Virus record (IMG/VR): IMGVR_UViG_3300009941_000125
Location: 31,540 to 95,539 of that record
Source: a virus
Lineage: Duplodnaviria > Heunggongvirae > Uroviricota > Caudoviricetes
Reading direction: 5' to 3' (one strand)
Length of the DNA stretch: 64,000 nt
Part shown: piece after piece, positions 1 to 64,000 of the stretch
Layout of the letters: every line of letters starts with the position of its first letter
Numbering within the stretch: the first letter of the stretch is position 1
Position numbers and translations under genes: made by a program
The notes under the pieces: model-generated
What the model was told of the DNA's origin: nothing
Database searches by the model: none
The model's input: the letters and a program-made list of their open reading frames with translations, nothing else

Positions 1-1100
1 TCTATCGTCGGTGGATAAACAATAGTATATTTATCTTTAACTTTCACTTTACTTTCTTTAACCTCCACAGGTTTTTGTACCCTGTTTATATGTTTTAATA
101 ATAATGTTGCTCGATCATACCAAGTATTGTTTTTTATAAATTTTTCAGCAGATTCTGATATTCCTAAAAGATCATCAAAACTTAACTTTATTGCAAACTC
201 TAAAAATGTAACAAATTCTTCTTTTGTATTAGCAACTGCTACTGAAAAGGTTTTTAACCTCTCTGCGATCATCTCATCTATATTAGTAGAAACAATAGGC
301 TTACCCATAGCTAAATACTCATAAAATTTAACAGGAGAAACAGAATCAGTAACTTTGTTTTTAATAAACGGTATCATACATACATTTGAATATGCTAGAT
401 AATTAGGAAGTTCTCTATAGTCTTTAATACCTAAATAGTGAATATTAGGCTGTTTAAACTTTCTAGAACATCTATTATATTCAAATCCAATAAATACGAA
501 CTGTACTTCTGGTAAAGTCTTTGCTACATAATCAATTAACTCATAATCTAACCATTCAGCAATGCATCCGTAATATAAAACTACAGTTTTGTTTCCTTCT
601 TTGATTTTCTCCAAGTCTGAAGGAATAATAAACTCTTTGAGGTTGAAATCTTCTGCAAAAACTCCATTAGGATTAAGATAAACATCTTTTCTCTTTTCCC
701 TAATAGATTCATATAAGTTTTTAGAAGTTGCTTGTATAATTGTTGCATTTTCTATTAACCACTCATGGTTTTGTACTGTATTACTGTGGACGCCAAATAC
801 TTCGATTTCATCGATTACATCATATACAAATCCAATTATGTTTTTATTATGCTGTAGGTAATCTAAACTTGGCTTTAATATTGGACTACTTATATAAGCA
901 ATAATAGTTTCTGAATCATCTATCCTACCTGTATGAGGATATAACCACAGGTTTTTCTCTATCTCTACACAATTAGGAGTTGTTTGATCAATAAAAATAA
1001 CTTTATGACCTTTCCTAGCCAATGCTTTACACATTTGTTGAGGACGCTGTTGCATCCAATTCCATCTTATTAAACTAGGAAAAACTATTGTAGGCTTCAC
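1..1100 (-). CDS. Partial GT1/GT4-family glycosyltransferase; 3' end truncated by the window start.
   Basis: Manual minus-strand translation from GTG at 1098-1100 (preceded by GGAGAAAG) gives >360 aa without a stop. C-terminal motif KFYEYLAMGKPIVSTNIDE is the E-x7-E signature of retaining GT-B transferases. It is absent from the ORF track because no stop codon lies inside the window. Confidence 0.55.
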   Translation of the reverse strand, partial: MKPTIVFPSLIRWNWMQQRPQQMCKALARKGHKVIFIDQTTPNCVEIEKNLWLYPHTGRIDDSETIIAYISSPILKPSLDYLQHNKNIIGFVYDVIDEIEVFGVHSNTVQNHEWLIENATIIQATSKNLYESIREKRKDVYLNPNGVFAEDFNLKEFIIPSDLEKIKEGNKTVVLYYGCIAEWLDYELIDYVAKTLPEVQFVFIGFEYNRCSRKFKQPNIHYLGIKDYRELPNYLAYSNVCMIPFIKNKVTDSVSPVKFYEYLAMGKPIVSTNIDEMIAERLKTFSVAVANTKEEFVTFLEFAIKLSFDDLLGISESAEKFIKNNTWYDRATLLLKHINRVQKPVEVKESKVKVKDKYTIVYPPTI

Positions 1101-1134
1101 TTTACTTTCTCCATTAAAAATATTTTTTGATTGC

Positions 1135-1491
1135 TTAACTACTTAACTCGTCTTTTTCCCATAACGGAGCGTTTATCCGCTTAAAAACTTTACTATTAAA
1201 TTTAACTTTTATAACAGCTTCAATATCTTCTAAACTATTATCATCTTCATATTTAGTAACTTTATGAACCTCTTCAACAGAAATTCTTTTTATTTCTTCA
1301 ATAACAAAAGTATTTTTATCAAGTAGTTTTCCTTCTCTATCAAAACCTTTATATATCTTAATATCATCAATAGCAGGAATTCTATCTACTCCAAGTTTTA
1401 AATACTCAGAATCATTTGAATTAGAAATTAACTCTCTTTCGCCTTCGCCTGGAACGCTAAAACAATATCCGGAATTAAACACATACCTCAT
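1135..1491 (-). CDS. hypothetical protein
   Basis: 118-aa ORF; AGAGGAG RBS upstream; no recognisable motif. Confidence 0.5.
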   Translation of the reverse strand: MRYVFNSGYCFSVPGEGERELISNSNDSEYLKLGVDRIPAIDDIKIYKGFDREGKLLDKNTFVIEEIKRISVEEVHKVTKYEDDNSLEDIEAVIKVKFNSKVFKRINAPLWEKDELSS

Positions 1492-1574
1492 TTAATCAAC
1501 ACTCCTCTTTGCCTTTTTTAGAAAGACCCCGGTTGCAATTTTTTATTTAGCCGACTGCAACCGGAGCCATTAGA

Positions 1575-1790
1575 CTACTTTTTTTCCTCTACTTTAGGTT
1601 CTACCTTTGGGGCTGGAACCTGTGGAGCTTTGGTTTTTTGAACCAAAAAGTTAATCAAATCACTATACAAAATTTTGAATTCTCGACTGACCTGCATCAA
1701 TGCTGCATTAAACATCTCAGAAATAATCTGATCGTCGGACTTCGGAGCTCCTTGCGGCTGACCTTGACCTACATTCTTTTCATCTACCAC
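1575..1790 (-). CDS. hypothetical protein
   Basis: 71-aa ORF in the minus-strand gene array; Pro/Lys-rich tail. Confidence 0.4.
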   Translation of the reverse strand: MVDEKNVGQGQPQGAPKSDDQIISEMFNAALMQVSREFKILYSDLINFLVQKTKAPQVPAPKVEPKVEEKK

Positions 1791-1808
1791 TTAACTTCAC
1801 CTCCGTTT

Positions 1809-2024
1809 TTATTTAGAATTTTTAAGTAACGCGTTTGCGATTGCACCAATAGTGTCTCCACCTTTCTGGATACCTAAGGCAATTAAAACTGTATTTACTG
1901 CACCAGCAACATCTCCTACAGAACATTGACCAGCAGCCACAATGGCGCCAATCACTAGAACTTTAGGAACATCCATTCCAAAAAATTTCATGTTACCTGC
2001 ATAAACTGTTAAAAAGTTTTTCAT
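1809..2024 (-). CDS. Small hydrophobic Gly/Ala-rich protein; possibly membrane.
   Basis: 71 aa with a long GAIVAAG-type hydrophobic stretch. Confidence 0.4.
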   Translation of the reverse strand: MKNFLTVYAGNMKFFGMDVPKVLVIGAIVAAGQCSVGDVAGAVNTVLIALGIQKGGDTIGAIANALLKNSK

Positions 2025-2077
2025 AATTTCTTCAAACCTCCTTGTTTGCGTATTCGCAAATTGTCGGCATCAGAGTG

Positions 2078-2473
2078 TTAATAAATTAACTCAAGAGAAG
2101 ATATAAACGGAATTTCTAATTGGCAAAGAAGTTTTTTAATTCCTTTTGTTATATCTTTTCTATGGTATAAAACTACAGTTTGATTATCTTTAACAAGTAA
2201 TCTTATGTCTCGTGTTTCATTCGTGTAATCAATATTTATATCGTTTTCGCTATTATAAAACATTTGATGTTCATGTCCACTTTGGTCATATATAACAACA
2301 ATCAACTGTTTTTCATTATGTGTTTCTTTGTATCTAACAATACAAGAGTTTTGTATTTCTTTTCCATCTATCTTTAATTCAGTTTTTAACGGCAACCCGT
2401 TTTTAGAAAATAATTCTATTCTTGTGTTCTTTCTTCTTACCACTTTAATTTTTTTATTTTCGTGAGCTTCCAT
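2078..2473 (-). CDS. hypothetical protein
   Basis: 131-aa ORF; no motif recognised. Confidence 0.5.
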   Translation of the reverse strand: MEAHENKKIKVVRRKNTRIELFSKNGLPLKTELKIDGKEIQNSCIVRYKETHNEKQLIVVIYDQSGHEHQMFYNSENDINIDYTNETRDIRLLVKDNQTVVLYHRKDITKGIKKLLCQLEIPFISSLELIY

Positions 2474-2481
2474 TATTAATC

Positions 2482-2700
2482 CTAATTAAAATTCATTCCT
2501 GTTCCGCCGCCCTTTGGAAGAACTATTCCATTGGCTGCTGCTTGTTTCTTATATGCTTCAATCATTAACTCATTTAATTGAGTCAAACAGCATTGTTGAT
2601 CATAATCAGCTTTTTTATATTCTTCCATCAACTTTGACTTTTTCAATTCAAATTGTCCAACTTTTTCTTGTAATTCTTTTGCGTCAAGCTTTTTCTCCAT
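2482..2700 (-). CDS. hypothetical protein
   Basis: 72-aa ORF; coiled-coil-like. Confidence 0.4.
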   Translation of the reverse strand: MEKKLDAKELQEKVGQFELKKSKLMEEYKKADYDQQCCLTQLNELMIEAYKKQAAANGIVLPKGGGTGMNFN

Positions 2701-2896
2701 TTGTCACTACCTCCTTTACTTTATTGACCTCTTTTTCAAGCTCTAAACAACGAAATCTTAATTTATTTCTTTCTGCGGGGCCTTCTACTTTACTTAACCA
2801 AACTAATCTTCCCTTTAACATTTCTTTTGTTTTCTTTTGCTCTTCTTTTCTTCGCTTTTTATACTCTTCGAAACTTTCCTTTTCTTGTCTTTTCAT
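2684..2896 (-). CDS. Hypothetical basic coiled-coil protein.
   Basis: 70-aa K/E-rich ORF. Confidence 0.35.
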   Translation of the reverse strand: MKRQEKESFEEYKKRRKEEQKKTKEMLKGRLVWLSKVEGPAERNKLRFRCLELEKEVNKVKEVVTNGEKA

Positions 2897-2899
2897 AAC

Positions 2900-3187
2900 T
2901 CACCTCAACTTTTTCATATACTTTTCAAAATCATCTAATTCTATTCTTTTTTTTATAACCCCTTTAGGAACAACAAAGTAATCATGATGCTCTAAAGTTC
3001 TTAATGTTTCTGTCTCCTTAATCGGCATTTCAATGGAATGAGAAAGTTTAACAATCTCATCATCTTCCCAAACAACAAAACCTGCTTGACACATATGGGT
3101 TAACCCACCTTCTTCAAATCCCTTATCACCATGTTCTGTAATATCAGTCCAATAAATAATCTCGAGTCTAGGATTTTTTATAAGCAT
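2900..3187 (-). CDS. hypothetical protein
   Basis: 95-aa ORF. Confidence 0.5.
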   Translation of the reverse strand: MLIKNPRLEIIYWTDITEHGDKGFEEGGLTHMCQAGFVVWEDDEIVKLSHSIEMPIKETETLRTLEHHDYFVVPKGVIKKRIELDDFEKYMKKLR

Positions 3188-3334
3188 TTAACACCTTCAT
3201 TTTTTTTATTTTACGGAACCTTTTAGTTTTTTAAAATCAAGCTTTAACTGTTTTGAGAGAGGAACTTCTTTGGTTTTTACCTTTTTAAATGGTTTAATTT
3301 TCCATTTTTTTAAAGTTTCTTTATTTACCATAAA

Positions 3335-3547
3335 CTATTTAATCTCCTTTTTAAGAGGAGCTTTTTTTACTAACGGTGCTTCAACTTTTTTTATTGGTTG
3401 AGTTTTAACTTCTTTTACATTAGCTTTATTAGAAGCAACAGCTTCTTCTAAACTTTTGATTGCTGTATCAAGAATTCTGCGCTGATCTTTTAGTCTTTCT
3501 AAAATTCTTCCTTGTTCCATGTTAATCTTTCTCCTTTTTGATAGCAT
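3335..3547 (-). CDS. Hypothetical protein; true start probably the internal Met at about 3520.
   Basis: 70-aa ORF. AAGGAG precedes the internal ATG (MEQGRIL...), which sits just after the stop of the upstream NrdD C-terminal ORF. Confidence 0.4.
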   Translation of the reverse strand: MLSKRRKINMEQGRILERLKDQRRILDTAIKSLEEAVASNKANVKEVKTQPIKKVEAPLVKKAPLKKEIK

Positions 3548-3683
3548 AACTGCCTTTTTGTCTATCTTTTAATTCTTCTTGTTTTGAAGGAGACCAATTT
3601 TTAATTTTACTAAAATAGCCTACAATCCTACTCATTCCTTCTACATTGGTTGACCCGCAATGGGGACATTTAACTTGTTTCAT
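3522..3683 (-). CDS. nrdD: Anaerobic ribonucleotide reductase NrdD C-terminal fragment with the second zinc-ribbon CxxC and the glycyl-radical motif; a stand-alone 53-aa ORF.
   Basis: Manual translation gives MKQVKCPHCGSTNVEGMSRIVGYFSKIKNWSPSKQEELKDRQKGSYAIKKEKD with strong RBS AAGAAGGAGATAA. CPHC followed by RIVGY...N..KQEEL..R matches the NrdD C-terminus, where E. coli NrdD ends RVCGYLG...NAGKQEEVKRR. Too short for the ORF track. Confidence 0.75.
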   Translation of the reverse strand: MKQVKCPHCGSTNVEGMSRIVGYFSKIKNWSPSKQEELKDRQKGSYAIKKEKD

Positions 3684-3694
3684 TTATCTCCTTC

Positions 3695-4066
3695 TTATTT
3701 ATAATCAATAATATCTATCTGTTCATGATTCCGTGTTATCTCAATCTCGTCATTCAATTCTGTATTTATATACATATACATTCCTAAATAATCGTTATTT
3801 TTAATACTTGTTTCATCTAATATTTGACATATATTCATAAACCAAATAATAGGGGGAAATGCAATGTTAATTTGGTTGTTCTCTTTAACATCTTTTCCTT
3901 CTGGGCTCTTACAAAACTGAATTAAACACATAAATAAAAACGCTAACGTAAAACTTCCTTTTAATTCAAACTTCACTTTAACACCCCTTTTTTTAAATAG
4001 CAGAGATGGGATTCGAACCCATGACCTGTTGGGTTTTAATAAACTTATTAAATTCTTTTTGAACAT
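3695..4066 (-). CDS. Hypothetical protein; the 5' end is doubtful because it overlaps the tRNA 3' half.
   Basis: 123-aa ORF. The first 23 codons run through the tRNA 3' exon and the endonuclease 3' end, so the real start may be the internal Met near 3931. Confidence 0.3.
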   Translation of the reverse strand: MFKKNLISLLKPNRSWVRIPSLLFKKRGVKVKFELKGSFTLAFLFMCLIQFCKSPEGKDVKENNQINIAFPPIIWFMNICQILDETSIKNNDYLGMYMYINTELNDEIEITRNHEQIDIIDYK

Positions 4067-4607
4067 ATTCTTTATCGTTTCCTCTACTTATATCTTTAAT
4101 TGAATAAGGAATATACTCGCTCTTTTTTATTTCTTTAATTTTTATTCTATCTCTATTTTGAACCTGTTTTACAGAATGTGATTTTGTGATCTTTTTATAA
4201 TGCCAAGGACCGTTCCATAAAATTGCTACTTTTTTATTTAAAATAATAACGTCAGCATCCCATCCATTAAACATATTTTTATTAGTCAAAATATTATCTT
4301 TTCCAAAATGCTTGATACACAAATTTGCAAAATGAATCTCATTCTTACTTCTCTTTATATTAACTTTAGATTTTTTTAAAAATAACTCACGAGCAAATCC
4401 ATTTTTCAACCTAAAGGACATGGAACAACTAAGAGAACAGTATGTGTAATGTTTTCTTTTAGCCAAAAATTCTTTTTTACAATTAGGACAAATCTTTTTA
4501 TAACATTTACATAATTTACATTTTACTTTCTTAGGATCTGATCTTTTATTAACTTTAACTAAAATACCACAAATTATACAAGCTACAATTTTATTATTTG
4601 ATTTCAT
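3993..4607 (-). CDS. Free-standing homing endonuclease with an N-terminal Cys-rich zinc ribbon and a C-terminal Vsr/DUF559-like nuclease domain (commonly annotated as HNH-type).
   Basis: 204 aa with RBS AAGGGAG. N-terminus carries CIICG...CKLCKC...CPNC. C-terminus WDADVIILNKKVAILWNGPWH resembles the (A/V)IE(V)DG..H core of Vsr/DUF559 endonucleases. Its last 12 codons read through the tRNA 3' half. Confidence 0.6.
   Translation of the reverse strand: MKSNNKIVACIICGILVKVNKRSDPKKVKCKLCKCYKKICPNCKKEFLAKRKHYTYCSLSCSMSFRLKNGFARELFLKKSKVNIKRSKNEIHFANLCIKHFGKDNILTNKNMFNGWDADVIILNKKVAILWNGPWHYKKITKSHSVKQVQNRDRIKIKEIKKSEYIPYSIKDISRGNDKEYVQKEFNKFIKTQQVMGSNPISAI
3998..4033 (-). tRNA. tRNA(CAU) 3' half: position 38, anticodon-stem 3' strand, variable loop, T-arm and acceptor.
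   Basis: Minus strand reads C-CCAAC-AGGTC-ATGGG-TTCGAAT-CCCAT-CTCTGCT-A, with a canonical T-loop and a 5-nt AGGTC variable loop. It pairs with the 5' half at 4696..4730 in the anticodon stem (GTTGG/CCAAC) and in 6 of 7 acceptor pairs. Confidence 0.5.
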
Positions 4608-4695
4608 CTTAATTCTCCCTTAAGGAATTGTGGGGCTTGGTGTTAAGGCACCATTGAAAGAGTAATTAATTCTTTCTTAGCCCCAATTATATTTT
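4034..4695 (-). mobile_element. Insertion splitting the tRNA(CAU) gene in the anticodon loop; it carries the homing-endonuclease ORF.
   Basis: 662 bp lie between tRNA positions 36/37 and 38. They contain the endonuclease gene and an 88-nt structured leader (TGGGGCT...AGCCCCA inverted repeat). No guanosine directly precedes the 3' exon and there is no room for a group I core. Confidence 0.5.
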
Positions 4696-4730
4696 ATGAA
4701 CCAACTGAGCTGCCACTGCTCCACCCTGCG
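4696..4730 (-). tRNA. tRNA(CAU) 5' half: acceptor 5' strand, D-arm, anticodon-stem 5' strand and UUCAU of the loop.
   Basis: Minus strand reads CGCAGGG-TG-GAGC-AGTGGCA-GCTC-A-GTTGG-TTCAT, with U8, a 4-bp D-stem and a 7-nt D-loop containing GG. It begins at the nucleotide right after the TGA stop of the methyltransferase gene. Confidence 0.5.
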
Positions 4731-5354
4731 TCACTTTTTAGCTTTTAAAAATAACCATCGCTTAGTCTCTGCTAAGTCGTCAATAGAACATTTAAAATAT
4801 TTACTAACTTGTTCTATTAATGACTCTTTAGTGTAATGTCTGAAATGAGATGGGAAACAACAATTCCCATTAGGTACACTAATAAGTATTTGACCACCAT
4901 TCGCTAACACTCTATGGCATTCTTCTAACGTTCTAAATGGATCAGCTACATGCTCTAACGTTTCAGCCATAATAATAGTATCAAAAGAATAATTAGAAAA
5001 AGGTAACTCTTCTGACCATGCTTGGAATAAAGATATTTTCTTTTGAATCTCTAATGGTTCTTTATTAACGGCTTCTTTTGCTTTTTCTATACACTCTGCT
5101 ACAATATCAATTCCTACTATTTCAAAACCTTTTCTTGCGGCAAGCAATTCAACAATTCCATCAGCACATCCAATATCTAAAATCTTACCTGCTAATCTAG
5201 TTATAAACCAACTAATCCTTTTTGTTTCAATACCATTAGGATGAGCTTCTATAAACTCTTTAGCTTTGCTTTGGTATTGTGTATTAAGAGTCTCAACGAG
5301 CTCTTTATCTACAATCTCATCACTACTAAAATCTTTTTTCCAAATATGCTTCAT
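4731..5354 (-). CDS. Class I SAM-dependent methyltransferase.
   Basis: 207 aa with motif I LDIGCADG and post-I EIVGIDI; IIMAETLEHV and GGQILISVPN follow. Confidence 0.75.
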   Translation of the reverse strand: MKHIWKKDFSSDEIVDKELVETLNTQYQSKAKEFIEAHPNGIETKRISWFITRLAGKILDIGCADGIVELLAARKGFEIVGIDIVAECIEKAKEAVNKEPLEIQKKISLFQAWSEELPFSNYSFDTIIMAETLEHVADPFRTLEECHRVLANGGQILISVPNGNCCFPSHFRHYTKESLIEQVSKYFKCSIDDLAETKRWLFLKAKK

Positions 5355-5584
5355 AATAGTTCTTTTTCTGCTATCTTCATAATTGAATACTTTTTATCCC
5401 CAACTACAATTGCTGGCGGATACTGAAAATTATGAAATGTAAATTCCATTAAGCCTTCTGGTTCATCTATTGATAACCATTTGACTGTATATTTATCAGT
5501 CATTTTCTCAAGCTTCTTTCCAATCTCTTTAGCAAGCTTACATTTCTCACAACCAGCTTTAGTAAATATTAAGACGTTTTGCAT
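5351..5584 (-). CDS. Glutaredoxin/NrdH-like thioredoxin-fold protein.
   Basis: 77 aa with CxxC (CEKC) at the N-terminus of a short alpha/beta protein. It sits near nrdG and nrdD. Confidence 0.55.
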   Translation of the reverse strand: MQNVLIFTKAGCEKCKLAKEIGKKLEKMTDKYTVKWLSIDEPEGLMEFTFHNFQYPPAIVVGDKKYSIMKIAEKELL

Positions 5585-5757
5585 AATTCTTTCTCCAAAC
5601 TACTTAAACTTTTTATTGTTTTTCTATAAATAGATCTCAATTCAGGGGTCAATTCATTCATCATTAATCCAATTTCAAACTTTTCTTGTAAATACCAAAT
5701 ATCAGCTATATCAAATTCTCCATTATCAAAAGATTGAGTATACATTGTCGACTTCAC
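5569..5757 (-). CDS. hypothetical protein
   Basis: 62-aa ORF. Confidence 0.3.
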   Translation of the reverse strand: MKSTMYTQSFDNGEFDIADIWYLQEKFEIGLMMNELTPELRSIYRKTIKSLSSLEKELCKTS

Positions 5758-7172
5758 TTCCTTTTATTAACTTGTCCAACTTTACCACTTGAATATCTTC
5801 TAGGCCATTGATCTTTAACCTCTTTTTGAGTCTCTAGTCTTTCGCCCATCTGTTTTAACTTTTCTTTATCTTCTTTTGAAATCTTACCTTGTTTAATATT
5901 GTCATATAAAGATTTATCTATATCTTTTTTTATTTCAACTTTATAGCCAGCTTTCTTTAAAGCACTTTCCACTTTTTTAATATTTTCTATAGTAGGAGTA
6001 AACGTTAAATGAGAAGATCCCCCTCCCTCTCTAAAGTGAACACCTAATTTCTTTCCTAATTCATTAGGATCGGCAAATCCTCTACTATTATCATGAAAAA
6101 TTGTAGCATCATACCAACCATTATTAGCTTTCCAAAAATCGATATCCCCATAAAACCCAATCGGTTTGCCATATAAATCTCTTTTTTCTTCTACAGAAAT
6201 AATAACTGGATATAATTGTTTAGAAACTTCTTTCTTTCTTTTAACAATATTTGTTAATTTATCACTTGAGGCTCTCTCTTTTATTAATCTATGGTGCTCT
6301 TCTTCTAGTTGCTTTAGTTTCTTTTTCAAATCTTCTTTACCTGTTTTGGCAGAAGATTTACGAACAAATACAGGTATTTTTGTAAACCCTAATTCCTTTT
6401 GAGCAATAAACCTATGAATTCCATCCATAATTTCACCATTTTCATCAATTACTATACCTGGTATGTCTCTATCTTGTCCATAAGATTCCATTAAACTAGA
6501 AATTATAGTAATATCTTCATCAAGATTCTTGTAATCACCAATATTATATTCAAAATCTATCATTTCTATTGGAACAATTTTTTGTACAAACTTATCATCT
6601 TTTTTCATATCAAAAATTACATCACTTGATGCTTCTGGTTCTGATTGAATATCTTGAATTTCTTCTGCAGAAAATGTTAAAGAATTATTATCTTCATCGT
6701 TTTTAGCTTCAGAGCCAGCCCAATAAGGTTTGCCTAATTTACTAACTCTTTGGTGTCTCTTTTGAGCTTTCTCAAAGTCATCTCTTTTCTCTATAACCTC
6801 TAAACTCTCTTTGTTTATACCATAATCCTCTGCGAGGGCTCTACGAACAAACTCTGGAACATTTTTAAGATCACCATCAAAATAAAATACTGGTACCATT
6901 TCAGCTTCCAATTCTTTGAGTGCTGCGTATCTGTGATGACCATCTACAAGTCCTCCTTTATCCATAAACAAAGGTTTGATCTCTCCAGTCTCTTGAATTT
7001 CTTTCTTAATCGCGGCTACCTTGCCCGCATCTAAATCTCTATTCACCGAAAAATTAGGCTTAATGTCATCAAGCTTAGACAATCTTTCTTCTATAGTAGG
7101 GTAAAACACCCTACTATTTAAGATTTTATCCTCTAGCGGATTTGTCGATTTAGATATAACTTTTAAAGTCAT
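5754..7172 (-). CDS. Protein with tandem ParB/Srx-like nuclease domains and a HicA-like C-terminal region.
   Basis: 472 aa with two ParB N-domain motifs (GLVDGHHRYAALKEL and IMDGIHRFIAQKELG). The C-terminal GGGSSHLTFTPT...IKK resembles the HicA fold. Confidence 0.6.
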   Translation of the reverse strand: MTLKVISKSTNPLEDKILNSRVFYPTIEERLSKLDDIKPNFSVNRDLDAGKVAAIKKEIQETGEIKPLFMDKGGLVDGHHRYAALKELEAEMVPVFYFDGDLKNVPEFVRRALAEDYGINKESLEVIEKRDDFEKAQKRHQRVSKLGKPYWAGSEAKNDEDNNSLTFSAEEIQDIQSEPEASSDVIFDMKKDDKFVQKIVPIEMIDFEYNIGDYKNLDEDITIISSLMESYGQDRDIPGIVIDENGEIMDGIHRFIAQKELGFTKIPVFVRKSSAKTGKEDLKKKLKQLEEEHHRLIKERASSDKLTNIVKRKKEVSKQLYPVIISVEEKRDLYGKPIGFYGDIDFWKANNGWYDATIFHDNSRGFADPNELGKKLGVHFREGGGSSHLTFTPTIENIKKVESALKKAGYKVEIKKDIDKSLYDNIKQGKISKEDKEKLKQMGERLETQKEVKDQWPRRYSSGKVGQVNKRK

Positions 7173-7173
7173 T

Positions 7174-7527
7174 TTAGTTTACTGTTTGTACCTGTTCTTC
7201 TGATTTTTCTTTCTTAGGATTAGCCGATCTAACAGTAATTACTCTACCTTCGAAATCTTTTTCATTAGCAGCAGCAATAACTTCAGCTTCTTTTCCAAGT
7301 TCAATATCAATAAAACCAAAGCCCCTTGATCTAGCAGTCCCTTTATCTCTTATAATTCTTGTTGAATAAACTTCACAAAACTGTTCGAAAAATTTACCCA
7401 ATTTATATTCGTTAATCTTCCAAGGAATGTTTCCTACATAAACTGTATCACAAGGTTGACTGGTCTCTCCAACCTCCCCATCATAACTTCTTTCAACTTG
7501 ATCTAATTTCATTTTTTCATTTTCCAT
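7174..7527 (-). CDS. RRM-domain RNA-binding protein.
   Basis: 117 aa with RNP-2 VYVGNI and RNP-1 RGFGFIDI at canonical spacing. Confidence 0.75.
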   Translation of the reverse strand: MENEKMKLDQVERSYDGEVGETSQPCDTVYVGNIPWKINEYKLGKFFEQFCEVYSTRIIRDKGTARSRGFGFIDIELGKEAEVIAAANEKDFEGRVITVRSANPKKEKSEEQVQTVN

Positions 7528-7565
7528 TCTTTTATTTTCCCCTTTTTTTTATTTAATAACTCTCA

Positions 7566-8045
7566 TTAAATAGAGATGTTATCTTCATCGGTGGAATCAG
7601 TCTCGGTGCTATTAGGTCCCGATACGGATTCTTCTTTTTCTTCTGAAGCGACTTGATCAACCGTATCTTCAACGGGTGTATTTGTTGCTTCTTCAACTTC
7701 TTGATTTTCCTCTTCTGCTGGACTTTCTTCTTCTGTACTCTCAATCTCAACCGTTTCTTCTTCCGGCGTAATGATCTTTTCTGCTTCCTCAACATTACTT
7801 TCGTCAATATATTCAACAGCTTTTTCTTTAAACGGCTCTGGAACTTCATATTGTTCTGTAGGTTTACATTGCACACTAGTTGATACCTCCTCGACTTGTT
7901 CATCAAAACTTTCAATTGCAGTTAATAAAATTCTAACTAAAGTATCTGTAGGAAATTTTCTGATGCATTTTCTTTTACCATTCTCTTTCTTTTCCCATAA
8001 TTTTAAGAACCCTTTTGATTTGCTATAAGAAACTTCGTAACTCAT
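7566..8045 (-). CDS. Hypothetical protein with a highly acidic C-terminal tail.
   Basis: 159 aa with a basic N-terminus and an E/D-rich C-terminus. The overlapping K/R-rich 120-aa ORF at 7553..7915 in another frame is treated as an artefact. Confidence 0.45.
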   Translation of the reverse strand: MSYEVSYSKSKGFLKLWEKKENGKRKCIRKFPTDTLVRILLTAIESFDEQVEEVSTSVQCKPTEQYEVPEPFKEKAVEYIDESNVEEAEKIITPEEETVEIESTEEESPAEEENQEVEEATNTPVEDTVDQVASEEKEESVSGPNSTETDSTDEDNISI

Positions 8046-8476
8046 TCACTATCCTCCTCTTTTTCAAGTTGAATATACACTCCAATTTCTTGCTTAACTG
8101 GTTTATCCTTACTTATATCAACTATCTTTGTTGGATTATCAATTCTAATTCCATGCATAGATATTGTTTCACCAACACAACCACCAACACTATAGTGATA
8201 ATAAAAAATTTCGTTTAAATATTTTTCAATTTTATTAATCCAATTTTTAATTATCTTAGGTAGGAATAATAAAACCTCTAGACATTTAACTTTAAAATCC
8301 AACCAAATTAAACTTGCAGCATCCTCAATTGGTCGTTTTCTTTCAATTTTTTCAGATGAAATATCCTTTTCTTTTGTTTCAAATACTAAAAAATATTTAA
8401 GTGGTTTTTTATTTTCTTTTTCCCACTCATCATCTATTATAACCGCAATACCATTTTCGACATTAACTCTCATCAT
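8042..8476 (-). CDS. hypothetical protein
   Basis: 144-aa ORF. Confidence 0.45.
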   Translation of the reverse strand: MMRVNVENGIAVIIDDEWEKENKKPLKYFLVFETKEKDISSEKIERKRPIEDAASLIWLDFKVKCLEVLLFLPKIIKNWINKIEKYLNEIFYYHYSVGGCVGETISMHGIRIDNPTKIVDISKDKPVKQEIGVYIQLEKEEDSE

Positions 8477-8488
8477 GACAACTCCTCT

Positions 8489-8683
8489 TTACTTACTAAC
8501 TGTTTGTGAAAATAACAATCGGCATAATATTAATAAACCTAACGCTTCAAGAAGCGAAATTGCTCTTAATCCAAAAATACTAGGCATTAATCCATTCCAT
8601 AAAAATTGAATCGCGAAAGGAAATAGCAATAAAATAAGAACCATAAGACCTAAACCTAAAATTCCACCAATAACATCATTCAT
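8489..8683 (-). CDS. Small hydrophobic membrane protein.
   Basis: 64 aa with two predicted TM stretches. Confidence 0.35.
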   Translation of the reverse strand: MNDVIGGILGLGLMVLILLLFPFAIQFLWNGLMPSIFGLRAISLLEALGLLILCRLLFSQTVSK

Positions 8684-9257
8684 TTTCCCACTCTCCTTTA
8701 CTTGACTTTCTATACAAAATTTGATTACTTGAACCTCTAAACTTGAGATTCAGATCTTGCCTGGCTTGAACGAAGGGTCCATCTACTATTACATCCACAA
8801 TATCCTTGATGTCTTGCGGTATATCTTTGAAAAGATCGCCCGTATAAAGCCAAATCTTCTTTCCTTTTTCTTTTGCCCATTGGCTTATTGCTTTTACCGC
8901 TTGTGGTTGTAATAATGGTTCACCTCCAGATAAAATTATCCAATCTACCCAATCAATTAATCTTGTTAAATAATCTGTAATAGCTTTATAGTCTAACCAA
9001 AAACCTCTTTCCCATTGTAATTTAGCTACTTCTGGATTATGGCAACCTTTACAATGCTTATCGCAACCTTGAAACCAAATAATTGCTGCTAAGCTTTCTG
9101 CATCTTGCAATGACTCTGTAATTCCTGCTATCCTAAACATAACATTTTCTTCTGTAAAATTTTTATCTTTAGGCTCTGGAACTCTTAACTTTTGTGCGTA
9201 CTCTTTGAAAGAAACTTTCTTTGTCATTGATCGTCGTCCTCTATTAAATGTCTCCAT
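8676..9257 (-). CDS. nrdG: Anaerobic ribonucleotide reductase activating protein, a radical-SAM enzyme.
   Basis: 193 aa with WFQGCDKHCKGCHN (CxxxCxxC) and a GGEPLL glycine-rich SAM motif. Confidence 0.85.
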   Translation of the reverse strand: METFNRGRRSMTKKVSFKEYAQKLRVPEPKDKNFTEENVMFRIAGITESLQDAESLAAIIWFQGCDKHCKGCHNPEVAKLQWERGFWLDYKAITDYLTRLIDWVDWIILSGGEPLLQPQAVKAISQWAKEKGKKIWLYTGDLFKDIPQDIKDIVDVIVDGPFVQARQDLNLKFRGSSNQILYRKSSKGEWENE

Positions 9258-9502
9258 GATTCAATTTTATTGCCGTGAAAAACTTCTTCTACTTGACAAC
9301 TGATAAAATATGCTGATTCTTTTCGTAACATTTCAAAATAATCAATATATTCCTCTATAGTATCAGGAAAATCACTATAATCAATAATATCTTTATAAAT
9401 GAATAAATGCCCGCTGTACTCTGCGACATGAGATATACAAACATTATGATTAATAATGTCGCAAAAAATATCAATGTATGCATCATTTAATCTTGGTTCC
9501 AT
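9224..9502 (-). CDS. hypothetical protein
   Basis: 92-aa ORF. Confidence 0.4.
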   Translation of the reverse strand: MEPRLNDAYIDIFCDIINHNVCISHVAEYSGHLFIYKDIIDYSDFPDTIEEYIDYFEMLRKESAYFISCQVEEVFHGNKIESWRHLIEDDDQ

Positions 9503-9509
9503 ATATAAC

Positions 9510-9689
9510 TCACTTCTCTATAATTACTTCTCTTAATTGATATAAGCCATCATCTTCGTCTCTTTCGCTAAGAATCATTTTAATTTTGTAATCTTCTAAA
9601 TTAAGTTGTCTTAAAACGCCGCCATCTAAATCAACAATCCCTATTATCTTTTTATTGAAGCCTTCTTTTAATGTAAAAAAACATCTCAT
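9510..9689 (-). CDS. Small hypothetical protein.
   Basis: 59-aa ORF from manual translation (MRCFFTLKEGFNKK...); below the track cutoff. Confidence 0.3.
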   Translation of the reverse strand: MRCFFTLKEGFNKKIIGIVDLDGGVLRQLNLEDYKIKMILSERDEDDGLYQLREVIIEK

Positions 9690-9711
9690 TTTTAACTTTC
9701 TTTATATTTTT

Positions 9712-9784
9712 AGCCGAGAGAAGGACTTGAACCCTCAACCGATTGATTACAAATCAATTGCTCTTCCAATTGAGCTATCCCGGC
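9712..9784 (-). tRNA. tRNA-Thr(UGU)
   Basis: 73-nt cloverleaf on the minus strand: GCCGGGA-TA-GCTC-AATTGGAA-GAGC-A-ATTGA-TTTGTAA-TCAAT-CGGTT-GAGGG-TTCAAGT-CCTTC-TCTCGGC-T. All stems pair and the anticodon is TGT. Confidence 0.9.
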
Positions 9785-9867
9785 GTAAGATATAATAACT
9801 ATCATATTTAACACGATAGTGTGTCTGGTGTCACCCGGGTGTTGTCTGAATAACAACCTATAAGACT

Positions 9868-11850
9868 CTAAGAGTCTCTATTCCATCCTCTACTTGTCTT
9901 TTTACAATCATTACAAAAAGTAAACTCAGGACTAATTACTAATTGAGCGCACTGGGTATTATCCCATACCTTCTTTATTATATTTTCAATACCTTTAGGA
10001 TGAGGTTTTTGCTCTCCTAAAAATATATGCGTTATAGCTCCTGATTCTATTAACGGATTAAACCTTGCTTGACCCACAATCCTATCGATTATGGAAATTT
10101 CGGCGTTCGCGGCGTAATGCACAGAATTAGTATAATAAACCACACCACTATCCAAGCTACCTCTGACATAATCCTTAGCCTCCTTAAAAGCATGCAAATC
10201 AACTTTTGCTAATCTATAAGCTGCGCTTTCGGCGGGGCTTTCTTCGAGTGTAACTTTGAGTTTGTTTTCTTTTCCTAATTCTTTAGCTTTAAGATACATG
10301 GAACTAACAAGCTTTAATCCTAATTTATAAGATTCTTCGTCTTCGTGTAATTGCTTACCTGTGATTCTCTGTATACATTCATTTAATCCAATAATACCAA
10401 TAATATAAGTAGCTGCCTCTAAATCAACATAAGGTCTACCATCTTTAGCCTTCATACCAATTTGCCAAAGGGGTAATCCTTCTTCCATTAACCAACCAAT
10501 AAATCTTTTTTTCTGTAAATGAGCTTTCATAGCAATATCCATAGTTCTCATAACTTCTTTTACAGTTTTATCGTAATTTCCTTCAGCTCTATATGCAGCT
10601 TGAGGAAGATTTATTGATACATTTTGAAAGCCACAAAATCTCATTGATTCTGGATGTTCGATCATATAATTATCATCAATAACAGTTCTTAATCTACAAC
10701 ATGCAGCTAAAGTAACTTCATCTCTATCAAATACAAAATAAGGAGATCCATTCTCGGAAGCAATTTCACAAGCAAATGCAAATAATTTATATTGTTCTTT
10801 ATCTGTAAATGTTTCTGCACTTATATGAAAATCACATTTAGGAAAAGAAAAGACTCTTCCATAACAATCACCTTCTCGCCATACTTCTAACATTGCTTTT
10901 GCAAACATTTGAGCTTCTTTTTCAAAATCTCCATATGTTTCTTTTAAATACTTTCCACCAGGACCTATTGCTTTAATATTTTTAAGATAACTGGGAATAC
11001 CAGTGTGAATATTAAAATCTAAAAATAAGGTTTGCCCACCTCTACTAAAAGCATTCTGACTTGCTGAAAAAATTAAATGCTGAGCTTCTTGTTTCATTCT
11101 TTCAAAGGAAAGTCCTCGCACTAATGGTGCATAGAAAATATTAACATAACCAATTCCTAGCGCTCCTGCGTAATAAGCTTGCATAGAAGCTAGAAAAGTA
11201 TTTAAATGCCCTGTCAAAGTTCTTGCGTGACTTGCTGGCTTACTAGCCGAATTAAGATTCTCTAATTCTAAACCATATTTCTTAATATACTCCAAAGAAT
11301 GAGAACTACAATAAACTCTAGTTATATAACCTAAATCGTGTAAATGTACTTTACCTGTTAAATGAGCTTCAGCTACTTCTTTAGAAAATACTCTGCTTAA
11401 TGCATACTGCTTGAATGCTGCTTCAGAAATTGCTAAACTAACTGCTTCAGGGTTATTCGCCGAAATATTACTATTCTCAGATGTCTTACTAAAGATATAT
11501 TGTTCTAAATCATAAGTAGGGATACCTAAGACTTGTTGTTTCCTTAGCTTTCCATTTAATCCTTTTTCAAATAAAACATCATCAATAATACTACGAATTG
11601 TTCCTGTACTAATATTTTTTATTTCAGTCGCAAAGATTCTCGTTTCAACTTCAGTCGCAATAGCTCTAGCCTCTTTCATATCTAATCCAGCTTCTTCCTC
11701 TAATGATTCGATAACTTTCTTTTTATCCCAATCACTAAGCATTCCCTCAGAAAGAGAAGATACTAGTAAACTTAAATCTGTTGTGTCGTTTGAAGAAGCT
11801 TTGTTCTTCTTGAAAACTTTAATTGTCATTCTGCTCCCTTTCCAATCCAA
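9868..11850 (-). CDS. nrdD: Anaerobic (class III) ribonucleoside-triphosphate reductase; the main body lacks the glycyl-radical C-terminus.
   Basis: 660 aa with an ATP-cone-like N-terminus and a large NrdD barrel. It ends ...FTFCNDCKKTSRGWNRDS just after the first CxxC. No second CxxC or RVxGY follows in any frame downstream. Confidence 0.9.
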   Translation of the reverse strand: MDWKGSRMTIKVFKKNKASSNDTTDLSLLVSSLSEGMLSDWDKKKVIESLEEEAGLDMKEARAIATEVETRIFATEIKNISTGTIRSIIDDVLFEKGLNGKLRKQQVLGIPTYDLEQYIFSKTSENSNISANNPEAVSLAISEAAFKQYALSRVFSKEVAEAHLTGKVHLHDLGYITRVYCSSHSLEYIKKYGLELENLNSASKPASHARTLTGHLNTFLASMQAYYAGALGIGYVNIFYAPLVRGLSFERMKQEAQHLIFSASQNAFSRGGQTLFLDFNIHTGIPSYLKNIKAIGPGGKYLKETYGDFEKEAQMFAKAMLEVWREGDCYGRVFSFPKCDFHISAETFTDKEQYKLFAFACEIASENGSPYFVFDRDEVTLAACCRLRTVIDDNYMIEHPESMRFCGFQNVSINLPQAAYRAEGNYDKTVKEVMRTMDIAMKAHLQKKRFIGWLMEEGLPLWQIGMKAKDGRPYVDLEAATYIIGIIGLNECIQRITGKQLHEDEESYKLGLKLVSSMYLKAKELGKENKLKVTLEESPAESAAYRLAKVDLHAFKEAKDYVRGSLDSGVVYYTNSVHYAANAEISIIDRIVGQARFNPLIESGAITHIFLGEQKPHPKGIENIIKKVWDNTQCAQLVISPEFTFCNDCKKTSRGWNRDS

Positions 11851-12081
11851 TGTTATTGTGCTTTTTGTTATAGCAATCTTTACAAACCCAATGTCTGCTA
11901 TCTTTACTTTTCCATATTACCTTTGTAAATCTATTACAAGATGGGTTAGAACACCTATACCCATTTTCGGTTTTTATTAAATACACGTTTCTTTTCATTT
12001 CTTCTCTTTTAAATAAAAAATATTGCCGGTGTTTTAGATAATTAAATACCTAGGCCACCGGCTCACCTAATTAACTTAAAA

Positions 12082-12303
12082 CTAAGCCAATGTTGTACTC
12101 TTCCAAGCGGAACCATTATAGACAGACAAAACATTTGTACCTGGAGTGAAATACATAGAACCAGCGACTGGAGTCCCTGGAATAACGTCAGAAAGAACTA
12201 ACATTGCTTTCCCGTCAGTATCGTAATCACGAATACCTAGTGGAAGACCTTTACCAAAACCGTCATAGTAACATTGATAAGTTGTATCAACTGTTGCACC
12301 CAT
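12082..12303 (-). CDS. Hypothetical protein; Gly/Thr/Ser-rich, with a fibre-tip-like composition.
   Basis: 73-aa ORF followed by a GCCGGTG...CACCGGC hairpin plus T-run. Confidence 0.4.
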   Translation of the reverse strand: MGATVDTTYQCYYDGFGKGLPLGIRDYDTDGKAMLVLSDVIPGTPVAGSMYFTPGTNVLSVYNGSAWKSTTLA

Positions 12304-12365
12304 TTTAAACTCACCTTCCTTTATTGTTTATTACTTAACTATTAAATACTTAAACTAAATTTAAT

Positions 12366-13220
12366 TTATATTGTTGCACTAATATTATCTAAACATTTAA
12401 CTACATTTAACTTTATATCACTTTCCCAAAAACGTAATACTTTCCAACCCATAGTAGTTAAAGCTTTAGTTACTTTTTTATCCTGATTCTTTCCGAATGG
12501 ATAATTATGCCAGTAGTTACCATCTACATAAATAGCTATTTTCTTTTCAGGATTGGCTATATCAATTGAAGTAAACCTTTCTGGATACTCATCTTGAAAA
12601 CCATTCCATAAATTATTATCTTGCATTGCTTTCCGTAATAATCTATGAGGTAAGGTATTAGTTATTTTTAAAAGTTTTCCTTCAGCATGAAGCTTTATCA
12701 TTCTTTCTCTTAATTTAGCAACATCTTTTAAATTTCTTTCTTTAGTTCTTTCAGAAACCCTCATTAAATGTGGATGGTCTTTTTTTGTCATTCCTTTCCA
12801 ATATCCACCACAAAACCAAAGTCGTCCATATTTTTTTATCATCGTCTTCTGTCGCTTTACTTCGCATTCATTAATTTTTCTATCCGTTTCTCTTGTTTTA
12901 TCTTTATTCCATGCACTATGTCCTTTAATCCATAAGTTAGTACGCGATTGTCCTTTATTTGAACATTGTTTACTACAAAAAACCTTTTTACTTGAAATAC
13001 GCACAATAAAAACTTTATTACAAATTAAACATTTTCTTTTTTCTTTTAAAACCGTTTCTCTTTTATCCCAACTTAAAACTGATCTACATTTACAACAACA
13101 AGTTTTTTTATTTGAATTTGATTTCTTTTTAAATGTTTTATCACAAATTACACACTTAGAATCTTTCTCTATTATTGTACTTTTCCCTTTATTCCAAGGA
13201 ACATTTCCTTTCTTAACCAT
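12366..13220 (-). CDS. Free-standing homing endonuclease (Zn ribbons plus Vsr/DUF559-like nuclease domain); paralogue of 3993..4607.
   Basis: 284 aa with several CxxC pairs. C-terminal IAIYVDGNYWH...WKVLRFWESD matches the Vsr/DUF559 core and is organised like the 204-aa ORF. Confidence 0.6.
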   Translation of the reverse strand: MVKKGNVPWNKGKSTIIEKDSKCVICDKTFKKKSNSNKKTCCCKCRSVLSWDKRETVLKEKRKCLICNKVFIVRISSKKVFCSKQCSNKGQSRTNLWIKGHSAWNKDKTRETDRKINECEVKRQKTMIKKYGRLWFCGGYWKGMTKKDHPHLMRVSERTKERNLKDVAKLRERMIKLHAEGKLLKITNTLPHRLLRKAMQDNNLWNGFQDEYPERFTSIDIANPEKKIAIYVDGNYWHNYPFGKNQDKKVTKALTTMGWKVLRFWESDIKLNVVKCLDNISATI

Positions 13221-13284
13221 ACTTATACCTCCTTAATAGGTATATAAGGGCCAATCGATTAAGGCGATCAGCCCATTAATTATA

Positions 13285-14835
13285 TCACCAGTTTCTGCAA
13301 AATGCAGGACTTGCAACTTGTAATGAATCCGCAAAGATCGCTAATGCTGTTGCATCTGCTAAATCCTTACTTCCTCCCATTGGATGGTCGATCTTCTTAT
13401 TAGTAATTAAGCTTAGTGCTAGTAATTCTTCTACTAGCAAATTTGTATATTTACAATTAACGACTTTCAGCTTACCCCTATTTATCAAATCTTTTGCCGT
13501 ATCGTAAACTTTCTTACCTTTATCACAACTATACTTATTCTCTGTAGGGATTTGAGCCTTTGTAAGAACTTGCTTCATATCTGCTGATTGAAAAGAATCA
13601 GTTAAAACCATTCTAATGTTAAACTGTCTCTGCTTCAATAAGTAAATAAGAGCTCTTATATCTTCGAAATCAATCTCTCCACCTTTTGGAGCTTCCCAAG
13701 TTTTTAATAAATCAACAATAATATAATAATCTTTCTTATCTTCTCCAAACTCTCTATGGCACATAGCTAATCCAGCTCTATCATGTTTTAATGCTAAATC
13801 TAAACCAATATAATAATTAAGCCCTTTGCCAAAGAATGAATTTTCTAATCTTTCAACAATACCTTGTGCCCAAGGATTATGTAACTCAGAATCAACAATT
13901 GCTCTTACCCTATTCTCATCAGCAAAATAAGCGTCTTTAGCTTTAGGAGGCATACAACAATACTTAGCTGCCCATTCTTTAGGATCTAATTTTCTTTCAT
14001 CTTCAAAATCTTCTTCGTTTGAATATGGATTAAATTCCCAAGTCTTTGCAAACTCTGTATAGACGTCTGGTCTTCTTAAACCTTCTTCATATTTTTGAAG
14101 GATAAAATCACTCTCAAATCTAGGATAACTAATCATTACAATTTTACCCGTCTTAGGAAACCTTGACTTAACAGAAGATTTAGCCATATTGTACAAGTAA
14201 TCAGCGCTTTGTTTACTTCTTAATGACTTTCCTCTCAATTCTGCATTGGTCTTAAATGCCGCGATTTCATCTAATACACAAGAGAATAAGTTATAACCTT
14301 CCATACCTTCTGCTTCACTATGTCCAGATACAACATTAATATTGTTAGGGAATTGAACTTCTCCTGCTAAAACTTTACACCCTAATCTTTTAAAAATGTT
14401 CTTTCCTACAGTCTTAAAGGTTTCAAAGTAAACCGAGTTAGCTTGCTCTGCGTTTACCGCAACGTTTAAGATTGTAATTGGTAATCCTAAATCTATACCC
14501 GTATAATCAGCTGGCGGACCTTCTAATGCTAATCTGTATGCAAATCTATGATTAGCCAAACTAATCATTAAATCCTTACCTCCACCTTTTCCTACAACAA
14601 CTACATATTCTTTGTAAGGGTTATCTTCAACAGATAAGTTATCTAAAGCTATTAACAACTTTGCTTGCTTTGGGCTGATCTTCTCTAATCCTAAATAGTC
14701 TTTAGAAAAAATAAATGTATCTAAATCTACTGGTTTCTTTTCAAGAAAATTAGCATTAACGGTCTTTATTTTTTCTTCGAACTCTTTTAGTTCTTTGCTT
14801 TTTAGGAGACCGTCGATAAAACTCTCTACATTCAT
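13285..14835 (-). CDS. Terminase large subunit.
   Basis: 516 aa with an N-terminal P-loop-like GKGGGKD and a Walker-B-like VLDEIAAF, plus a C-terminal nuclease-like region with conserved acidic residues. Confidence 0.7.
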   Translation of the reverse strand: MNVESFIDGLLKSKELKEFEEKIKTVNANFLEKKPVDLDTFIFSKDYLGLEKISPKQAKLLIALDNLSVEDNPYKEYVVVVGKGGGKDLMISLANHRFAYRLALEGPPADYTGIDLGLPITILNVAVNAEQANSVYFETFKTVGKNIFKRLGCKVLAGEVQFPNNINVVSGHSEAEGMEGYNLFSCVLDEIAAFKTNAELRGKSLRSKQSADYLYNMAKSSVKSRFPKTGKIVMISYPRFESDFILQKYEEGLRRPDVYTEFAKTWEFNPYSNEEDFEDERKLDPKEWAAKYCCMPPKAKDAYFADENRVRAIVDSELHNPWAQGIVERLENSFFGKGLNYYIGLDLALKHDRAGLAMCHREFGEDKKDYYIIVDLLKTWEAPKGGEIDFEDIRALIYLLKQRQFNIRMVLTDSFQSADMKQVLTKAQIPTENKYSCDKGKKVYDTAKDLINRGKLKVVNCKYTNLLVEELLALSLITNKKIDHPMGGSKDLADATALAIFADSLQVASPAFCRNW

Positions 14836-15106
14836 TTTGTTTTTGTCCTACTACTATAAATATTGCTTCATTAACATCTAAATTCAACGCTGGCAAAACT
14901 TGAATTCCTTCTATTGTAAACTCTTGACAGCTTTCTTTAGAAAAGGTACTAATTACTAAATAATCTAAAAATATATCCTTTACTCTATTAAAGAAACCTT
15001 GTCCACAAAAACAAACAATATGCGGATACTCATATCTTGTTTTTAAATCTAGAAGAGTTTTATGAAATAATTCAAAATTAACTTTATTAAGATTCTTTAC
15101 TTTCAT
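14756..15106 (-). CDS. Hypothetical protein; its 3' end overlaps the terminase start.
   Basis: 116-aa ORF with an 80-nt overlap, so the basic tail may not be translated. Confidence 0.35.
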   Translation of the reverse strand: MKVKNLNKVNFELFHKTLLDLKTRYEYPHIVCFCGQGFFNRVKDIFLDYLVISTFSKESCQEFTIEGIQVLPALNLDVNEAIFIVVGQKQNECREFYRRSPKKQRTKRVRRKNKDR

Positions 15107-15596
15107 CTTTTAACAACTCTTTAACTTTTTTTACACACTCATCAACCGACATTGTATCTGTATGAATCATTAAATCTGGGAATCTTGGTTCTTCATATGG
15201 ATCGCTTATACCTGTAAAATGGGGAATCTCTCCTGTAATTGCTTTTGCATATAAACCTTTAGGGTCTCTTCTCTTACACTCATCAATAGAACACTTAACA
15301 TAAACAATCTTTACATCTTCAACTTTTTTCTGTACTGCTTGTCTTGTTTCTTCATAGGGTGAAATGAAAGAACAAATAATAGTTTCAAAGAATGGTGAAA
15401 GTATCTTAACTAAATAAGCTGCTCTTCCAACATTAGTATCTCTTTCTTTCTTACTAAACCCAATAGGATAAAACATATTACGAATAACATCACCGTCTAA
15501 ATTAATACATGATTCACCTAAATCTTTTTGTAACGCTTTAGCAATGGTCGTTTTTCCTGAAGCGCTTAATCCAGTCATCCATATCACTTTTGCCAT
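15087..15596 (-). CDS. cysC: Adenylylsulfate (APS) kinase.
   Basis: 169 aa with P-loop WMTGLSASGKTTIA, LDGDVIR and FSKKERDTNVGR, which are the canonical CysC motifs. Confidence 0.85.
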   Translation of the reverse strand: MAKVIWMTGLSASGKTTIAKALQKDLGESCINLDGDVIRNMFYPIGFSKKERDTNVGRAAYLVKILSPFFETIICSFISPYEETRQAVQKKVEDVKIVYVKCSIDECKRRDPKGLYAKAITGEIPHFTGISDPYEEPRFPDLMIHTDTMSVDECVKKVKELLKDESKES

Positions 15597-15668
15597 CTTT
15601 TACCTCCAAAACTTTACAAGTATAAAACCCTATAATAAATGAAAGAATTATTATTAATATAATATAAA

Positions 15669-16430
15669 CTATTTGCATAAAAGAATATATAATGTATAAC
15701 TCCCTAATATAAAAGTTCCTATACCAATAGTAAATCTTAAAAATTTATCATTAATTTTTTTAACACTAAGAGCCGCTAAGGGAGTAGCACAAAGTGCCCC
15801 AATTGTTAAATAAGGAGCTAATGTCCAATCAACATTAAAATTAGTCATTAACATATAACAAATAACTCCAATTAAACAAGTCAATCCTTCTGCCCAAGTA
15901 GTAATCCCTATTGCTTGTTTAGCTTTTCCTCCAACTAGCAATTGCCCTGCCGTCATTACCGGCCCATATCCTCCTGCGCTAATTCCTTTGTTAAACGATG
16001 CCAATAGGCCAATACCAATTATTTTTTTAAAAGAATATTTAAATGTTTTGTTAAGTGTTGTTAGTACAAGAATTCCCATTGACAAAACCATTCCACTTAT
16101 ATACAATTTTACAAAAAACTTTGGAATTGATGTTGCTATAAATACAGCTGCTATTGTTCCAATAATTCCACATATTCCCAAAATAGTAGCTAACCTTAAA
16201 TCTTCTTTATCTATATTTCCTACTTTATGATGAAAAAAACCTCCAATTAAACCTGTACACAATTCAGAAACTAATATAGCAGGAACTATTTGTATGACAC
16301 TAAATCCCATTAATAAAAAAATTGGAGCTAAAACTGTTCCATATCCCATTCCTAATGTCGAATCCATATATTCCATTACAAAAGCCCATGCTACTAAAAC
16401 TAATCCTAAACCTAAAGCTAATTCAAACAC
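15669..16430 (-). CDS. TauE/SafE (DUF81) family anion permease.
   Basis: 253 aa and polytopic, with an internally repeated 4-TM architecture and Gly-rich helices typical of sulfite/sulfonate exporter-type permeases. Confidence 0.6.
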   Translation of the reverse strand: MFELALGLGLVLVAWAFVMEYMDSTLGMGYGTVLAPIFLLMGFSVIQIVPAILVSELCTGLIGGFFHHKVGNIDKEDLRLATILGICGIIGTIAAVFIATSIPKFFVKLYISGMVLSMGILVLTTLNKTFKYSFKKIIGIGLLASFNKGISAGGYGPVMTAGQLLVGGKAKQAIGITTWAEGLTCLIGVICYMLMTNFNVDWTLAPYLTIGALCATPLAALSVKKINDKFLRFTIGIGTFILGSYTLYILLCK

Positions 16431-16450
16431 TACTCCTCCTATCTATTTCC

Positions 16451-16645
16451 TTAAACTTTTCTTCTTGGCATTCTGCCTACGGGACCTCTTCCTCTGCCTA
16501 CTCCTAAACCTCTACCATTACCGCCACTTCTAATTTTAGCTCCAGGACATTCAGTTGAATTTCCTTTAGCATCAACACAATTTCCTAATCCTCTTCCTGT
16601 TAAAGGGCCCTTTCCGTCTGGACCTGTTCCATTAAATCTTGGCAT
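16451..16645 (-). CDS. Small Gly/Arg-rich protein of the MPRxxGTGPxGxGPxTGRG type.
   Basis: 64 aa. The N-terminal pattern resembles a conserved uncharacterised small-protein family of anaerobes. Confidence 0.4.
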   Translation of the reverse strand: MPRFNGTGPDGKGPLTGRGLGNCVDAKGNSTECPGAKIRSGGNGRGLGVGRGRGPVGRMPRRKV

Positions 16646-16823
16646 TTTTCTCCCCCTTTCTACACTTTATTATTTTTTCAACTACATCTTTTAAACATGC
16701 TGGAACTTGATTTAATTTTCTATGAAAAGCAATGCAATCACAGCAAATTCCTTTTTTATCACACTCTATTAAACAATTACATTTACTTAAATTTCTTTCA
16801 TAATTCTTACACTTGTTTGTCAT
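16632..16823 (-). CDS. Small Cys-rich protein.
   Basis: 63 aa with about 10 Cys in CxC/CC arrangements. Confidence 0.35.
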   Translation of the reverse strand: MTNKCKNYERNLSKCNCLIECDKKGICCDCIAFHRKLNQVPACLKDVVEKIIKCRKGEKNAKI

Positions 16824-17202
16824 TTAATTTTTCTCGTATCTTAGTTGCTGAAATAGACTCTGTTTCTGCATCTAGTTTAATCTTTTCTGTTGACCAGCCA
16901 ACTTTTCTACCATGGACTACTTTTAAAATATTAGGTAAAAGAATTACCTTAACTCTGTTTTCTTTAATCTCTTTTTCAAAAGCTTTTGCAATCATTACAG
17001 TCCTATCGGAATAATTATGAGGATTATTATCTTTTCCATCTGAAGCTCTTAATCCAATACAAATATTATCTCCTCTATCTAAAACTGTCCTCATTAACTT
17101 AATATGTCCTTCATGTAATGGTTGATAACGACCAATAAATAAAGACCATTCCTTTTCATCAGGTTCATTCAATTCTAACATCATTAATAATTTGTCATCC
17201 AT
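16807..17202 (-). CDS. Cytidylyltransferase-fold nucleotidyltransferase (TagD/PPAT/NMNAT-like).
   Basis: 131 aa with FIGRYQPLHEGHIKLM, which carries the (H/T)xGH signature, and a size typical of glycerol-3-phosphate cytidylyltransferase-like enzymes. Confidence 0.6.
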   Translation of the reverse strand: MDDKLLMMLELNEPDEKEWSLFIGRYQPLHEGHIKLMRTVLDRGDNICIGLRASDGKDNNPHNYSDRTVMIAKAFEKEIKENRVKVILLPNILKVVHGRKVGWSTEKIKLDAETESISATKIREKLNDKQV

Positions 17203-17207
17203 TTACT

Positions 17208-17942
17208 TCACTCCTCATATTTTAATTCTTTTAGTAAATCTATAAACTTTGGTTCTGTTAAACACTCCGCTAAATATTCTTTATTAAAATCATCTAGCTT
17301 CTTTTTGTCTTTCCATTTATATACTGAATTAGCATGTAATGGTTGAACTACTCCATTATATGATAAATCTTTTCTATGGGTTGCATATCTAAACCAATTC
17401 TTTAATTCATCAACAAAATCTTCTTCAATGTGCTCACAAATTTTCTTAACAGTAGACTCATAATTTAAAATTAAATCTTCATATTTAATAGTTAACATTG
17501 TAGGATGGTCTTTATACTCTAATCCATTCCTTACATGTCCTACCCATCTACCCCATTTAGTATAAGGTCTATGATAGGGAACTCTTGGATGAATTGATGT
17601 AACTACATCTCTACCGTCTCTGATAATATGAATTAACTTTAAATTATTCTCGAACTGCTCAAGTATTTCAGGAATATAAGCCACATTGTTTGGAGTCTTT
17701 TCAAGCCAACGTACAGCATTAGGTTTCTTTTTAATCTCTGCCTTACGCTCATTAAGTCTATCCTCATAGTCTTTCTTCATTGTTGTAAAGTTCTGATTCT
17801 TAGCGCAATAGTAAGGAACCCAAACCTCTTTCGGTATAGCAAATATCTTTGGATGAGCAGATAAAATAGAAGATAAAAGAGTAGTCCCTGATCGTTGACA
17901 CCCCATTAATATAATAGGACATTTTTTCCACTCTTTTACCAT
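17208..17942 (-). CDS. PAPS-dependent sulfotransferase.
   Basis: 244 aa with the 5'-PSB motif PIILMGCQRSGTTLL and the 3'-PB motif RDGRDVVTS. Confidence 0.8.
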   Translation of the reverse strand: MVKEWKKCPIILMGCQRSGTTLLSSILSAHPKIFAIPKEVWVPYYCAKNQNFTTMKKDYEDRLNERKAEIKKKPNAVRWLEKTPNNVAYIPEILEQFENNLKLIHIIRDGRDVVTSIHPRVPYHRPYTKWGRWVGHVRNGLEYKDHPTMLTIKYEDLILNYESTVKKICEHIEEDFVDELKNWFRYATHRKDLSYNGVVQPLHANSVYKWKDKKKLDDFNKEYLAECLTEPKFIDLLKELKYEE

Positions 17943-17946
17943 CTAT

Positions 17947-18435
17947 CTATTCTTTCCCTTCCTTTTCAAATAAGTTTAACTGTTCTGCCCCTAATTCTTC
18001 TAAACTAGGTTTGTTATCTGTTAAGCTAACTATTCCAACACCTATTCTTTTTTTAGCAACAATCCAAAATAACCATGTTTGAGGATCGTATACTCCCCTT
18101 AATTGCCAACCTGTTCTTTCTGCTATAACTACCTCTTTACCTTCTTCTTCAATATCATCAATCAACTGCTGGGGAAACTTTTTATCTTGGTTTGGTAAAG
18201 GAGTTCCTTTCATAAAATTAATTTGAGTACCTTCTTCAACTCTATATGGACATGGTTTGTTTAACAATTTTGATTCAATATAACTATTTTCAATTGTTGT
18301 AAATAAATCAACAACCATAGGATCGTTTGTAAATACAGAAGATTTCATTTCATCTGGTGATATAACTACAACTAATTTATCACAAGTTATTGTTGATGCT
18401 TCGTCTTTATCTAATTTTGCTTTATATCTTTTCAT
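17947..18435 (-). CDS. hypothetical protein
   Basis: 162-aa ORF. Confidence 0.5.
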   Translation of the reverse strand: MKRYKAKLDKDEASTITCDKLVVVISPDEMKSSVFTNDPMVVDLFTTIENSYIESKLLNKPCPYRVEEGTQINFMKGTPLPNQDKKFPQQLIDDIEEEGKEVVIAERTGWQLRGVYDPQTWLFWIVAKKRIGVGIVSLTDNKPSLEELGAEQLNLFEKEGKE

Positions 18436-18550
18436 TACTTTTCTCCTCTAATCTCACCTTTTGCAACATTATACCCTGCACTACACCCTAAAAAATAAGA
18501 GCCTAGATTCATAATAAACAATAATAATAAAAATATAGCTACATCCATTT

Positions 18551-18904
18551 TCATTCTCCTAACTGTTTAAGCTCTTCGTTCTCTAAACTACGCTTTCTTC
18601 TTTTATTTATTGCTCGAGTAAATATATCGTGTAATGCCATATCTACTCCAATTTGATTATCATCTTCAATTCGATATTCTATATCTCCATCTTCAAACTC
18701 TATAACGTTTACACCATACTTTGCTAATACATCTCTTTCTGAACCGCTTACTTCAAACTCTGCTACTCCCCAATCTTCAATGTTATGTTCGGCTTTAACT
18801 CTATCATAAATTCTCTTAGCTGTAGCCGCTTCGTGTATAGGAGTATTAGGATGCTCAAATACTGCTTTTAATTTTTGTAACTTTACTTTGATCTTGTTAC
18901 TCAT
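18551..18904 (-). CDS. hypothetical protein
   Basis: 117-aa ORF. Confidence 0.45.
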   Translation of the reverse strand: MSNKIKVKLQKLKAVFEHPNTPIHEAATAKRIYDRVKAEHNIEDWGVAEFEVSGSERDVLAKYGVNVIEFEDGDIEYRIEDDNQIGVDMALHDIFTRAINKRRKRSLENEELKQLGE

Positions 18905-19122
18905 TACTTTACACCTTTAATCTTATCCCATAGAGACCGCTTCTTCTTAAAATCTGGGCAATTGTTCGCTTTATTTATATTCTTTGGATAATCTTTATAT
19001 ACTCTACATTGTCTATCCCAAAAATCTGTTACTACGAGATTATTAGGGCTTGAACAACAAGCATTATAATTACCTCTATGAAAATGATCGCACTTATTAC
19101 AATAAACTTTATCTTTCATCAT
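18904..19122 (-). CDS. Cys/His-rich small protein.
   Basis: 72 aa with CNKCDHFH...CC...C...C. Confidence 0.4.
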   Translation of the reverse strand: MMKDKVYCNKCDHFHRGNYNACCSSPNNLVVTDFWDRQCRVYKDYPKNINKANNCPDFKKKRSLWDKIKGVK

Positions 19123-19345
19123 TCCACTCCATACTTATTTCATATTCACAGCTAGGACACTTGAACCTAGGTAAACTCTCCGAATCATCAATCAATTTCA
19201 TTTTACTTTCTCCACATTTAACACACCAAGGAAGCGACTCTTTATCCATTATAAATATCTTTTTTAGGAATTTCTGTTCCACAATAAATGTAATTAGACT
19301 TGTTAAAATCCGTTCTACCCTCTTTATCTTGGTAAATTCTAGCAT
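19109..19345 (-). CDS. Zinc-ribbon small protein; the likely start is an internal Met near 19249.
   Basis: It has CVKCG...CPSCEY. The 5' third overlaps the upstream phosphoesterase gene. Confidence 0.35.
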   Translation of the reverse strand: MLEFTKIKRVERILTSLITFIVEQKFLKKIFIMDKESLPWCVKCGESKMKLIDDSESLPRFKCPSCEYEISMEWNDER

Positions 19346-20348
19346 ACCCTAATTGTTGGGGCCAAGTTGTTACTCTTCCAGAAATCTGATAATCTAATGG
19401 TTCGCATAAACAACCAGGTTCAATTAATAGTTTTCCATTTGATGATGTTCCTTTACCTTGAAAATGGGTATGAAAATTAACTACTGCATGAAAGTCTTCA
19501 TTTCTTCTAGTAAAATAGGAAGCTGTTTCATCAATCGTCCTTAATATTCCTTTCTTAAAAGTATTAGGATGTGCATAAATACAATCGCCTATTTTAACCC
19601 ACCATGATTCTGAACCACTTTGATAATGAACATTCTTAAACTTTTCTTGAGCAACGATATGGCCTTCCTGATCAAATACCGCTCCTGACGCTAATAGTTC
19701 CATTACATATTTATGAATTAAGAAATGGACCTCCGGAGCTACCTTATCTTCAAAATATCTTGATATTCTTTTCTCATGATTTCCATCAATCAATACAACA
19801 TTATCATAACGCTTAGAAACCATCTTTAAGAATTCATATGCTAATCTATATTCGTGTATTAAAGGGATTGATTTATTCTTAGGATATTTAGATACGCAAT
19901 ATGCATCAAAGAAATCTCCACCTATAAGAAGAGTGCCTGCTTTTTGATTTTCTTTGTCATCGAGAATTTCCCCAATCAAATGTCTTTTCCAAAATGGAAT
20001 GTGTAAATCCCCAATCGCTAATGTTAAATCTGTTGGCTTAATGATTCTATAATGAATTGTTTGACCATGTATTTTTCTAATATACTCTGATAAAACCTTT
20101 TCATAACAGCTCATTGTCATGTTTGATGTCGTCTTTGTTTCTGAACCTTTAATAATAATATTATTATCTATTTTAACCGAATGAGCAGCATGTTGAACTT
20201 TATTATAACCATAACGTCTATAGAGTGTACCAAATTCTTCTTTAAGCTTCTTTGTCAACTCTTCAATATAGTTATTAGGCAAATTAGCAGATAACAAATA
20301 TCTTAGAATGAATCGCTTTTCTTCGTCAGTCCACTTTACTACAGTCAT
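19242..20348 (-). CDS. Calcineurin-like metallophosphoesterase.
   Basis: 368 aa with IGDLH, GGDFFD, DGNHE and HTHF motifs in canonical order. Confidence 0.7.
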   Translation of the reverse strand: MTVVKWTDEEKRFILRYLLSANLPNNYIEELTKKLKEEFGTLYRRYGYNKVQHAAHSVKIDNNIIIKGSETKTTSNMTMSCYEKVLSEYIRKIHGQTIHYRIIKPTDLTLAIGDLHIPFWKRHLIGEILDDKENQKAGTLLIGGDFFDAYCVSKYPKNKSIPLIHEYRLAYEFLKMVSKRYDNVVLIDGNHEKRISRYFEDKVAPEVHFLIHKYVMELLASGAVFDQEGHIVAQEKFKNVHYQSGSESWWVKIGDCIYAHPNTFKKGILRTIDETASYFTRRNEDFHAVVNFHTHFQGKGTSSNGKLLIEPGCLCEPLDYQISGRVTTWPQQLGYARIYQDKEGRTDFNKSNYIYCGTEIPKKDIYNG

Positions 20349-20356
20349 ACTTCCCC

Positions 20357-20551
20357 CTATTGATTATTAATATCAGCCGCACTAGGGTCTTTAGGAAATT
20401 TCCAATCTACATATATAATTGTTTTACAGTTATAACATTGAAATCCAAATATTTGCTTTGATCTAATATTATTCAGATGTGGAAATATATCTGGAACCAT
20501 TGGATTGCCGCATTTAGGACACTTTTGATTCTTCACAATTACTTTCTCCAA
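20357..20551 (-). CDS. Zinc-ribbon small protein.
   Basis: 64 aa with CPKCG...CYNC. Confidence 0.4.
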   Translation of the reverse strand: MEKVIVKNQKCPKCGNPMVPDIFPHLNNIRSKQIFGFQCYNCKTIIYVDWKFPKDPSAADINNQ

Positions 20552-21024
20552 AATCTATCAAATTCAATGTCTTTATTTCTGTGTAAGTCTTTTTCTAAAA
20601 TTACAAAGAAGCCATCTTTCTCTTTATCAATAAAGCTATTAGCTAATTGGACGTAATCCTCTTCAACTAATATTGCATATACATTCCATTTATAGGTTTT
20701 CATAAGCTTTATGAATTTCTTTTTATCAGCAAAGTGAATATTTACTCCGCCTGGAAATAAAAAGCTTTGATTATCTGTGCTTCTAAAAAATGTAGGGATT
20801 TTCTCACTATCACTCATTCTCTTATTCAAAGCTGAATAAAAATGCTCTACTTCGTGAATATCTTTAAAGCCCATAAGCACCAAAATATCTAAAGAGTCAG
20901 CAATTGGTATTCCTTGTTGCCCCTTTAGATATTTTATATATGAATAATCTGATAGCTTTTCTATCAAATTTACTAGAAACTTATTAATTTGTTCTTCGCT
21001 ATACTTTGTTATTATTTGTTTCAT
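20539..21024 (-). CDS. hypothetical protein
   Basis: 161-aa ORF. Confidence 0.5.
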   Translation of the reverse strand: MKQIITKYSEEQINKFLVNLIEKLSDYSYIKYLKGQQGIPIADSLDILVLMGFKDIHEVEHFYSALNKRMSDSEKIPTFFRSTDNQSFLFPGGVNIHFADKKKFIKLMKTYKWNVYAILVEEDYVQLANSFIDKEKDGFFVILEKDLHRNKDIEFDRFWRK

Positions 21025-21027
21025 TTT

Positions 21028-21171
21028 TACTTTACTATTCCAACGCTTTTAATTTCAGCGTCATCTATAACAATAATTCCATTTTCTTTATATGCATTCT
21101 TTACAATATACTTTATACTTAATTTTTTACCTATAATACACTCTTTTAAACATATACTTTTAAACTTCATT
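21028..21171 (-). CDS. Small hypothetical ORF.
   Basis: 47 aa (MKFKSICLKECIIGKK...) with RBS AGGTAGGA; below the track cutoff. Confidence 0.25.
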
Positions 21172-21494
21172 TAACATCCTACCTTTACTTTATAAAAGGA
21201 AGATTAGAGAAAAAGGAATGAACCACTGTAAGAACCGTACCTCGTATCTGCTCTTCAGCCTCAACAAGGAACAACAATCCAGCCTGTCTCATTCAACTTG
21301 GCAGCCGTCCGCAATAGTTTTTTAATTCAATGTCTATAATAACATGTAAATATCTATTTTAATGGCCGCGGAACCTGTCTGTTTACCCTCAGCATTTGCC
21401 ATCAGGTAGATAGCTCATCACTATCCCAGCCAGTACCTTACGCTTGCGTAGCGCGTTATTCAGTCACAATTTATCTCTAATCTATCAAGGATCT

Positions 21495-21722
21495 CTACCA
21501 ATCTTGGTAATCTATAATTTCCCAATTTCTACTTTCTAACTCTTTCTTCGTTAACTTATACTTTTCCCAATAAGGAATAGTACCAATCATTTTAAACAAA
21601 TATAATTCTTCTTCATTATCTTTAAAGGAATAAAAAATTCTTATTCTTTTTTTATTCTTCCACCCTTTTATTCTAGCTGCTTTACCTTCTATTAGTAAGG
21701 GAACTACTTCTTTATATCTCAT
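21495..21722 (-). CDS. hypothetical protein
   Basis: 75-aa ORF. Confidence 0.4.
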   Translation of the reverse strand: MRYKEVVPLLIEGKAARIKGWKNKKRIRIFYSFKDNEEELYLFKMIGTIPYWEKYKLTKKELESRNWEIIDYQDW

Positions 21723-21897
21723 CTATATGTCTTATCCGCTTTTATCATAAAAAATGTAACAACTTTACCAATTATCTGATTAACCATCTTCTCTCTATCA
21801 TCTTCATCTTTCATATCAAGCTTCTGATATTCTTCAAGAACCTGATTCAACATCTTTGCTAAATAATCTAAATCTAAATAGGGTTCTCTTTTATTCA

Positions 21898-22197
21898 TTA
21901 TTTCCTGTTTTTAGCCTTTTTTCTATACTTTCTCATTTTAATAGGAACATTAATAGGAGCAATCTTCTTTTCTTCTTCTCTTGGATTCAACTTATCTCTT
22001 AATTCTTTATTGCCACATTCCCACATATAATTGTTAGGATTTAGCGGATTCTCATTCTTTCTTATCCCTGGTCTAATATACTTTAATATATTATGAAAAA
22101 ACATTGGGTTTTTCTTTTCTAATTCTCTCGGTCTCATTCCCTCATCTTCCATATATTGAATCTTTTCTACAACACTCATTTCTTTTTGCATATTCAC
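21898..22197 (-). CDS. Hypothetical basic protein.
   Basis: 99-aa ORF. Confidence 0.4.
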   Translation of the reverse strand: MNMQKEMSVVEKIQYMEDEGMRPRELEKKNPMFFHNILKYIRPGIRKNENPLNPNNYMWECGNKELRDKLNPREEEKKIAPINVPIKMRKYRKKAKNRK

Positions 22198-22673
22198 TCC
22201 ATAATTGCTAGACGTTTTTCTTTATACTGATTCAATCTGTCTATTATTCTTTGAGCTATTTCTGGGGATTCTTGTTCTACTACTTCTAAAAATGCTTCTC
22301 TTAACTCTTTCTGTTCTTTATGGGTTACAAGTTTCTCATATATTCCTGCATAATCTTTAAGAGTTTGTCTCAATTGATCTACAGCCATGAACCATCCCTT
22401 TGCTAATAATGGATCATCATTCCAATCTTCTACTTTCTTATCTAGTTTCTTTATAATACTCTTTAAACTCTTAAATACATCTACTCCTAACTTCTCTTCA
22501 ACATGCTCAAATACAGCTGGCTTATTCTTTCTTGCCCATGCTATATATCTTAGAACATTAAACGTATTTAGATTATATTTCCTAGCCACTAAGCTTGCGT
22601 TCCAATGGATTAGATAATCTTTGATTACTTCTTTCTCTAGGTTCTTTTCTATTACTTCAAATTGTTTTGACAT
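22194..22673 (-). CDS. Hypothetical protein; possible DNA-binding.
   Basis: 159-aa ORF with a helix-turn-helix-like N-terminal segment. Confidence 0.45.
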   Translation of the reverse strand: MSKQFEVIEKNLEKEVIKDYLIHWNASLVARKYNLNTFNVLRYIAWARKNKPAVFEHVEEKLGVDVFKSLKSIIKKLDKKVEDWNDDPLLAKGWFMAVDQLRQTLKDYAGIYEKLVTHKEQKELREAFLEVVEQESPEIAQRIIDRLNQYKEKRLAIME

Positions 22674-22682
22674 ACTTTTACT

Positions 22683-22877
22683 TTATTTTCTTTTATTACT
22701 TTCGTGAAAAACTTCATTTTTTTGTTTATTTAATAGCAAAAACTCACTTCTCATGAGCGTTTGTAAAATGCCCAATGTTAAGATTTGTTTTGTGTTTAAT
22801 ATTGCCTCAGCGGCGAGCTTAAATCTGTTATTGAGCATATACATAATTTTCTTATTTATAGTAACCAAAACTAGCAA
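22683..22877 (-). CDS. hypothetical protein
   Basis: 64-aa ORF with weak support. Confidence 0.25.
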   Translation of the reverse strand: MLVLVTINKKIMYMLNNRFKLAAEAILNTKQILTLGILQTLMRSEFLLLNKQKNEVFHESNKRK

Positions 22878-22923
22878 TCTCTCTCTATATATATATACCA
22901 GATGTTAAAGTGTGCAATTCGTT

Positions 22924-23460
22924 TTATAAACAAAAGTCCAATTCTCCCATATTATCTTTAATAAATTGTTGAATTTTATTAATTCTAATAAAAAAACTAC
23001 GATAAGGTATGTTTAATAATTCCATAGTTTCTTTTGCAGTATATGATTGTTCATACGGATATAACCCATATCTCATTCTTATTATCTGCTGATCAGTTTT
23101 ATCTAAATAATCTATTAAATCTAATATAATATCTAATTCTTTTTCTGCTTTATTAAAAGATTCATCTATATAACAGCATTCATTCTCTATGTAAGGACTC
23201 TTAAATAAAGCCTTATTTGAATTAATATCGCTAAAATAATGCATTGAACCTCCTCTATAGTTATTTTGGGGACTGTTTATTACTGGGGGAAGAATCTCGT
23301 GGTCTACATATTTCTCAATAGTCTTATCACTCGCATTTGAATAGTAACTTTTAAATTTATCCCTAATCTCTTGAGTCTTTTCTGGGTTTTCTTCTTTGAA
23401 CCTTTTAATAATCTCTCCATCATAAGATAATCTAAAATCGCCTTGTGTATTATTTTTCAT
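22924..23460 (-). CDS. Sigma-70 region-4-like transcription factor; possible phage sigma factor.
   Basis: 178 aa. C-terminal QQIIRMRYGLYPYEQSYTAKETMELLNIPYRSFFIRINKIQQFIKD matches the sigma-70 region 4 HTH pattern (..L..R.GL....T..E........T..R.I...AL..L). Confidence 0.5.
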   Translation of the reverse strand: MKNNTQGDFRLSYDGEIIKRFKEENPEKTQEIRDKFKSYYSNASDKTIEKYVDHEILPPVINSPQNNYRGGSMHYFSDINSNKALFKSPYIENECCYIDESFNKAEKELDIILDLIDYLDKTDQQIIRMRYGLYPYEQSYTAKETMELLNIPYRSFFIRINKIQQFIKDNMGELDFCL

Positions 23461-23480
23461 ATTTTACCTCTCCTTTATAT

Positions 23481-23546
23481 TAAAATAAAAAAAGGCTAAG
23501 TTCAATATAGAGCCACTATGTGCGCTCACTATACTAAACTTAGCCT
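23481..23546 (-). terminator. Rho-independent terminator.
   Basis: On the minus strand: AGGCTAAGTT...AACTTAGCCT outer stem, an inner TATAG-GAGC/GCTCTATA stem, then TTTTTTTATTTT. It lies between ORFs 23637..23858 and 22924..23460. Confidence 0.5.
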
Positions 23547-23636
23547 GAAGTTATTCCTCTCAGCTAACTTGTTTATTATATTTAATTATAATCTATTTAT
23601 TTCTAAAGTACAATGTTATTTATAAACAAAAATCTT

Positions 23637-23858
23637 TTAATTCATTTCGCCTATTGTATAAAAATCTACATGAACATTTTTTCCTATAAGATTCTCTACC
23701 GGCCAATTAACTTCTTTAGTTAATATCCCTTCCCATTCAAATACTTTCTTTTTATTGTTTACTGCATCTCTTTTTTCTACGCAAGGTCCGCATAACATTG
23801 CTTCCATATCTGCTTTCTCACCAAGTTGCCCTCCACAAGCAACACATCCTAAATTCAT
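23637..23858 (-). CDS. Cys-rich small protein.
   Basis: 73 aa with CVACGG...CGPC. Confidence 0.4.
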   Translation of the reverse strand: MNLGCVACGGQLGEKADMEAMLCGPCVEKRDAVNNKKKVFEWEGILTKEVNWPVENLIGKNVHVDFYTIGEMN

Positions 23859-23877
23859 AATACCACTCCTTATTTAT

Positions 23878-24075
23878 TTAATTGATTTCAACTACAGTGT
23901 CAAGACACATATCACATAAATAATCTTCAGTCTTAAGAAGTTTTTCTGCTTTCTTTTTTGCATCTTTTAAACTTTTGGCCTCTATTGTTACACATTTCTC
24001 TTCATCATAAGGAACGTAATAAGCATCAAATTCTTTTAATGTCTTTTTCTTTACTTTCTTAATTTTTCTTATCAT
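23878..24075 (-). CDS. hypothetical protein
   Basis: 65-aa ORF. Confidence 0.35.
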   Translation of the reverse strand: MIRKIKKVKKKTLKEFDAYYVPYDEEKCVTIEAKSLKDAKKKAEKLLKTEDYLCDMCLDTVVEIN

Positions 24076-25174
24076 CTTTTACCTCCTTTATAATCTTTAT
24101 AATTCTTTTAGCAGCTTTCCCATCTCCGTAAGGATTGTTTTTATTACTTATTTTATCATATTCTTCTTTATTAGTTAATAACAATGTTGTCATATCAACA
24201 ATCTTAAAAATATCAGTTCCTACTAATTTACATGTTCCGGCTTCTATTCCTTCTGGCCTTTCTGTAGTTTCTCTTATTACTAAAACTGGTTTACCTAAAG
24301 ATGGAGCTTCTTCCTGAACCCCTCCTGAATCAGTAATTATTAAATACGATTGATTCATCAAATTAACAAAGTCAATATAATTATATGGCTCAACAAGTTT
24401 TATATTTTTAATCTCACTTAATTCTTTTAAAAGCATATTTCTTACTTTTGGATTTTTATGCATAGGAAGAACTATTAAATCCTCTTTAAATCTACTTGCT
24501 ATTTCTTTTAAAGCAAAACAAGTTTGTTTCATTGGTTTCCCTAAGCTTTCTCTTCTATGAGTTGTTACTAAAATAATTCTTTTATTTTTAGGAAAACCTA
24601 AATCTTTTTTATATTTCTTAAGAATATAAAATAAAGCATCAATTACTGTATTACCAACTAAATATATAGTATTTGTAGTAACTTCGGAATTTAAAAGATT
24701 ATTTAATGCTTCCTTAGTAGGAACAAAATTAACATCTGCTATTTGTGTTATTAATCTTCTATTAATTTCTTCAGGAAAAGGATTATACTTATTATCTGTT
24801 CTTAATCCTGCTTCAACGTGAACTACTTTTATCTTTAAATAAAAACAAGTTAATGCTGTTATAAATGCTGTTGTTGTATCTCCTTGAACAAACACATAAT
24901 CTGGTTTTTCTTGTTCAAGAATTGGTTTTAGTCTATGTAAGCATCTCTCAGAAATATCAAATAATGTTTGATTAGACTTCATAATATCTAAATCTAAATC
25001 AACATTAATACCAAATGATTTTAATACTTGATATACCATTTCTTTATGCTGCCCAGTTGATATTACTTTAACCTCTAATTTTTTATCTTTTCTTGCTTCA
25101 AGAATAATTGGAGCCATTTTAATTGCTTCTGGCCTAGTACCAAATATAAATACTAATTTATTTTTATTATTCAC
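24059..25174 (-). CDS. wecB: UDP-N-acetylglucosamine 2-epimerase (non-hydrolysing).
   Basis: 371 aa with FGTRPEAIKMAP, PDYVFVQGDTTT, HVEAGLRT and PFPEEINRRL, in close collinearity with WecB/MnaA. Confidence 0.9.
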   Translation of the reverse strand: MNNKNKLVFIFGTRPEAIKMAPIILEARKDKKLEVKVISTGQHKEMVYQVLKSFGINVDLDLDIMKSNQTLFDISERCLHRLKPILEQEKPDYVFVQGDTTTAFITALTCFYLKIKVVHVEAGLRTDNKYNPFPEEINRRLITQIADVNFVPTKEALNNLLNSEVTTNTIYLVGNTVIDALFYILKKYKKDLGFPKNKRIILVTTHRRESLGKPMKQTCFALKEIASRFKEDLIVLPMHKNPKVRNMLLKELSEIKNIKLVEPYNYIDFVNLMNQSYLIITDSGGVQEEAPSLGKPVLVIRETTERPEGIEAGTCKLVGTDIFKIVDMTTLLLTNKEEYDKISNKNNPYGDGKAAKRIIKIIKEVKDDKKN

Positions 25175-25424
25175 TTTTGATTAATCCCTTATAAACATTC
25201 GTACCTAATCTTTTAACTTTATTTTTAACTTTAATTTTAACTTTAATTTTATTTTTAACTTTCTTTTTTTGAGCACTTTCTTGTCTATCTAGTTCCATTA
25301 AAAACTCTTCTTCATTGTCAATTAAAAAATCTAAAGTTTCTTCATACATATCACAATCTATCCATCTTGTTTTTTCTACATCCTTACAAAAATATTTTTT
25401 TGAACAGTTTCTACAATATACCAT
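25167..25424 (-). CDS. Hypothetical protein with a Lys/Val repeat tail.
   Basis: 85 aa. The C-terminal KVKNKIKVKIKVKNKVK is encoded by about 12-nt tandem repeats at 25205..25262. Confidence 0.35.
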   Translation of the reverse strand: MVYCRNCSKKYFCKDVEKTRWIDCDMYEETLDFLIDNEEEFLMELDRQESAQKKKVKNKIKVKIKVKNKVKRLGTNVYKGLIKSE

Positions 25425-25425
25425 T

Positions 25426-25614
25426 TTATTTCATTAATACTCCAATAATTAAAAAAACAATACAAACCATCATCCACAACAATAGTGGAACATAATTACT
25501 GCCAACAATATAAATAATAGGAATATTTAAAAGACACCCGCCAATACCCCCTAATCCTCCATAAATAAAAAAATATTTCATTATTTTCCTCCTTAATACT
25601 TTCCTTTTGCCCAA
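25426..25614 (-). CDS. Small membrane protein.
   Basis: 62 aa with two hydrophobic helices. Confidence 0.3.
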   Translation of the reverse strand: MGKRKVLRRKIMKYFFIYGGLGGIGGCLLNIPIIYIVGSNYVPLLLWMMVCIVFLIIGVLMK

Positions 25615-26372
25615 AAATTATTATGTAATTCTATTAAAAGCTTATTTGCTTTATCTTTATCAGGATTATCTTTTAATTTACTTCTAACATAAGATTCTTC
25701 TGCTAAAGCAAAAAGCCTCTTAGCTTCAAATTTTACTTCTTCTAACTTCCATTCACCTAATTTAATAGCTAATAATTGTTGTTTATCTGATTTTCTAAAA
25801 ACATTTAATTCCCCTGTTGTTAAAAATTCTATCCCCATTTTTAATAACCTAATTAAATGTGCTGCATTTTTACAATCATACCCAAACTTTTTAACAAGCT
25901 CCATTCTTTTTTTGCCCATGTAGCCTTCTTTATTAAATTTTTCCATTTGTCTAAGTTGCCCCCAAGCATACCCTACAAAGCTATGGTAACAACTTCTTGC
26001 AGTAAACATATCTCTATTATCGATTAAGATTTGCCCTTCTTCTCCTATATCCGTATAATCATTTTTTCTTAGCCAGAGCAAGCACAAAACATTGGGATTT
26101 CCTTTTAGCGCTAGATGAACAAACTTTTTAAGTGAGTAATATAAGACATCCCACTCGTCTTTTTGTTTTTCATAATGATCTTTTTGCTTTAACCCAATAA
26201 TATATTCAGGGGGAGGAATATAAACTCCAAATATATCTTTATCGTCAATATGGTCTTTTACATAAACTCCATGAGAAATAGATCCTCTATAACCTTCTAA
26301 AATAATATTATTTTTAAATTGAAAGTCTTTAAATAAATTATAAGGTACGCTCATCATTAATTTCCTCCTCAA
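25593..26372 (-). CDS. Pol-beta-superfamily nucleotidyltransferase; possibly an RNA-repair-associated type.
   Basis: 259 aa. GYRGSISHGVYVKDHIDDKDIFGVYI gives the GS...D.D signature of minimal nucleotidyltransferases, and a helical C-terminal domain follows. It lies 4 kb from rtcB. Confidence 0.55.
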   Translation of the reverse strand: MRRKLMMSVPYNLFKDFQFKNNIILEGYRGSISHGVYVKDHIDDKDIFGVYIPPPEYIIGLKQKDHYEKQKDEWDVLYYSLKKFVHLALKGNPNVLCLLWLRKNDYTDIGEEGQILIDNRDMFTARSCYHSFVGYAWGQLRQMEKFNKEGYMGKKRMELVKKFGYDCKNAAHLIRLLKMGIEFLTTGELNVFRKSDKQQLLAIKLGEWKLEEVKFEAKRLFALAEESYVRSKLKDNPDKDKANKLLIELHNNFWAKGKY

Positions 26373-26528
26373 TAAAATCTAACTCACCTTTAAACCTATA
26401 ACCCATTTGATATAATAAACCTTCAAATACTTCTAACATCTCACTTAATAATATATCTAACTTATCTGTTTCGTATACGTATTTATTGTTTTCTTGTTCT
26501 ATTATTATTTTCATTTAAATTTCTCCTC

Positions 26529-26798
26529 TTATTTTTCTAGTAAAATATCCTCCAGCTCTAAAACAAATTCTTCAAAATTTTCTATTCCAGGATTCCAAGA
26601 ATCTTCATAAATAATTTCTGTACTACACTTTTGACATATTATAGATAAAATAGAACATTCAGTGCCTGCTTCTGTACATGCACAATTCCACGCAACATCT
26701 CCTCGATCTATTTCTTTACCACAATTTGGGCATTTATTTTTATTAATTTTAATTAGAAGATTACTAAATCTTATATCAATATTACATTGTTCAATCAT
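26529..26798 (-). CDS. Zinc-ribbon protein.
   Basis: 89 aa with CPNCG...C.C...C...CQKC. Confidence 0.4.
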   Translation of the reverse strand: MIEQCNIDIRFSNLLIKINKNKCPNCGKEIDRGDVAWNCACTEAGTECSILSIICQKCSTEIIYEDSWNPGIENFEEFVLELEDILLEK

Positions 26799-27606
26799 AT
26801 AATTTAAAACTCCAATCTTCTGTATCTAATATTCCGTACCCATTAATAGCTTCTGGTAATCCAATACATTTTGTTCTACCAATTTTATACTCTTTTTTTT
26901 CGTGCATATGTCCAATAAAAGCATATCTTGGTTGCATAGCTTTTATTAGTTCATTAATAGGACTGCTTCCTGGTTTTTGTTTTATAGCTAAATCACCAGT
27001 ATTATACATTCCTATTGGTGGTTCATGTAATAATAATATATCAGCTTTTTGCTTTTTTAATTTATCAATATCTTTCTTAGTAAATCTTCCTCTAGGGTCT
27101 CTACCCATAACTTGATTTAGATATTCTTCTATATGTGGAGGAGTTTCTGGTTTTACTTTTATTTTTCTTCTTTTTTGATAACCCCCTGTATAAACTTTGT
27201 AAGAATAACAACCATTTAAACCTGCTATTTTTATAGATTTATTTTCTAATGACCAATAAAAACTTCCACTATAATCATTGAGCCAAATGATATGGTTATT
27301 TTTCTCTAATTTATTCCAATCAATAGAATCTCTATAATCAAAATTTTCATGATTACCACTAATAAATATTAAAGTTCTATCAAATTTATAATTATCATTA
27401 ACAACATCTTGAAAAGGAATCATAGTGTCAGTAATGTTCCAATGCCCCGCTTTATCTACTAAGTACCCCCAATTAAGAAAATCTTGAGTTTTCCATATAC
27501 CTAAATCTCCAAGTTGAAAAACTACATCAATTTCAGGGTGTTGTTTTATAATAATATTTATTATCTTTAAATGGGCGTGTGTATCACCTAATATTAAAGC
27601 TTTCAT
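26791..27606 (-). CDS. Calcineurin-like metallophosphoesterase.
   Basis: 271 aa with ILGDTHAH, QLGDLG, SGNHE, LLLHEPP and GHMHE motifs. Confidence 0.75.
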   Translation of the reverse strand: MKALILGDTHAHLKIINIIIKQHPEIDVVFQLGDLGIWKTQDFLNWGYLVDKAGHWNITDTMIPFQDVVNDNYKFDRTLIFISGNHENFDYRDSIDWNKLEKNNHIIWLNDYSGSFYWSLENKSIKIAGLNGCYSYKVYTGGYQKRRKIKVKPETPPHIEEYLNQVMGRDPRGRFTKKDIDKLKKQKADILLLHEPPIGMYNTGDLAIKQKPGSSPINELIKAMQPRYAFIGHMHEKKEYKIGRTKCIGLPEAINGYGILDTEDWSFKLYD

Positions 27607-27608
27607 TT

Positions 27609-28073
27609 TTACTCCTCACTCATTAATTGCTTATAAGCAGAAACATGTTTCTTATTTAACCTATCAACTAAATCTTGATCTAAATTAATCATTCTTGTTA
27701 AATCCATATTATGTTGTAAATCTGCTATCTTAACTTTAGTTGCTAATTTATTATTTTTTACTCTTTTAATATACTCTTCATTAGATTCATTTTTTATATG
27801 AGTAATAGCGTATATAGCTTTACTAATATAGATTGGAAGATTTAATTCAGTTGCTAATTTTAAATCAGATATCTCTGTGTCTTCTATAATATCATGTAAT
27901 ATCGCTACTATTTTTTCATCAACTGTATCTACTCCATTCATAACAGAAACTAAATGGACTATATAAGGAATCCCTGAATAATCTTTTTGCTCTTTATGAG
28001 CCTCTATTGCATAATTAATACACTTAGCTAATTTTTTATTATTTATGATTTTTTCTTTTTGCATTTTCCGCAT
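27609..28073 (-). CDS. HD-domain (p)ppGpp hydrolase of the small alarmone hydrolase type, SpoT/RelA hydrolase-like.
   Basis: 154 aa with AIEAHKEQKDYSGIPYIVHLVSV...VAILHDIIEDT, matching the RelA/SpoT hydrolase HD motif (H...H..V......AALLHDVIEDT). Confidence 0.75.
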   Translation of the reverse strand: MRKMQKEKIINNKKLAKCINYAIEAHKEQKDYSGIPYIVHLVSVMNGVDTVDEKIVAILHDIIEDTEISDLKLATELNLPIYISKAIYAITHIKNESNEEYIKRVKNNKLATKVKIADLQHNMDLTRMINLDQDLVDRLNKKHVSAYKQLMSEE

Positions 28074-28273
28074 TTTCCTTTAATAGTTTTAGTCATACAA
28101 TAACAACTTTTACATAAAGAAATCTCATTTTTAGATGAAATCTTATATTTACTTGTTGCATTTAATAACTGTACTAAAACTTCTTGAACAGGAAGACTTT
28201 TGGTTTTCTTAAGAGTCTTATCTATTATTTTTTCGTATTTTTCTGCAGGTATAGAAATTCTTTTTTTATTCAT
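28043..28273 (-). CDS. Hypothetical Lys-rich protein.
   Basis: 76-aa ORF. Confidence 0.3.
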   Translation of the reverse strand: MNKKRISIPAEKYEKIIDKTLKKTKSLPVQEVLVQLLNATSKYKISSKNEISLCKSCYCMTKTIKGKCGKCKKKKS

Positions 28274-28605
28274 TATTCTTTCTCTGTAATTTTAATAACA
28301 CAATTATGTTTTTTATGTTTAGAATAATATAATCCAAAATATTCTCTAATATTACGTAATAATAATTGAATCATATTTGATTCATAAAAACTTTCGTCTT
28401 CTAATCCTTCACCTTGCTCTACAACTAAACTATTAAAATTATCTATATTATCATTATATGGATTTTCTAATAAGAAACCATTATCTGTTTTAGTAATAAG
28501 AAGTTGCCATTTATGTTTTTCTTCTATAACATTACTATCTATTTTAACTAACAATTCATTTAATTTCCTTAATAACTCTTTTTTTTCTTCTTCTTTAAAT
28601 ATCAT
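28273..28605 (-). CDS. hypothetical protein
   Basis: 110-aa ORF. Confidence 0.45.
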   Translation of the reverse strand: MIFKEEEKKELLRKLNELLVKIDSNVIEEKHKWQLLITKTDNGFLLENPYNDNIDNFNSLVVEQGEGLEDESFYESNMIQLLLRNIREYFGLYYSKHKKHNCVIKITEKE

Positions 28606-28765
28606 TTTTAAACTCCTTTATTAATTATATAATAATTGGCTAAATTTGTTCTTTCTAATATGGGTTTATTTTGTTGTAAAATTAATTGCCATATAGCAAA
28701 AGAAAGCATAATTAATGTTATTATTATTAAAACTATTTCTATCCAATTTTTTTCTATAAATTCTT

Positions 28766-29689
28766 TCATTTTACTAAATAATACTCACTAAATTTATTCA
28801 TAATAGTATCTACTACTTCTTTTTTGATATGTCTATTGTCTTCTTGATATGCATCTGTAAAATATTCTTTTACAATCTCATAAGATGGAAAATAAAATAG
28901 ATTTTTATCCTCTTTATTTTCTCTAACTAACTCATCGACTGCAACTCTTAATATAGATTTAGAAACACAATTAGCAGTAATACATGAAACTGGTCTAAAT
29001 GTTGCTATTAATGGAACTGGAGATAGCGTAAATACTATTTTAGCATTTGATTTGAATCTTCTTATAATACTATAAATTCTTTTTAAATTATCTAAATTTT
29101 CTTGATAAGTACTTATTCTAAATCCGTGTTTTTTAGGATCAAACATATTCTTTGGAATTGCTCTCCAAAATACATCATTAGTTTCTTTATTATACCAAAT
29201 TTCTGATAAACCTAATGTCATAATAAAGACGTCTGTCTTTTTAAATAATTCATATGTATCTAATCTTATTTCTTCTAAAGGCTTATTTTCTCTTTTTTCA
29301 TCATCGAACCAAATAGCATCTTTAAACTTTCTATTTAAAAACGCCCATTCAAATTGTTGTCTCATTACAAATGTATTATTAATCCCTGCCCCTTGAGTAA
29401 CAATATAAGAACCTAATTTTTTATCCTTTCCTAAAACATTATACCTTTTTCTAGATAAATATTTTCTTATTTCCATAGCAAAACAACTACCAAATGCTGT
29501 AATAGATGTTTGTTTATCAATAAAAGGTTTATCTGGCATCCACCCATAAAGTACATATTGATCTAATGCTTCTTCTTCTTTTAAATTAACTTTATGGGCA
29601 ATAAAATTACAAGTTTCTCCCCTATACCATGTTTCGTTTGCTCCTCTACTTCTATCTTTTCCTTGTTTATACCAAATATTTTTACTCAT
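28766..29689 (-). CDS. GSCFA-family protein (uncharacterised; SGNH/GDSL-like fold suspected).
   Basis: 307 aa carrying the family-defining motif TAFGSCFA near the N-terminus. Confidence 0.5.
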   Translation of the reverse strand: MSKNIWYKQGKDRSRGANETWYRGETCNFIAHKVNLKEEEALDQYVLYGWMPDKPFIDKQTSITAFGSCFAMEIRKYLSRKRYNVLGKDKKLGSYIVTQGAGINNTFVMRQQFEWAFLNRKFKDAIWFDDEKRENKPLEEIRLDTYELFKKTDVFIMTLGLSEIWYNKETNDVFWRAIPKNMFDPKKHGFRISTYQENLDNLKRIYSIIRRFKSNAKIVFTLSPVPLIATFRPVSCITANCVSKSILRVAVDELVRENKEDKNLFYFPSYEIVKEYFTDAYQEDNRHIKKEVVDTIMNKFSEYYLVK

Positions 29690-29857
29690 TATTTATATCC
29701 TCTTCTAAAGCTTCAGCTATTATTTTCTTAGAATTTAATCTTCTTTTCTTCTTAGCTACTATCTTTATCTCCTCTGTTCCTGTCCAATGAGTCATATTAC
29801 TATGACCAAGTTTACCGCCTTGTCCCCCTGATTCTTTTATGTCCTTACTATAACTCA

Positions 29858-30277
29858 TCACTTCTCTTCCTTATCTAGTAATGTTTCCTCTAAATTATTT
29901 TTGACTAATAAATATTCACTTTCGTTGGGTAATAATCTAAGAAATAATTCCCATTTTTTATCCATTAAGTTAACAAATGCTTCATTGTTTCCTCTGTTTT
30001 TGTATCTTTTGATATATTCAAGCCTGTCTAATTGTGCTGGTTTTGCTATGATGTAACCATCATGTAATTCTTCTCGTAACTCTTTATGACAAGACACAAG
30101 AACTATATATCCATTTTTTGCCATATACCTAGCTACTTTTGCATATCTTTTCCAGTCCCTCTCAAAAGGAGTACTTTCTAAATCAACTACATTAGGATAT
30201 TTCTTTGCAAGCATTGATTTTCCAATTCCAGCAAAACCACAAATAATTGTTCCATTCCATTTCATAGCTATCCCCAT
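29858..30277 (-). CDS. P-loop NTPase/kinase; possible polynucleotide or nucleoside kinase.
   Basis: 139 aa with Walker A GFAGIGKS at the N-terminus. Its start is 5 nt after the rtcB stop, so it is probably co-transcribed. Confidence 0.5.
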   Translation of the reverse strand: MGIAMKWNGTIICGFAGIGKSMLAKKYPNVVDLESTPFERDWKRYAKVARYMAKNGYIVLVSCHKELREELHDGYIIAKPAQLDRLEYIKRYKNRGNNEAFVNLMDKKWELFLRLLPNESEYLLVKNNLEETLLDKEEK

Positions 30278-30282
30278 AATTA

Positions 30283-31482
30283 TTAACCCTTTATAACAGC
30301 AATCGGTTCTAATTTAACTAAAATATCAACCAAATCTTCTTGTTGCTTCATTACCTCATCAATATTTTTATATGAGCTCGGTGCTTCATCTAAATCTTTC
30401 TGAGTTCTTACCCCATGAATAATTCCTTTGTTATTTAGCTTTTTAAGTTCCTCTTTAAGACTTAGCTCTCTAACAGCTTGCTTTCTCCCCATACACCTAC
30501 CAGCTCCATGAGAACAACTCATAAAACTAAGAGATTCCCCTTTTCCTTTAACTATATAAGAAGCTGTTCCCATTGATCCAGGAATAATACCAATAGTGTT
30601 TTCTCTTGCTAGAGTCGCCCCCTTTCTATGTACCATAACGTTCTCTCCAAAATGACTTTCCATTGTAACGTAATTATGAGCAATATTTATAACATCTACA
30701 GAATATTCATAAGAAGTTATATTAGAAAATAAACTCATATTTTCTTCAAAAATGTCTAGTATTCTGCACATCATTAGATGCCTATTAGCCAAAGCAAAAT
30801 CAACACAATATTGCATTTCTCTTAAATAAGTTTTAGCCTCTTCAGTTTCTAAAGGAAGAAAAGCTAATTCCCATTCTTTAGGAACTTTTGAATGCCACCT
30901 CTCATTTAATTTTATCGCAATATCATTATGATGTTTAGCTACTCTATATCCTAGATTTCTACTCCCTGAGTGAAGCATAATCCAAATATGACCATCTGAT
31001 CCTTTAAGAATATCTATAAAATGATTCCCTCCTCCGAGGGTTCCTAATTGCTTTAAAGCTGAATTATACTGCTCCGAAATAACGGGAAAATCGTGAGAAC
31101 AAAAATCATGCTTAATTGGTGCTTCTGGCATTAAACTTTCATCTTGTTTTTCCTTTTGGTGGTTCCCTCCGACAGGTATAACTTTTCTAATTCCTTTCAT
31201 TATCTTTTTAAGTGTTTCAGTATCTATCTCAGTTAAAGATGTCTTAACTGCACACATCCCACACCCAATATCAACGCCAACTGCATTAGGAATTACTACC
31301 CTTTTCGTAGCAATAACTCCACCAATTGGCATTCCATAACCTTGATGAGCATCTGGCATTAAAGCTACGTGCTTATGAATAAAAGGTAGATTAGCCAAGT
31401 TTTTGGCTTGCTTTAAAGCGCCTTCTTCAATATCTTTAACCCATGATTTTATTGGTTTATTTTCTGTTGTTATTACTTCCAT
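30283..31482 (-). CDS. rtcB: RNA 3'-phosphate/2',3'-cyclic phosphate ligase RtcB.
   Basis: 399 aa with NAVGVDIGCGM, HQGYGMPIGGV, GGGNHFIDIL, HSGSRNLG and SCSHGAGR, which are the hallmark RtcB metal and GMP-His motifs. RBS is AAAGGAGGGGAAA. Confidence 0.9.
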   Translation of the reverse strand: MEVITTENKPIKSWVKDIEEGALKQAKNLANLPFIHKHVALMPDAHQGYGMPIGGVIATKRVVIPNAVGVDIGCGMCAVKTSLTEIDTETLKKIMKGIRKVIPVGGNHQKEKQDESLMPEAPIKHDFCSHDFPVISEQYNSALKQLGTLGGGNHFIDILKGSDGHIWIMLHSGSRNLGYRVAKHHNDIAIKLNERWHSKVPKEWELAFLPLETEEAKTYLREMQYCVDFALANRHLMMCRILDIFEENMSLFSNITSYEYSVDVINIAHNYVTMESHFGENVMVHRKGATLARENTIGIIPGSMGTASYIVKGKGESLSFMSCSHGAGRCMGRKQAVRELSLKEELKKLNNKGIIHGVRTQKDLDEAPSSYKNIDEVMKQQEDLVDILVKLEPIAVIKG

Positions 31483-31550
31483 TTTCCCCTCCTTTATTTA
31501 ATTTATTAATAATACAGAGCAGGAAAACGGTTTATTTGGCGTTTTTTATG

Positions 31551-31564
31551 CTAGTTGCAACTAG
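31551..31564. promoter_or_regulatory. 14-bp perfect palindrome CTAGTTGCAACTAG in the rtcB 5' region.
   Basis: Seen directly, 69 bp upstream of the rtcB start codon; candidate operator. Confidence 0.3.
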
Positions 31565-31606
31565 GCTTACCAAACCTGCCCCATATTAAATTATCTAAGT
31601 CTTACA

Positions 31607-32380
31607 TTACTTTATCTGCAATAGCGCCGAAGCATTATTACCCATTATTGTAGTAGGTAATTGCCCGTCCCATCTTTCAATCCATTTCTGTCTTAAAACT
31701 AAATCTGTTACAGTAGTTCTAATAAGCGTGTTGCTTTGAGCTACCCCTTCTGCTTCTCTAATTTTAGCTTGTTTACTAAATTCAGCTTCTTGAGCTTTTT
31801 GTTGCGCAACTAGTTTCTTTTCTACCGCTTTATTATAATCATCTGAATAATCTACATTGTAAATACTTACATTTTCAACAATAATATAATATTTAGCAGC
31901 TGATTCTTTTAATCTAGTTTCAAGTTCTTTCTTTAAGTCTTCACGATTTCTTGCTATCTCTTCAATCTTAAACTTACCTAAAGAAGTTTTAGCTATCTCA
32001 TAAACCATATTATCGAATACAGTAAATCTAATATCTCCTTGAATTTTTTCATAAATATCATTTAACTTATCGGCAGGTAATCTATAGTTAATTACAAGAT
32101 CAAGCCAAATAATTTGGTTATCTGATGACATTCCTTCAACCTTTTTCCAGTCTTCTTTTTGTAATTTAATATCAAACTTTTTAACTTTAGCTGTAATAGG
32201 ATTAACAAAGTTTATACCTGCTGAAAGCTGTCTTTTCATTACGCCTGTAAATCTATTAAAAACTGTTGCTTTCTCTCCAACCGATAGAAACTTAACACTA
32301 GAAAAAAAGAATGTTAAAATGCACGCAATAATAACAACGCCCGTACCAACTTTTATCACTAACTTAGTATCTTCATCCAT
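31607..32380 (-). CDS. SPFH/Band-7 (prohibitin/stomatin-like) membrane protein.
   Basis: 257 aa with an N-terminal TM helix, an SPFH core and a C-terminal coiled coil (QQKAQEAEF...). Confidence 0.7.
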   Translation of the reverse strand: MDEDTKLVIKVGTGVVIIACILTFFFSSVKFLSVGEKATVFNRFTGVMKRQLSAGINFVNPITAKVKKFDIKLQKEDWKKVEGMSSDNQIIWLDLVINYRLPADKLNDIYEKIQGDIRFTVFDNMVYEIAKTSLGKFKIEEIARNREDLKKELETRLKESAAKYYIIVENVSIYNVDYSDDYNKAVEKKLVAQQKAQEAEFSKQAKIREAEGVAQSNTLIRTTVTDLVLRQKWIERWDGQLPTTIMGNNASALLQIK

Positions 32381-32431
32381 TTTGAATCCTCCTTATACAA
32401 TATATTATAACGACCTTTTTCAAGAAAGCTA

Positions 32432-32698
32432 CTACTTTCTTACCTGTTCCTCCTTTTTCTTTAGTATTGTGTACCCTAAACCTTTTATATTCTTTTCAAA
32501 CTCTCGTATCATTACTCTATCTAATTCTTTAACAGAATCAATAAGTTTATTATACGGTTTCATTTGTTCATGACACTTCATACATCCTTTTCTTTCTAGA
32601 GGACATTTACTTGGATGGTGATAACCTTGTTTTCTTTTTTCTTTCATCCAACCATCATGAACTTTTTCTGCCATTTTTTCTAATAATTTTTTATCCAT
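32432..32698 (-). CDS. hypothetical protein
   Basis: 88-aa ORF containing CxxC...C..H. Confidence 0.4.
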   Translation of the reverse strand: MDKKLLEKMAEKVHDGWMKEKRKQGYHHPSKCPLERKGCMKCHEQMKPYNKLIDSVKELDRVMIREFEKNIKGLGYTILKKKEEQVRK

Positions 32699-32700
32699 TT

Positions 32701-33918
32701 TTAACTCCTTGCCAAAACTAATTCTTTTTTATACACATTGCTTCTTTCGTACAGCCCTGACTCATTATTCTTAGCAAACATTGCTTTCATGATAACTTCA
32801 TCAGTTTGTGGTCCTCTTGGATTATGAAGATTAACACACAGCTCTTCTTTTAGAAATGTTTTTTGTTTAGTTAATACTTTAATATGCCCACTTCTATTAA
32901 TTCTGTATACCTTATCTCCTTTTATTGAAGGAATATCAATATATTTATCTTTTATATATCTCTTAAATTCTTCATCTACTACTAATCTTTTTAATAACGT
33001 TAAGGCCTTTAATTCCTTTTGTACCTCTTCCTCTGAGAAGTTTCCTAAAAACTTATCTTTAATCCCCCAATAGTTATACATATCTTCGAGCTTCATTGAT
33101 GAAGCGCTTATAATATTTCTAATATTAACTGATTTATATTTAGCTATTTTCTTTTTAGCTTTATCTGCTTTTATAATATTACGAACTTCATTAAAATCGA
33201 AAGTAAGTTTTTCACCTTCTCCTATATGTTTTCTTACTAAATTTCCAATAGGTACTATAATAATTCCGTCTTTTGTTGGTAACTCAATCTCATATTCATT
33301 TAATATTTGTCTTAGTTGCTCTTTGCCACGCAGACGTTGCAAGCTTTCAGGTCTAATTGTATTATGAGTTATCTCTCTTGCTAGCTCTCTTCCAACCTCT
33401 CTTGCCCCTTGTTTTATCCATTCTTCAATTAATTTAGGTTGTGGAACATTCTCTCTATCAATAGCTTCTAATGATAAAAATCCCAATTTAGATACGCGTC
33501 TTCTTTTAGAAATTGTTCTTTCTTGCGTCATAACCCTAAAAGGAGGATCAGGAAAACATCTCGCTTCCATTGCATTAGGCGCCACAGGTGCAAATGCAAC
33601 TTCCATTCGATATTCTATACCGTCTCTATTAGGGTCTCTTACAAAACTTAAATCAACTTTTACTTCTTTTAATATTTTTATATTGTCAGTAATTATAGAT
33701 GCACCATCTCCATCAATAACCACATCGTTATTAATAGTAAAACTTCCTGCATTCCCGTATATTCCAACATTCGCATTAGGTGTTGTAGCCCAATCCTGGG
33801 TACAACTATTTATATCTTCTAATGTTAAAGCATTCGCCGTTGTAGTTTCTCCTGCACAGCAAGTAGTTCCATCATAAAAATTACTAGTACTATAATACGG
33901 CATTTTGTACATCTCCAA
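32701..33918 (-). CDS. Hypothetical protein; possibly virion-associated.
   Basis: 405-aa ORF adjacent to the SPFH gene; no catalytic motif recognised. Confidence 0.45.
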   Translation of the reverse strand: MEMYKMPYYSTSNFYDGTTCCAGETTTANALTLEDINSCTQDWATTPNANVGIYGNAGSFTINNDVVIDGDGASIITDNIKILKEVKVDLSFVRDPNRDGIEYRMEVAFAPVAPNAMEARCFPDPPFRVMTQERTISKRRRVSKLGFLSLEAIDRENVPQPKLIEEWIKQGAREVGRELAREITHNTIRPESLQRLRGKEQLRQILNEYEIELPTKDGIIIVPIGNLVRKHIGEGEKLTFDFNEVRNIIKADKAKKKIAKYKSVNIRNIISASSMKLEDMYNYWGIKDKFLGNFSEEEVQKELKALTLLKRLVVDEEFKRYIKDKYIDIPSIKGDKVYRINRSGHIKVLTKQKTFLKEELCVNLHNPRGPQTDEVIMKAMFAKNNESGLYERSNVYKKELVLARS

Positions 33919-34147
33919 GCTTTAATCTTTTTAATACTTCTAACAGCTTTACTGTGCTTTTATCTTCAATTATTGGCATAGTAACATCATTTACTAACCA
34001 TTCTTTTTGTTTTCTACAAAAATAATCTTCTTTCCAAAATCGACCTTTAAATTGTCTTGCTAAGTGACTCTTCTTTTGCTCTAAACCGAAGTCTTCGCCC
34101 ATAATTCGCTCAGAAACTGATTCTTCTCCCATGTTTCTTCCCTCCAT
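33890..34147 (-). CDS. hypothetical protein
   Basis: 85-aa ORF. It overlaps the next ORF by about 67 nt, so the start is probably internal. Confidence 0.3.
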   Translation of the reverse strand: MEGRNMGEESVSERIMGEDFGLEQKKSHLARQFKGRFWKEDYFCRKQKEWLVNDVTMPIIEDKSTVKLLEVLKRLKLGDVQNAVL

Positions 34148-34353
34148 TTTCCGTAATAGGTGAAAGTTTGCAATAAACTTTTTTCTAAAACTTTCTCTGG
34201 AAATCGCAAATCGGTCATTATCCCTTTCTTAATAGCTCTATAATGTTTATGATTACAAAACCCACATATAATAATATGTAAACCATCTACATCTTCAGGT
34301 ATTTCTATAGTATTATATTTTTTACACTCTGAACAATAGATTTCAGTTATCAT
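34081..34353 (-). CDS. Zinc-ribbon protein.
   Basis: 90 aa with CSEC...CGFCNHKH. Confidence 0.4.
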   Translation of the reverse strand: MITEIYCSECKKYNTIEIPEDVDGLHIIICGFCNHKHYRAIKKGIMTDLRFPEKVLEKSLLQTFTYYGKWREETWEKNQFLSELWAKTSV

Positions 34354-34354
34354 T

Positions 34355-34609
34355 TTATCCTTTTCTTGTCGTTGGTACTGCTAAAATTAAACCAGCATTT
34401 TGATCAAAATCTTTTATCTCTCCCTTTTGATTCCCTTCAACGTCTGCATAGAAAAAAGAATAGCCGTCTTTCTTTAGTTTATTAAACTCTTTTTTAGCCT
34501 TTTCTGTATCTTTTTTACTATCGATATTCCAAGTTATCTTATCATCACCATTTTCACTTAAAATTGCCATTTCTCCCATTATTTCACCTCCTTTTACACA
34601 TAATTCCAC
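34355..34609 (-). CDS. hypothetical protein
   Basis: 84-aa ORF. Confidence 0.4.
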   Translation of the reverse strand: MELCVKGGEIMGEMAILSENGDDKITWNIDSKKDTEKAKKEFNKLKKDGYSFFYADVEGNQKGEIKDFDQNAGLILAVPTTRKG

Positions 34610-34853
34610 AAGCTATCAACGCTAATAAAGCCGAAAACGCAGCTAAACCAGAAACAATAACTGTTTGATAAAAATAATAATTACTTATTACTGAAATTGA
34701 TTCAACCGATACTCCTTGTAATGCTAATACCTCTAAATTTCCCATTTTTACCTCCTTTTATTTTCTAACATTCTATCTTCAATATATACGCCTAAACACT
34801 GAGCACAAATAATAATAAAAATAACTAATGATTTTACAAAAGCTTCTAACATT

Positions 34854-35252
34854 TTATTTCTCCATTATTTCTTTTTTTAACCTTTCTAACCAATCTGAAT
34901 CCATTTTATTAATAGCACAATTACACCCTAACTCTAATAGTCTTTGATTATTAATGGGAACACAAGATATAGCAATCATTTTACCATCATACGTTCCACT
35001 TCTTATAGTTCCTGTAACTTCAAAATTCATAAACCACTCATTTAATATTCTACCTGAATTCCCTCTATTAGGTAAATCATGGTCTAATAAAATATAATCA
35101 AATAACCCTGGATCTAATTGTTTAGGAATATCTTCACAAGTACAAATAGTTAAATCATAATCAGGAGATTCACCTATTTCATCTGGAATAAATAAATCTA
35201 TTAATTCTTTTAACGTTCTAGGATTATCTTCTACTATTAATACTTTTTTCAT
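34854..35252 (-). CDS. Stand-alone CheY-like receiver (REC) domain protein.
   Basis: 132 aa. MKKVLIVEDNPRTLKEL...ILLDHDLP matches the REC-domain N-terminus (VLIVEDN) and the phospho-acceptor region (hLLDhxLP). Confidence 0.55.
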   Translation of the reverse strand: MKKVLIVEDNPRTLKELIDLFIPDEIGESPDYDLTICTCEDIPKQLDPGLFDYILLDHDLPNRGNSGRILNEWFMNFEVTGTIRSGTYDGKMIAISCVPINNQRLLELGCNCAINKMDSDWLERLKKEIMEK

Positions 35253-35403
35253 TTATCACCTTTATAGTTTCATTCAATTTTTTGTGTATCTTTCTTAATA
35301 CTACTTCTATATGTCGATCTGTTTTTTCACTATCAAAATCAAATACTTTATCAATTACTTTTAAATTTTTTAATTTAGATATTTTTTTGATTTTTTTCAT
35401 GGT

Positions 35404-35586
35404 TTAACTATTTTTAATTAACTCAGTTCCTGCAATCACACAAAAGATTATTACAAATGCAATAACAATTGCTATTATAGAAGAGATAACTGCATTCATA
35501 AAACTGCTTATAAAGCATAAAAGAACAAAAAGTATGATCCAAGGTAAAAGACATAAAAATACGCCTAATAAAAATTTTAAATTCAT
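35404..35586 (-). CDS. Small membrane protein.
   Basis: 60 aa, almost entirely hydrophobic, with two TM helices. Confidence 0.3.
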   Translation of the reverse strand: MNLKFLLGVFLCLLPWIILFVLLCFISSFMNAVISSIIAIVIAFVIIFCVIAGTELIKNS

Positions 35587-35588
35587 CT

Positions 35589-36062
35589 TTATTTTTCCTC
35601 CTTTACAACTTTATATCCATCTATTCCCCCAATTAACTTAACCTTTTGTACTGTCTCGTAAGGTCTTACGGGTCCAAGAAGTTTAATTATTACATCAACA
35701 TTACCAACTTTTAATTTTTTAGCCTTTACAACTTCTTTAATACTAGACTGAAATTTAGCTTCCCCTTCATCCTTTGCAATAACATTCTCTTCTAATATAA
35801 CTTCCCCATCTTCATTAGGATTCACCACGATAACCTTATATAAACTTCTTCCGTCATCTCTTTCTGAATCTGTCATTTTGTTTTCCTCCTTTATTAATAT
35901 CAAACTATTCTCATCACAATATCTTTCTCCAATGCCCTTAAACAATACTTTTATAGCGCCCTCGCCAAAACCAATAATTGTACCAATAGCTCCGTAAGGA
36001 ACAGCATCTCTATTATCGTATTTTCTATTTTGCATAACCTTATCATTAATCTTAAACCTCAT
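35589..36062 (-). CDS. hypothetical protein
   Basis: 157-aa ORF. Confidence 0.45.
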   Translation of the reverse strand: MRFKINDKVMQNRKYDNRDAVPYGAIGTIIGFGEGAIKVLFKGIGERYCDENSLILIKEENKMTDSERDDGRSLYKVIVVNPNEDGEVILEENVIAKDEGEAKFQSSIKEVVKAKKLKVGNVDVIIKLLGPVRPYETVQKVKLIGGIDGYKVVKEEK

Positions 36063-36074
36063 TATTCACCTCCA

Positions 36075-36773
36075 TTATTCTAAAGCAGTAATTGTGCCAA
36101 CAACATCTTCAATACATCCTGTACCGTGATTACAAGATATAACAGTATAAGTATAAGATTGGCCGCCGACAATAGCTGAATCATTAAAGTTAATATCTGT
36201 TAATGACCCTGGATTTGGTAAACCACTAGCATATACTGTATGTCTAATTCCGTAATCAGTTCTAATAATTTGATATAAGTAAGCTTGAGGCTCTCCTGAA
36301 TATACAGCAAACGATACTTTAATAATAGGATAGCCATAAGTGGGATGAGCTGTAGCAACTAAACAAGGATATAAAATATGAGATGGAAGAGGCTCAACAA
36401 TTATTGTAGTTGTAGTAGTACTAGTTGTAGTAGTTGTGATTATACTAGTAGTTGTAGTTGAGGTAGTCGTTGTTGTGGTTGTAGAAACAATGGTCGTAGT
36501 TGTTGTGGGTAGCGTCGTAATAGTTGTGCTAGTAGAACTAGTTGTTGATGTTGAAATAGAAATATTCGTCGTTGACGTTGTAGTTGATGTGCTAGTTGAT
36601 GTATTTACTGTAGTAGTTGTAGAAAATAACGTCGTTGTGGTTGTACTTGTTGTAGAGATAGACGTTGTAGTCGTACTTGTTGTAGTTGTTAAACTTTCAG
36701 AAACTGTTTGACCACACCCAATAATAAAACTTGTTAATACAATTAAAATTAATATAAAAAATAATTTTTTCAT
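36075..36773 (-). CDS. Lipoprotein with a Thr/Ser-rich mucin-like linker and a C-terminal beta-rich domain.
   Basis: 232 aa with a signal peptide and lipobox (FIIGC), then about 110 residues of STTTT repeats, then a globular C-terminus. Confidence 0.65.
   Translation of the reverse strand: MKKLFFILILIVLTSFIIGCGQTVSESLTTTTSTTTTSISTTSTTTTTLFSTTTTVNTSTSTSTTTSTTNISISTSTTSSTSTTITTLPTTTTTIVSTTTTTTTSTTTTSIITTTTTSTTTTTIIVEPLPSHILYPCLVATAHPTYGYPIIKVSFAVYSGEPQAYLYQIIRTDYGIRHTVYASGLPNPGSLTDINFNDSAIVGGQSYTYTVISCNHGTGCIEDVVGTITALE
36410..36720. repeat. Imperfect tandem 9-15-nt repeats (ACTACAACT/AGTAGTTGT units) encoding the poly-Thr linker.
   Basis: Seen directly; the plus-strand poly-Val ORF 36436..36711 is its mirror artefact. 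Confidence 0.6.
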
Positions 36774-37126
36774 AATAGCTTTTGAAGCTTTTTTATTTCC
36801 TCTTCAATTTTTTGTCTTTTTCCATACTCTGGACATTCTTTTACTTTACCTACTGGAAAAACTTTACAAGATTTAGGTCGTTCATTATATATTTTACACT
36901 TACCATTTTCATCAAGATGTTTACATGGAATTTCAAATCTTAAAGCAGGCCATGGCGTATTAAAGCTTTCAACCAAAGTAATACCATGAAATTCTAACCA
37001 CTCTTTATGATCGTCATAAGGAATAGAGGGAGCAACAATCATAAATTTGCAACATTTACCACATTGTTTACATTCTACTTTTTCCATTTTTCCTCCTTTA
37101 TATGGACGAGGATGGATTTGAACCAC
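36770..37126 (-). CDS. YkgJ-family (UPF0153) CxxCxxCC metal-binding protein.
   Basis: 118 aa with CKQCGKCCK...CKHL..NGKCKIYNERPKSCKVFP, the putative zinc/iron-chelating domain pattern. Confidence 0.6.
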   Translation of the reverse strand: MVQIHPRPYKGGKMEKVECKQCGKCCKFMIVAPSIPYDDHKEWLEFHGITLVESFNTPWPALRFEIPCKHLDENGKCKIYNERPKSCKVFPVGKVKECPEYGKRQKIEEEIKKLQKLL

Positions 37127-37185
37127 CGAACCCCGAAGGGACCTGATTTACAGTCAGGCGCGTTTAGCCACTTCGCTACTCATCC
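37103..37185 (-). tRNA. tRNA-Tyr(GUA), class II with a long variable arm.
   Basis: 83 nt on the minus strand: GGATGAG-TA-GCGA-AGTGGCTAA-ACGC-G-CCTGA-CTGTAAA-TCAGG-TCCCTTCGGGGTTC-GGTGG-TTCAAAT-CCATC-CTCGTCC-A. All stems pair and the anticodon is GTA. Confidence 0.9.
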
Positions 37186-37577
37186 TTAATCTTATCTAAA
37201 ATTTTTCTTATTACTTTAGCCCACCCTGTTCTCTCGGAAAATTCTACTGCTTTATCATCTATATAAAAATCAGCTATTACTTTACCATTTTCCCCATCAT
37301 CTATTTCATCAAATATTATATTATTCTTAATTAAATAGTTTTCAATAATATTTTTTTGTTCTTTGTAAATATTAGGATTTATTTTTTTATTAGTTCTACA
37401 ACTACTAATAATAATTCTAAACCCTAACTCTCTAAATATCTTCATTGCTGATTTTACTCCTGGCAGAGGTTTACCTTCTGCTGGATATTTCCATTCGCAA
37501 ATAGTCCCATCAAAATCAACACAAATTGTTTTCTTATAATTAGGATATATTTTTTTTATAACATCAGCATCTATCAC
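37176..37577 (-). CDS. HAD-superfamily phosphatase.
   Basis: 133 aa with motif I ICVDFDGTI (DxDGT) at the N-terminus. Its stop codon overlaps the tRNA-Tyr 5' end by about 10 nt. Confidence 0.6.
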   Translation of the reverse strand: MIDADVIKKIYPNYKKTICVDFDGTICEWKYPAEGKPLPGVKSAMKIFRELGFRIIISSCRTNKKINPNIYKEQKNIIENYLIKNNIIFDEIDDGENGKVIADFYIDDKAVEFSERTGWAKVIRKILDKIKDE

Positions 37578-37884
37578 AAAACGCTCTCCTACATATCTCT
37601 GGCTTTATATTATGAATTGCACATTTATTATCTATTGTTAAATAATTACATTTAAACCTACAATTACCATCATCATCAATTCTTATAAGACTTATTGCTC
37701 TACCAAAAACAGGATCTAATTTACCTTTTCTAATCATAGTATCTAAAAACTCTCTACACGTTATTGGATCAGACAAATCTATTTGCTTATTATTAACCTC
37801 TGTTTTAGCCTTAAGTTTACCTAAATTAGTATTTAAAGTAAAATCTTTACAACATTTTCCACATTGTTTACATTCTTTTTTCAT
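37564..37884 (-). CDS. YkgJ-family CxxCxxCC metal-binding protein; paralogue of 36770..37126.
   Basis: 106 aa with CKQCGKCCK...CNYL..DNKCAIHNIKPEICRRFC. Confidence 0.6.
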   Translation of the reverse strand: MKKECKQCGKCCKDFTLNTNLGKLKAKTEVNNKQIDLSDPITCREFLDTMIRKGKLDPVFGRAISLIRIDDDGNCRFKCNYLTIDNKCAIHNIKPEICRRAFCDRC

Positions 37885-37887
37885 TCA

Positions 37888-38103
37888 TTAGCCTCTTATT
37901 GGTTTTATTTTTTGTTCGCATTTTTTAACCATTATTATTTTACCATCTTGAATTTGAACACTTGATAGTTCTCCATATTGCGTTTTTCTTATAAAATCTA
38001 TAAACCATATATCTGATATAGTTATTTCAACTTTTTCTCCATTATATTCAACAACTCCAATTGTATCATCTTTAAAACTTTTATTTGTTGTTTTTGTACT
38101 CAT
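37888..38103 (-). CDS. hypothetical protein
   Basis: 71-aa ORF. Confidence 0.4.
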   Translation of the reverse strand: MSTKTTNKSFKDDTIGVVEYNGEKVEITISDIWFIDFIRKTQYGELSSVQIQDGKIIMVKKCEQKIKPIRG

Positions 38104-38594
38104 TGTTGGTGCCTCGATAATATTTTTTCTTGAACCAAATCATCATGTTTTCTATTATATGAATTAATAATTTTCTCAATACTTCTATAATAATATCTAG
38201 TTTTTTCTAATAACCATTTAGCTATTCTTTTACTTTTTCTTATTTCTTGAGTAACAACTAAATCAGATAACTTATTACAATAAGCCGCGGTATTTTCTTC
38301 ATCACTTAGTCTTTTCCATTCAGATAAAACATCAAAATCTACTATATCAACTATTTTAGTATATTCATATTCAAAATCTGCTATAATAGTTCCTATTCTT
38401 GAATAAATTACAGATATTTCACCTAAACATTCAGCAACACCAAATGGATGATTAAACTCTTTTATTAATTTTATTTGATCTTGAACAGATTTAATACAAA
38501 AATTTATTTCTTTAGCAGCATCTATTTGATTAGCCGTTAAATCTTCTGTTTTTAAATCTAATTGTTTTAATTTAATATTAGCTTTATAACTCAT
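38100..38594 (-). CDS. hypothetical protein
   Basis: 164-aa ORF. Confidence 0.45.
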   Translation of the reverse strand: MSYKANIKLKQLDLKTEDLTANQIDAAKEINFCIKSVQDQIKLIKEFNHPFGVAECLGEISVIYSRIGTIIADFEYEYTKIVDIVDFDVLSEWKRLSDEENTAAYCNKLSDLVVTQEIRKSKRIAKWLLEKTRYYYRSIEKIINSYNRKHDDLVQEKILSRHQQ

Positions 38595-39402
38595 CTTTTT
38601 TATCTATCCTTTCTTTTTCTTTTTTCCTTAAATTTTCCATTATATCATCGCCCCAACATATTTTATTATAATCACACCATCTACATTCTTGACTATCTTT
38701 ATCAAAACCTCTTTGCGGCAATTTATTATTATCTACATATGAAAAAAGCTTTTTAATAGTTTTTAATATAGATTGCATAAGTTCTTCATCATATTTTATA
38801 GAAAATTCTTCAACAAATTGATTATTTTTATTTTCTACAACAATTATCGATTTTGTTATAGGAAAATAATCTTTATATTTATCGAATATCCACTTATCTT
38901 CTTCTAAATAATTTTTATTTATAAATAATTCATTTATTAACCACATATACATTTGTAACTGTTGTCTATGAGCATCAAGCGGTCTTCCCATTAATTTATT
39001 AAACTTATCATTATTCATGCTTTTTAATTCTATAATTAATAGTTTATTATCAATCAAAACTAATTGATCTAAATAAGACCTTACTCTATATTCTTCATGT
39101 ATTAATCTCATATCTTTTGCTATAAGAATGCCAGCTTCTTGCGCATAATGATTATATCTCTCATGCATTGAAGTACCATTATCTAAAATTTTAATTATTC
39201 TTGGATCTTTAGGTTTACGTGGCATTCTATGAAAACTATAATATAAACTTTTTAAGCATGGATGACTAATTCCACTAGGATGAACTCCTTTCTTTTTCTT
39301 ATCTGTAATCGCTTCTCTTTGCCTTTTTAATAAAAAATCATCAATAGCCTGTAAATAAATCATCCCTCTTTTACCCATTGTTAAAAAATCTCTTAAACTC
39401 AT
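38584..39402 (-). CDS. PD-(D/E)XK nuclease with a C-terminal Cys cluster (Cas4/RecB-exonuclease-like).
   Basis: 272 aa with an acidic D...ELK core and a C-terminal CRWCDYNKIC (CxxCx5C) typical of Fe-S-bearing Cas4/AddB-type nucleases. Confidence 0.55.
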   Translation of the reverse strand: MSLRDFLTMGKRGMIYLQAIDDFLLKRQREAITDKKKKGVHPSGISHPCLKSLYYSFHRMPRKPKDPRIIKILDNGTSMHERYNHYAQEAGILIAKDMRLIHEEYRVRSYLDQLVLIDNKLLIIELKSMNNDKFNKLMGRPLDAHRQQLQMYMWLINELFINKNYLEEDKWIFDKYKDYFPITKSIIVVENKNNQFVEEFSIKYDEELMQSILKTIKKLFSYVDNNKLPQRGFDKDSQECRWCDYNKICWGDDIMENLRKKEKERIDKKDEL

Positions 39403-39899
39403 ATTTGTTCAATTATCTCCTTTTCATAACTTAATAATTTCTTTCTATTTTCGTAAGACCAAGATATTCTAGCAAGTCCATAAGCATCAGCCAAGTTATT
39501 ATCATTAAAATCTATACCCCACTTCTTATATACCTCCTTAAGTAATAATTCTTTTTTTGAATTTCCTTTACCGGTCACAAACTTCTTTAATCTTGTTGGA
39601 GCAATTATTTTATATAATACAGGAAACTTTGTTAAACATATCTTAAATATACCACATAATTCCCCTATACTAAACGCTTGACCTAATCTACTGCCAAATG
39701 AATAACCTTCTATACAAACACCACTAATTTTACCTCTATACGTCTGTAAACTATCTCGTAATTCATCAGATAATTCAATTAAACGTTCTACATCTTTTAG
39801 TTTACTTTTAATGATTTTTTTCTCTTGAAGATTACCTTTTTCATCTAACACAACAAATCCGGTAGCAGTAAGACTAGGGTCGACTCCAATGTAATACAT
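39399..39899 (-). CDS. RuvC-like Holliday-junction resolvase.
   Basis: 166 aa with N-terminal YYIGVDPSLTATGFVVLD, matching the RuvC/YqgF catalytic Asp motif. Confidence 0.7.
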   Translation of the reverse strand: MYYIGVDPSLTATGFVVLDEKGNLQEKKIIKSKLKDVERLIELSDELRDSLQTYRGKISGVCIEGYSFGSRLGQAFSIGELCGIFKICLTKFPVLYKIIAPTRLKKFVTGKGNSKKELLLKEVYKKWGIDFNDNNLADAYGLARISWSYENRKKLLSYEKEIIEQI

Positions 39900-39907
39900 T
39901 TTTCCCC

Positions 39908-40423
39908 CTAAATAAAAGTTTTTTTAAATGCTTTTAAAAAATCAATTTCATTCATAATAATTAATGCTTCTGGGTTTTTACTACAAAAATGAACTGCTGA
40001 TACTTTATCATTTAACCAATCATTACTTAAATCATCTTCTTTTAATTTAACTTGTTTAGCATTTTCTTTTGACATAATGCAAGTACCTACTTTATATTTC
40101 AAAAAATCTTTAGACATCTTAGTTAATAATTTGAGTGGGATTAATACAAAAACAGTTTCATCAAAACTTTCTGCATTAAAACAAATTACAAAAGCCCAAT
40201 TACGATTAGTTTTTTCTGCATTAGTTTTTAATTTTTGAATATCAACAAGTTGAAGGCCATAATAAGATTTTTTAGTTGCTTTATTTTGAAATAACCAATT
40301 TGGATTTTTACCGTCCTCTTTATCAAACCAAAGGTTTCCAGACCCAATAGTACCTTGCGATTTGGTTTTTTTATTCCATTTTTTTTCAAATTTTCTGCCT
40401 ATGCATGAGACTTTTTTATTCAT
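39908..40423 (-). CDS. hypothetical protein
   Basis: 171-aa ORF. Confidence 0.45.
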   Translation of the reverse strand: MNKKVSCIGRKFEKKWNKKTKSQGTIGSGNLWFDKEDGKNPNWLFQNKATKKSYYGLQLVDIQKLKTNAEKTNRNWAFVICFNAESFDETVFVLIPLKLLTKMSKDFLKYKVGTCIMSKENAKQVKLKEDDLSNDWLNDKVSAVHFCSKNPEALIIMNEIDFLKAFKKTFI

Positions 40424-40425
40424 TT

Positions 40426-41313
40426 TTAGTCTTCTTCTTTTATTTCTTCTTTAGTAATTGTTTTCTTTAACTCTTTAGCCTCTTCCCAAGTAATTATCTT
40501 CCCTGTTTCATTAAGAAAAACAAATCTAGCTTCTTTATAAGGCATCGCTGTTTTATTTTTTTCCGCCCTACAAATCATCTCAAAACCAATTCTTTCTTTT
40601 CTATTAGGAAACCATTCACCTCTTCTAATACTTACTCTAATTGCTGCAAAAAACGCCATTCCTCTTCCACCCGGTGTCGTATCAGGGTTACCAAATACCA
40701 TACCAACTTTACTTCTTAATTGATTTATAAATATGATTTCGCTTCCTTTACGTTCATTCATTGTATTAACAACACGTAAGCCTTTATTAACGGTTCTAGC
40801 TAATAAAGCCATTTGTTTTTTATTCATATCATCTTCTATTTCTTTTCTAGGCGTAAGTGCTGCAACACTATCTACTACAATAACATCTACACCTTTGCTA
40901 ATAAGAAGTTGTTTTAAAATATCAAAAACGTTATCTGCATCGGTAATCCTTGTGTGAATAAGACTATCAATATCAACACCAAGTTTTTTTGACCATTCTA
41001 AATCTAACGCTTTTTCTGCATCAATATAAGCGCAAATTAATCCATTTTTTTGTGCCTTAGCAATATGTTTAAGAAGAAGCGTGCTTTTTCCTCCACTTTC
41101 AGGGCCATAAAGCTCCATTATCATTCCTCTAGGAAAACCGCCACCTAACATCTCATCAAATTCTTTTATACCACTACTGTTTCTTTTAATAACAAGATCT
41201 TCAGAATTACCACGAATTATTGTATCTTTACCAAATTTTTTCTCAATTATTTTTAATGCTTTTGATAGCTTTTTAGATATATTAGGGGTTTTTTCTTTTT
41301 TATCTTTTACCAT
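40426..41313 (-). CDS. recA: RecA-family recombinase.
   Basis: 295 aa with GGGFPRGMIMELYGPESGGKSTLLL, DAEKALD, VIVVDSVAALTP, IFINQLRSKVGMVFGNPDTTPGG and IRVSIRR, collinear with RecA. Confidence 0.85.
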   Translation of the reverse strand: MVKDKKEKTPNISKKLSKALKIIEKKFGKDTIIRGNSEDLVIKRNSSGIKEFDEMLGGGFPRGMIMELYGPESGGKSTLLLKHIAKAQKNGLICAYIDAEKALDLEWSKKLGVDIDSLIHTRITDADNVFDILKQLLISKGVDVIVVDSVAALTPRKEIEDDMNKKQMALLARTVNKGLRVVNTMNERKGSEIIFINQLRSKVGMVFGNPDTTPGGRGMAFFAAIRVSIRRGEWFPNRKERIGFEMICRAEKNKTAMPYKEARFVFLNETGKIITWEEAKELKKTITKEEIKEED

Positions 41314-41364
41314 TACAATATTTCTCTCCTTCTATTCATCTATAATACATTATAATGCATTTTT

Positions 41365-44300
41365 TTAATTTGTACACTGTTGTTTTACCTTTTTTAAATA
41401 TTTAGACTCATCATAATCATTAAAACACTTAAAGGCACCAGCTTTATTTAAAGATTCTATAACTCTCTTATTAACAACCCTTCTATTAACTTTATCTAAA
41501 AAATCATCAAAACTATCGTAAGGAGCCATTTTAACTATATCCGTTGAAGCCTTTAATCCTATATTTTTAATAAAAGATAATCCATAACGTATTCCTCCGC
41601 TATCAATAGAAAAATAATCTGAACTTTTATTAACATTAGGGTTTAATAGTTCATACCCCATTCTTTTTACTTCTCTTTTATAATCGTTTAATGTTTCTTC
41701 TTTACTAGCATTATTTAAAATAGAAATTAAAAATTCTAATGGATAATATTTTTTTAAATATAAACATTGATAACTAATAATACTATAAGCAACTGCATGA
41801 GCTCTATTAAATGCATAATCCATAAAAGATTCTATAAACTTAAATATTTCACTAGCTTGATCTTTATCTACTCCATTATCAATACATTTTTTTACAAATA
41901 TCTCTTTTGCCTCATCAAACAAATATCCTTTTCCAGAAGCAACTAACTTGGCACCTTTAGATGTTATTTTCCTCAAATCATCAGCTTCTTCATATGTATA
42001 TCCTGCAACTTCTTTTGCTATTCTCATAGAATCTTCTTGAAAAACAACAAGACCATAAGTTCTTTTTAATGGCTTTTTAAGACTAGGATGAAGATAATCT
42101 ATTTTTTCCATTCCATTTTTTCTTTTAGCATATTTTTTAGCATAACCAGACTTTAATGCAGCAGGTCTATGTAATGCATTAACCGCAACTAAATGCTCAA
42201 ACGTTTCAACCCCTATTTCTCTCAACCAATCCTTAATAGAGCGACTTTCAAATTGAAATACACCAGTTGTCTTACCTAAATCAGCCATTTTTAAAATTTC
42301 TTTATCGTTAAGTGATAAATCATAAAATAATGTTTTGTATAAATCCTTTTTCTTTCTTTTTTTAATCAATTCAATAGTTTGTCCAATAACGCTTAATGTA
42401 GAAAGGCCTAAACAATCTAATTTCATCATTTTAATAGCAGAAATACATTTTATATTATCACTACCCTCATCCCATCCTGTAACAATTTCATTTTTGTATA
42501 CGCATAAAGGAACGTGGTCGTAAAGTGTCTCATTTGAAATTACAATTCCAGCAGCATGTGTTGAAAAGTGTCTCACTTGCCCTTCTAATCTTAAAGCAAT
42601 TTCCCATATTTCAGGATATTTCTCAATGTACCTTCTCACGTCGGGCATCGCCTGGGCCTCTTTTAAACTAAATTCATATGGAATATATTTAGTTGCAGCA
42701 ATAACCTCAGGAAGAGGCTTTTCATAAACTCTGGCTAAATCCTTTAATAACCCTCTGCATTTAAATGTACCAAAAGCTCCTATTGAAGAAACCCTATCTT
42801 TTCCATATTTACCAACTAAATATTCTTTAATTTTACTTCTATTTTTAGAATCAAAATCTATATCAATATCAGGCATTTCAGTCCTACCAACATTAATAAA
42901 TCTAGCAAATAACAAATCATGTTTTATTGGATCTACTTTGGTAATATCTAATAAATAGCATAATAAACTACCGCAAGCTGAACCCCTTCCAACGCCAACG
43001 ATTATTTTATTATTTTGTGCCCATTTTACAACATCATAAATAATATAAATAAAATCTATCAACCCTTTGTTTTTAATAATATCATATTCATATTTAATTC
43101 TTTCTTTATACGCTTTATGTTCACTTTTATTAATTTTTTTCTTTATCTCATTCCATCTCTCATTAATAACCTTTTTAATTATTATATCCACATTAATATC
43201 TTTAAATTTAGGCATTTTTTGACTTTCTATATCTATTTCAACATTAACACTATTAGCTATCTCTACAGTATTATCTAAAGCCTCATTCACATCATCTGAG
43301 TAATCTTTACCTATAGTATTAATAAAGTCATCATATGTCTCTTTTCTTGTCTTTAAATGAAACCCACTGTTATCTAACCTATCTTCTTCTAACTTGCTAA
43401 TAGTAATTTTTCTATTTAGCATAGTTAATGTTCGTTGTGCAATATTATCTTCTTTATGAATATAATGAACATCGTTAGTGCATACTAATTTTATTTTATA
43501 TTTATGAGCCAATTCTATTATTTTTTTATTAGCTGTAATTTGATCTTCAAATTTATGGGGTTGGATCTCTAAATAGAAATTATCACCAAACATTTTCTTA
43601 TATTTAGTTACTGTATCAATAACATCTTTTTCAGTAGAATGAATTATCTTCTCAGATATTTCACCAAAAATACAAGCGCTTAAAACAATTAATCCCTTTT
43701 TGTATTTATTTATTAAATCCAAATCGACTCTAGGTCTGTAATAAAAACCCTCAATGTTTCCTAAAGAAGATATTTTAAGAAGATTTTTATAACCAATTTC
43801 ATTTTTAGCTAATAAAATTAAATGATTTCTTTTTTTTCTTTCTTTTTTTAATTTGTTTCTCTCTTCAATGTTATCCCCTTCTTTTTTGTCTTCTAATCCT
43901 TTTACGGTCATATCTTTTACAAGATAAACCTCTATTCCGGGAATAAATTTGATATTTAATTCTTTTGATTTTATATAAGCCCTTAGCGTACTATTCATAT
44001 TACCATGTTCAGTTAAAGCGATTGATTTTTGACCTATTTCTTTACAATGTTTTAGTATATCCCTAACCTTTCCCATTCCATCTAATAATGAAAACTCTGA
44101 ATGACAATGTAAATTAACAAAATTATCATCAATAATTTCTGTAGAAGCTTTTGGAAAAACCTTTTTAGATTTTTTATTTATTTCTTTTCTAACAAAATCA
44201 TAAACATCATTAATAGATCCATGTATAAATTCTTCTTTTCTACATTCTAAATCAACAAAACCATCTTTTCTTTTATTATAATCATCATATTTTACATCTA

Positions 44301-44739
44301 ATAACTTATCTCTCTTTATATATTCTTCAAAAACAAAAGAAGCTGGAATTATAAATCCTTTAGCTTGAGAATTATTTAAAGAAACAAAAAACGTATTGTG
44401 CGGACTCTTTTCTGCTTCTTTTCTACGAGATTTGTTATCCATAAATTGAAGTTTATACCTATCTTCTTTAACTAAACACTCAAGCTCAATAAAAAAACTT
44501 TCTCCATTTTCCATTTCTACTAAAAAATCTTGTATATATGCGTTATCTATATTATTATGTTTAATATATTTTTTTAAATCATTAGGGAGATTATCATAAA
44601 AATCACATTCTTGTATTGTACCGTATACGTAAGGATTATTTCCCTTCCAATTAATTTTTCCAATTTTTAACAACCTACGAAGAAGTTTTTTTCTTCTAGG
44701 CTTATCTTCTAAAAGTTTTATTTTATCTTCATTTTTCAT
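41365..44739 (-). CDS. dnaE: DNA polymerase III alpha subunit (DnaE-like) with an N-terminal PHP domain.
   Basis: 1124 aa with the PHP start VNLHCHSEFSLLDG and the palm motifs VGVGRGSACGSLLCYLLDITKVDP and FARFINVGRTEMPDIDIDF. Confidence 0.9.
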   Translation of the reverse strand: MKNEDKIKLLEDKPRRKKLLRRLLKIGKINWKGNNPYVYGTIQECDFYDNLPNDLKKYIKHNNIDNAYIQDFLVEMENGESFFIELECLVKEDRYKLQFMDNKSRRKEAEKSPHNTFFVSLNNSQAKGFIIPASFVFEEYIKRDKLLDVKYDDYNKRKDGFVDLECRKEEFIHGSINDVYDFVRKEINKKSKKVFPKASTEIIDDNFVNLHCHSEFSLLDGMGKVRDILKHCKEIGQKSIALTEHGNMNSTLRAYIKSKELNIKFIPGIEVYLVKDMTVKGLEDKKEGDNIEERNKLKKERKKRNHLILLAKNEIGYKNLLKISSLGNIEGFYYRPRVDLDLINKYKKGLIVLSACIFGEISEKIIHSTEKDVIDTVTKYKKMFGDNFYLEIQPHKFEDQITANKKIIELAHKYKIKLVCTNDVHYIHKEDNIAQRTLTMLNRKITISKLEEDRLDNSGFHLKTRKETYDDFINTIGKDYSDDVNEALDNTVEIANSVNVEIDIESQKMPKFKDINVDIIIKKVINERWNEIKKKINKSEHKAYKERIKYEYDIIKNKGLIDFIYIIYDVVKWAQNNKIIVGVGRGSACGSLLCYLLDITKVDPIKHDLLFARFINVGRTEMPDIDIDFDSKNRSKIKEYLVGKYGKDRVSSIGAFGTFKCRGLLKDLARVYEKPLPEVIAATKYIPYEFSLKEAQAMPDVRRYIEKYPEIWEIALRLEGQVRHFSTHAAGIVISNETLYDHVPLCVYKNEIVTGWDEGSDNIKCISAIKMMKLDCLGLSTLSVIGQTIELIKKRKKKDLYKTLFYDLSLNDKEILKMADLGKTTGVFQFESRSIKDWLREIGVETFEHLVAVNALHRPAALKSGYAKKYAKRKNGMEKIDYLHPSLKKPLKRTYGLVVFQEDSMRIAKEVAGYTYEEADDLRKITSKGAKLVASGKGYLFDEAKEIFVKKCIDNGVDKDQASEIFKFIESFMDYAFNRAHAVAYSIISYQCLYLKKYYPLEFLISILNNASKEETLNDYKREVKRMGYELLNPNVNKSSDYFSIDSGGIRYGLSFIKNIGLKASTDIVKMAPYDSFDDFLDKVNRRVVNKRVIESLNKAGAFKCFNDYDESKYLKKVKQQCTN

Positions 44740-45169
44740 ATTTTCTCACTATTATTTCTGTTTCTTTCAATAAATCTCTAGCTAATTCATCATTATAATA
44801 TTCAATATAAACTATTTCTTTAATTTTAGCATTTATTAACATCTTAGTACACCAACAACATGGATGGGCAGAACAATATACTGTTGCACCCTCTGGATTG
44901 GTATGTTTTAATGCACATTGAATTAAAGCATTCATTTCGGCGTGAGACCCCCTACATAATTCCGATTGAGTACCGCTTTTTATATTTTGCTGTTGCCTTA
45001 AACACCCAACCTCGCTACAATGTCTTAATCCAGATGGAGCACCATTATACCCTGTGGATAATATCATATTGTCCTTAACAATTACAGCGCCAACTTTTCT
45101 TCTTAAACAAGTTGATTGGGTTGCCATTTCATTAACTATATTTATAAATAATTTATCTTTATTTTTCAT
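44729..45169 (-). CDS. dCMP deaminase (CMP/dCMP deaminase zinc-binding family).
   Basis: 146 aa with HAEMNAL and PCCWCTKML, the H(A)E...PCxxC zinc ligands. Confidence 0.85.
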   Translation of the reverse strand: MKNKDKLFINIVNEMATQSTCLRRKVGAVIVKDNMILSTGYNGAPSGLRHCSEVGCLRQQQNIKSGTQSELCRGSHAEMNALIQCALKHTNPEGATVYCSAHPCCWCTKMLINAKIKEIVYIEYYNDELARDLLKETEIIVRKYEK

Positions 45170-45947
45170 TTATCACCACAAGTTCCTCTATATTTTTTTC
45201 ATACCAACTTTGAGGATAATGTAACTCAATTTTTTCTTTTAATTTGACCTGGTATATTCTTTTATTATTACTATTTATCATATTTTTAACTAATTCAAGA
45301 TCATTTTTATAAATATGAACGCTTCCAATATTTATTGATAATCCACCCAATTCTAAATCACCATATTTATCTTTCAAATCAAAAAGTAATTGTTGCTGAA
45401 CTATACTCCAAAAAGGAATATCGAAAGTTAACCCCTTAATCATATCTGACGACCTAATATATATAATGCTATGAAGCTTACCATTTCTTATAAAAAATTG
45501 TTGTAATTGAGTGCAACAAAAATCCTTATTATTATAATAATATAAATCTTTATCATTATATAAAATTACAGCTTTTCTAGAAAATTGATCAATAATTAAC
45601 TGATCCTTAACCCAATTATATTGAGTATTACAATATTTATTTGATTTATAAAAAACTAAATGCCCATAATTTGAATTGACCGTACCATCTTCGTTTTTTA
45701 TCTTATTCCAAAACTTAGAATATTTAGCTATATCATCAACATCTCTAGAGCCAGAAAAATACCACGAAAGCTCTCCAAATAAATATTTCTTTATTAAAGG
45801 GAGCTCTCTAACAGAATCAACAGAATATAAGTTTGTTGTATCAAGCGAAAGCTTCTTTTCTATTAATTCTTTTGTTTCTAATCCTCTACTTATTATTGTT
45901 GGGGCTGTATTGTGCACTTCTGCTAGTAAATCAAAATATCTATACAT
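45159..45947 (-). CDS. Thymidylate-synthase-family pyrimidine C5-modifying enzyme with a dCMP-type specificity residue; candidate dCMP hydroxymethylase or methylase.
   Basis: 262 aa, collinear with ThyA (ELSWYFSG vs ELLWFLQG). The catalytic Cys region is FCCTQLQQFF. RSSDMIKGLTFDIPF aligns with the ThyA block RSGDMGLGVPFNIAS, placing Asp where ThyA has the Asn that selects dUMP. Confidence 0.75.
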   Translation of the reverse strand: MYRYFDLLAEVHNTAPTIISRGLETKELIEKKLSLDTTNLYSVDSVRELPLIKKYLFGELSWYFSGSRDVDDIAKYSKFWNKIKNEDGTVNSNYGHLVFYKSNKYCNTQYNWVKDQLIIDQFSRKAVILYNDKDLYYYNNKDFCCTQLQQFFIRNGKLHSIIYIRSSDMIKGLTFDIPFWSIVQQQLLFDLKDKYGDLELGGLSINIGSVHIYKNDLELVKNMINSNNKRIYQVKLKEKIELHYPQSWYEKNIEELVVINEK

Positions 45948-47034
45948 TTTTTCTCCTTTCTAATAAATCAACAAAATATTTTACATCCATAAACTCTAAC
46001 TTTTCAATTTGTTTTTTATATAAATTAAATTTAGATAGTTTACTCATACTTAATAAATTATTATACTTTTTAATAAAATCTTCTGGCGAATCAACAATTA
46101 ATTCTGGAATTAAATAAAATTCTATCCCGTTAAACTCTCTAAACCCAATAGGTAGACTACCAAAGTATAGTGTCTCTAATATTCTTGCTGTCATGTGGCC
46201 ATATTCTAAATAACTTTTTTTAGCTAATAACGGTGAACAAATTGAATCGCCATAAACTTCCAGAAAACGATCTTTAGCTATTCTGTCATTATAACTTATA
46301 TTAGGCCATTTTTTACTAATTCTATCAAATTCATCAGGATATTTCTTCCAATTACCATAAAATTTAACTTTATTGGAATATTCATTAGAAAGAGGTTTTA
46401 TATATTTATCAATCATTTCTTCTCTTTCATAATTATTCCCAACATATAATACAACGTCGCTATACCTCTCACTTAACCCATAATCCATAATTTTTCTCAT
46501 ATCAAAAGGAACATGTATTCTTTGTCTTTTTTTAGTTATATACCTAGGTGTTGTTGAGGTTTCAACAAAATTAGCTCTTATATATTTTTTCTCGTCATCA
46601 CTAGTAACTTTATGATCTTGATCCCAAATCATTATTTTAGTTTCATTTTTATTATGATAATATTCTAAAATTTCATTTTGCCTTTGAAGATCAGGAGTAT
46701 ACCCTTGAGTTTTTATATCTTTTAATGTATTCCTTCCAGGTATAGGCCATCTCCATTCAACATATAAAATATCTAATTCAGGAAAATTATCCTTCTCAAC
46801 AAAATTTAATAGCTCATAAGCTTCTTTTCTATCTCGAGCCAAAAAGTTTTTAAATATTAACTCTTCGCCCAATTTACCATCCCTATCCTCTTGAAGAGCA
46901 TATATTTTATATCCTCTTTTATGTAATTCAAATATAAGATGCGGTAAATAGAAATTAGCGCCAGAAGGACTGTCGGGAACATTATCGCCCAAATAAGACC
47001 AAAAAGATAAACCTACCGACTTGTTTTTTCCCAT
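45940..47034 (-). CDS. GT-B-fold glycosyltransferase-like protein; possible DNA hydroxymethylpyrimidine glycosyltransferase.
   Basis: 364 aa with a GT-B-like N-terminus. Blocks YVGNNYEREEM, FYGNWKKYP and RILETLYFGS recall, from memory, T4 beta-glucosyltransferase blocks YGGSFRSGQRE, FFGNAREKQFKNPKYPW and RVWETMASDAV. The similarity is weak and unverified. Confidence 0.4.
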   Translation of the reverse strand: MGKNKSVGLSFWSYLGDNVPDSPSGANFYLPHLIFELHKRGYKIYALQEDRDGKLGEELIFKNFLARDRKEAYELLNFVEKDNFPELDILYVEWRWPIPGRNTLKDIKTQGYTPDLQRQNEILEYYHNKNETKIMIWDQDHKVTSDDEKKYIRANFVETSTTPRYITKKRQRIHVPFDMRKIMDYGLSERYSDVVLYVGNNYEREEMIDKYIKPLSNEYSNKVKFYGNWKKYPDEFDRISKKWPNISYNDRIAKDRFLEVYGDSICSPLLAKKSYLEYGHMTARILETLYFGSLPIGFREFNGIEFYLIPELIVDSPEDFIKKYNNLLSMSKLSKFNLYKKQIEKLEFMDVKYFVDLLERRKNV

Positions 47035-47564
47035 TGAATAATCTCCTTTGTTATTTCATTGCTATCTTTCGTTGATGTGTCGATCTTCATTAACGGCAAT
47101 TTAGTCATTTTTAAATATTTTTTATATAAGCTGCAGGCCTTAATTATTTGTTTATCATTAAATCTATCATCACTTCTTTCTTTATAACGTTTTTTAATTA
47201 TATTAGAATTAGCAAAAAGAAAATATATTTTAGCCTCACATAATGCAGCTATCATTTTATCATATTTTTTAATATATTCTAAATCAAATTCTCTATTAAC
47301 TAATTCTGAATAAACTGCGTGACTCCATATAAATCTATCCATAATAATATAAGAATCTTTTGTCTTTCCTAAACTTTCAAATGCTTTGTATGTTTGATAA
47401 AACATATCTAATCTAAATTGAGACCATAAATCCACTTCTTTGTGAGTTAAATTTTTAGGCGGACCACCTGATGTAACAATTCTTGAATTAGACAATGTTT
47501 TTGCCAGCTTATTCGCAACAGTAGTTTTATAGCACAAATCTGGGCCTTCTAAAATTATTATCAT
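47013..47564 (-). CDS. P-loop deoxynucleotide kinase (dNMP/dTMP-kinase-like).
   Basis: 183 aa with N-terminal IIILEGPDLCYKTT (degenerate Walker A) and a DRF motif; the size fits nucleotide monophosphate kinases. Confidence 0.55.
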   Translation of the reverse strand: MIIILEGPDLCYKTTVANKLAKTLSNSRIVTSGGPPKNLTHKEVDLWSQFRLDMFYQTYKAFESLGKTKDSYIIMDRFIWSHAVYSELVNREFDLEYIKKYDKMIAALCEAKIYFLFANSNIIKKRYKERSDDRFNDKQIIKACSLYKKYLKMTKLPLMKIDTSTKDSNEITKEIIQWEKTSR

Positions 47565-48661
47565 ATGCTTTTTAAAATCTCCTTAGATAAATCTATTGCT
47601 TGTTTAATCGCAACATCCATATTTATATATTGAAACCTACCTAATCTTCCTGCAAAAATAACATTAGGCGGAATTAATTTAACATATTTATTATATAACA
47701 TTTTATTTGATTCATCTTGCATAGGATAGCTTTTATTATATCCACTAGCAATACCTGGATATTCTATCGCTTTAACTACAGGACTTCCTATATTATTATA
47801 AAATTGATTCATTTCTGTAATTCTAACGTAATCAATATTCTCATTAGGGTAATTATAAACGGCACATTTTTGATTTATTAAAGCAGATGATTCAAACACA
47901 ATATTTTGACCTCTATATTCTAATCTGCCTAATTGATAATTAAAAAACTCATCTATCGGTGATGTAACAATAAGTAAATCACGTTTTTTATATATATCAT
48001 CAAACGTTTTATATTCCTGCCTTAAAATTAATTCAATATTTTTATTATCTATCATGTTTTTCATCATATCATAATAACCACTAACTGGAATACCTTGATA
48101 TTTATCTACAAAAAATCTATCATCATAATTATATTTAATTGGAATCCTTCCAGCAAAAGAAGGTGTTAATTTAGAAGGATCTTTACCCCATTGCTTTTTT
48201 GTATACCCATTAATAAATTTATCGTATAAAGTCTTTCCGATTTTCTTTATCATAACGTTTTTAAAATTACTATCATCAAAAACGTCTTTAACCTCGTTTA
48301 TTTGTTTATCAATAAACAATTTAGCTTCTTCAGAACTCATGTTTTTATTAAAAACCTTATTTATAGTATTTAAATTTATAGGCCAATCATATTCTTCATT
48401 ACCAATAACAACCTTTACTTTATGAATATAATCATTTAAAGTTGTAAATTTATTTAATAAATCAATAGCCTCTTGATGATTAGTATGAAAAATATGCGGA
48501 CCAAATTCTTGTATTATAACGCCATCATCATTTTTAAAATCATGGCAATGACCCCCAAGACGCTTATTTTTCTCAATAATAGTAATATCTAAACTTGAAC
48601 CTAAAAGATGAGCTAGCGTACAACCTGTTAACCCAGCCCCTATAATTATAACTTTTTTCAT
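47561..48661 (-). CDS. glf: UDP-galactopyranose mutase.
   Basis: 366 aa with GAGLTGCTLA (FAD), FGPHIFHTN, GYTKKQWG, RIPIKYN, DRYQGIPVSGY, LEYR, YVRITEMN and FAGRLGRFQY, in near-complete collinearity with bacterial Glf. Confidence 0.9.
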   Translation of the reverse strand: MKKVIIIGAGLTGCTLAHLLGSSLDITIIEKNKRLGGHCHDFKNDDGVIIQEFGPHIFHTNHQEAIDLLNKFTTLNDYIHKVKVVIGNEEYDWPINLNTINKVFNKNMSSEEAKLFIDKQINEVKDVFDDSNFKNVMIKKIGKTLYDKFINGYTKKQWGKDPSKLTPSFAGRIPIKYNYDDRFFVDKYQGIPVSGYYDMMKNMIDNKNIELILRQEYKTFDDIYKKRDLLIVTSPIDEFFNYQLGRLEYRGQNIVFESSALINQKCAVYNYPNENIDYVRITEMNQFYNNIGSPVVKAIEYPGIASGYNKSYPMQDESNKMLYNKYVKLIPPNVIFAGRLGRFQYINMDVAIKQAIDLSKEILKSI

Positions 48662-48769
48662 ATTGATAATACCCCTTGTAGAACCTTTTTTTGATAAGGA
48701 ACTCCTGGGTTCTGACTAATTATTAATAACTTAACATTAGTTCCACAAAACCCAGGCGATATTACTTTC

Positions 48770-49108
48770 CTAGTAGCCCTTTTGTTGTCTTTCATGATTT
48801 ACTTTGTTCTTTTTTAAATAGCAATTATATAAATCTGAAGCATCCCATTTGTTAATAATAGCTAATTCAATAAAGAAATGCAAAACGTCAATATATTCTT
48901 CAAACAACTTTTCCTTATTAACTGGAGTTAATTTTTTCCAGTGTTTTCTTCGGGGAATTTCTTTTCTCATTTCAATAAGCTCTTCTATACAATGATCGAT
49001 AAATTCTAAACTTAGAACCTCTCTCTCTATATCAGACAAGCCATCAAAATTAATAAATTTTTCCCCGAACGCTCTTTGTAACCTAAAAATTTCTTCTAAT
49101 GTACCCAT
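48770..49108 (-). CDS. MazG-like nucleoside triphosphate pyrophosphohydrolase.
   Basis: 112 aa with the EExxE (CIEELIEMRKE) ... ExxD (FEEYIDV) metal-binding motif pair of the all-alpha NTP-PPase fold. Confidence 0.6.
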   Translation of the reverse strand: MGTLEEIFRLQRAFGEKFINFDGLSDIEREVLSLEFIDHCIEELIEMRKEIPRRKHWKKLTPVNKEKLFEEYIDVLHFFIELAIINKWDASDLYNCYLKKNKVNHERQQKGY

Positions 49109-49117
49109 TACATCTCC

Positions 49118-49867
49118 TTAATCTAAAAGATCATCGTCATCGTCATCGTCGTCTTCTTCTACAGCTTTGGGAGCCACTTTAGCGGCTGATCTTGTAGAAG
49201 TTTCTTTTTTTTCACCTCTTCTAGACTCTTTTACTGGCTCTTCTTTCTTTTTATCACTACCTACACCATCAAAACTTTTCCCATTTCCTTTATCTTTCAA
49301 AAGAGCCTCTATCTCTTCTTTTGTTTTGGTATAAGCAATAACGACTTCGTCTAAATCAATATCATCTTTTTGTGCCAATTCTTTCTCTGTCAAGCCGCGG
49401 ACTGTACTTCTAATATCATGAAGTTCATATTCAATCCAATTATTCTTGTTTCTTTTCTTAGAAAAAGAATAATCAACATCTGTTATGTCTCCATTTTCTT
49501 CATAATCATCTGCAAGCATATTACGTACACCGCGTGTTCCTTCTAATAATTTAGCTTTATTGTCTTCTCTATCAATAACAATTGCTAAAATTTTCTCCAC
49601 AGCTTTACCAACTGGAACTTTAAATCCATCTTCAGCTATTTTACATAGTGGGCAATCAAATTCATCATTTTCTGGATCGTTTAAGCAAAGAACGCTTCCT
49701 TTAAATCCATTTGATAAATTAAGGTAATGCCTTTTCCAAACAACGATGTCTTCTCCACCTGTTAAAAACCTTATAACCTTTGTATCATTTTCCTTTATTT
49801 TGAACCAAGGAAATGAACTGTCTGCACTTGAACTTTGTGAAAAACTACCTAATCCTTTTTTAACCAT
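49118..49867 (-). CDS. Single-stranded DNA-binding protein (gp32-like) with an acidic C-terminal tail.
   Basis: 249 aa with H...C-x10-C-x2-C arranged as in T4 gp32, and an Asp-rich C-terminus. Confidence 0.5.
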   Translation of the reverse strand: MVKKGLGSFSQSSSADSSFPWFKIKENDTKVIRFLTGGEDIVVWKRHYLNLSNGFKGSVLCLNDPENDEFDCPLCKIAEDGFKVPVGKAVEKILAIVIDREDNKAKLLEGTRGVRNMLADDYEENGDITDVDYSFSKKRNKNNWIEYELHDIRSTVRGLTEKELAQKDDIDLDEVVIAYTKTKEEIEALLKDKGNGKSFDGVGSDKKKEEPVKESRRGEKKETSTRSAAKVAPKAVEEDDDDDDDDLLD

Positions 49868-49887
49868 CTTATTTTCCTCCTTTTATT

Positions 49888-50775
49888 TTAAACCGGAACA
49901 CCAAATGACTTTTTATTTGAGTCATCACCCCCTATATTAGAAAAGTTTTCAAATTCTGACCATCTTTTTATAAAAGAAGTAAACTTAAAGTAATCATTAA
50001 ATATTTTTTTAACTAATTTTATTTTTTTATCTCTTTTATCAATAATTATATTTTCAATATTATCCACGATTCTTATTAACCTTCTATTTAATAATAAAAG
50101 CTTTTTATTTTCATTAACTCGTGTTAAACTTTTTTCCATGCTAGAAGACTCTATTAAAGTATCTAAACTTTTATATTTTACTATTAATTTTAACGCACCT
50201 TTTATCCCTATACCTTTAATGCCCTTAATATTGTCTGCTCCATCTCCAGTTATGCAAAAAACATCTTCTAATTTTTCTGGCGAAACGCCATATTCATCCT
50301 CAACCATATCTTTTGTATATAACTTTCTATTACTTCCTTCACGTAAAACCATAATATTTTCTGTTATTAATTGCAAGAAATCATGATCGCCAGAAACTAT
50401 AATAACTTTGTTATTTTTACCATACCTTTTAGCTAACGTTCCAATAATATCATCAGCCTCTTCACCAATCATATATGTTTGCTTCATCCCTAAATCATCT
50501 AATAATTGCCTTAATATTGTTAATTGCTGATAAAACCCATTTACCATATCTGAAGATCTATTTGCTTTATAATCACTACAGATTGCTTTTCGTCTATCAC
50601 TTCCACCATCATAACACAAAATTAAATCTTTTGGATGATAACGTTGTGCTAATGACAACAATATATTTAATGAACCATATATTAACCCAGTTGGTGTACC
50701 ATCTTCCATTGATAAATTTTTAAAAGCCCAATAAGCTCTATGCATAAGGTGGTGCATATCTACCAACATTATCAT
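49888..50775 (-). CDS. 5'-3' exonuclease / flap endonuclease (FEN-family).
   Basis: 295 aa with N-terminal MLVDMHHLMHRAYWA, ITGDGADNIKGIKGIGIKGALKLI (the helix-3-turn-helix) and acidic metal-site residues. Confidence 0.85.
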   Translation of the reverse strand: MIMLVDMHHLMHRAYWAFKNLSMEDGTPTGLIYGSLNILLSLAQRYHPKDLILCYDGGSDRRKAICSDYKANRSSDMVNGFYQQLTILRQLLDDLGMKQTYMIGEEADDIIGTLAKRYGKNNKVIIVSGDHDFLQLITENIMVLREGSNRKLYTKDMVEDEYGVSPEKLEDVFCITGDGADNIKGIKGIGIKGALKLIVKYKSLDTLIESSSMEKSLTRVNENKKLLLLNRRLIRIVDNIENIIIDKRDKKIKLVKKIFNDYFKFTSFIKRWSEFENFSNIGGDDSNKKSFGVPV

Positions 50776-50793
50776 TTTTTTAATACCATAATT

Positions 50794-51714
50794 TTAATAT
50801 ATTAACTCCATTTCATCAATACCTTCATTTATTTGTTCTTCTGTCATATCCCCAATATCTTTAATATCCGCATTTTTATATTTAAAGCTAAAAATCTTAA
50901 TTTTCCCTTTTAGTTTTTTAATAATTTTTTCTTTAGCTAATTTACCGGCTTTATCATTATCTACAGCGATAATAACTCTGTCAAATCTTCTTAATATAGT
51001 TCTTTCATGATATTCAGACAAATTACTACCTTGAATTGCAACAGCACACCTTATTCCAGCTTGAAATGCTTTTAAAACATCAAAATGACCCTCTACAATA
51101 ATTACGTCTTTGCTTATTTTTTCAACCAAATGTAATCCATATAATATTAAATGTTTTTTATATCCATTTTGAGGAATCAATGGATAATATTTTCTTTTTG
51201 AATCAGCAATTGGTCTTGCTAAAACAGCAATTAATTTTCCATTTTCATCTCTAATAGGAATTGTAATATTATTATTATAAAAACCTATTTCAAACTGCTT
51301 TAAAATATTTTCGCTAAACCCTCTTTTTATCATATAATCATAATTGTTATAATCAAAGCCACTTAATATATTTTCATCAATTTCTTCATTTAATTCAATT
51401 TTATGTGTCTTTGAATAATTAATATCATTTAGTTCTTCATTTAATCTATCTAATTGCGTATTTTTATCATCACTATCATTATTAATTAAATCTTCGGCGC
51501 TAGCTCTACCAACGTTTTCAAGTTTTGATATTAAATCAATAAAATCTCCAGCGCCACAACCAGCAAAACAAATATATTTACCTGTTTTTAAATTAATTGA
51601 AAAAGAAGGGTTCTTATCATCATGTAACGGGCAACAACATAATAACTCATCCCCCCTTAATATTCCTTTTTCTAAATTATATTTTTCTAATATTTTATAA
51701 TAATCAACAGACAT
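50794..51714 (-). CDS. dnaG: DNA primase (DnaG-type) with a CHC2 zinc finger and a TOPRIM domain.
   Basis: 306 aa with CCPLHDDKNPSFSIN...CFAGCG and IIVEGHFDVLKAF...AVDNDKAG. Confidence 0.85.
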   Translation of the reverse strand: MSVDYYKILEKYNLEKGILRGDELLCCCPLHDDKNPSFSINLKTGKYICFAGCGAGDFIDLISKLENVGRASAEDLINNDSDDKNTQLDRLNEELNDINYSKTHKIELNEEIDENILSGFDYNNYDYMIKRGFSENILKQFEIGFYNNNITIPIRDENGKLIAVLARPIADSKRKYYPLIPQNGYKKHLILYGLHLVEKISKDVIIVEGHFDVLKAFQAGIRCAVAIQGSNLSEYHERTILRRFDRVIIAVDNDKAGKLAKEKIIKKLKGKIKIFSFKYKNADIKDIGDMTEEQINEGIDEMELIY

Positions 51715-52933
51715 CTTTAGCCTCTTCTATAATAGATTCTCTTAAATTCCAATCAAGAGTTACGTTAACATTCTCATCATCTCTATTTTTAAGAATGCCA
51801 AATAACATTTTATTATCATCCTTTAAATCATCATTTTGATGAAGAGCCATAACTATATCTGAATGTGCAGCTATAGCATATGAATGAGCCACATCTTCTA
51901 GTTTAGGAAGACCTACGCTTTCTCTATTAAAACCTCTATGAACTTGGGCTAAAGCAATAATCGGAATATTAATATCTTTATCTTTAGCAATATTTTTTAA
52001 ATCCCTCATAATATTATCAATTCTAACCCACACATCTTTTGATCTTGCATCATCTTTAATTAATGAAACGTAATCAACAATACAAATATCAGGCTTATGT
52101 TCTATTATTTTAGCAAAAATTGATGTTGTTGTACACCTAGAAGGAGTAGAAACAACAAACTCAGGGTGTCCCTCTCTTATATCCAATAAGTGCTTTTTAT
52201 ATATTTCAAGCTCTTGACTCTCTAATTGAATATGTTTAATTTTACTATGTCTTAAACCAGTAATTAATGAATCAAATCTATTAGAAAGCTGAGTTGAACT
52301 CATCTCTAAAGATATATATAAAGGTTTGAATCCATTTAACCATGCACTTTTAGCTAAAAATACAGCTAAATAACTTTTACCCATACCTGGAAGACCCATA
52401 ATAGCAATTAATTCTCCACCGTGAAAACCATTAGTTAAATTATCAATGGTTTTTAATCCAGTTGGTATTCCAACTAAAGATTTTCCTCCAGCTTTACTTA
52501 ATCTAATATACCTCTTTAACCTTTTTTTAGAATTAGCAATAATGTTAACGTCTTCTCTATTATGAGAAACAGCCTTTAGGTCTAACATTTCATTTCCTAT
52601 AAAATTAAGCACATCGCTAGGTTTATCATTTTTTAACATATTGATACTTCTAGAAAGCATCTCTGTTAATTTAGATTCATATTTTTGTTCTATAATTTCA
52701 TTAATAAAAAAACCAACTTGACCTTTTTCTTCAATATATTCAAATTCAGGAAACTCTTTATTAATTATTGCGATAGATGGAACTTTTTTATACTCAATAT
52801 AATATTTTTTAAGAAATAAATATAGTTCTTTGTTTAATCTAATTTTAAAAAAACCTTCGTTAATTGCTTTTAAAGCAGGAATAATATGACCTTGAGTAAT
52901 AATAGAGTTTAATAATAAATGTTCTGTATTCAT
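51704..52933 (-). CDS. dnaB: Replicative DNA helicase (DnaB-like).
   Basis: 409 aa with GIPTGLKTIDNLTNGFHGGELIAIMGLPGMGKSYLA and the RecA-like motifs H1a, H2 and H4. Confidence 0.85.
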   Translation of the reverse strand: MNTEHLLLNSIITQGHIIPALKAINEGFFKIRLNKELYLFLKKYYIEYKKVPSIAIINKEFPEFEYIEEKGQVGFFINEIIEQKYESKLTEMLSRSINMLKNDKPSDVLNFIGNEMLDLKAVSHNREDVNIIANSKKRLKRYIRLSKAGGKSLVGIPTGLKTIDNLTNGFHGGELIAIMGLPGMGKSYLAVFLAKSAWLNGFKPLYISLEMSSTQLSNRFDSLITGLRHSKIKHIQLESQELEIYKKHLLDIREGHPEFVVSTPSRCTTTSIFAKIIEHKPDICIVDYVSLIKDDARSKDVWVRIDNIMRDLKNIAKDKDINIPIIALAQVHRGFNRESVGLPKLEDVAHSYAIAAHSDIVMALHQNDDLKDDNKMLFGILKNRDDENVNVTLDWNLRESIIEEAKDVC

Positions 52934-53643
52934 TTTATTGTTTTATAATTTCCTTTTTTGACTATTTCTTTTAATTTTGAACTAATATCTTTTCTAAAAT
53001 CACTGCCTAACATATGCATATGAATCATTTTACCATAAATTAAAGACACTAAACTTTCTCCACATCTATGACTATAATCAGTTTTTAGCTCTTCAACATT
53101 TCTGTTTGAAGTAATAATAGTGGGGCTTCTTCTATATCTAATTGTTTTGTCTAAAATACTTTCGGATAAACTTGATTTATTTTCTTTACCAAGATCATCA
53201 ATAATTAAAAAGTCTGAATTTTCAATATTCTTTTCAAACGCCAACTTAGCACTATCACTCTTCCATGAACTTGTAAACATAGAAAGAATCTCAGAATAAG
53301 AAACAAAAAAGCAATTGTACTTTTTCTCTAAAGCAGCTTTAATAATAGTAACAGCCAAAAGAGTTTTTCCAGTTCCATTCTTCCCCCATAAAAAAACCCC
53401 AACAGCATGCTTATAATAATTGTCTATATTGTCAATGTAATCTTTAACTTCTTTTTCATATTCTCTTCTTCCATGGAAATCAGATAAATCTTTAAACCAA
53501 TATTCATATGGTATATTTGATCTAATGTATAGCTTCATCAGCCTTTTTTGTTCTTTACAATCACACGTGAAGTTATCATCGACGAGGTTACTGTCTTGTT
53601 TGAAACTTTTACAAGTGGGGCAAATATTCGAATTTGATAACAT
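52930..53643 (-). CDS. DnaC/IstB-like AAA+ helicase loader with an N-terminal zinc ribbon.
   Basis: 237 aa with CPTCK...CDC, then Walker A LWGKNGTGKTLLA and Walker B FLIIDDLGKE. Confidence 0.7.
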   Translation of the reverse strand: MLSNSNICPTCKSFKQDSNLVDDNFTCDCKEQKRLMKLYIRSNIPYEYWFKDLSDFHGRREYEKEVKDYIDNIDNYYKHAVGVFLWGKNGTGKTLLAVTIIKAALEKKYNCFFVSYSEILSMFTSSWKSDSAKLAFEKNIENSDFLIIDDLGKENKSSLSESILDKTIRYRRSPTIITSNRNVEELKTDYSHRCGESLVSLIYGKMIHMHMLGSDFRKDISSKLKEIVKKGNYKTIK

Positions 53644-53659
53644 TCTCGACCTCTCTTTT

Positions 53660-53697
53660 TTTTAATAAAGAGAGCTGAAGTTTTACCTCACTCCAGC
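53660..53697 (-). terminator. Rho-independent terminator after the HTH gene.
   Basis: On the minus strand: GCTGGAG-tgaggtaaaa-CTTCAGC (7 bp with one G-U) followed by TCTCTTTATT. Confidence 0.45.
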
Positions 53698-53708
53698 CCT
53701 CATTAGTT

Positions 53709-53897
53709 TTATCTAAAGCTGTTTAATTTATTCCTTTTATTCAAAAGACGTGATAAAGACGCCTTAGAGTAAAATGTTCTACACCCTTTCTTTTTCCACT
53801 TAAGATTATCTTTTCTAACCTCGTATAAATAATCTTCACTAATCCCCAAAAACTTAGCGGCGACTGGAGTAGGAACCATTTGTTGTAATTGAGCCAT
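53709..53897 (-). CDS. Helix-turn-helix DNA-binding protein (Xis/AlpA-like).
   Basis: 62 aa with VAAKFLGISEDYLYEVRK. Confidence 0.5.
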   Translation of the reverse strand: MAQLQQMVPTPVAAKFLGISEDYLYEVRKDNLKWKKKGCRTFYSKASLSRLLNKRNKLNSFR

Positions 53898-53913
53898 TTT
53901 TACCCTCCTTCAA

Positions 53914-54147
53914 CTATTCTTCGTCTTTATCAGCATCGTCATCTTCTTCTACACTATCTCCAACTTTATATTCGCTAGTGATTCTCTTTCTTTCACTATC
54001 AGCAATAGCTTTAACTTCTTGCCAAATTTTTCTAGCGATAGGTAAATGAGGCCCTTTTGCTTCTTTGTCCTCTAATTTATCATAATGATATTCTAAACCA
54101 CCAAGAAGAATCTCTAATTTTTCAAAAGCATTATTCATTAATTTCAC
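53914..54147 (-). CDS. Hypothetical acidic protein.
   Basis: 77 aa with a promoter-like motif upstream (54166..54194). Confidence 0.35.
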   Translation of the reverse strand: MKLMNNAFEKLEILLGGLEYHYDKLEDKEAKGPHLPIARKIWQEVKAIADSERKRITSEYKVGDSVEEDDDADKDEE

Positions 54148-54243
54148 CTCCTTTTCTATTACTTAATTATAATACACTTAAATCGGCTTGTACACTGTTA
54201 TTTTTATCTGTCGCTGCGGTTTTCATAAATTCTCTTATTTTTC

Positions 54244-54561
54244 TCATTTTTTACCATTATTAATTTTTACATCAATCCATGATAAATAATCACATTTAGG
54301 ATCAATACATTTAACTCGATAATAAGGTTTATTGGTTTTTGAAGAAAGACCTATTTTAACCGCTAAAACATCAGCTTTTTCACATTTAGGACATTCTTTA
54401 CCAATAATAATAACTTCATCAATATCAGAAGTTGCATTATCATCAATTAAACTACCCATATTAGTTAATTCTTTATCTAAATCTTTATCCTCAACAGTTT
54501 TTTCAATCTCTATATATGAATAAGCTTGTTTTTTAGGAATACGGCATGTTAATTTAACCAT
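54244..54561 (-). CDS. Zinc-ribbon protein.
   Basis: 105 aa with CPKCEK...CIDPKCDY. Confidence 0.4.
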   Translation of the reverse strand: MVKLTCRIPKKQAYSYIEIEKTVEDKDLDKELTNMGSLIDDNATSDIDEVIIIGKECPKCEKADVLAVKIGLSSKTNKPYYRVKCIDPKCDYLSWIDVKINNGKK

Positions 54562-54799
54562 TTTTCACCTCCTTAAATTTTTTATATTGTAATATGTTTT
54601 TATTTTTTTGATCAAATCTAGTTTTTATATCAATCAAAGTTTGCTTTATTCGTGCTTCATTATATTTCTTTACACTATTAAAACATTTTCTACAAAGAAC
54701 AGAGCCTTCGATTGATCTAGAGTTACACCCATTAGCGCATAAACTATCTTTATAGCTTTCTGTATTTTTGCCGAAATAGCTTCTTTCACCTTGTACCAT
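54554..54799 (-). CDS. Cys-rich small protein.
   Basis: 81-aa ORF. Confidence 0.35.
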   Translation of the reverse strand: MVQGERSYFGKNTESYKDSLCANGCNSRSIEGSVLCRKCFNSVKKYNEARIKQTLIDIKTRFDQKNKNILQYKKFKEVKNG

Positions 54800-54803
54800 T
54801 TAT

Positions 54804-55217
54804 TTATTCCTCTTTATGTTTTTTACAACAATTATTCGCATGGTATGGTTGTCCCCACTCTTTCCAACATTTTCTACAAAAACTTAGTCTTCTAGAAGAA
54901 AAACAATAAAACAAACTACCATAATCATCAAGTATTCTGTGCCACGCATAAGAATTTGGATTGGCGTCTTTTAATGCTTTTTTTTCAAATTTTAATGTTT
55001 CTTTTATAACTTCTCTCTCAAATGCTTCTACCCATTTTTTAGTTCGTTGAACATAAAAACCACCATTAGTGAATTCACATCCCTCTTGATGCACCCTAGG
55101 AAATTTCTTATTTATTAAATTAATTGCTTTATGTTGAGCTATATGATTATTGTATTCGTATTCTTTTTCAAAAAGATCTCCACAAAATTCACATTTCCAA
55201 GTAATTATTTTACCCAT
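54804..55217 (-). CDS. C2H2-type zinc-finger protein.
   Basis: 137 aa. CEFCGDLFEKEYEYNNHIAQH has C-x2-C-x12-H-x3-H, and a second Cys cluster sits at the C-terminus. Confidence 0.45.
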   Translation of the reverse strand: MGKIITWKCEFCGDLFEKEYEYNNHIAQHKAINLINKKFPRVHQEGCEFTNGGFYVQRTKKWVEAFEREVIKETLKFEKKALKDANPNSYAWHRILDDYGSLFYCFSSRRLSFCRKCWKEWGQPYHANNCCKKHKEE

Positions 55218-55237
55218 ATCATCTCCTTTGTTATTTC

Positions 55238-55672
55238 TTAACTCATCTTTACTACAAGTAATTCAAAAGATGATAAAGCCACTCCTACTTTTAATTGATG
55301 CCCATCACACCACAATCTAAGTAGGCCACTTTTAGACAAACAATCCATATTCCATCTTTGATTTGTATATACACTCTTCCCTTGATTATAACCACCAATA
55401 CCACACAGATTTATAACATCACTACACCCAGATAGTCTACATAATGGAATCCCATCTTTAACTGCAACAAAATCAATAAGTCTATACCCACTATCATGCA
55501 AGCCATCTTTCAAAGTACATGGTAATATAATTATCTGATCAAATAACTCTATATCTTCATCCCAATTTCTACCCGGTAGGTTTCTAAATTCCTTAATAGT
55601 CATTTCATTTATATCTTTAACTTTTGTCATTTTTTTACCCGCTCCTTCCAAGCGTAATTTTTCTTTACGCAA
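55238..55672 (-). CDS. hypothetical protein
   Basis: 144-aa ORF. Confidence 0.45.
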   Translation of the reverse strand: MRKEKLRLEGAGKKMTKVKDINEMTIKEFRNLPGRNWDEDIELFDQIIILPCTLKDGLHDSGYRLIDFVAVKDGIPLCRLSGCSDVINLCGIGGYNQGKSVYTNQRWNMDCLSKSGLLRLWCDGHQLKVGVALSSFELLVVKMS

Positions 55673-55793
55673 TTATCAATTGATGTTTGTATATTTTTTA
55701 CTCCTTGACCTTTAGGATGACAACAATCTCCGAAGTATTCATCTAAATATTTACATCCCTTACAGTTAGTTTCTTTTTTAACTTTACTCACCT

Positions 55794-56057
55794 TTACGCC
55801 TCCACTAACTCAAAATCTTCGCTTGCATCAGATTCTCCAGTTGTACAAGAAAAACATAACCCGGCTCCTCCATATTTCCATACCTTTTCATCACAATTCA
55901 TACACTTACGATTATCTTTCTGCGCTTTCTTTAGTTCTTTTAAACTAGTTTTATCCCCCATTGCTATTAACTCTTCTGGAGTTACATATTTTCCGTAATT
56001 ATTCATTATTTTAGTCCCAAGTCCTATGTGCCTCAGCAATATGCTCATAACCATCAT
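55794..56057 (-). CDS. Hypothetical Cys-containing protein.
   Basis: 87-aa ORF. Confidence 0.4.
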   Translation of the reverse strand: MMVMSILLRHIGLGTKIMNNYGKYVTPEELIAMGDKTSLKELKKAQKDNRKCMNCDEKVWKYGGAGLCFSCTTGESDASEDFELVEA

Positions 56058-56475
56058 ATTCTTCTATTTGATATTCTATATTATCTGGAATCTCCACTAT
56101 CTTTAATTCAGCACAGCCTCCGTTTGCTTTTTTCTTTAATTTTTTAACAACCTTTATAAGAATAGGGTCATCCCTATCAATGTCTCTTTCATGAAAATAC
56201 CATTCATTTAACTCTTTATAATTACGTCCTTCTTTTTTTATCTTTTTCTCTAAATTGTAATATTTTTTAGGGGGAACTGTAAAATAATGAACACCTAGCC
56301 CCATAATACTTTTTTTAAGAAGTTCTTTTACTGTCCTAACTTTATATATTTTTTTTGAAAATTCATCTAAACCTACATACAACTTTATCCCTTTCAGCTT
56401 AGCATATAACATAATAGCTTCATGGCTTAACCCAAACCCTCCATAGCATGCATTTATTACTACTTCTTTACTCAT
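56011..56475 (-). CDS. hypothetical protein
   Basis: 154-aa ORF. Confidence 0.45.
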   Translation of the reverse strand: MSKEVVINACYGGFGLSHEAIMLYAKLKGIKLYVGLDEFSKKIYKVRTVKELLKKSIMGLGVHYFTVPPKKYYNLEKKIKKEGRNYKELNEWYFHERDIDRDDPILIKVVKKLKKKANGGCAELKIVEIPDNIEYQIEEYDGYEHIAEAHRTWD

Positions 56476-56654
56476 AACTCCTCCTTATTCTCTGCTACTG
56501 GCATTGTACCTTTAAATATTTTTGACCTTACTTTTGTAATTCTTACTACTTCTGCTTCAACGTCTTTCATTTGATTAATATCAAGTTTATAAAATAATTT
56601 TATAATCTTATCTTTCGCCGCTTTGAACTGTGTGTCTTTTACCATTTTTCCTCC

Positions 56655-56882
56655 TTAATTCCATGCTTCTACAAATCCTTTTCTAAAAACTATTTCTATA
56701 AAACGCTTTGTATCTAAATTTTCTTCGTATCTTGTTATTGTATCTTCTAAAATTAGAAGAGCTCTAATCACTTTTTTAGGACTCTTACAATTTTTATAAA
56801 CCATCGGCCAGCAATGTTTACAGTTTCCGCTACAGGTATCCCATTTTTTCAACGATTCGTGCTTTTTTATTTTTACAGTCAT
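56655..56882 (-). CDS. Hypothetical Cys-rich protein.
   Basis: 75 aa with RBS GGGGAGGTCGA. Confidence 0.4.
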   Translation of the reverse strand: MTVKIKKHESLKKWDTCSGNCKHCWPMVYKNCKSPKKVIRALLILEDTITRYEENLDTKRFIEIVFRKGFVEAWN

Positions 56883-57220
56883 TGAAATCGACCTCCCCTA
56901 AAATATTTTAATTATAAAACAAATTCCTCCTTTTTATTGGTAAATTGGCCTCTGGGGCACTTTAATTCATAAATATATAGAATCATATACTTTGACGCAG
57001 AGAGCTCACCAGGGGTGACCTGGGAATCACTGAGAGGTACTCTATAATCACCTTGCATCAGCTTTTGTCTCCTTCTTAATATCTTTAACCTTTAAATCAA
57101 AATCAGCAAACAAATATAAAAATTGCTCATATGCGTCTTTCTCGTCAAAAGCATTAATTTTTACATCTCCTAAATCTGTTTCAAAAACATATTCATTTGT
57201 ATCAATAGTTTTATGCATAT

Positions 57221-57661
57221 TTAAAAATCCATTACTTCGACAAAACTTCTAGTATTATCTTCCTTAAGTTCCTTATTATTAGCATTAACCAATAATCTTT
57301 CCTCATATTTAACATCACATGCTTTATAAAGCTTCTTTCTATCAATTATACCCTCATCTATCTTTTCTCCCATCTTTTTTTCATCTACTGTTGTTTTAAC
57401 CTTTGTAACCTCTTCGTATAAATCATTACCAAGCACTTTCTGTAACGTAGCAAAATCCCATGTAAATTTAGGAACTGCAGACCTAATAACATTATAATCT
57501 CCAACTTCTAATCTAGCACTTCTTGTTTTATCTGGAAAAGTCTTAGTAATTTCTTTTAATAAAACACCCCTTAATGAATTTTTTTTCTCTTTTGTTCTTT
57601 TTTCTTCTTCTCTCAATTCATTCCATTCTTTAACCAATTCTTTCATTTTTGCTGTTGCCAT
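57221..57661 (-). CDS. Hypothetical coiled-coil protein.
   Basis: 146 aa, immediately downstream of the GHKL ATPase gene. Confidence 0.45.
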   Translation of the reverse strand: MATAKMKELVKEWNELREEEKRTKEKKNSLRGVLLKEITKTFPDKTRSARLEVGDYNVIRSAVPKFTWDFATLQKVLGNDLYEEVTKVKTTVDEKKMGEKIDEGIIDRKKLYKACDVKYEERLLVNANNKELKEDNTRSFVEVMDF

Positions 57662-57690
57662 TTTGTTTCCTCCTTTTTTATTTTAAACGT

Positions 57691-58992
57691 TTATAAATAT
57701 TGACCACATTTTTCTTCAATCGTCGTTACAATTATTTCTATAAGATTATTTTGCATGCTTCTAGTCCTATCTCCAGCCTCGCTTTTAGCATGAACATATT
57801 CTTCAACAAGAACCTTTATCACCTCCTTCTTACCTTTAAGAAATAAATCTGGAGAAAGAAAAATAGCCCCATCTTGAACTTCTCCTAAAACATGTTTATC
57901 AAGAATAGCTACTTTAATTGGAAAATCATTTTCTATATTAACAAAATAATAAGATTGTTTCAAAAAATTAGTTGCTTCTTCCAATAAGTCTTTTGCTCTT
58001 TGAGTTATTGGGACCTCTACTATTTTTGTATTATGTTCTAACATTCCTTTAATTAATAATTTATCACCAAAAGCCTTATGCAACTCAAGGCACAATTTAT
58101 GAGGTAGAATTATATGATAATTAGATAAATCATCAGCAAAATATCCTCCATACTCCTGCGGGACTATAACTTTGTTTTCTAAGCACTCAAGCCATGTACT
58201 ACTCATTGGAGTGTGACTAGAAAAACCCCAATCCATTTTAAATTCTAAACTTTCAGGATTGTTAATTAAACTCGCAATCATCTCTCTAGTAGCATGATTT
58301 TTCCAAAAATCAACCATTTCCCATTTTATATTAAAATCCGATGCCTCTCTTGCTTCATTTATCTCTAAATTATAAAAATCATAATCATATAAAGAGCTTC
58401 CAAGATCAAAAACCCGAACACCTCTTCTATAAACCACCATTTCTTTATCTATTCTAGAATAAAGTTTATTTTTTCCAACAAAATATAATGGATTTCTTTT
58501 AGTTGAAAAATATTTATCTTGATTAGAAAAAATATCTCTTATGCTATCTCTTAACCCAATATAAACCTTTGTTTTGTTTTTCATTCCAGTAAGGGTTCTA
58601 GCTATATCTAATGATTCGCCGCCCTCGTCTATAGCATTACAATAAAATTCTCTAAATATAAACCAAGGCTTCCAATCTCTACCCATTTGAGTAGTAATAC
58701 TTGTAGGTGCGCCATTAACACAAATAACACTAAAATTATGCCCTCTCATTTTTGTTTTTCTAAGAGAAATTTTTATTTCTTTCTCTCCTTGAAATATCTT
58801 TATAGGAATATTCATACGAAGTGCTGTAGCCAACGCATATTTAATACCACTACCAAAATACCCTATCTTTGACCCATCTTTTGTAGTAGCACCCATTAAT
58901 CTAAGAGCATTTGTATCAATTTCTCCATTATTTTGAATTTCACAATAAATCATATTATCATTTTTTACTTTTTCTTTTTCAATAGTTTTCAT
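57691..58992 (-). CDS. GHKL-family (HSP90/MORC/MutL-type) ATPase-domain protein.
   Basis: 433 aa. The N-box-like EIQNNGEIDTNALR (compare HSP90 ELISNASDALDK) is followed by the G2-box-like SKIGYFGSGIKYALA (compare GQFGVGFYSAYLVA). Confidence 0.5.
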   Translation of the reverse strand: MKTIEKEKVKNDNMIYCEIQNNGEIDTNALRLMGATTKDGSKIGYFGSGIKYALATALRMNIPIKIFQGEKEIKISLRKTKMRGHNFSVICVNGAPTSITTQMGRDWKPWFIFREFYCNAIDEGGESLDIARTLTGMKNKTKVYIGLRDSIRDIFSNQDKYFSTKRNPLYFVGKNKLYSRIDKEMVVYRRGVRVFDLGSSLYDYDFYNLEINEAREASDFNIKWEMVDFWKNHATREMIASLINNPESLEFKMDWGFSSHTPMSSTWLECLENKVIVPQEYGGYFADDLSNYHIILPHKLCLELHKAFGDKLLIKGMLEHNTKIVEVPITQRAKDLLEEATNFLKQSYYFVNIENDFPIKVAILDKHVLGEVQDGAIFLSPDLFLKGKKEVIKVLVEEYVHAKSEAGDRTRSMQNNLIEIIVTTIEEKCGQYL

Positions 58993-59063
58993 ATTTTTTC
59001 CTTTAATTAGCTGGTGAGGGGAAAGATAGAATTAATCCCCTCCACCAGTCTAATATCTAACCA

Positions 59064-59555
59064 TTAACGATCTCTTAATACCAATGGTGTTCCTTGCTTC
59101 AATAAAGATGCTAAAATTGGAACAATCTTATCGCCTGAAAGTTCAACAATAGCAGGATTTAACTCTTGCCTTGTTGCATTGATTGTTGCAGAAGATAGCT
59201 TTCTTTTTTCATACCGATGTCTCCATATAAAAGATTCAACTGCTTTAGCAGATCTTTTTAATCTCCTGCCAATCCAGCCAACACTTTTTTTACTCATTAA
59301 AGAATTTTCAATAAAAACAATTTCTTGTGGAGTATAAAGTTGACGGGTTCTCTTTTTTCTACGACCGGCATGTTTATGCGGAATATCTCTTAAATATAAT
59401 GGCTGATCCATTCGCTTTAAACCCATTTTATGTCTTCTAATAGCTACTGAATTTTTACTTGCCCCAAGTTCAGCACCTATTTTTCTGTCTGACATTCCAA
59501 GATTATATAATTCCTTAAGACGTGCTTCAGCCTCTAGTGTCCATCTCATATTCAT
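59064..59555 (-). CDS. GcrA-like DNA-binding regulator.
   Basis: 163 aa. N-terminal WTLEAEARLKELYNLGMSDRKIGAELGASKNSVAIRRHKMGL matches the GcrA N-terminal domain pattern (WT.E....L..L...G.S...IA.ELG...NAVIGK.HRLGL). Confidence 0.55.
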   Translation of the reverse strand: MNMRWTLEAEARLKELYNLGMSDRKIGAELGASKNSVAIRRHKMGLKRMDQPLYLRDIPHKHAGRRKKRTRQLYTPQEIVFIENSLMSKKSVGWIGRRLKRSAKAVESFIWRHRYEKRKLSSATINATRQELNPAIVELSGDKIVPILASLLKQGTPLVLRDR

Positions 59556-59576
59556 TTCATTTCACCTCCTATTTTT

Positions 59577-60047
59577 TTATAATTCAACTTGATTAGGTTT
59601 AACAAAATATGCTATTATAATATCTCGTTTTCCAAATTTAATAGCATCTTTGTAACTGCGCATCCAAATATCGACTCGTTTAGTGTATCTTCTGTTCATT
59701 CTATCTCTTACAATATATGGTTTACTTCCATGCCCCTTTATCCATACTTTAGTTCCAAATGGTAAAAAATTACAAGCAATTACTCCCTCTTTACATTTAT
59801 ATCCACTAGCTGTTATCCATGGGGTGCTATCTGTTTGATTTTCTAATGAGTTATATGCAGTCGCTACAACTGATTCAACCACCTTAACCGGATTTTCTCT
59901 AAGAGGCATCTGAGGTTGAGCTTTTGTATCTTTAACAGATGAAAATAGCATAAACATTAAGATAAGTGATCCAACCACAAAAAATGATCTAGAAACTAAT
60001 TTTCGTCTATAATAACGTAATTTAAGCTTGTTTTTTAGACTTATCAT
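59577..60047 (-). CDS. Secreted 3D-domain (MltA/YuiC-like) peptidoglycan-active protein.
   Basis: 156 aa with an N-terminal signal/TM segment and a C-terminal TAYNS...TASGYKC..GVIAC...PFGTKVWIKG...YIVRDR...VDIWM, which carries the conserved 3D-domain Asp pattern. Confidence 0.6.
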   Translation of the reverse strand: MISLKNKLKLRYYRRKLVSRSFFVVGSLILMFMLFSSVKDTKAQPQMPLRENPVKVVESVVATAYNSLENQTDSTPWITASGYKCKEGVIACNFLPFGTKVWIKGHGSKPYIVRDRMNRRYTKRVDIWMRSYKDAIKFGKRDIIIAYFVKPNQVEL

Positions 60048-60286
60048 AATAATGACTCCTTTTTGACTTCTTTTTTATAAAAAACTTTGTTACACTTTGT
60101 GCACTTAACGTTAATAGTATAAGAAGTATACCCACGAAAATTACAGGTCTCGCATCCTTCTGCACTATAAAGATCTTCTAATTCAACATCTAATTTTTCA
60201 TTACAAAAAGGACAAAACAAATTAGAGTCTGTTTTTTCAATCATATCAACACCATTTTCATAATATTTTTTAGTTTTTTTTGTCAT
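60044..60286 (-). CDS. Zinc-ribbon protein.
   Basis: 80 aa with CPFC...CETC...CTKC. Confidence 0.4.
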   Translation of the reverse strand: MTKKTKKYYENGVDMIEKTDSNLFCPFCNEKLDVELEDLYSAEGCETCNFRGYTSYTINVKCTKCNKVFYKKEVKKESLL

Positions 60287-60376
60287 TTTATCTTTCTCCT
60301 TTTACTTCTTTTACAAATATAAAAGTACTTGATAATAATAACCATAGCCTAGAATAATGTTTTAATGTCAATTTAG

Positions 60377-60643
60377 TCATATTTTTATTACTCCTAATTT
60401 TTCTTTAAGATATTTTATCCGGTGTAAATAATGATCTATTTCATTTTGATTATCAAACACTTGTGTTTCATTTTTAGCGATTCCTTTTTTAGCTCTATTG
60501 AGCCCATCAATGCTTCTTTTTAAATCTAATGTCAATATATCTCTATCTATTTTTACTTCTTTATTAACCATTACGCATTGCCTCTTTGTAATAATATCCA
60601 TAAACACATCTCGTTCCGTCTCGTGAACAATCAAAGGTATCAT
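60377..60643 (-). CDS. hypothetical protein
   Basis: 88-aa ORF. Confidence 0.35.
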   Translation of the reverse strand: MIPLIVHETERDVFMDIITKRQCVMVNKEVKIDRDILTLDLKRSIDGLNRAKKGIAKNETQVFDNQNEIDHYLHRIKYLKEKLGVIKI

Positions 60644-61001
60644 TAATCATTCCATCAATAACAGCAACCAAATGCTTTGATACTCTAGCGATTATATTTC
60701 CAGCAGGTAGTTCTTCTTTTTTCAAATGTATCGTACAACCGCTTCCAATTGTCACACATGCTTTCCAACTCCAACCTAAATTTTTAAGATATGTATCATA
60801 TATCTTTCTAGAAACCCCGGTTCTTGAATGAGATCCTCTTATTCGTTTTGTCTGCCTACAACTTTTTATAAGAATGTTCAAATCATCATATACTTTTTGA
60901 TAAGGCAATTCACAAGCAATAGCAATAGACCTGCAAACGCAATCTCCTGTATCCCCTTGCCACCCTGCTTCTCTTCTGCCCCCGTCATTATAATTAAACA
61001 T
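60564..61001 (-). CDS. Hypothetical Cys-containing protein.
   Basis: 145-aa ORF with RBS AAGGAGGGAAAATAA. Confidence 0.45.
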   Translation of the reverse strand: MFNYNDGGRREAGWQGDTGDCVCRSIAIACELPYQKVYDDLNILIKSCRQTKRIRGSHSRTGVSRKIYDTYLKNLGWSWKACVTIGSGCTIHLKKEELPAGNIIARVSKHLVAVIDGMINDTFDCSRDGTRCVYGYYYKEAMRNG

Positions 61002-61015
61002 TTATTTTCCCTCCT

Positions 61016-61089
61016 TAAAAAGAAAAAGGCCCGCACACGGGGTCGATTCGTGTAACGGGCCAGATAAAAAACAAGGATGTATCCTTGGT
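61016..61089 (-). terminator. Tandem intrinsic terminators.
   Basis: On the minus strand: CCAAGGATacATCCTTGG plus TTTTTT, then GGCCCG-TTACACG...CGTGTG-CGGGCC plus TTTTTCTTTTT, immediately upstream of the RBS of 60564..61001. Confidence 0.55.
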
Positions 61090-61205
61090 AAGATATACCC
61101 TAGCCTGTCTATTTTGTCTCTATTTAATTTTTTGGTTCGACCCTTCATTAATCTCGACCTCTCTTATGTTAACATTATAACACGATACTCTGCAGATGTA
61201 CACTG

Positions 61206-61412
61206 TTATTTTACCTCTATGACCTTTCTGCTTCCATCTAGATCTTCTAAGACGATAGAATTGATATTTAGCTTATGAGTTTTAATCATATCTAAAATTT
61301 CACTAATAGTTCCTACTGGTGAACCTGGAATCCCTGATTGCTTGTACTCCTTCATTTCATCAGGGGTATCCTTTTTGCCGTAACTGACTCTTTTAAATTC
61401 TAATTGTCTCAT
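61206..61412 (-). CDS. hypothetical protein
   Basis: 68-aa ORF with RBS AGGAGGTCAAA. Confidence 0.4.
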   Translation of the reverse strand: MRQLEFKRVSYGKKDTPDEMKEYKQSGIPGSPVGTISEILDMIKTHKLNINSIVLEDLDGSRKVIEVK

Positions 61413-61510
61413 TTTGACCTCCTATTTATTTTTTGCCAACAACTCATACAAATACCGTTAATACTGAATTCCGTAGTCTCTATTTTATTTTTACATTTTT
61501 TACACTTCAT
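61413..61510 (-). CDS. Small zinc-ribbon ORF.
   Basis: About 33 aa (MKCKKCKNK...CMSCWQ) with RBS GGAGGTCGAA; below the track cutoff. Confidence 0.3.
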
Positions 61511-61935
61511 TTCGACCTCCATTCCATAAAATAACCTTGGACGTCTTTCCACTTACCGAAAGCTAAGGGTTCTTTGAAGTCGTTTTCTTTTCCATGGACC
61601 TCTGCTTTTCCTGAATGTCCTGATTTAGGTGTTATCGTAAACAACACATCCCCTGTCTTAATATCACAAATTCTAAAATCATCGTATAGTGGACCTTTAC
61701 AGGGACAGTTGTTTTTAAAGAATACATAATTATTATCTAAATCAATTCTAGAGCTTCTAGCAATTGATTTCAATTTAGCCGTTAGTTTTTTAGTTTTATT
61801 AACTAATGAACTATCTTTACAAAACCAATCATACCATCCGGCCTCACATTGAACTTTAACATTAGCACTATCAAATTTTCCTTCATCAAAAGCGTTTAAA
61901 TATTCTCTAACTGACCTTTCTTTATTTTTCATCAT
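61507..61935 (-). CDS. hypothetical protein
   Basis: 142-aa ORF. Confidence 0.45.
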   Translation of the reverse strand: MMKNKERSVREYLNAFDEGKFDSANVKVQCEAGWYDWFCKDSSLVNKTKKLTAKLKSIARSSRIDLDNNYVFFKNNCPCKGPLYDDFRICDIKTGDVLFTITPKSGHSGKAEVHGKENDFKEPLAFGKWKDVQGYFMEWRSK

Positions 61936-62094
61936 TTATGCCCCCTCTTCTTGCACATCAAACTCATCTATTCTATATTCATCTAAATCTGATTTTTTAG
62001 CTATTGCTTCTGCCATCTCCCTAGTATTTCCAACCCCAGCACAACCAACTGACTTTAAAACATTCATTCGCCCTACTACTACATATACTTTCAT
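61936..62094 (-). CDS. Small hypothetical protein; the track's 98-aa ORF trimmed to the RBS-supported start.
   Basis: AAAGGAGGTCGAAGTAAA precedes ATG at 62094 (MKVYVVVGR...). The upstream part of the 98-aa ORF covers a terminator/promoter region. Confidence 0.4.
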   Translation of the reverse strand: MKVYVVVGRMNVLKSVGCAGVGNTREMAEAIAKKSDLDEYRIDEFDVQEEGA

Positions 62095-62217
62095 TTTACT
62101 TCGACCTCCTTTATTAATCATGATGTCATTATAACATAGTACAACTGAAATGTACACATCTGGGCCGAAATAGACGCGATTGGGCCGAACGCGTAATATT
62201 AGATGCCCGGAGACAAA

Positions 62218-62250
62218 AAAAAAGACACCCACTACAGGTGTCTTAAGGCT
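62218..62250 (-). terminator. Rho-independent terminator.
   Basis: On the minus strand: AAGACACC-tgtagtg-GGTGTCTT followed by T9. Confidence 0.6.
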
Positions 62251-62254
62251 TATT

Positions 62255-62400
62255 AATACATATATACTGCTAATAAGCAGTAGCTAATAAGCAGCTATTA
62301 ATATACATATATATATATTATAGCTATAGTTATTTAATTCTTATTTAAATTAATAATATATAAGATAAATTATTATCTATCTATATTATCTATACTTCTC
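62255..62400. repeat. AT-rich repeat region with a GCTAATAAGCAG direct repeat (two copies), (AT)n and CTATCTATATTATCTATA motifs.
   Basis: Seen directly between the terminator and the 3' end of 62373..62864. Confidence 0.5.
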
Positions 62401-62864
62401 ATTATATATTTAATATTAGCTATATAAGGTTTAAAAGGAGGAACTCCTTTATAAATATAAGCTAAATCTTCTATTCTTTTTGTTTTTCTATACTTTTTAT
62501 AATATTTACTTATTGCAATCAATTCATTTGTCTTATAAATATTTTGATAAATTGATTTAAAGCTAGTTATTTTATCTCTATAAATTCCATAACCAGTTAA
62601 ATTTTTTGACCATTTTGGGTATCTTCTACCAAAAGTACTTTCTACTCCTGAAATTGCTACATAAAGTCTATAATCAAGATTAAACTTATCAGCACAATAA
62701 ACCATTTCTTGTTCATGTCCAATAAGAGGACTATCAGAATATTTTTGAGTTAAAAATTTCTTAATTTTTATTGGACGAATATCTGAATTTAAACTTAATC
62801 CTTTACAAGAAATAAAAAGCAATATAATAATTAAACAAAAAAGGATATATTTACTTATCTTCAT
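62373..62864 (-). CDS. Secreted lipoprotein; possible lytic-transglycosylase-like domain.
   Basis: 163 aa with a signal peptide and lipobox (LFISC). AISGVESTFGRR...GYGI weakly resembles the SLT catalytic E-S region. Confidence 0.4.
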   Translation of the reverse strand: MKISKYILFCLIIILLFISCKGLSLNSDIRPIKIKKFLTQKYSDSPLIGHEQEMVYCADKFNLDYRLYVAISGVESTFGRRYPKWSKNLTGYGIYRDKITSFKSIYQNIYKTNELIAISKYYKKYRKTKRIEDLAYIYKGVPPFKPYIANIKYIMRSIDNIDR

Positions 62865-63198
62865 TTTGTTGTTTTACTTCAATTTCTTCTTCTTTTGCAT
62901 CATCTAATATTTCAATGACTTGTCCAAGAATAATAGGAGTAAATTGTTGATCTTCCGTTACGACATCTTTAATTTTTTTAAAATCTGCTTTATCTAAAGA
63001 AACAGAATCTTTTTTATAAAAACTTCTGGCTAATTCTAAAACTTTTAATGAATCTCCACCAAAAATTTTTCCTTTATACCCTTGAAGCATAAAAGCTATG
63101 ACTCTTCCTACGGTTGCTTTATTTTCCGAGTTCCCGTCAAAACTAATCGGTCTATCATCTAAATCAAGTAACACTTTTTTTGTATCAATTTTTTTCAT
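62851..63198 (-). CDS. hypothetical protein
   Basis: 115-aa ORF. Confidence 0.45.
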   Translation of the reverse strand: MKKIDTKKVLLDLDDRPISFDGNSENKATVGRVIAFMLQGYKGKIFGGDSLKVLELARSFYKKDSVSLDKADFKKIKDVVTEDQQFTPIILGQVIEILDDAKEEEIEVKQQNEDK

Positions 63199-63225
63199 CT
63201 TTTCTCTCCTTTTCTTTTAAGCTTT

Positions 63226-64000
63226 TTAGTTATTTGATCTACTAAGTTCTGTCCATCCAAAAGTTATTGGAGAATCAAATGCATCAGCATATATTAAAGT
63301 TAATGTATCTCCAGCGCCTAAAACTACATCAACTCCGCCTGCCAAATTAACACCTGAACCAACGGAATTATCCTTAATAGTCACAGTGTCAGTATCATCA
63401 GAACCACAAATAACTAATATTTGTCCTCTTTTTGCATTTGTTACTGAAATAGCTAAAACACCGTTACCAAGCGTAACTGGCCCACCACCACTAGTCCCTT
63501 TAACACGAATATAAGACATATCAAGAGGAAGAGTATCTCCTGTATTTACTTCAGTACAATACCATTCGGCACCTAAAGACATGGCATATGTAAAATTAGT
63601 AGTAAGATTATCTATAGCGACCATTTCTTTTACAGTACCAGCTGTCTCTGTAACCCCTACAGTAGGAGCTGTTCTAAAAATAATATCTGTTGCTACATCG
63701 GCATTTCCAGTATAACCGCCACCAAAATATAATAAATTTTGAGTTGCATTTGTGTCTCCTCTAAAAATACAAAATGGTTGATTTGAAGTGCTATAAGATT
63801 GTGTAGTAATTAACCCTGTACGATATGGAGTTGGCGCCGTAATAATATCAGATTCTAATAAAATATGATGCATATAAGCAGGAGAAGTAGAAAGTTGAAT
63901 GCGTAATGCTGCAGCAGTAACACCTGAATGAGAAAAAGTAACCCCATGATCAATATATAAACCATCAGCACTTTTAGCAGCAGCCCCAGAAGTTAATGAT
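63226..64000 (-). CDS. Tail-fibre-like protein; 5' partial, continuing beyond the window end.
   Basis: The reading frame is open upstream of the track's Met through 64000 (...SLTSGAAAKSADGLYIDHGVTFSHSGVTAAALRIQLSTSPAYMHH...). Composition is Gly/Thr/Ser/Val-rich. Confidence 0.5.
   Translation of the reverse strand, partial: SLTSGAAAKSADGLYIDHGVTFSHSGVTAAALRIQLSTSPAYMHHILLESDIITAPTPYRTGLITTQSYSTSNQPFCIFRGDTNATQNLLYFGGGYTGNADVATDIIFRTAPTVGVTETAGTVKEMVAIDNLTTNFTYAMSLGAEWYCTEVNTGDTLPLDMSYIRVKGTSGGGPVTLGNGVLAISVTNAKRGQILVICGSDDTDTVTIKDNSVGSGVNLAGGVDVVLGAGDTLTLIYADAFDSPITFGWTELSRSNN

Follow-up and report, generated by a model that had tools for sequence, protein, structure and literature searches.

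The anaerobic (class III) ribonucleotide reductase NrdD, an oxygen-sensitive enzyme that supplies DNA precursors, is specified by two genes in the large phage whose DNA was analysed here (the window, a stretch of 64 kb), the break lying between the cysteine pairs of the zinc ribbon. With the chain interrupted within this ribbon, the predicted radical glycine resides on a separate 53-residue polypeptide encoded 6.2 kb away. The two products probably constitute a two-subunit enzyme, in which they would associate non-covalently and most likely share a Zn(Cys)4 site; the split itself would be old, acquired by the phage and scattered later. The relevant features, from the body gene to the tail gene, are the following:

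9868..11829 (-): nrdD body, putative large subunit, 653 aa (Pfam NRDD, TIGR02487, AF2/Foldseek)
9904..9915 (-): first CxxC knuckle, C646-N-D-C649 in the 660-aa numbering (read directly)
9712..9784 (-): tRNA-Thr(TGT), directly downstream of the body, not part of the enzyme (ARAGORN and Rfam, 67.7 bits)
8676..9257 (-): nrdG, radical-SAM activase with the CxxxCxxC motif CDKHCKGC (Pfam Fer4_12, Radical_SAM)
5351..5584 (-): glutaredoxin/NrdH-like redoxin with CEKC (weak Pfam Glutaredoxin and GrxA matches)
3998..4730 (-): interrupted tRNA-Met(CAT), 0.3 kb upstream of the tail (ARAGORN with intron option, T-arm match)
3687..3693 (-): Shine-Dalgarno-like AAGGAGA, 3-4 nt upstream of the tail ATG (read directly)
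3522..3683 (-): nrdD tail, putative small subunit, 53 aa (Pfam NRDD, TIGR02487)
3657..3668 (-): second CxxC knuckle, C6-P-H-C9 of the tail (read directly)
3615..3629 (-): glycyl-radical motif R19-I-V-G22-Y23 of the tail (read directly)
3618..3620 (-): Gly22 of the tail, predicted radical site, part of RIVGY

The two pieces cover two independent HMMs in a complementary, non-overlapping manner. In a profile search, body residues 125-652 match positions 1-518 of the 562 positions of PF13597 (NRDD; E 2.2e-113, 380 bits with a cut-off of 26.2), and the tail matches positions 522-561 (E 8.8e-12, 44.9 bits, above the cut-off); of the 581 positions of TIGR02487, the body covers 2-537 (367.5 bits, exceeding the curated cut-off of 326.35) and the tail 541-580. 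Coverage is contiguous except for three profile positions, and this alignment, which an earlier note made from the sequence alone had proposed as a check, bears out its reading of NrdD as two genes separated between the Cys pairs; both reading frames are found on the minus strand where that note had placed them. A tblastn search of the window with the 65-residue C-terminus of an unsplit homologue yielded exactly two matches, 9933..9886 and 3668..3540, and no second copy of either piece was detected by tblastn in the 64 kb. The RxxGY glycyl-radical motif is absent from the body, and neither the profiles nor tblastn revealed a glycyl-radical domain there, an objection that had been anticipated.

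The N-terminus of the body is ATP-cone-like but degenerate, and the protein further contains the catalytic barrel, an ACCR finger loop and the first zinc knuckle; most relatives additionally possess an N-terminal zinc ribbon and a first ATP-cone, both of which are missing here. Its likely start is the ATG at 11829, which is preceded by AAAGGGAG and agrees with a homologue (P0001) and with the gene calls of other assemblies; the alternative TTG at 11850 gives the 660 residues proposed previously, a reading of which the ORF stands but the start probably does not. The C-terminus reads ...SPEFTFCNDCKKTSRGWNRDS and the stop codon follows 11 residues past the first CxxC. C174, C377/C378, both Cys pairs and the R, V, G and Y of the radical loop are invariant with respect to unsplit homologues; the columns of the first CxxC are so in the alignment with these proteins, as are the two cysteines of the finger loop (...TLAACCRLRT...) in alignment A2. 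NrdD finger loops fall into the motif classes xGCR and xCCR (PMC9669993), and the ACCR of the body, which lacks an upstream Met, fits the thiol-redoxin-dependent type of that study.

The tail contains the second CxxC knuckle, the glycyl-radical loop and the C-terminal helix NWSPSKQEELKDR. It is of the NrdD type: only NRDD and generic zinc ribbons were matched, and no Gly_radical/PFL-type (PF01228) match was obtained at E up to 0.01, which disposes of the suspicion that this small ORF is PFL/GrcA-like. C6, P7, H8 and C9 are invariant across 11 stand-alone tails, as are the R, V, G and Y of the radical loop in alignments A1 and A2; RIVGY aligns to RITGY in P. copri NrdD and to RIVGY in T. maritima NrdD. 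The ribosome-binding site is good (AAGGAG, 4 nt before the ATG), and a protein 100% identical to the tail (P0121) is present on several contigs. Counted over both pieces, the Cys pairs are spaced by 11 + 5 = 16 residues, the value of about 16 given before, and by 10 in the closest unsplit homologues. All four zinc-ribbon cysteines are present and conserved, two per polypeptide. As every truncated body keeps its CxxC and the C-P-H-C is invariant in the tails, conservation of both half-sites points to a zinc ion that may bridge the two chains in trans.

Joined end to end, body and tail were modelled by AF2 in the NrdD fold, a ten-stranded barrel (pLDDT 76, pTM 0.77; tail 79-88, junction 65), and all of the top 36 PDB matches of this model in Foldseek are NrdD (best E 7e-26); the input, an artificial fusion with an alignment of fused homologues, biases the model towards the canonical fold. 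Compared with a related phage-like contig (L001), the body shows a dN of 0.27 and a dS of 2.05, and the tails, although their dS is saturated, are still 65-74% identical in amino acids.

The split is not, as might have been supposed, a peculiarity of this phage: 19 of the 120 closest NrdD homologues end 7-30 residues past the first CxxC, all 19 keeping one CxxC, and the same break occurs in six distinct archaeal contexts. In these, the body gene is followed by a tail gene for 48-72 aa, a Thioredoxin_3 (thioredoxin-like) gene and nrdG, body and tail overlapping by 8 nt at one extreme and lying 48 nt apart at the other; the two ORFs are separate and occupy different frames, every tail has a start codon of its own, and a ribosome-binding site was read in one of them (L002). 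The NrdD tree, built by neighbour-joining only and with arbitrary rooting, clusters the truncated homologues with the body from the window; nested inside this split group are two fused proteins with long linkers (P0059 and P0117), which look like secondary re-fusions. In a search with a tail profile, the distinct clusters of stand-alone tails numbered at least 100. Among the best 150 representative clusters, 109 are at most 130 aa long; of these, 102 begin with Met and the CxxC is retained in 90, and since 19 lack it, a shared zinc site is not universal. Stand-alone tails also lie away from any NrdD body, on two phage-like contigs (L010, L022) and on Heimdall/Promethearchaeati contigs.

Wherever a source is named, as for few members, or context markers are seen, the split clade appears to be archaeal (Woesearchaeota, unclassified archaea). 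The split seems to have been inherited from an NrdD clade with adjacent, often overlapping body and tail genes, rather than to have originated in this phage. The split is common in archaeal genomes yet apparently undescribed: searches of the open-access full-text literature yielded no published description, in keeping with the earlier note, which knew of no such class III enzyme.

Only the 6.2-kb separation is unusual in the phage arrangement. The tail lies downstream of the body across a gap of 6,184 nt, and body, nrdG, the glutaredoxin-like gene and tail are dispersed over 8.3 kb amid 12 protein genes and 2 tRNA genes; the intervening features described before (nrdG, the glutaredoxin-like gene, tRNA-Thr and an interrupted tRNA-Met with an endonuclease-like ORF) were all recovered. 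The best NCBIfam match of the nrdG product is TIGR02491 NrdG (E 3.9e-27, under the curated cut-off), and the redoxin is 38-39% identical to the Thioredoxin_3-type genes located between tail and nrdG in the archaeal operons. The insert of tRNA-Met(CAT) measures 661 nt (4033..4693) and carries the 204-aa endonuclease-like ORF (3993..4607), and it gave no match to an Rfam intron family; a further endonuclease-like ORF is located at 12366..13220, and RtcB is also encoded in the window. A homing endonuclease or the intervening genes as the cause of the split were considered and rejected, the break being identical in the six archaeal contexts, where no endonuclease lies between the pieces. With 12 protein genes in the gap, co-expression of body and tail is not guaranteed.

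The complete set of parts could operate in the following manner: The catalytic barrel would come from the 653-aa body, together with the ACCR finger loop and the first of the CxxC knuckles; the second knuckle, the C-terminal helix and the RIVGY loop bearing the radical Gly22 would come from the 53-aa tail. Both chains may associate non-covalently, most likely clamped by Zn(Cys)4 with two cysteines from each. NrdG would place the radical on the small chain, acting on either the free or the docked peptide. The glutaredoxin-like protein is the probable reductant, since the methionine associated with formate use is absent from the finger loop, and would re-reduce the active site. The split presumably had a single origin in an NrdD clade, archaeal where the source can be told, with the tail gene placed right after the body gene and often overlapping it. 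The phage lineage may have acquired this split form, and later insertions and rearrangements would have scattered body, nrdG, redoxin and tail.

The alternative that deserves most attention, although it is unlikely, is that the tail serves as a GrcA/YfiD-like spare part recharging an oxygen-damaged NrdD of phage or host, the separate locus providing separate regulation. For PFL and GrcA such a principle is established (PMC8683613), a 53-aa peptide is cheap to replace, and the tails without a nearby body on phage-like and Heimdall/Promethearchaeati contigs are compatible with such a role. However, a glycyl-radical domain is lacking in the phage body itself, so that the tail must be at least the primary subunit; that body is the sole NrdD of the window, where no full-length partner exists. 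Moreover, the tail is not similar to the PFL-type Gly_radical domain, and six archaeal contexts show translational coupling of tail and body, as expected of a stoichiometric subunit. Less probable still is a decaying, non-functional nrdD with the mini-ORF as a leftover: the pieces are unlinked and the body has lost its N-terminal zinc ribbon and first ATP-cone, but both ORFs are intact with good ribosome-binding sites, the catalytic and metal-binding residues are all conserved, nrdG and the redoxin are retained, dN/dS with respect to the phage relative is about 0.13, and the truncation point has been kept constant across a clade diverged to about 60% identity.

That the pieces are joined into a single-chain NrdD by intron splicing, trans-splicing, a split intein or frameshift/readthrough is very improbable. 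Introns are known in phage nrdD, e.g. in T4 and Lactococcus phage 949 (PMC3653736), and the window has RtcB and an interrupted tRNA; against this, a search of 3000..12500 at E up to 1 gave no group I/II intron or other Rfam family, the gap contains 12 protein genes and 2 tRNAs, and the archaeal pieces lie in different frames with separate tail start codons. As only 11 residues follow the CxxC of the body and 5 precede that of the tail, intein halves would have no space. An assembly or sequencing artefact, finally, can practically be dismissed. The source is metagenomic and a short contig (L004) ceases to agree 185 nt downstream of the tail, but a 46.5-kb Logan contig from another run (SRR24667915) is 100% identical over the 21,829 nt (21.8 kb) that were read, body, gap and tail included; JGI 3300009860 contigs are 100% identical, contigs L004-L006 (JGI 3300009484, JGI 3300009558, SRR24667948) are 99.9% identical, and the exact body protein was recovered in two other assemblies. 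As assemblies of other samples are identical across the pieces and the 6.2-kb gap, the assembly error envisaged in the earlier note is contradicted, and the truncation point is common to 19 homologues from unrelated samples. The two-subunit enzyme thus remains the preferred reading.

Single-chain NrdDs (phage T4, E. coli, T. maritima, P. copri, S. thermophilus) belong to the same family as the phage pair by two HMMs and fold, and have in common with it the NrdG activase, the RxxGY loop and the cysteines of both finger loop and zinc ribbon. In the characterised enzymes, barrel and radical domain reside on one polypeptide, whereas the phage distributes them over two and lacks the N-terminal zinc ribbon and first ATP-cone. 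GrcA/YfiD and T4 Y06I are autonomous glycyl-radical "spare parts" for pyruvate formate-lyase. GrcA/YfiD resembles the phage tail in being a small free-standing glycyl-radical-loop protein with a large barrel partner (PMC8683613). GrcA, however, duplicates the C-terminal part of a PFL whose own radical domain is still present, and it comes into play only once oxygen has done damage, whereas the phage body has no radical domain and the tail is NrdD-type and brings half a zinc site.

Other RNRs in two pieces are known. The class II NrdJa/NrdJb of Pseudomonas aeruginosa consists of two polypeptides, both needed, with a zinc-finger-like module in the small C-terminal piece, but the break point is another, and NrdJb carries redox-shuttle cysteines, not the radical cofactor. 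The catalytic subunit NrdA-a/NrdA-b of Aeromonas phage Aeh1 is likewise made from two genes and, according to PMC3653736, functional without splicing. In the phage studied here an endonuclease-like gene lies near the tail; the Aeh1 split was made by insertion of the mobE homing endonuclease, in contrast to that of nrdD, which archaeal genomes share without an endonuclease. Among phage RNR genes, nrdD accounts for the largest number of reported splits, 6 of 16 cases (PMC3653736). T4 sunY/nrdD and Lactococcus phage 949 contain introns and are restored by RNA splicing, and phage phiAS4 shows an unexplained local fragmentation; none of these is reported as a conserved zinc-ribbon break with a stand-alone radical peptide.

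Close counterparts are the archaeal body-and-tail operons (Woesearchaeota and others; GCA_018221175.1, GCA_040960625.1), known as database sequences only, in which the tail is annotated as "hypothetical protein" or not called. They have the break point of the phage, a body ending in RG[YW]xR, a tail with C-P-H-C...SR[IV]VGY and the same partner genes (Trx-like, nrdG), at 59-64% identity for the body and 62-77% for the tail. The archaeal operons are compact, with the tail after or overlapping the body, whereas the phage genes lie scattered and in another order (body, nrdG, redoxin, tail). This dispersal is what distinguishes the phage, the split itself being common in archaeal genomes.

The window encodes NrdD, the anaerobic ribonucleotide reductase (RNR), in two pieces, a large body and a small tail, with the break falling between the two cysteine pairs of the C-terminal zinc ribbon:

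9868..11850 (-): nrdD body ORF, counted from its upstream start (probable start ATG 11829, giving 653 aa); PF13597 and TIGR02487
3522..3683 (-): nrdD tail ORF, 53 aa, MKQVKCPHCGSTNVEGMSRIVGYFSKIKNWSPSKQEELKDRQKGSYAIKKEKD

The two ORFs cover the family profiles in a complementary manner. Body residues 125-652 align to positions 1-518 of 562 in PF13597 (E 2.2e-113) and the tail to positions 522-561 (E 8.8e-12); in TIGR02487, the body covers positions 2-537 of 581 with 367.5 bits, exceeding the curated cut-off, and the tail positions 541-580. The body terminates in ...SPEFTFCNDCKKTSRGWNRDS*, its stop lying 11 residues past the first CxxC of the ribbon, and the ATG of the tail has AAGGAG 4 nt upstream. 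When the last 65 aa of an unsplit homologue were compared with the 64-kb window, exactly two matches were returned, to the body end (9933..9886) and to the tail (3668..3540), and no second copy of either. In the conceptual join, 16 residues separate the Cys pairs, compared to 10 in the closest unsplit homologues. Translation of the body probably starts at ATG 11829, which is preferred since it agrees with the closest homologue and with gene calls on other assemblies; the stretch upstream of this codon in the body gene is AAAGGGAG. The earlier note had claimed, from the sequence alone, an nrdD consisting of two genes broken between the Cys pairs: the complementary profile coverage and the two-match split of the 65-aa query bear this out, the tail is of NrdD rather than PFL/GrcA type, as no Gly_radical match was returned for it in the profile search, and the note's description of pieces, coordinates and intervening genes proved accurate in every particular by ORF reading, profiles and tRNA search.

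Every gene in the window lies on the minus strand (G+C ~30%), and the genes for a terminase large subunit-like protein, a DnaE-type DNA polymerase III alpha, DnaB helicase and RtcB assign the window to a large tailed phage. The gap of 6,184 nt between body and tail contains:

9712..9784 (-): tRNA-Thr(TGT)
8676..9257: nrdG, the radical-SAM activase of NrdD
7174..7527 (-): RRM_1 RNA-recognition-motif protein, 117 aa
5754..7172 (-): 472-aa protein with weak ParB_N-like similarity
5351..5584 (-): glutaredoxin-like gene (redoxin)
elsewhere in the gap: SAM methyltransferase
elsewhere in the gap: several small ORFs
3998..4730 (-): interrupted tRNA-Met(CAT), with a 661-nt insert (4033..4693) after the anticodon loop

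Further features lie upstream of the body:

12366..13220 (-): DUF559/Vsr-like endonuclease gene, 284 aa, with two small ORFs between the terminase-like gene and the body
15087..17942, 24059..25174 and 47561..48661 (-): sulfation/glycan-modification set

The RRM protein is an unusual gene for a phage. The tRNA-Met(CAT) carries a C1:U72 mismatch, and a 204-aa endonuclease-like ORF in its insert extends 35 nt into the 3' exon; no Rfam match to a group I or II intron was obtained at the insert. RtcB, an RNA ligase, is also encoded by this phage (30283..31482, -). In a related phage-like contig (L001), the homologue of the terminase-like gene directly adjoins the nrdD body without an intervening DUF559/Vsr-like gene, suggesting that a mobile insertion took place recently upstream of the window's body. 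A candidate relationship of the window's two endonuclease-like ORFs with the one in a viral contig (L010), as paralogues targeting nrdD, was discarded as BLASTP similarity was not significant (E 1.4, 0.013). The sulfation/glycan set comprises APS kinase, a TauE-like exporter, sulfotransferase, a cytidylyltransferase-like gene, UDP-GlcNAc 2-epimerase and UDP-galactopyranose mutase, and glycosyltransferases lie just past the window start, as seen in L003. Promoter and terminator counts were not above those in shuffled sequence.

An assembly error whose correction would fuse the pieces is contradicted by independent assemblies. A 46.5-kb Logan contig (SRR24667915) carries the identical 653-aa body and, arranged as in the window, the tail; this body is likewise present on a JGI contig (3300009860). 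The identity to the window is 100% over 21.8 kb and 14.0 kb, respectively. The tail and its flanks recur on another contig of JGI 3300009860 (100% identical) and in JGI 3300009558 and SRR24667948 (99.9%), and the tail is also present on a contig of at least 113 kb. At 99.9-100% identity, these assemblies hold no variation usable for population-level selection. Joining of the pieces during expression fares no better: Rfam searches of the whole window at the gathering threshold and of 3000..12500 at E values as high as 1 returned tRNA matches only, speaking against an intron; the termini of body and tail are too short for the halves of a split intein; and a 6 kb gap cannot be bridged by frameshifting. 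A 4.4-kb JGI 3300009484 contig (L004) is 99.9% identical to the segment comprising the endonuclease, a 93-aa ORF and the tail (window 3337..4516) and turns to unrelated genes (C2185-like, GCV_T, DUF6016) ~185 nt downstream of the tail; chimeric assembly or movement of the tail segment between contexts could account for this.

The nearest NrdD homologues of the body (60-66% identity, mostly ~800 aa) stem from bacterial and archaeal genomes assembled from metagenomes. Among 50,697 phage records, tblastn yielded only unsplit matches of at most 30% identity and no close deposited relative. Among the 120 best homologues, 19 stop 7-30 residues past the first CxxC, without a second CxxC or a radical motif, sharing the ending ...SPEFTxCxDC....G[YWF]xR; two carry the label Woesearchaeota and one 'archaeon'. 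All 19 cluster with the body of the window in a neighbour-joining tree, where the sister of this body is P0001, encoded by a syntenic phage-like contig. Two fused proteins, P0059 and P0117, are nested inside this truncated group, and their Cys-pair linkers (14 and 26 residues, compared to 10 in ordinary unsplit homologues) make them look like secondary re-fusions.

Six distinct cellular contexts of truncated bodies were examined (L002, L007, L021, L023, L024 and L025/L026), and in all six a tail ORF of 48-72 aa lies directly 3' of the body, the junction ranging from an 8-nt overlap to a 48-nt spacer. The frame of the tail differs from that of the body in L002 and L007, the two checked, and the L002 tail has its own RBS and ATG. 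After the tail follow a Thioredoxin_3-type gene and nrdG, with a dUTPase gene between them in one context. Clear archaeal markers (archaeal-type ribosomal proteins, PriS, RFC, ELP3, NFACT) are present in L002, L021, L023 and L024; no domain-specific marker genes were seen in L007 and L025/L026. The archaeal order is body, tail, redoxin and nrdG in ~4 kb, compared to body, nrdG, redoxin and tail over 8.3 kb in the phage. In L001, tail and nrdG are absent from the 2.9 kb between the body and the contig end; a 53-aa ORF located there was examined and is not a tail.

The tails extend beyond these operons. A profile built from 11 stand-alone tails and searched against 1.84 billion representative proteins gave 134 matches with E values not above 1e-10. 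Among the 150 best matches, 109 are at most 130 aa long, 102 of these starting with Met and 90 carrying a CxxC just upstream of the radical motif. Stand-alone variants of ~100-119 aa have an unrelated N-terminus and lack the CxxC, such as the one in L010 (9573..9875), which lies beside an endonuclease-like gene and has no body in the 9.7 kb upstream of it; fusions of a tail to a thioredoxin-like domain also exist (variant radical-domain forms: L010 9573..9875; P0228, P0240, P0258, P0259, P0269, P0282; P0179, P0209; L017). In Heimdall/Promethearchaeati MAG contigs (L011, L012, L013, L015), stand-alone NrdD tails of ~75 aa sit among Roadblock/LC7 and Rag/Arf-like GTPase genes, with no NrdD body within 6 kb on either side. 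Scanning IMG/VR returned no match with the body and three loci with the tail, two fused and one a stand-alone variant.

Together, the truncated homologues, their cellular contexts and the stand-alone tails argue that the zinc-ribbon break is an old, successful gene architecture and not an invention of the phage; what is distinctive in the phage is the dispersal of the operon. The split sought in related genomes was found, in 19 of 120 homologues; body and tail adjoin in all six cellular contexts, and it is the wide separation that is unusual. The earlier note's observation is confirmed and its interpretation supported. The frequency of the split among archaeal genomes makes it less singular than that note thought and, equally, broader in significance. 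Separately from the split, ten full-length NrdD homologues (P0031, P0041, P0053, P0065, P0073, P0079, P0088, P0098, P0110, P0119) keep both CxxC pairs and have RRL[AV]SH or similar instead of RIVGY, so that they lack the radical glycine; the labels of several are Scalindua, Planctomycetota or Brocadiales. P0054, P0070, P0078 and P0102 form a second set without the radical motif. A Pacearchaeota NrdD has a redoxin domain fused at its C-terminus.

By sequence and fold, body and tail belong to the NrdD family, but they lack the single-polypeptide feature of all characterised members. Alignment of the joined product with 37 fused homologues showed C174 (the beta-A cysteine candidate), the finger-loop C377/C378, the Cys pairs C639/C642 in the body and C659/C662 in the tail, and R672, V674, G675 and Y676 of the radical loop to be invariant. 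Body and L001 differ by dN 0.27 and dS 2.05; the tails share 65-74% amino-acid identity at saturated synonymous sites, so that dN/dS is qualitative only. AF2 modelling of the end-to-end joined sequence, an artificial fusion supplied with the fused-homologue alignment, gave an NrdD fold (pLDDT 76, pTM 0.77; junction 65, tail 79-88) whose top 36 PDB matches are all NrdDs, lending weak support to this fold for the joined pieces. Within the split clade, every truncated body has the CxxC, and C-P-H-C is invariant across the tail alignment. Two cysteines alone are insufficient for a structural zinc site; the simplest reading of these half-sites is thus a predicted inter-chain Zn(Cys)4 clamp. Body and P0001 are without the N-terminal zinc ribbon and first ATP-cone found in most ~800-aa homologues, and the ATP-cone match that the N-terminal ~110 residues of the body still give is sub-threshold (E 0.002), so that regulation of activity by dATP/ATP may have been lost. 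According to one study, the zinc finger presumably stabilises the radical loop in single-chain NrdD, and a finger-loop methionine is tied to formate use (PMC9669993). The finger loop of the body is ACCR, a double cysteine without this methionine, which, together with the conserved redoxin gene, points to a thiol-based re-reduction of the active site. By homology, the enzyme could operate in the following manner: body and tail would associate via the shared zinc site and the tail helix; NrdG would then install the radical on Gly22 of the tail; the radical would move to the finger-loop cysteine; and the redoxin would recycle the active site.

In glycyl-radical activation, a buried loop must swing out to the activase, a step not easily studied. 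Were the radical loop carried by its own 50-aa peptide, a small, synthesisable substrate would permit direct tests that address separately how the activase recognises the loop, how the radical is installed, how the peptide docks, and how oxygen damage arises and is repaired. A bolder reading, to which we give rather little credence, is that the stand-alone tail serves as a diffusible, replaceable radical cartridge: NrdG would activate the free 6-kDa peptide, which would dock in the empty barrel via the shared zinc site and be swapped after oxygen cleavage at the glycine. If so, the 650-aa body would never be lost to oxygen damage; with its gene unlinked, as in this phage, other phage-like contigs and Heimdall-group archaea, the cartridge could be produced on a schedule of its own and might even load non-cognate (host) bodies; and split NrdD would be the first glycyl-radical enzyme to consist of two obligate chains, one of them an exchangeable cofactor subunit. 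For phage biology, the case illustrates that a multi-part enzyme can stay functional-looking although its genes are scattered.

To our knowledge, radical glycine and barrel reside on one chain in every biochemically studied glycyl-radical enzyme. In open-access papers and preprints, including two large RNR phylogeny/extension analyses and a 2026 glycyl-radical enzyme review, no NrdD broken at the zinc ribbon was found described, in agreement with the earlier note's statement that no class III RNR split at this point is on record; the split is apparently undescribed, but not peculiar to this phage. Annotation may conceal it: split-clade bodies seem complete to gene callers, and tails are labelled hypothetical (P0124 is a 'hypothetical protein' at NCBI) or missed, as in L025, where the tail is present though uncalled by annotators. 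Tails would likewise stay hidden in a large RNR phylogeny that discarded sequences <400 aa (PMC9531940). The nearest functional analogue is GrcA/YfiD, likewise a free glycyl-radical peptide, which differs in copying the C-terminus of an intact PFL and in belonging to another domain family. The Aeh1 NrdA gene is split by a mobE insertion, and the phage nrdD cases on record are intron-interrupted or locally fragmented genes (PMC3653736), both unlike the present split. NrdJa/NrdJb of P. aeruginosa, called the only split RNR in free-living organisms by specialists in 2015, differs in that the small NrdJ piece bears the redox cysteines; the split NrdD clade would be a second, widespread split RNR in free-living organisms, in a class other than that of NrdJ.

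Follow-up and report, generated by a model that had tools for sequence, protein, structure and literature searches.

Introduction

Homing endonuclease genes are thought to survive within genes solely through the removal of an intron or intein, and free-standing ones are found between genes. Archaeal BHB introns and split tRNAs are joined by RtcB, and some rRNA introns carry homing endonuclease genes. Among bacteria, the Synechocystis tRNA-fMet gene has a group I intron that encodes the endonuclease I-Ssp6803I (Bonocora and Shub 2001, cited in PMC3984707; structure in PMC3384342). Another described group comprises I-Bth0305I and the Vsr-like EDxHD family of homing endonucleases (Taylor et al. 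2011, PMC3239194, as described in PMC3384342). In phage T4, the tRNA gene cluster contains SegB, a free-standing homing endonuclease reported to cut within tRNA genes and to drive the transmission of its own gene together with the adjacent tRNA region (Brok-Volchanskaya et al. 2008, PMC2330249, as cited in PMC8421152). Furthermore, collaborative (trans) homing has been described for the free-standing F-CphI beside the intron-containing psbA of cyanophage S-PM2 and for mobE / I-TevIII of T4, and the published model holds that illegitimate recombination can bring the endonuclease gene into the site (PMC3984707, PMC6083498, PMC2790892).

Here, a phage locus was analysed in which the anticodon loop of a tRNA(CAU) gene is interrupted by an insert carrying an endonuclease reading frame. 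The window is the whole stretch of 64 kb to which all positions refer, and the locus was compared with alleles and homologous endonuclease loci in other phages, which are designated by L numbers.

The interrupted tRNA gene and its alleles in related phages

In intron mode, ARAGORN called a tRNA-Met(cat) at c[3998,4730] interrupted by a 661-nt intron, and it made no other intron-containing call anywhere in the 64-kb window. With default settings, ARAGORN missed the split tRNA, as did Rfam at the gathering score. The 5' half (CGCAGGGTGGAGCAGTGGCAGCTCAGTTGGTTCATA, 4730..4695 on the minus strand, anticodon CAT at 4698..4696) places tRNA position 1 directly after the methyltransferase TGA (4733..4731, minus strand), and the 3' half is CCCAACAGGTCATGGGTTCGAATCCCATCTCTGCTA (4033..3998, minus strand). 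Joined in either version of the junction, the halves formed a full 72-nt cloverleaf (ARAGORN), while none of 500 shuffled half-pairs yielded a tRNA call, and the base pairs between the halves (n = 11) were all standard except for the 1x72 mismatch. The first-pass annotation, made from the sequence alone, had proposed one tRNA(CAU) gene broken in the anticodon loop, with halves adding up to 72 nt, a 5' half beginning right behind the methyltransferase TGA and a break after anticodon position 36 or 37; all of this agrees with the present results, and the insertion length of 662 bp given there is revised to 661 nt.

The register of the junction shifts by 1 nt because A's stand on both of its sides, so the last base before the break may be position 36 or position 37. 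Registers 36/37 and 37/38 both give the loop UUCAUAC, like that of the related phage L092, equally well, and ARAGORN places the junction one base later, which gives the loop UUCAUAA. The expected exon-exon junction of the joined tRNA is ...GGTTCATA/CCCAAC... (the slash marks the junction here and below). The insertion is nucleotide-exact, with tRNA bases neither lost nor duplicated, and neither half is damaged. Because independent assemblies (JGI 3300009860; Logan SRR24667915) carry the split arrangement at 100% identity, an assembly artefact was ruled out. In addition, the contigs L002 and L003 match the window at 100% identity across 6.6 kb; with all available copies 100% identical, the comparison gives no measure of decay or of purifying selection on the halves.

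Besides its CAU anticodon, the joined tRNA has a C1xU72 mismatch, leaving no Watson-Crick pair at 1:72, and an A11:U24 pair, the two features that had been singled out as initiator-like from the sequence. Among the aligned phage relatives, 1:72 was unpaired in 9 of 10 and 11:24 was A:U in 8 of 10. The three consecutive G:C pairs at 29-31:39-41 are not all present (stem GUUGG/CCAAC, 29:41 = U:A), and the intact tRNA of L092 likewise has A:U, not G:C, at 29:41.

The methyltransferase gene served as the anchor for locating empty-site and deleted alleles. In L092, a tRNA(CAU) with the loop TTCATAC, the single tRNA at the locus, stands immediately after the orthologous methyltransferase gene; the two tRNA pieces of the window are thus halves of one gene that is intact at the same locus in this related phage. 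The window and L092 tRNAs differ by compensatory double changes at 27:43, 28:42, 29:41 and 4:69. In L089, the closest relative (methyltransferase 70% identical), synteny is kept on both sides and the tRNA is reduced to its last ~20 nt, and this remnant-only locus suggests that the tRNA is dispensable. L090 and L091 (methyltransferase 62% identical) were set aside, as their methyltransferase lies in a different context, that of a glycosyltransferase, without tRNA. Megablast of 3000..9000 against GenBank phages returned nothing, exact-pattern scans of IMG/VR gave no match for the 3' half and two chance matches in coding DNA (L007, L008), and a methyltransferase search in IMG/VR returned one irrelevant 26% match (L001).

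Table 1. Features of the interrupted tRNA(CAU) locus and its context in the window
Feature	Position	Strand	Evidence
tRNA(CAU) 5' half, positions 1-37: acceptor 5' strand, D-arm, anticodon stem 5' strand, loop UUCAUA	4695..4730	-	Sequence; ARAGORN intron mode; alignment with intact L092 tRNA and other initiator-like phage tRNAs
tRNA(CAU) 3' half, positions 38-73: C38, anticodon stem 3' strand, variable loop, T-arm, acceptor 3' strand, A73	3998..4033	-	Sequence; ARAGORN intron mode; alignments
Insertion, 661 nt: leader and endonuclease coding sequence	4034..4694	-	Sequence, ARAGORN; register +/-1 nt
Non-coding leader, 87 nt; Y-shaped three-helix structure 4685..4631; GGGAG ribosome-binding site 4619..4615	4608..4694	-	RNAfold
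Homing-endonuclease-like ORF P0001, 204 aa	3993..4607	-	Homologs, alignment
N-terminal cysteine-rich region of P0001, CxxC / FCS-type zinc-ribbon, presumed DNA-binding	4413..4607	-	Alignment A1; weak MYM/FCS zinc finger matches; beta-hairpins in model
Vsr-like PD-(D/E)xK nuclease domain of P0001, residues 86-190	4038..4352	-	Invariant residues including E90, D117, D119, H136, D153, E159
SAM-dependent methyltransferase gene, stop abutting tRNA position 1	4731..5354	-	Pfam; homologs' contigs
Downstream gene, 93 aa, GTG start, conserved in L089	3695..3976	-	Gene calls on L002/L003; L089 sequence
RtcB RNA ligase gene (context)	30283..31482	-	Pfam PF01139, E=1.5e-111

The inserted endonuclease and its family

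The insert consists of a leader and the endonuclease ORF and nothing else. The leader was predicted by RNAfold to fold at -24 kcal/mol (z=-3.05; 1 of 200 shuffles as stable), and a similarity search found no leader-like sequence upstream of the homologs or in any related locus. The earlier estimate of ~88 nt of non-coding sequence was right about a short leader, whose exact length is 87 nt (4694..4608). Neither a promoter nor a terminator was found between the parts of the locus, and a weak test for minus-strand promoter-like sites gave none in 3600..5500. A 123-aa ORF at 3695..4066, overlapping the tRNA half, was rejected as a spurious extension of the 93-aa gene.

The ORF P0001 (4607..3993) crosses the tRNA 3' half, with its TAA just beyond the tRNA end, and encodes a zinc-ribbon followed by a Vsr/DUF559-type endonuclease, just as the first-pass annotation had described a frame running through the 3' exon. 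Its family-homologous part stops at ~4034, the final 13 codons and the stop being provided by the tRNA 3' half and the next 3 nt, and its DNA homology to other copies halts at the exon junction. More than 1,100 homologs were found, among which the cysteine-rich N-terminal region is variable in length. The nuclease domain has a Vsr-like PD-(D/E)xK fold, the nearest folds being DUF559-like 3hrl, Vsr and the homing endonuclease I-Bth0305I, and P0001 gave no match to the GIY-YIG domain. The family profile searched against PDB reached 3r3p at E=0.37, below significance, and a single-sequence PDB search with P0001 returned no match. Moreover, the nuclease domain belongs to no family in Pfam, NCBIfam or (informative) PHROGs; a PHROG 'HNH endonuclease' match of P0001 was discarded, spanning the zinc-ribbon region alone.

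Elsewhere, this family occurs as free-standing genes among the tRNAs of phage arrays, and the reading frame typically runs straight on into the first nucleotide of a tRNA(CAU). A tRNA(CAU) was directly adjacent to the endonuclease in 82 of 133 distinct loci, most of which carry several tRNAs, and CAU accounts for 21% of all tRNAs there; in Prevotella phage Lak-C1, the family likewise occurs in or beside tRNA genes. Dozens of loci showed the ORF running into tRNA nucleotide 1 with the conserved junction ...AAATAT(AT)/tRNA, and the window junction AAGTTTATTAAAA/CCCAAC matches that of L010, AAGTTTATAAAAT/GGCGGG; the window cassette ends at the same cassette position as the free-standing copies. 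No tRNA split across the ORF was found in the ~170 other endonuclease loci. In L085 and L103, manual reading revealed 3'-only tRNA fragments that immediately follow a family member, and a home-made screen for T-arms without a local 5' acceptor was too unspecific, leaving the window itself unflagged. In 7 distinct loci, tRNA(CAU) stands on both sides of the endonuclease.

Several family loci also contain tRNA introns. In L027, a group I intron ending in G interrupts a tRNA-Met after U36, with a family member starting 35 nt downstream, and the insertion site of the window is the same as this group I intron site. L020 and L082 pair an intron-containing tRNA-Gln with a family member. Rfam did not confirm a group I intron for the 'introns' that ARAGORN called in L048-L057, L176, L070 and L005, and L048-type loci carry a plain but degenerate tRNA.

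Origin and fate of the insertion

The locus shows neither a ribozyme nor a BHB splicing signal. The group I model RF00028 gave no match at the gathering score, nor at E<=10 on 3800..4900, and as a positive control scored 74-96 bits on the tRNA introns in L020, L025, L027 and L082; across the Rfam families, a search at E<=10 on 3800..4900 returned chance-level matches alone, with no hammerhead, twister, HDV or other ribozyme among them. U36 is a possible last 5'-exon base in one register, and the guide sequence GUGAA(C) is absent from the 661 nt, the sole Watson-Crick match being AUGAA at the start codon. The insert ends in ...GUUUAUUAAAA without a terminal G. The first-pass annotation was sound in considering a group I intron unlikely and in finding no G next to the 3' exon, and the nearest G (G4044) lies 11 nt before that exon, not 14. 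Regarding BHB motifs, none was found at the junctions or in the mini-precursor fold, and there is no AUGA/GUGA near the 3' end of the insert to pair with positions 33-36 (UCAU). In addition, the insert ends pair weakly (-4.8 kcal/mol), and the trailer of the 5' half is not complementary to the leader of the 3' half.

The locus is probably best explained by an intron-less homing endonuclease gene that sits in the anticodon loop of an initiator-like tRNA(CAU) gene, having invaded what is likely its own target site. The enzyme would cut within or close to the anticodon loop of tRNA(CAU) genes, and break repair in the window lineage may have put the endonuclease gene into the cut site itself, a placement that would provide perfect linkage as well as immunity to self-cleavage. 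Through double-strand-break repair, the element could then home into the intact alleles that co-infecting relatives carry, and the phage presumably tolerates the loss of a tRNA that is deleted in its closest relative, L089. Nothing would remove the insert from the transcript, so the tRNA probably does not function, and the interrupted gene is most likely a pseudogene. On the other side, the undamaged halves, the stable Y-shaped leader and the phage RtcB count against this explanation, and the nucleotide-exact insertion fits a true intron and is less expected from a one-off illegitimate insertion. The first-pass annotation had left the choice between a tRNA gene inactivated by an endonuclease and an unconventional split tRNA. 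Inactivation by homing is favoured because of the empty-site and deleted alleles, the free-standing family and the 3'-only fragments in L085/L103, whereas a split tRNA joined by RtcB finds no support in a BHB motif, in pairing of the insert ends or in a promoter for the 3' half.

Four other histories were weighed against homing into the tRNA gene. A mobile group I intron like the cyanobacterial one of tRNA-fMet / I-Ssp6803I, if it had lost its ribozyme core and kept its ORF, would place the insert where the tRNA-Met intron of L027 lies, after U36, and in the anticodon region that is also reported for the published tRNA-fMet intron (Bonocora and Shub 2001, cited in PMC3984707), and the structured leader could be a leftover helix. 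Such a remnant is unlikely, given that RF00028 match, guide sequence and terminal G are all missing and that the leader is unlike anything in related loci; moreover, the coding sequence meets the 3' exon exactly where free-standing copies meet a tRNA, so that the core deletion would need to have ended precisely there. Even less probable is an unconventional tRNA intron, cut out by a protein endonuclease or an unrecognised RNA element and joined by RtcB into a working initiator-like tRNA, for which the structured leader, a phage nuclease or a host nuclease are candidates for the cleavage. The exactness of the insertion at 36/37 or 37/38, the latter being the canonical archaeal/eukaryal tRNA intron site, the two intact halves, the stable leader and the RtcB gene that had correctly been noted in the same genome would all suit such an intron, but the insert ends hardly pair, neither a BHB nor a self-cleaving ribozyme family (E<=10) was detected, no other locus of the endonuclease family has such a split, and L089 simply lost the tRNA. 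The replication genes of the window are bacterial in type (DnaE, DnaB) and indicate a probably bacterial host, no splicing endonuclease is known from bacteria, and EndA was not found among the 10 large and 3 local ORFs scanned. RtcB itself is common among phages, where it repairs tRNAs (see also PMC8421152).

The halves could also stem from different genes, if an ancestor arranged as tRNA(CAU)-leader-endonuclease-tRNA(CAU) underwent two deletions, and the 7 loci with tRNA(CAU) on both sides, together with leaders 10-110 nt long after an upstream tRNA in other loci, which resemble the 87 nt seen in the window, are in keeping with this rearrangement. It is nevertheless very improbable, since two exact deletions would be required, all 11 pairs between the halves form, the anticodon stem differs from that of L092 by three compensatory pairs, the flanking tRNA pairs elsewhere are of different types, and the L092 locus has a single tRNA. 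There is hardly any likelihood that the two intact halves, 661 nt apart in a genome with RtcB, represent a Nanoarchaeum-like split tRNA, produced as two half-RNAs that cooperate or are joined in trans: the 3' half sits inside an ORF with no minus-strand promoter-like site before it (weak test), the extensions are not complementary and the host is bacterial in type.

If the tRNA were spliced after all, this would be a new RNA processing route, namely enzymatic tRNA splicing in bacterial viruses, so far known from archaea and eukaryotes alone. Under homing into the tRNA gene, the empty, invaded and lost alleles in sister phages form a natural three-state series for models of mobile-intron origin, as well as for testing how selfish nucleases shape phage tRNA arrays. 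The locus also draws attention to a large unnamed Vsr-like endonuclease family without a Pfam/NCBIfam model that accompanies initiator-like tRNA(CAU) genes in large and huge phages, and its enzymes may serve as rare-cutting nucleases.

Comparison with known systems

Like I-Ssp6803I, the window has a PD-(D/E)xK-superfamily endonuclease gene in the anticodon region of an initiator tRNA(CAU) gene. I-Ssp6803I is a cyanobacterial enzyme, a classical PD-(D/E)xK tetramer of ~150 aa encoded inside a self-splicing group I intron, whereas the window has no ribozyme, a Vsr-like branch with zinc-ribbon modules and a phage genome as its setting, and no sequence similarity was detected between P0001 and I-Ssp6803I. 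The gene for I-Bth0305I is not located at tRNA genes and lies instead within a group I intron that interrupts a recA-like gene. The active-site pattern of the P0001 family, ...GWDAD...ILWNGxWHY...RD..K..E, differs from GWN...IEVNG...KD of I-Bth0305I, the E of 'IEVNG' aligning with the L of 'ILWNG', and this sequence relationship is below significance. As for archaeal BHB systems, the window resembles them in a possible 37/38 position, in a long protein-coding insert within a structural RNA gene and in the presence of RtcB, and differs from them in having no BHB motif, a bacterial-type replication machinery and no splicing endonuclease in the ORFs scanned.

SegB, as portrayed in the accounts cited above, provides a working model for the P0001 family. 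It lies between tRNA genes and interrupts none of them, whereas the P0001 family frame ends inside the neighbouring tRNA and the window copy interrupts the tRNA. SegB is a GIY-YIG enzyme. By gene context, the P0001 family would appear to behave like SegB, yet with its Vsr-like fold it is not a member of the Seg family.

Finally, the layout of L027, L020 and L082, in which an intron-containing tRNA is accompanied by a nearby family member, is a collaborative homing arrangement (PMC3984707). In the published collaborative-homing model, the endonuclease gene lands inside the intron and a mobile intron results, whereas in the window it occupies what is probably the bare target site, without an intron, so that nothing would restore the RNA. 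The locus stands as a missing intermediate, in which an endonuclease gene of the free-standing type lies bare in a tRNA anticodon loop, at the very site that a group I intron holds in related loci.

A tRNA(CAU) gene split in its anticodon loop

The base right after the TGA stop of the methyltransferase ORF began the 5' half of a tRNA(CAU) gene (CGCAGGGTGGAGCAGTGGCAGCTCAGTTGGTTCATA), and the 3' half (CCCAACAGGTCATGGGTTCGAATCCCATCTCTGCTA) started 661 nt beyond it. The first-pass annotation had described a tRNA(CAU) gene split in the anticodon loop by a 662-bp insertion, and this main reading is right, apart from the length. Standard ARAGORN and Rfam searches of the window reported only tRNA-Thr and tRNA-Tyr and missed the split gene, while ARAGORN with introns allowed, the check proposed in that annotation, called a tRNA-Met(cat) at c[3998,4730] i(38,661), the sole intron-containing call in all 64 kb. 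Either joined sequence (loop UUCAUAC or UUCAUAA) gave a full cloverleaf, and shuffled half-pairs yielded no tRNA call (0/500). Moreover, the arrangement was base-for-base the same in a JGI metagenome contig and in a Logan-assembled run contig, two separate assemblies, indicating real DNA; mis-assembly was thus rejected.

In an alignment of the joined tRNA with nine tRNA(CAU) genes flanking homologs of the inserted ORF, cloverleaf pairing held in 93.8% of cells, with double changes in 15 of 21 pairs, and none of the shuffles or slid registers approached this pairing. Positions 1:72 were unpaired in nine of the ten tRNAs and 11:24 was A:U in eight, both being initiator hallmarks; the window tRNA, with C1xU72 and A11:U24 as noted in the first pass, is initiator-like on both. 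In its anticodon stem the third G:C pair was missing (U29:A41), as in the comparison locus L092.

Features of the window and of fetched comparison loci (L-numbers)
Feature	Sequence	Position	Strand	Details
Methyltransferase ORF	window	5354..4731	-	stop TGA
tRNA 5' half	window	4730..4695	-	acceptor strand, D-arm, anticodon stem strand, loop UUCAUA; CAT at 4698..4696
Leader	window	4694..4608	-	87 nt; GGGAG ribosome-binding site
Endonuclease-like ORF	window	4607..3993	-	204 codons
tRNA 3' half	window	4033..3998	-	remaining loop and stem, variable loop, T-arm, acceptor strand, A73
DnaE-type Pol III alpha	window	41365-44739	-	
DnaB helicase	window	51704-52933	-	
Group I intron	L027	829-1067		RF00028
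Group I intron	L020	1955-2240		RF00028
Group I intron	L082	811-1047		RF00028
Group I intron	L025	691-919		RF00028
Odd tRNA(CAU)	L045	1956-2043		
Odd tRNA(CAU)	L062	1962-2049		
Odd tRNA(CAU)	L069	1957-2045		
Odd tRNA(CAU)	L079	1875-1964		
Odd tRNA(CAU)	L099	from ~700		
Odd tRNA(CAU)	L183 (Lak-C1)	~1850-1930		

Intact, interrupted and deleted alleles

A search of 5.8 billion proteins returned only three relatives of the methyltransferase. One of them, in L092 (53% identity), was followed right behind its stop by an intact 73-nt tRNA(CAU) (CGCGGGGTGGAGCAATGGTGGCTCGTCAGGTTCATACCCTGAAGGCTGTGGGTTCAAATCCCATCCCCGCAAC), an intron-less homologue of the kind with which the first-pass annotation proposed comparison. 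Relative to this tRNA, the window halves carried changes in both partners of pairs 27:43, 28:42, 29:41, and 4:69; the two pieces therefore share a history as a single helix-forming gene. The anticodon loop of L092 is TTCATAC, so the mature window loop would be UUCAUA+C and the insert lies after position 36 or 37, in agreement with the original placement; the registers 36/37 and 37/38 are equivalent because of the A's at both junctions.

The closest relative, L089 (70% identity), shared the window's gene order to either side of the locus, the VKFELKG... gene downstream included, and had lost the tRNA(CAU); all that separated the methyltransferase stop from the following gene was CGTAAGTCCCATCCCTGCAATCTAAAAAGAGG, comprising the 3' T-stem strand and acceptor strand. 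The locus therefore occurs as intact (L092), interrupted (window), and deleted (L089) alleles, the last showing that these phages can manage without this tRNA. In addition, L089 carried a tRNA-Pro(UGG) at 4996-5073, ~75 nt past the end of the downstream gene (4664-4921), which was absent from the corresponding window stretch; tRNA content changes quickly among these phages.

Tests for introns and splicing

The Rfam group I model gave no match even at E<=10 in 1.1 kb around the insert, whereas the same model scored 74-96 bits on tRNA introns of four related loci. The insert had no GUGAA that could serve as a guide sequence for the exon end, nor was its last base a G, the nearest G lying 11 nt before the 3' exon. 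Its non-coding part was only 87 nt, and the remainder was conserved coding sequence up to the exon boundary. The first-pass judgement that this is not a canonical group I intron thus holds, although its distance of 14 nt to the nearest G and its ~88 nt of non-coding sequence needed correction. No small self-cleaving ribozyme was matched either (Rfam, E<=10). The leader contained a stable Y-shaped three-helix junction (4685..4631, minus strand; -24 kcal/mol, z=-3.05), without an Rfam match or anything similar upstream of homologs in any fetched locus. A group I intron that lost its core is unlikely, since the deletion would have to end precisely at the exon. Derivation from a pair of flanking tRNAs through two deletions is very improbable, being contradicted by the covariation between the halves.

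The bases required to pair with positions 33-36 in a bulge-helix-bulge were absent, the mini-precursor fold contained no such motif, and the insert ends paired only barely (-4.8 kcal/mol). A weak test of 3600..5500 detected no minus-strand promoter-like site or terminator. With all required signals missing, a trans-acting split tRNA is hardly credible. The encoded DnaE-type Pol III alpha and DnaB indicate a host of bacterial type, and no tRNA splicing endonuclease is known from such hosts. RtcB, as stated in the first pass, is encoded in the same genome; in phages and bacteria, however, this ligase is usually associated with the repair of cleaved tRNAs (PMC8421152). An enzymatic splicing route of unknown kind using RtcB, with which the exact insertion, intact halves, and structured leader would agree, is given little probability.

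ORF-less group I introns were present in tRNA-Met(CAU), tRNA-Gln(CUG), and tRNA-Asn(GUU) genes of uncultivated large-phage arrays, three of these four loci directly adjoining an endonuclease homolog. Furthermore, a tRNA-Arg(ACG) in L005 (2403-2683; also L006 795-1075) had a 204-nt intervening sequence, the middle of which (…caatcctgagccaagcc…gaaggtgcagagactata…) resembled the L027 group I core, with no Rfam report at E<=0.001.

A nuclease family tied to tRNA(CAU) genes

The insert protein matched no Pfam or NCBIfam family and had >1,100 homologs, whose N-terminus was cysteine-rich and variable and whose C-terminal domain was conserved (RSKNE...FNGWDADVII...ILWNGxWHY...HS..Q..RD..K..E). Profile search picked 3r3p weakly (E=0.37), and at fold level the earlier description, "zinc-ribbon plus Vsr/DUF559-type endonuclease", is correct. 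The loci fetched (80 IMG/VR, 80 metagenome, and 10 MAG), with a few contigs from exact-protein look-up, gave 133 distinct copies, nearly all in large-phage tRNA gene arrays and many on contigs of 100-435 kb; Prevotella megaphage Lak-C1 was the only match among 50,697 GenBank phage records. A tRNA(CAU) was directly adjacent in 82 of the 133 loci (63 downstream, 26 upstream, 7 both), compared with a 21% share of tRNA(CAU) among all tRNAs of these loci. The figure of 82 is a minimum, since several tRNA(CAU) genes are degenerate and escape calling. The ORF thus belongs to a large, previously undescribed family tied to tRNA(CAU) genes of big phages.

Family ORFs lacked a stop of their own, the frame entering tRNA nucleotide 1 directly (...AAATATAT, then TGCGGGG...) or, in other loci, the CCA end of an opposite-strand tRNA. 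Such stopless ORFs met the conserved ...AAATAT(AT) junction at L010 1956/1958, L014 1953, L040 1954, L045 1956, and ~40 other loci. Speculatively, RNase P processing of the tRNA would cut the mRNA before a stop, which could limit endonuclease expression. The window copy stopped at the common cassette position (AAGTTTATTAAAA, then CCCAAC, versus AAGTTTATAAAAT, then GGCGGG, in L010), the cassette end being followed by tRNA position 38 in the window and position 1 in other copies, and its DNA-level homology to the others ended at the exon junction. None of the other ~170 loci had a tRNA split across the ORF. In L085 (~1840-1897) and L103 (~943-990), 3'-only fragments (T-arm and acceptor strand, with CCA in L103) lay directly behind family copies, with no matching 5' half anywhere in those loci; debris of this sort would be expected were the cassette to insert into tRNA genes, or erode them, from time to time.

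Many tRNA(CAU) genes beside endonuclease homologs were odd, having an initiator-like acceptor end (1x72 mismatch) and either 82-92 nt with a long variable arm or a degenerate D-arm missed by ARAGORN; class-II-like forms are not standard for tRNA(CAU). Stop-codon recoding has been reported for Lak phages, and the unannotated Lak-C1 homolog (L183 1000-1900; MK250029.1 459248-462559) had several in-frame TAG codons at conserved positions (e.g., NE*FNIF versus NEQF/NEEF in relatives), which fit such recoding.

Elsewhere in the window, a 117-aa RRM_1 domain protein (7174-7527, minus strand) was kept in L089, upstream of a ParB_N-like gene. At 8676-11850 (minus strand) lay an anaerobic ribonucleotide reductase-like gene, so named from its sequence, with a neighbouring candidate activase, whose L089 relative matched Radical_SAM and Fer4_12; a small ORF (3522..3683) was assigned to the NRDD family in precomputed Pfam matches. 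The reductase-like gene, together with DnaE and DnaB, suggests that the phage is large and that its bacterial host is anaerobic.

Probable homing into the tRNA gene, and known systems

Homing endonucleases of the free-standing kind cut alleles from which they are absent and are copied in with flanking DNA by break repair. The locus is best explained as a homing endonuclease gene, Vsr-like and of the free-standing type, that has ended up in the anticodon loop of a tRNA gene with no intron around it. The element would have become fully linked to its target and protected from cutting itself, and might home into intact alleles of the L092 kind, at the cost of the tRNA. The deleted allele in L089 suggests that this loss is affordable, and may be the "loss" step in the familiar cycle of invasion, decay, and loss. 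Models of mobile-intron origin and tRNA-array dynamics could usefully be tested on this natural case; should the tRNA prove to be spliced, for which the chance is small, the locus would be something much more unusual.

Among known systems, the EDxHD homing endonucleases, founded by I-Bth0305I, occur in introns, inteins, and free-standing genes (PMC3384342); the present family differs in catalytic pattern and may be either a member or a sister lineage. T4 SegB, according to Brok-Volchanskaya et al. (2008) as cited in PMC8421152, homes by cutting and break repair within the T4 tRNA cluster, preferring cuts inside tRNA genes; the present family seems to be its equivalent with a Vsr fold, directed at tRNA(CAU) genes of the initiator-like type. 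The L027 locus gives a clue to the putative cut site, and in L020 and L082 a family member was paired with an intron-containing tRNA-Gln, the layout of collaborative homing. In that published model, an intron fills, and so protects, the site that a nearby free-standing endonuclease targets, and the endonuclease gene can be carried there by illegitimate recombination (PMC3984707; PMC6083498; PMC2790892), whereas in the window the gene occupies the site (36/37 or 37/38) without a surrounding intron.

What the first reader, a model, noticed from the sequence alone, without database searches (positions are those of the whole stretch)
15087..17942. Phage-encoded sulfation module: APS kinase, DUF81 anion permease, cytidylyltransferase-fold enzyme and PAPS sulfotransferase.
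A CysC-type APS kinase with textbook motifs sits 2 kb from a sulfotransferase carrying both PAPS-binding motifs (GCQRSGTTLL and RDGRDVVTS). A TauE/SafE-family permease and a small TagD-like nucleotidyltransferase lie between them. Two tiny Cys-rich and Gly-rich proteins are also in the cluster. Phages are not known to sulfate macromolecules. The target could be a glycan (the genome also has WecB, Glf and glycosyltransferases), a nucleotide, a peptide or the hypermodified DNA base.
Basis: partly seen in the sequence, partly recalled or inferred. Interest (0 to 1): 0.7.

Follow-up and report, generated by a model that had tools for sequence, protein, structure and literature searches.

The report
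Phage sulfate-activation and sulfotransferase operon
A bacteriophage carries a compact operon that appears to take up a sulfur anion, build the sulfate donor PAPS and attach sulfate to an acceptor (probably a sugar chain). Its small unnamed enzyme is the constant partner of APS kinase across viruses and may be a new, minimal way of activating sulfate.

Summary
Window 15087-17942 (minus strand) is one tightly packed block in a phage. It encodes a PAPS-type sulfotransferase, a 131-aa HxGH nucleotidyltransferase, a 63-aa Cys-rich protein, a DUF5320 protein, a TauE/SafE permease and a canonical CysC APS kinase. The block has phage-like base composition. It is intact and syntenic in an 88% relative and is under strong purifying selection, so it is not a decaying host insert.

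The new point concerns the small nucleotidyltransferase. It belongs to a mostly viral family that sits beside, or is fused to, an APS-kinase domain in 40 of 43 non-redundant viral lineages. Fusions occur in both orders. A sulfotransferase accompanies it in 16 of 25 well-flanked lineages, and a small DUF2061 membrane protein in 16 of 25. No canonical ATP sulfurylase or PAPS reductase recurs among the nearest neighbours.

I infer that it supplies APS, forming a minimal PAPS synthase. This is inference only. By sequence and fold it is nearest to archaeal NMN adenylyltransferase, not Sat.

Neighbourhoods favour a glycan acceptor, although the sulfotransferase fold is closest to tyrosylprotein sulfotransferases. 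Viral cysC has been read as sulfate assimilation; this context argues for sulfation instead. Nothing here is biochemically shown.

The parts
17947..18435 (-). 162-aa protein of unknown family that abuts the sulfotransferase start. Possible specificity factor or acceptor; membership of the module is uncertain.
   Evidence: No Pfam/NCBIfam/PHROG hit. It is conserved upstream of the sulfotransferase in relative L004 (63% identity, dN/dS 0.31). Its stop codon lies 4 nt before the sulfotransferase ATG.
17208..17942 (-). PAPS-dependent sulfotransferase, 244 aa (Sulfotransfer_3/1). 5'-PSB loop GCQRSGTTLL, 3'-PB motif RDGRDVVTS, EKTP motif.
   Evidence: PF13469 6e-23, PF00685 5e-18. Conserved motifs. 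Model pLDDT 94.5. Best solved folds are TPST1/2 at TM ~0.70, then CurM/OLS ST and heparan-sulfate 3-OST at ~0.57. Cellular homologues at 40-46% identity lie in glycan clusters.
16807..17202 (-). 131-aa minimal HxGH nucleotidyltransferase (FIGRYQPLHEGH ... GRKVGW ... ISATKIR). Proposed sulfate adenylyltransferase (APS-forming) partner of CysC.
16632..16823 (-). 63-aa Cys-rich protein (C-x9-C-x-C-x3-C-x6-CC-x-C-x3-H-x9-C). Function unknown; probably metal-binding.
   Evidence: No Pfam/NCBIfam family even at E<=10. Weak match to phrog_1382 (5e-4). It overlaps both neighbouring genes. In relative L004 this slot holds a DUF2061-like protein instead.
16451..16645 (-). 64-aa Gly/Arg-rich DUF5320 protein. 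Function unknown.
   Evidence: PF17253 3.4e-9, 38.2 bits against a cut-off of 27. DUF5320-like ORFs occur near the module in only 2 other viral loci (L034, L036).
15669..16430 (-). TauE/SafE (TSUP, DUF81) permease, 253 aa. Proposed sulfate or other sulfur-oxyanion transporter feeding the pathway.
   Evidence: PF01925 4.5e-27. GGAGG ribosome-binding site and GTG start. Cellular homologues at 50-59% identity sit downstream of an Rrf2 regulator in 3 of 3 contexts, once beside APS kinase + Na/sulfate symporter + a second TauE. It occupies the position held by the DUF2061 membrane protein in other viral modules.
15538..15678 (-). 46-aa ORF with one hydrophobic helix, bridging TauE and CysC. It may be real or only carry the CysC ribosome-binding site.
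   Evidence: ORF listing. No family. Sequence context.
15087..15596 (-). Canonical adenylyl-sulfate (APS) kinase CysC, 169 aa. P-loop GLSASGKTT, LDGD motif, GFS..R..N..R, lid RDPKGLY...FTG.
   Evidence: PF01583 8e-45. TIGR00455 174 bits against a cut-off of 138.7. Motif alignment.

Best explanation
This is a functional, phage-owned sulfation operon of six or seven co-directional, abutting genes.

Proposed flow:
1. The TauE permease brings in, or balances, a sulfur oxyanion, most simply sulfate (inferred).
2. The 131-aa HxGH nucleotidyltransferase condenses ATP with sulfate to give APS (inferred from association only).
3. CysC phosphorylates APS to PAPS (family membership shown; activity inferred).
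4. The sulfotransferase moves the sulfo group from PAPS to an acceptor (family membership shown).

The acceptor is most probably a glycan, either on the host envelope or on a phage or host glycoprotein. This rests on the neighbourhoods of homologues.

The window's operon is one version of a widespread, mostly viral module: sulfotransferase + APS-kinase(-like) + mini-nucleotidyltransferase + small membrane protein (DUF2061). In this phage TauE, DUF5320 and a Cys-rich protein take the place of DUF2061. The roles of the two tiny proteins are unknown.
For: Gene identities. Operon packing with Shine-Dalgarno sites. Phage origin.

Retention and selection:
- GC content is the same as the rest of the phage.
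- Identical cluster on 5 independent metagenome contigs.
- Part of the gene order is kept in the 88% relative L004.
- dN/dS 0.04 (sulfotransferase) and 0.14 (nucleotidyltransferase).

Link between the nucleotidyltransferase and PAPS synthesis:
- Adjacent to CysC and sulfotransferases in distant phage contigs L010 and L011.
- Kinase within 3 kb on the same strand in 75/80 viral loci, 40/43 non-redundant lineages, and 24/25 lineages with at least 5 kb on both flanks.
- 36 kinase-NT and 24 NT-kinase fusions among the 150 best family representatives. Pfam independently calls the partners APS_kinase above its cut-off.
- The partner kinases keep the P-loop, DGDxxR and GFS..R..N..R motifs.
- A sulfotransferase is present in 16/25 well-flanked lineages, against 0 and 10 of 50,697 cultured-phage records by tblastn.
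- No ATP-sulfurylase or PAPS-reductase family appears in the 25-family tally shown for the 149 nearest neighbours. No Sat/CysD/CysN/CysH signature motif occurs in the window.
- By established knowledge, every known natural fusion partner of APS kinase is an ATP sulfurylase (animal PAPSS, Sat-CysC, CysNC).

Glycan acceptor:
- 4 of 5 cellular neighbourhoods of 38-46% homologues are glycan clusters: ST-ST-ABC exporter-GT1 twice; flippase + GTs + STT3; Wzy + GT4.
- Viral neighbours are dominated by GT1/2/4/9, sugar-nucleotide enzymes, and methyl- and carbamoyl-transferases.

TauE and sulfur.
Against: - No biochemical data exist for any step.
- Most viral partner kinases are short and lack the canonical lid, so their substrate might differ.
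- Sano-like cultured phages have the fusion but no detectable sulfotransferase. Their kinase half scores better as generic AAA_33, and also hits the NadR-type AAA_28 family.
- The sulfotransferase fold is closest to tyrosylprotein sulfotransferases, so a protein acceptor is not excluded.
- TauE family members are best known as sulfite or sulfonate exporters, and the direction of transport cannot be read from sequence.
- Only 64 kb of a ~113-kb contig was available, so a canonical sulfurylase elsewhere in the genome is not excluded.
Confidence: 0.6

Rival explanations
1. The small nucleotidyltransferase is not a sulfurylase. It keeps an ancestral NMNAT-like or other adenylyl/cytidylyl-transferase activity, for example NAD salvage or activation of a phosphorylated acceptor such as glycerol-phosphate or a sugar-phosphate. 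APS comes from the host's own ATP sulfurylase. The rest of the operon still performs sulfation.
For: The best sequence and fold matches are archaeal NMNAT, NadM, NadR, PPAT and cytidylyltransferases. Sano-type fusions lack a nearby sulfotransferase, and their kinase half also hits AAA_28, the NadR kinase family. L011 has a weak PnuC-like gene 5 kb away.
Against: All NMNAT, PPAT and TagD equivalog models score far below their cut-offs (40 bits against 181 for TIGR01527). The protein is only ~105 residues of core and lacks the ~60 C-terminal residues of NMNAT. The partner is an APS-kinase-family domain in 40/43 lineages, fused in both orders; NadR-type and CoaE-type kinases are not the best hits. 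It co-occurs with sulfotransferases.
Confidence: 0.3
2. The acceptor is a protein or peptide (tyrosine, or hydroxylated residues) rather than a glycan. Candidates include a virion fibre, the co-encoded small proteins, or the upstream 162-aa protein.
For: The closest solved folds are tyrosylprotein sulfotransferases at TM ~0.70. 2OG-Fe(II) oxygenases and collagen-repeat tail fibres recur near the viral module. Iyer et al. 2010 predicted hydroxylation followed by sulfation of collagen-like and tail-collar proteins in bacterial operons that include PAPS synthetase (PMC2938197).
Against: Identity to TPSTs is only 18-21%. The closest cellular homologues (38-46%) lie in polysaccharide/glycolipid clusters in 4 of 5 cases. 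The DUF5320 protein has no tyrosine. No collagen-like protein and few acidic-Tyr sites occur in the window.
Confidence: 0.25
3. This is a classical auxiliary metabolic gene set. CysC (with the transporter) boosts host assimilatory sulfate reduction to cysteine during infection, as viral cysC is usually interpreted.
For: This is the published reading of viral cysC (PMC10914622; bioRxiv 10.1101/2021.01.05.425418). The TauE subfamily belongs to sulfur-regulon contexts in cells.
Against: A PAPS-consuming sulfotransferase is in the same operon and co-occurs across lineages. No PAPS reductase (CysH) signature is in the window, and no PAPS-reductase family appears among the 25 families tallied for module neighbours. 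The neighbours are glycan enzymes, not cysteine-synthesis genes.
Confidence: 0.08
4. Sulfate is put on the phage's hypermodified DNA base or on a nucleotide.
For: The window has a thymidylate-synthase-like / dNMP-kinase-like / Glf block that looks like a DNA-modification module.
Against: That block is 27 kb away. None of the viral sulfation modules is linked to such genes. Sulfotransferase homologues sit in glycan clusters. No nucleotide sulfotransferase relative was found.
Confidence: 0.04
5. This is a recent, non-functional host-derived passenger insertion.
For: All parts have cellular homologues.
Against: GC content matches the phage. ORFs are intact in all copies. dN/dS is 0.04-0.14. The best cellular homologues are only 46% (sulfotransferase) and 59% (TauE) identical. 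The nucleotidyltransferase family is essentially viral: 7 loci in 185,579 species genomes.
Confidence: 0.03

Closest known systems
NodP/NodQ + NodH of rhizobia (dedicated PAPS synthesis plus a glycan sulfotransferase for Nod factor)
   Same: A dedicated sulfate-activation pair sits next to a PAPS sulfotransferase, among glycan-decorating enzymes (methyl- and carbamoyl-transferases also recur near the viral module).
   Different: NodPQ are CysD/CysN-CysC homologues (GTPase-driven sulfurylase). Here the putative sulfurylase is a ~110-aa NMNAT-like nucleotidyltransferase. The system is viral, and it includes a membrane component (TauE or DUF2061).
RaxST with RaxP/RaxQ of Xanthomonas oryzae (bacterial tyrosine sulfotransferase with its own PAPS synthesis)
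   Same: A Sulfotransfer_3/TPST-like fold with dedicated PAPS supply.
   Different: The acceptor there is the RaxX peptide and PAPS is made by canonical enzymes. Here context favours glycans, and no RaxX-like precursor or peptidase-type exporter was seen in the window.
Animal bifunctional PAPS synthase (PAPSS1/2) and bacterial/fungal Sat-CysC fusions
   Same: APS kinase is fused to the enzyme that makes its substrate. The viral family shows both orders, kinase-NT and NT-kinase.
Viral cysC 'auxiliary metabolic genes' (Kieft et al. 2021 preprint; Chen & Banfield 2024 COBRA paper)
   Same: The same gene family in phage genomes, mostly aquatic, expressed in situ.
   Different: Those papers interpret it as assimilatory sulfate reduction and do not mention sulfotransferases (0 occurrences in either text). 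Here CysC is embedded in a sulfotransferase/nucleotidyltransferase/membrane-protein module.
Archaeal-type NMN adenylyltransferase (NadM/MJ0541 family)
   Same: The closest sequence and fold relatives. They share the GRxQPxHxGH and ISxTxIR motifs.
   Different: The viral protein lacks about 60 residues of NMNAT and scores far below the family cut-offs. It has family-specific invariant Arg52 and Gly98-Arg99 and is always partnered with APS kinase.
Lone sulfotransferases annotated in cyanophages S-SKS1, S-SCSM1, S-SRM01 and in OM43 phage genomes
   Same: PF13469-type sulfotransferases in phage genomes.
   Different: Those are single genes with no adjacent PAPS-synthesis genes, and their function is called 'unclear' (PMC10580990). 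The window has the whole pathway in one operon.

Membership tests
Adenylyl-sulfate kinase CysC (PF01583 / TIGR00455) | Whole-protein score above the curated equivalog cut-off | tested here: met
   TIGR00455 174 bits against 138.7; PF01583 153 bits against 21.1.
Adenylyl-sulfate kinase CysC (PF01583 / TIGR00455) | P-loop GxxGxGK(T/S), LDGD motif, APS-binding GFS..R..N..R segment, and lid RDxKGLY...FTG | tested here: met
   All are present in the window protein. The lid is absent from the short viral partner kinases of other loci.
Adenylyl-sulfate kinase CysC (PF01583 / TIGR00455) | Phosphorylates APS at the 3'-OH | not testable with these tools
   Needs an enzyme assay.
PAPS-dependent sulfotransferase (PF13469 Sulfotransfer_3 / PF00685) | 5'-phosphosulfate-binding loop (xRSGTT) and 3'-phosphate-binding motif (RDxRDxxxS) | tested here: met
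   R17, S18, G19, R108, D109, R111 and S116 are invariant; T20 and T21 are at least 90% conserved in 43 homologues.
PAPS-dependent sulfotransferase (PF13469 Sulfotransfer_3 / PF00685) | Sulfotransferase alpha/beta fold | tested here: met
   Model pLDDT 94.5. 113 PDB matches at E<=1e-3, and the 50 listed are almost all sulfotransferases (one is the SULT-fold retinol dehydratase).
Tyrosylprotein sulfotransferase (TPST/RaxST type) | Specific similarity to TPSTs and a peptide-binding cleft for acidic Tyr peptides | tested here: inconclusive
   Best fold hits, but TM is only ~0.70 with 18-21% identity. Sequence hits cover only the N-terminal PAPS loop. Cellular homologues sit in glycan clusters.
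TauE/SafE (TSUP, DUF81) permease | Full-length match above the Pfam gathering score | tested here: met
   95.7 bits against 32.6, covering residues 13-245.
TauE/SafE (TSUP, DUF81) permease | Transported substrate and direction (sulfite export or sulfate import) | not testable with these tools
   Only context is available: an Rrf2 regulator upstream in 3 of 3 cases, and APS kinase plus a Na/sulfate symporter nearby once.
HxGH nucleotidyltransferase superfamily (PF01467, TIGR00125) | (H/T)xGH motif after strand 1 and an ISxTxxR motif near the C-terminus, in a Rossmann-like fold | tested here: met
ATP sulfurylase Sat (PF01747) or CysD/CysN | Sequence membership; QxRNPxHxxH and GRD/HAG motifs (Sat), or PP-loop + GTPase (CysDN) | tested here: not met
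Archaeal-type NMN adenylyltransferase (TIGR01527 / PRK01153) | Score above the equivalog cut-off and a full-length ~170-aa domain | tested here: not met
   40.4 bits against 181.2, and 46.5 against 127. Only residues ~20-93 align.
   Hits are weaker than to NMNAT: E=0.003 with the single sequence and 2e-6 with the profile, over the first ~50 residues.
DUF5320 (PF17253) | Score above the gathering threshold | tested here: met
   38.2 bits against 27. The family has no known function.

The most novel reading that the evidence does not exclude
The ~110-residue NMNAT-derived nucleotidyltransferase is a previously unrecognised, minimal class of ATP sulfurylase. Together with an APS kinase (often fused to it, often tethered to the membrane by DUF2061 or paired with a TauE permease) it forms a virus-borne mini PAPS synthase. 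Many phages would use it to sulfate glycans on their hosts or virions. If so, many viral 'cysC auxiliary metabolic genes' have been assigned to the wrong pathway, and sulfation is a common, overlooked phage modification.
Probability: 0.45. Interest if true: 0.85.

Novelty: new variant of a known kind. Interest (0 to 1): 0.7.

Why it matters
Sulfated glycans and proteins shape cell-surface charge, receptor recognition and immune evasion. No phage has been shown to make them.

A self-contained phage pathway (uptake, activation, transfer) would add sulfation to the known ways phages remodel surfaces, alongside glucosylation and acetylation. It would also change how viral cysC genes, counted in many metagenome surveys as sulfur-assimilation helpers, are interpreted.

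The conserved partner enzyme is a concrete, cheap-to-test candidate for a new type of sulfate-activating enzyme about a quarter the size of known ATP sulfurylases. That would be of interest for enzymology and for in-vitro PAPS regeneration.

DUF2061, a domain with no known function, also gains a testable context.

Tried and rejected
- DNA similarity of the block to 50,697 phage records: no match.
- tblastn of the window sulfotransferase against the same records: no match.
- Searches of IMG/VR with single proteins (sulfotransferase, terminase, RecA) found no relatives, because the tool needs near-identical peptides. As a result, no background set of random viral loci could be built. The base rate of sulfotransferases rests on tblastn of cultured phages only.
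- Alignment A1 was too diverse for the genome-contig scan. The narrower A3 worked.
- Pfam at E<=10 and NCBIfam gave nothing for the Cys-rich protein, the upstream 162-aa protein or the 46-aa ORF. My recollection that the Cys-rich protein resembles a named DUF was not borne out.
- dN/dS for the Cys-rich gene against L004 was meaningless, because L004 carries a different gene (DUF2061-like) at that position.
- The DNA-base sulfation idea was considered and set aside for lack of any linkage.
- Literature searches for phage or viral sulfotransferase phrases, and for a cytidylyltransferase-like ATP sulfurylase, returned nothing. DUF2061 has no functional literature.

Full report
**1. What is there**

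Between 15087 and 17942, all on the minus strand, lie six ORFs that abut or overlap. In order of transcription they are:
- a 244-aa sulfotransferase (17942-17208);
- a 131-aa nucleotidyltransferase (17202-16807);
- a 63-aa Cys-rich protein (16823-16632);
- a 64-aa Gly/Arg-rich protein (16645-16451);
- a 253-aa permease (16430-15669);
- a 169-aa kinase (15596-15087).

A seventh 46-aa hydrophobic ORF bridges the last two. GGAGG ribosome-binding sites precede the permease and the kinase.

Profile searches give the following:
- sulfotransferase: PF13469 (6e-23) and PF00685;
- nucleotidyltransferase: PF01467 (6e-10);
- Gly-rich protein: DUF5320 (38 bits, cut-off 27);
- permease: TauE/SafE (4.5e-27);
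- kinase: PF01583 (8e-45), with TIGR00455 at 174 bits against a cut-off of 138.7.

Their core residues are invariant or nearly so across 43 homologues.

The window is a phage:
- the next gene downstream is a large terminase (34% identical to Streptomyces phage terminases);
- the rest of the window holds DnaE-type polymerase, DnaB, primase, RecA, RuvC, anaerobic ribonucleotide reductase and other phage genes;
- GC content is uniform at ~30%.

Bacterial-type RecA and Pol III alpha, together with Shine-Dalgarno sites, point to a bacterial host. NrdD suggests the host is an anaerobe.

**2. The cluster is kept by selection**

The identical cluster occurs on five independent metagenome contigs. An 88%-identical sulfotransferase lies on contig L004 with the same upstream gene and the nucleotidyltransferase after it, all intact. 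dN/dS is 0.04 for the sulfotransferase and 0.14 for the nucleotidyltransferase. The best cellular homologues are only 46% (sulfotransferase) and 59% (TauE) identical. The 'recent inactive insertion' alternative is therefore rejected.

**3. The small nucleotidyltransferase is the key**

Its homologues form a tight family of ~110-aa proteins with the motifs FIGRYQPLHEGHIKL, GRKVGW and ISATKIR. Some carry an APS-kinase domain.

In two distant phage-like contigs (59-62% identity) it again sits beside CysC and sulfotransferases. There it lies inside larger glycan-decoration clusters with LicD, PEP mutase and glycosyltransferases.

A scan of IMG/VR confirmed at least 580 stretches encoding the family, and 80 loci were fetched. 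The co-occurrence figures are:

| Set of loci | APS-kinase gene within 3 kb, same strand | Sulfotransferase | DUF2061-like protein |
|---|---|---|---|
| All 80 loci | 75 | 42 | 45 |
| 43 non-redundant lineages | 40 | 24 | 21 |
| 25 lineages with at least 5 kb on both flanks | 24 | 16 | 16 |

Further evidence:
- Pfam independently calls the partner kinases APS_kinase above its threshold, and confirms APS_kinase+CTP_transf_like fusions.
- A full HMMER scan of 1.84 billion representatives found 824 proteins at E<=1e-10. Of the best 150, 36 are kinase-NT fusions, 24 are NT-kinase fusions and 2 are NT-DUF2061 fusions.
- The family is rare in cellular genomes. Seven loci were found in 185,579 species, all in MAGs. 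Five of the seven keep the kinase next to the nucleotidyltransferase, and four of those also keep a sulfotransferase.
- The DUF2061-like two-helix domain is stand-alone, fused to the N-terminus of 248-aa CysC proteins, or fused to the nucleotidyltransferase.
- In L004, the window phage's close relative, a DUF2061-like gene occupies the slot where the window has the Cys-rich, DUF5320 and TauE genes.

**4. Inference on mechanism**

CysC needs APS. In every known natural fusion, the partner of APS kinase is the ATP sulfurylase that makes APS (animal PAPSS, Sat-CysC, CysNC; established knowledge). Here the constant, often fused partner is a minimal HxGH nucleotidyltransferase. This fold is that of the superfamily ATP sulfurylase belongs to, and the enzyme is small enough that a tiny second substrate such as sulfate is plausible.

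No canonical sulfurylase or PAPS reductase motif occurs in the window. Neither family appears in the 25-family tally shown for the 149 nearest neighbours of the viral module.

I therefore propose that the nucleotidyltransferase forms APS, CysC forms PAPS and the sulfotransferase consumes it. The membrane component (TauE here, DUF2061 elsewhere) would be concerned with sulfate supply.

In cells, the TauE subfamily sits directly after an Rrf2-family regulator in three of three contexts. Once it lies beside an APS kinase, a Na/sulfate symporter and a second TauE. That fits a sulfur-oxyanion role but not a direction of transport.

**5. What speaks against this**

- By sequence, the family is nearest to archaeal NMN adenylyltransferase (profile E ~1e-11 over the first 73 residues), then NadM, TagD, NadR and PPAT. 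No ATP sulfurylase appears among the 60 matches shown.
- It is therefore not a member of the Sat family. The proposal is a functional recruitment, supported only by association.
- Most viral partner kinases are ~145 aa. They keep the P-loop, DGDxxR and GFS..R..N..R motifs but lack the lid.
- Cultured Sano-, Salvo- and Bacata-type phages and Clavibacter phage 33 carry a kinase-NT fusion with no detectable sulfotransferase. Its kinase half is only weakly APS-kinase-like and also hits AAA_28, the NadR-kinase family. That branch may do something else.

**6. The acceptor**

The modelled sulfotransferase (pLDDT 94.5) is closest to tyrosylprotein sulfotransferases (TM ~0.70). CurM/olefin-synthase and heparan-sulfate 3-O-sulfotransferases follow at ~0.57.

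The closest cellular homologues (38-46% identity) lie in these contexts:
- a conserved ST-ST-ABC exporter-GT1 operon, seen twice;
- a cluster with flippase, GT2/GT4/GT9 and an STT3 oligosaccharyltransferase;
- beside Wzy, GT4 and a second sulfotransferase;
- one uninformative context.

Neighbours of the viral module are dominated by glycosyltransferases, sugar-nucleotide enzymes, methyl- and carbamoyl-transferases, further Sulfotransfer_2 proteins, 2OG oxygenases, and in some loci collagen-repeat tail fibres.

A glycan acceptor is the best-supported reading. A glycosylated or hydroxylated fibre protein, as predicted for bacterial operons by Iyer et al. 2010 (PMC2938197), remains a live rival. 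Nothing links the block to the DNA-modification-like genes 27 kb away.

**7. What is known**

- Viral cysC is a recognised auxiliary gene, interpreted as assimilatory sulfate reduction (PMC10914622; bioRxiv 10.1101/2021.01.05.425418). Neither text mentions sulfotransferases.
- Lone sulfotransferases are annotated in cyanophages S-SKS1, S-SCSM1 and S-SRM01 and in OM43 phage genomes, where their role 'remains unclear'.
- I found no paper on phage sulfotransferase function, on this nucleotidyltransferase, or on DUF2061 function.
- PHROGs has no annotated family for the sulfotransferase, TauE or CysC. It labels the fusion (phrog_10255) simply 'kinase'.

**8. Verdict**

The pathway type (dedicated PAPS synthesis plus a sulfotransferase, as in NodPQ-NodH or RaxPQ-RaxST) is known. 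Three things are new:
- its complete, operonic presence in a phage;
- its membership of a widespread viral module;
- the non-canonical candidate for the sulfate-activating step.

All functional statements are inference from sequence, structure prediction and gene association.

Noticed in passing
window 45159-48661 (minus strand): An overlapping four-gene block right after the DnaE-type polymerase. It holds a thymidylate-synthase-like protein (PF00303 at only 1.6e-21, so possibly a pyrimidine hydroxymethylase), an unknown 364-aa protein, a thymidylate/dNMP-kinase-like protein, and a UDP-galactopyranose mutase (Glf). It looks like a DNA hypermodification module that might use galactofuranose.
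   Followed up: no
window 36075-36773 (minus strand): A 232-aa predicted lipoprotein. It has a signal peptide with lipobox IIGC, ~115 residues of almost pure Thr/Ser (a mucin-like stalk), and a ~90-aa C-terminal domain. It is a possible O-glycosylation or sulfation target, or a superinfection-exclusion lipoprotein. It is flanked by two small proteins that share a CKQCGKCCK motif.
   Followed up: partly
window 24059-25174, 28766-29689 and 63226-63873: Other surface-glycan-related genes are scattered in the window: WecB UDP-GlcNAc 2-epimerase (3e-117), a GSCFA-family protein, and a protein with a phage depolymerase C-terminal domain.
   Followed up: no
window 25593-26372 and 30283-31482: A pair of RNA-repair genes, an RlaP-family nucleotidyltransferase and an RtcB ligase, with HD and metallophosphoesterase genes between them. 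They probably counter tRNA-cleaving host defences.
   Followed up: no
window 8676-13220: An anaerobic ribonucleotide reductase NrdD with its radical-SAM activase, a tRNA-Thr between them, and a DUF559/HNH-like endonuclease (12366-13220) inserted between the terminase and NrdD. This suggests an anaerobic host.
   Followed up: no
L010 12891-18153 (JGI 3300033148 contig, 54 kb): Next to its sulfation genes, this phage-like contig carries a phosphonate-type cluster: a cytidylyltransferase fused to PEP mutase, a second PEP-mutase-like gene, a TPP enzyme, an aminotransferase, and two LicD genes. This implies both phosphonate and sulfate decoration of a glycan by one virus.
   Followed up: no
L077 1555-7467 (also L055, L081, L082): A 1970-aa collagen-triple-helix-repeat protein with an endosialidase-chaperone (Peptidase_S74) C-terminus, i.e. 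a tail fibre. It lies immediately upstream of the GT-like, sulfotransferase, kinase, nucleotidyltransferase and DUF2061 genes in marine viral contigs.
   Followed up: partly
L106 (Xylella phage Sano) 5584-6321 and 1794-2471; L107 (Clavibacter phage 33): Cultured Casjensviridae phages carry a 245-aa kinase-nucleotidyltransferase fusion annotated only as 'kinase'. It lies among early genes that include an annotated cysteine dioxygenase and a MazG-like pyrophosphatase. No sulfotransferase was found within 12 kb.
   Followed up: partly
L101, L102/L103, L104/L105 (cellular contigs): The TauE subfamily closest to the phage permease is always preceded by an Rrf2-family regulator gene (148 aa; 144 aa in L104/L105) about 55-75 bp upstream. 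This conserved two-gene unit occurs across distant bacteria.
   Followed up: no
L095 (Hodarchaeota MAG), L099 (Thermoplasmatales MAG), L098 and L100 (Patescibacteria and Saccharibacteria MAGs): The few 'cellular' occurrences of the nucleotidyltransferase-kinase(-sulfotransferase) module are in archaeal and CPR metagenome bins. They could be binned viral contigs or proviruses of these poorly known hosts.
   Followed up: no
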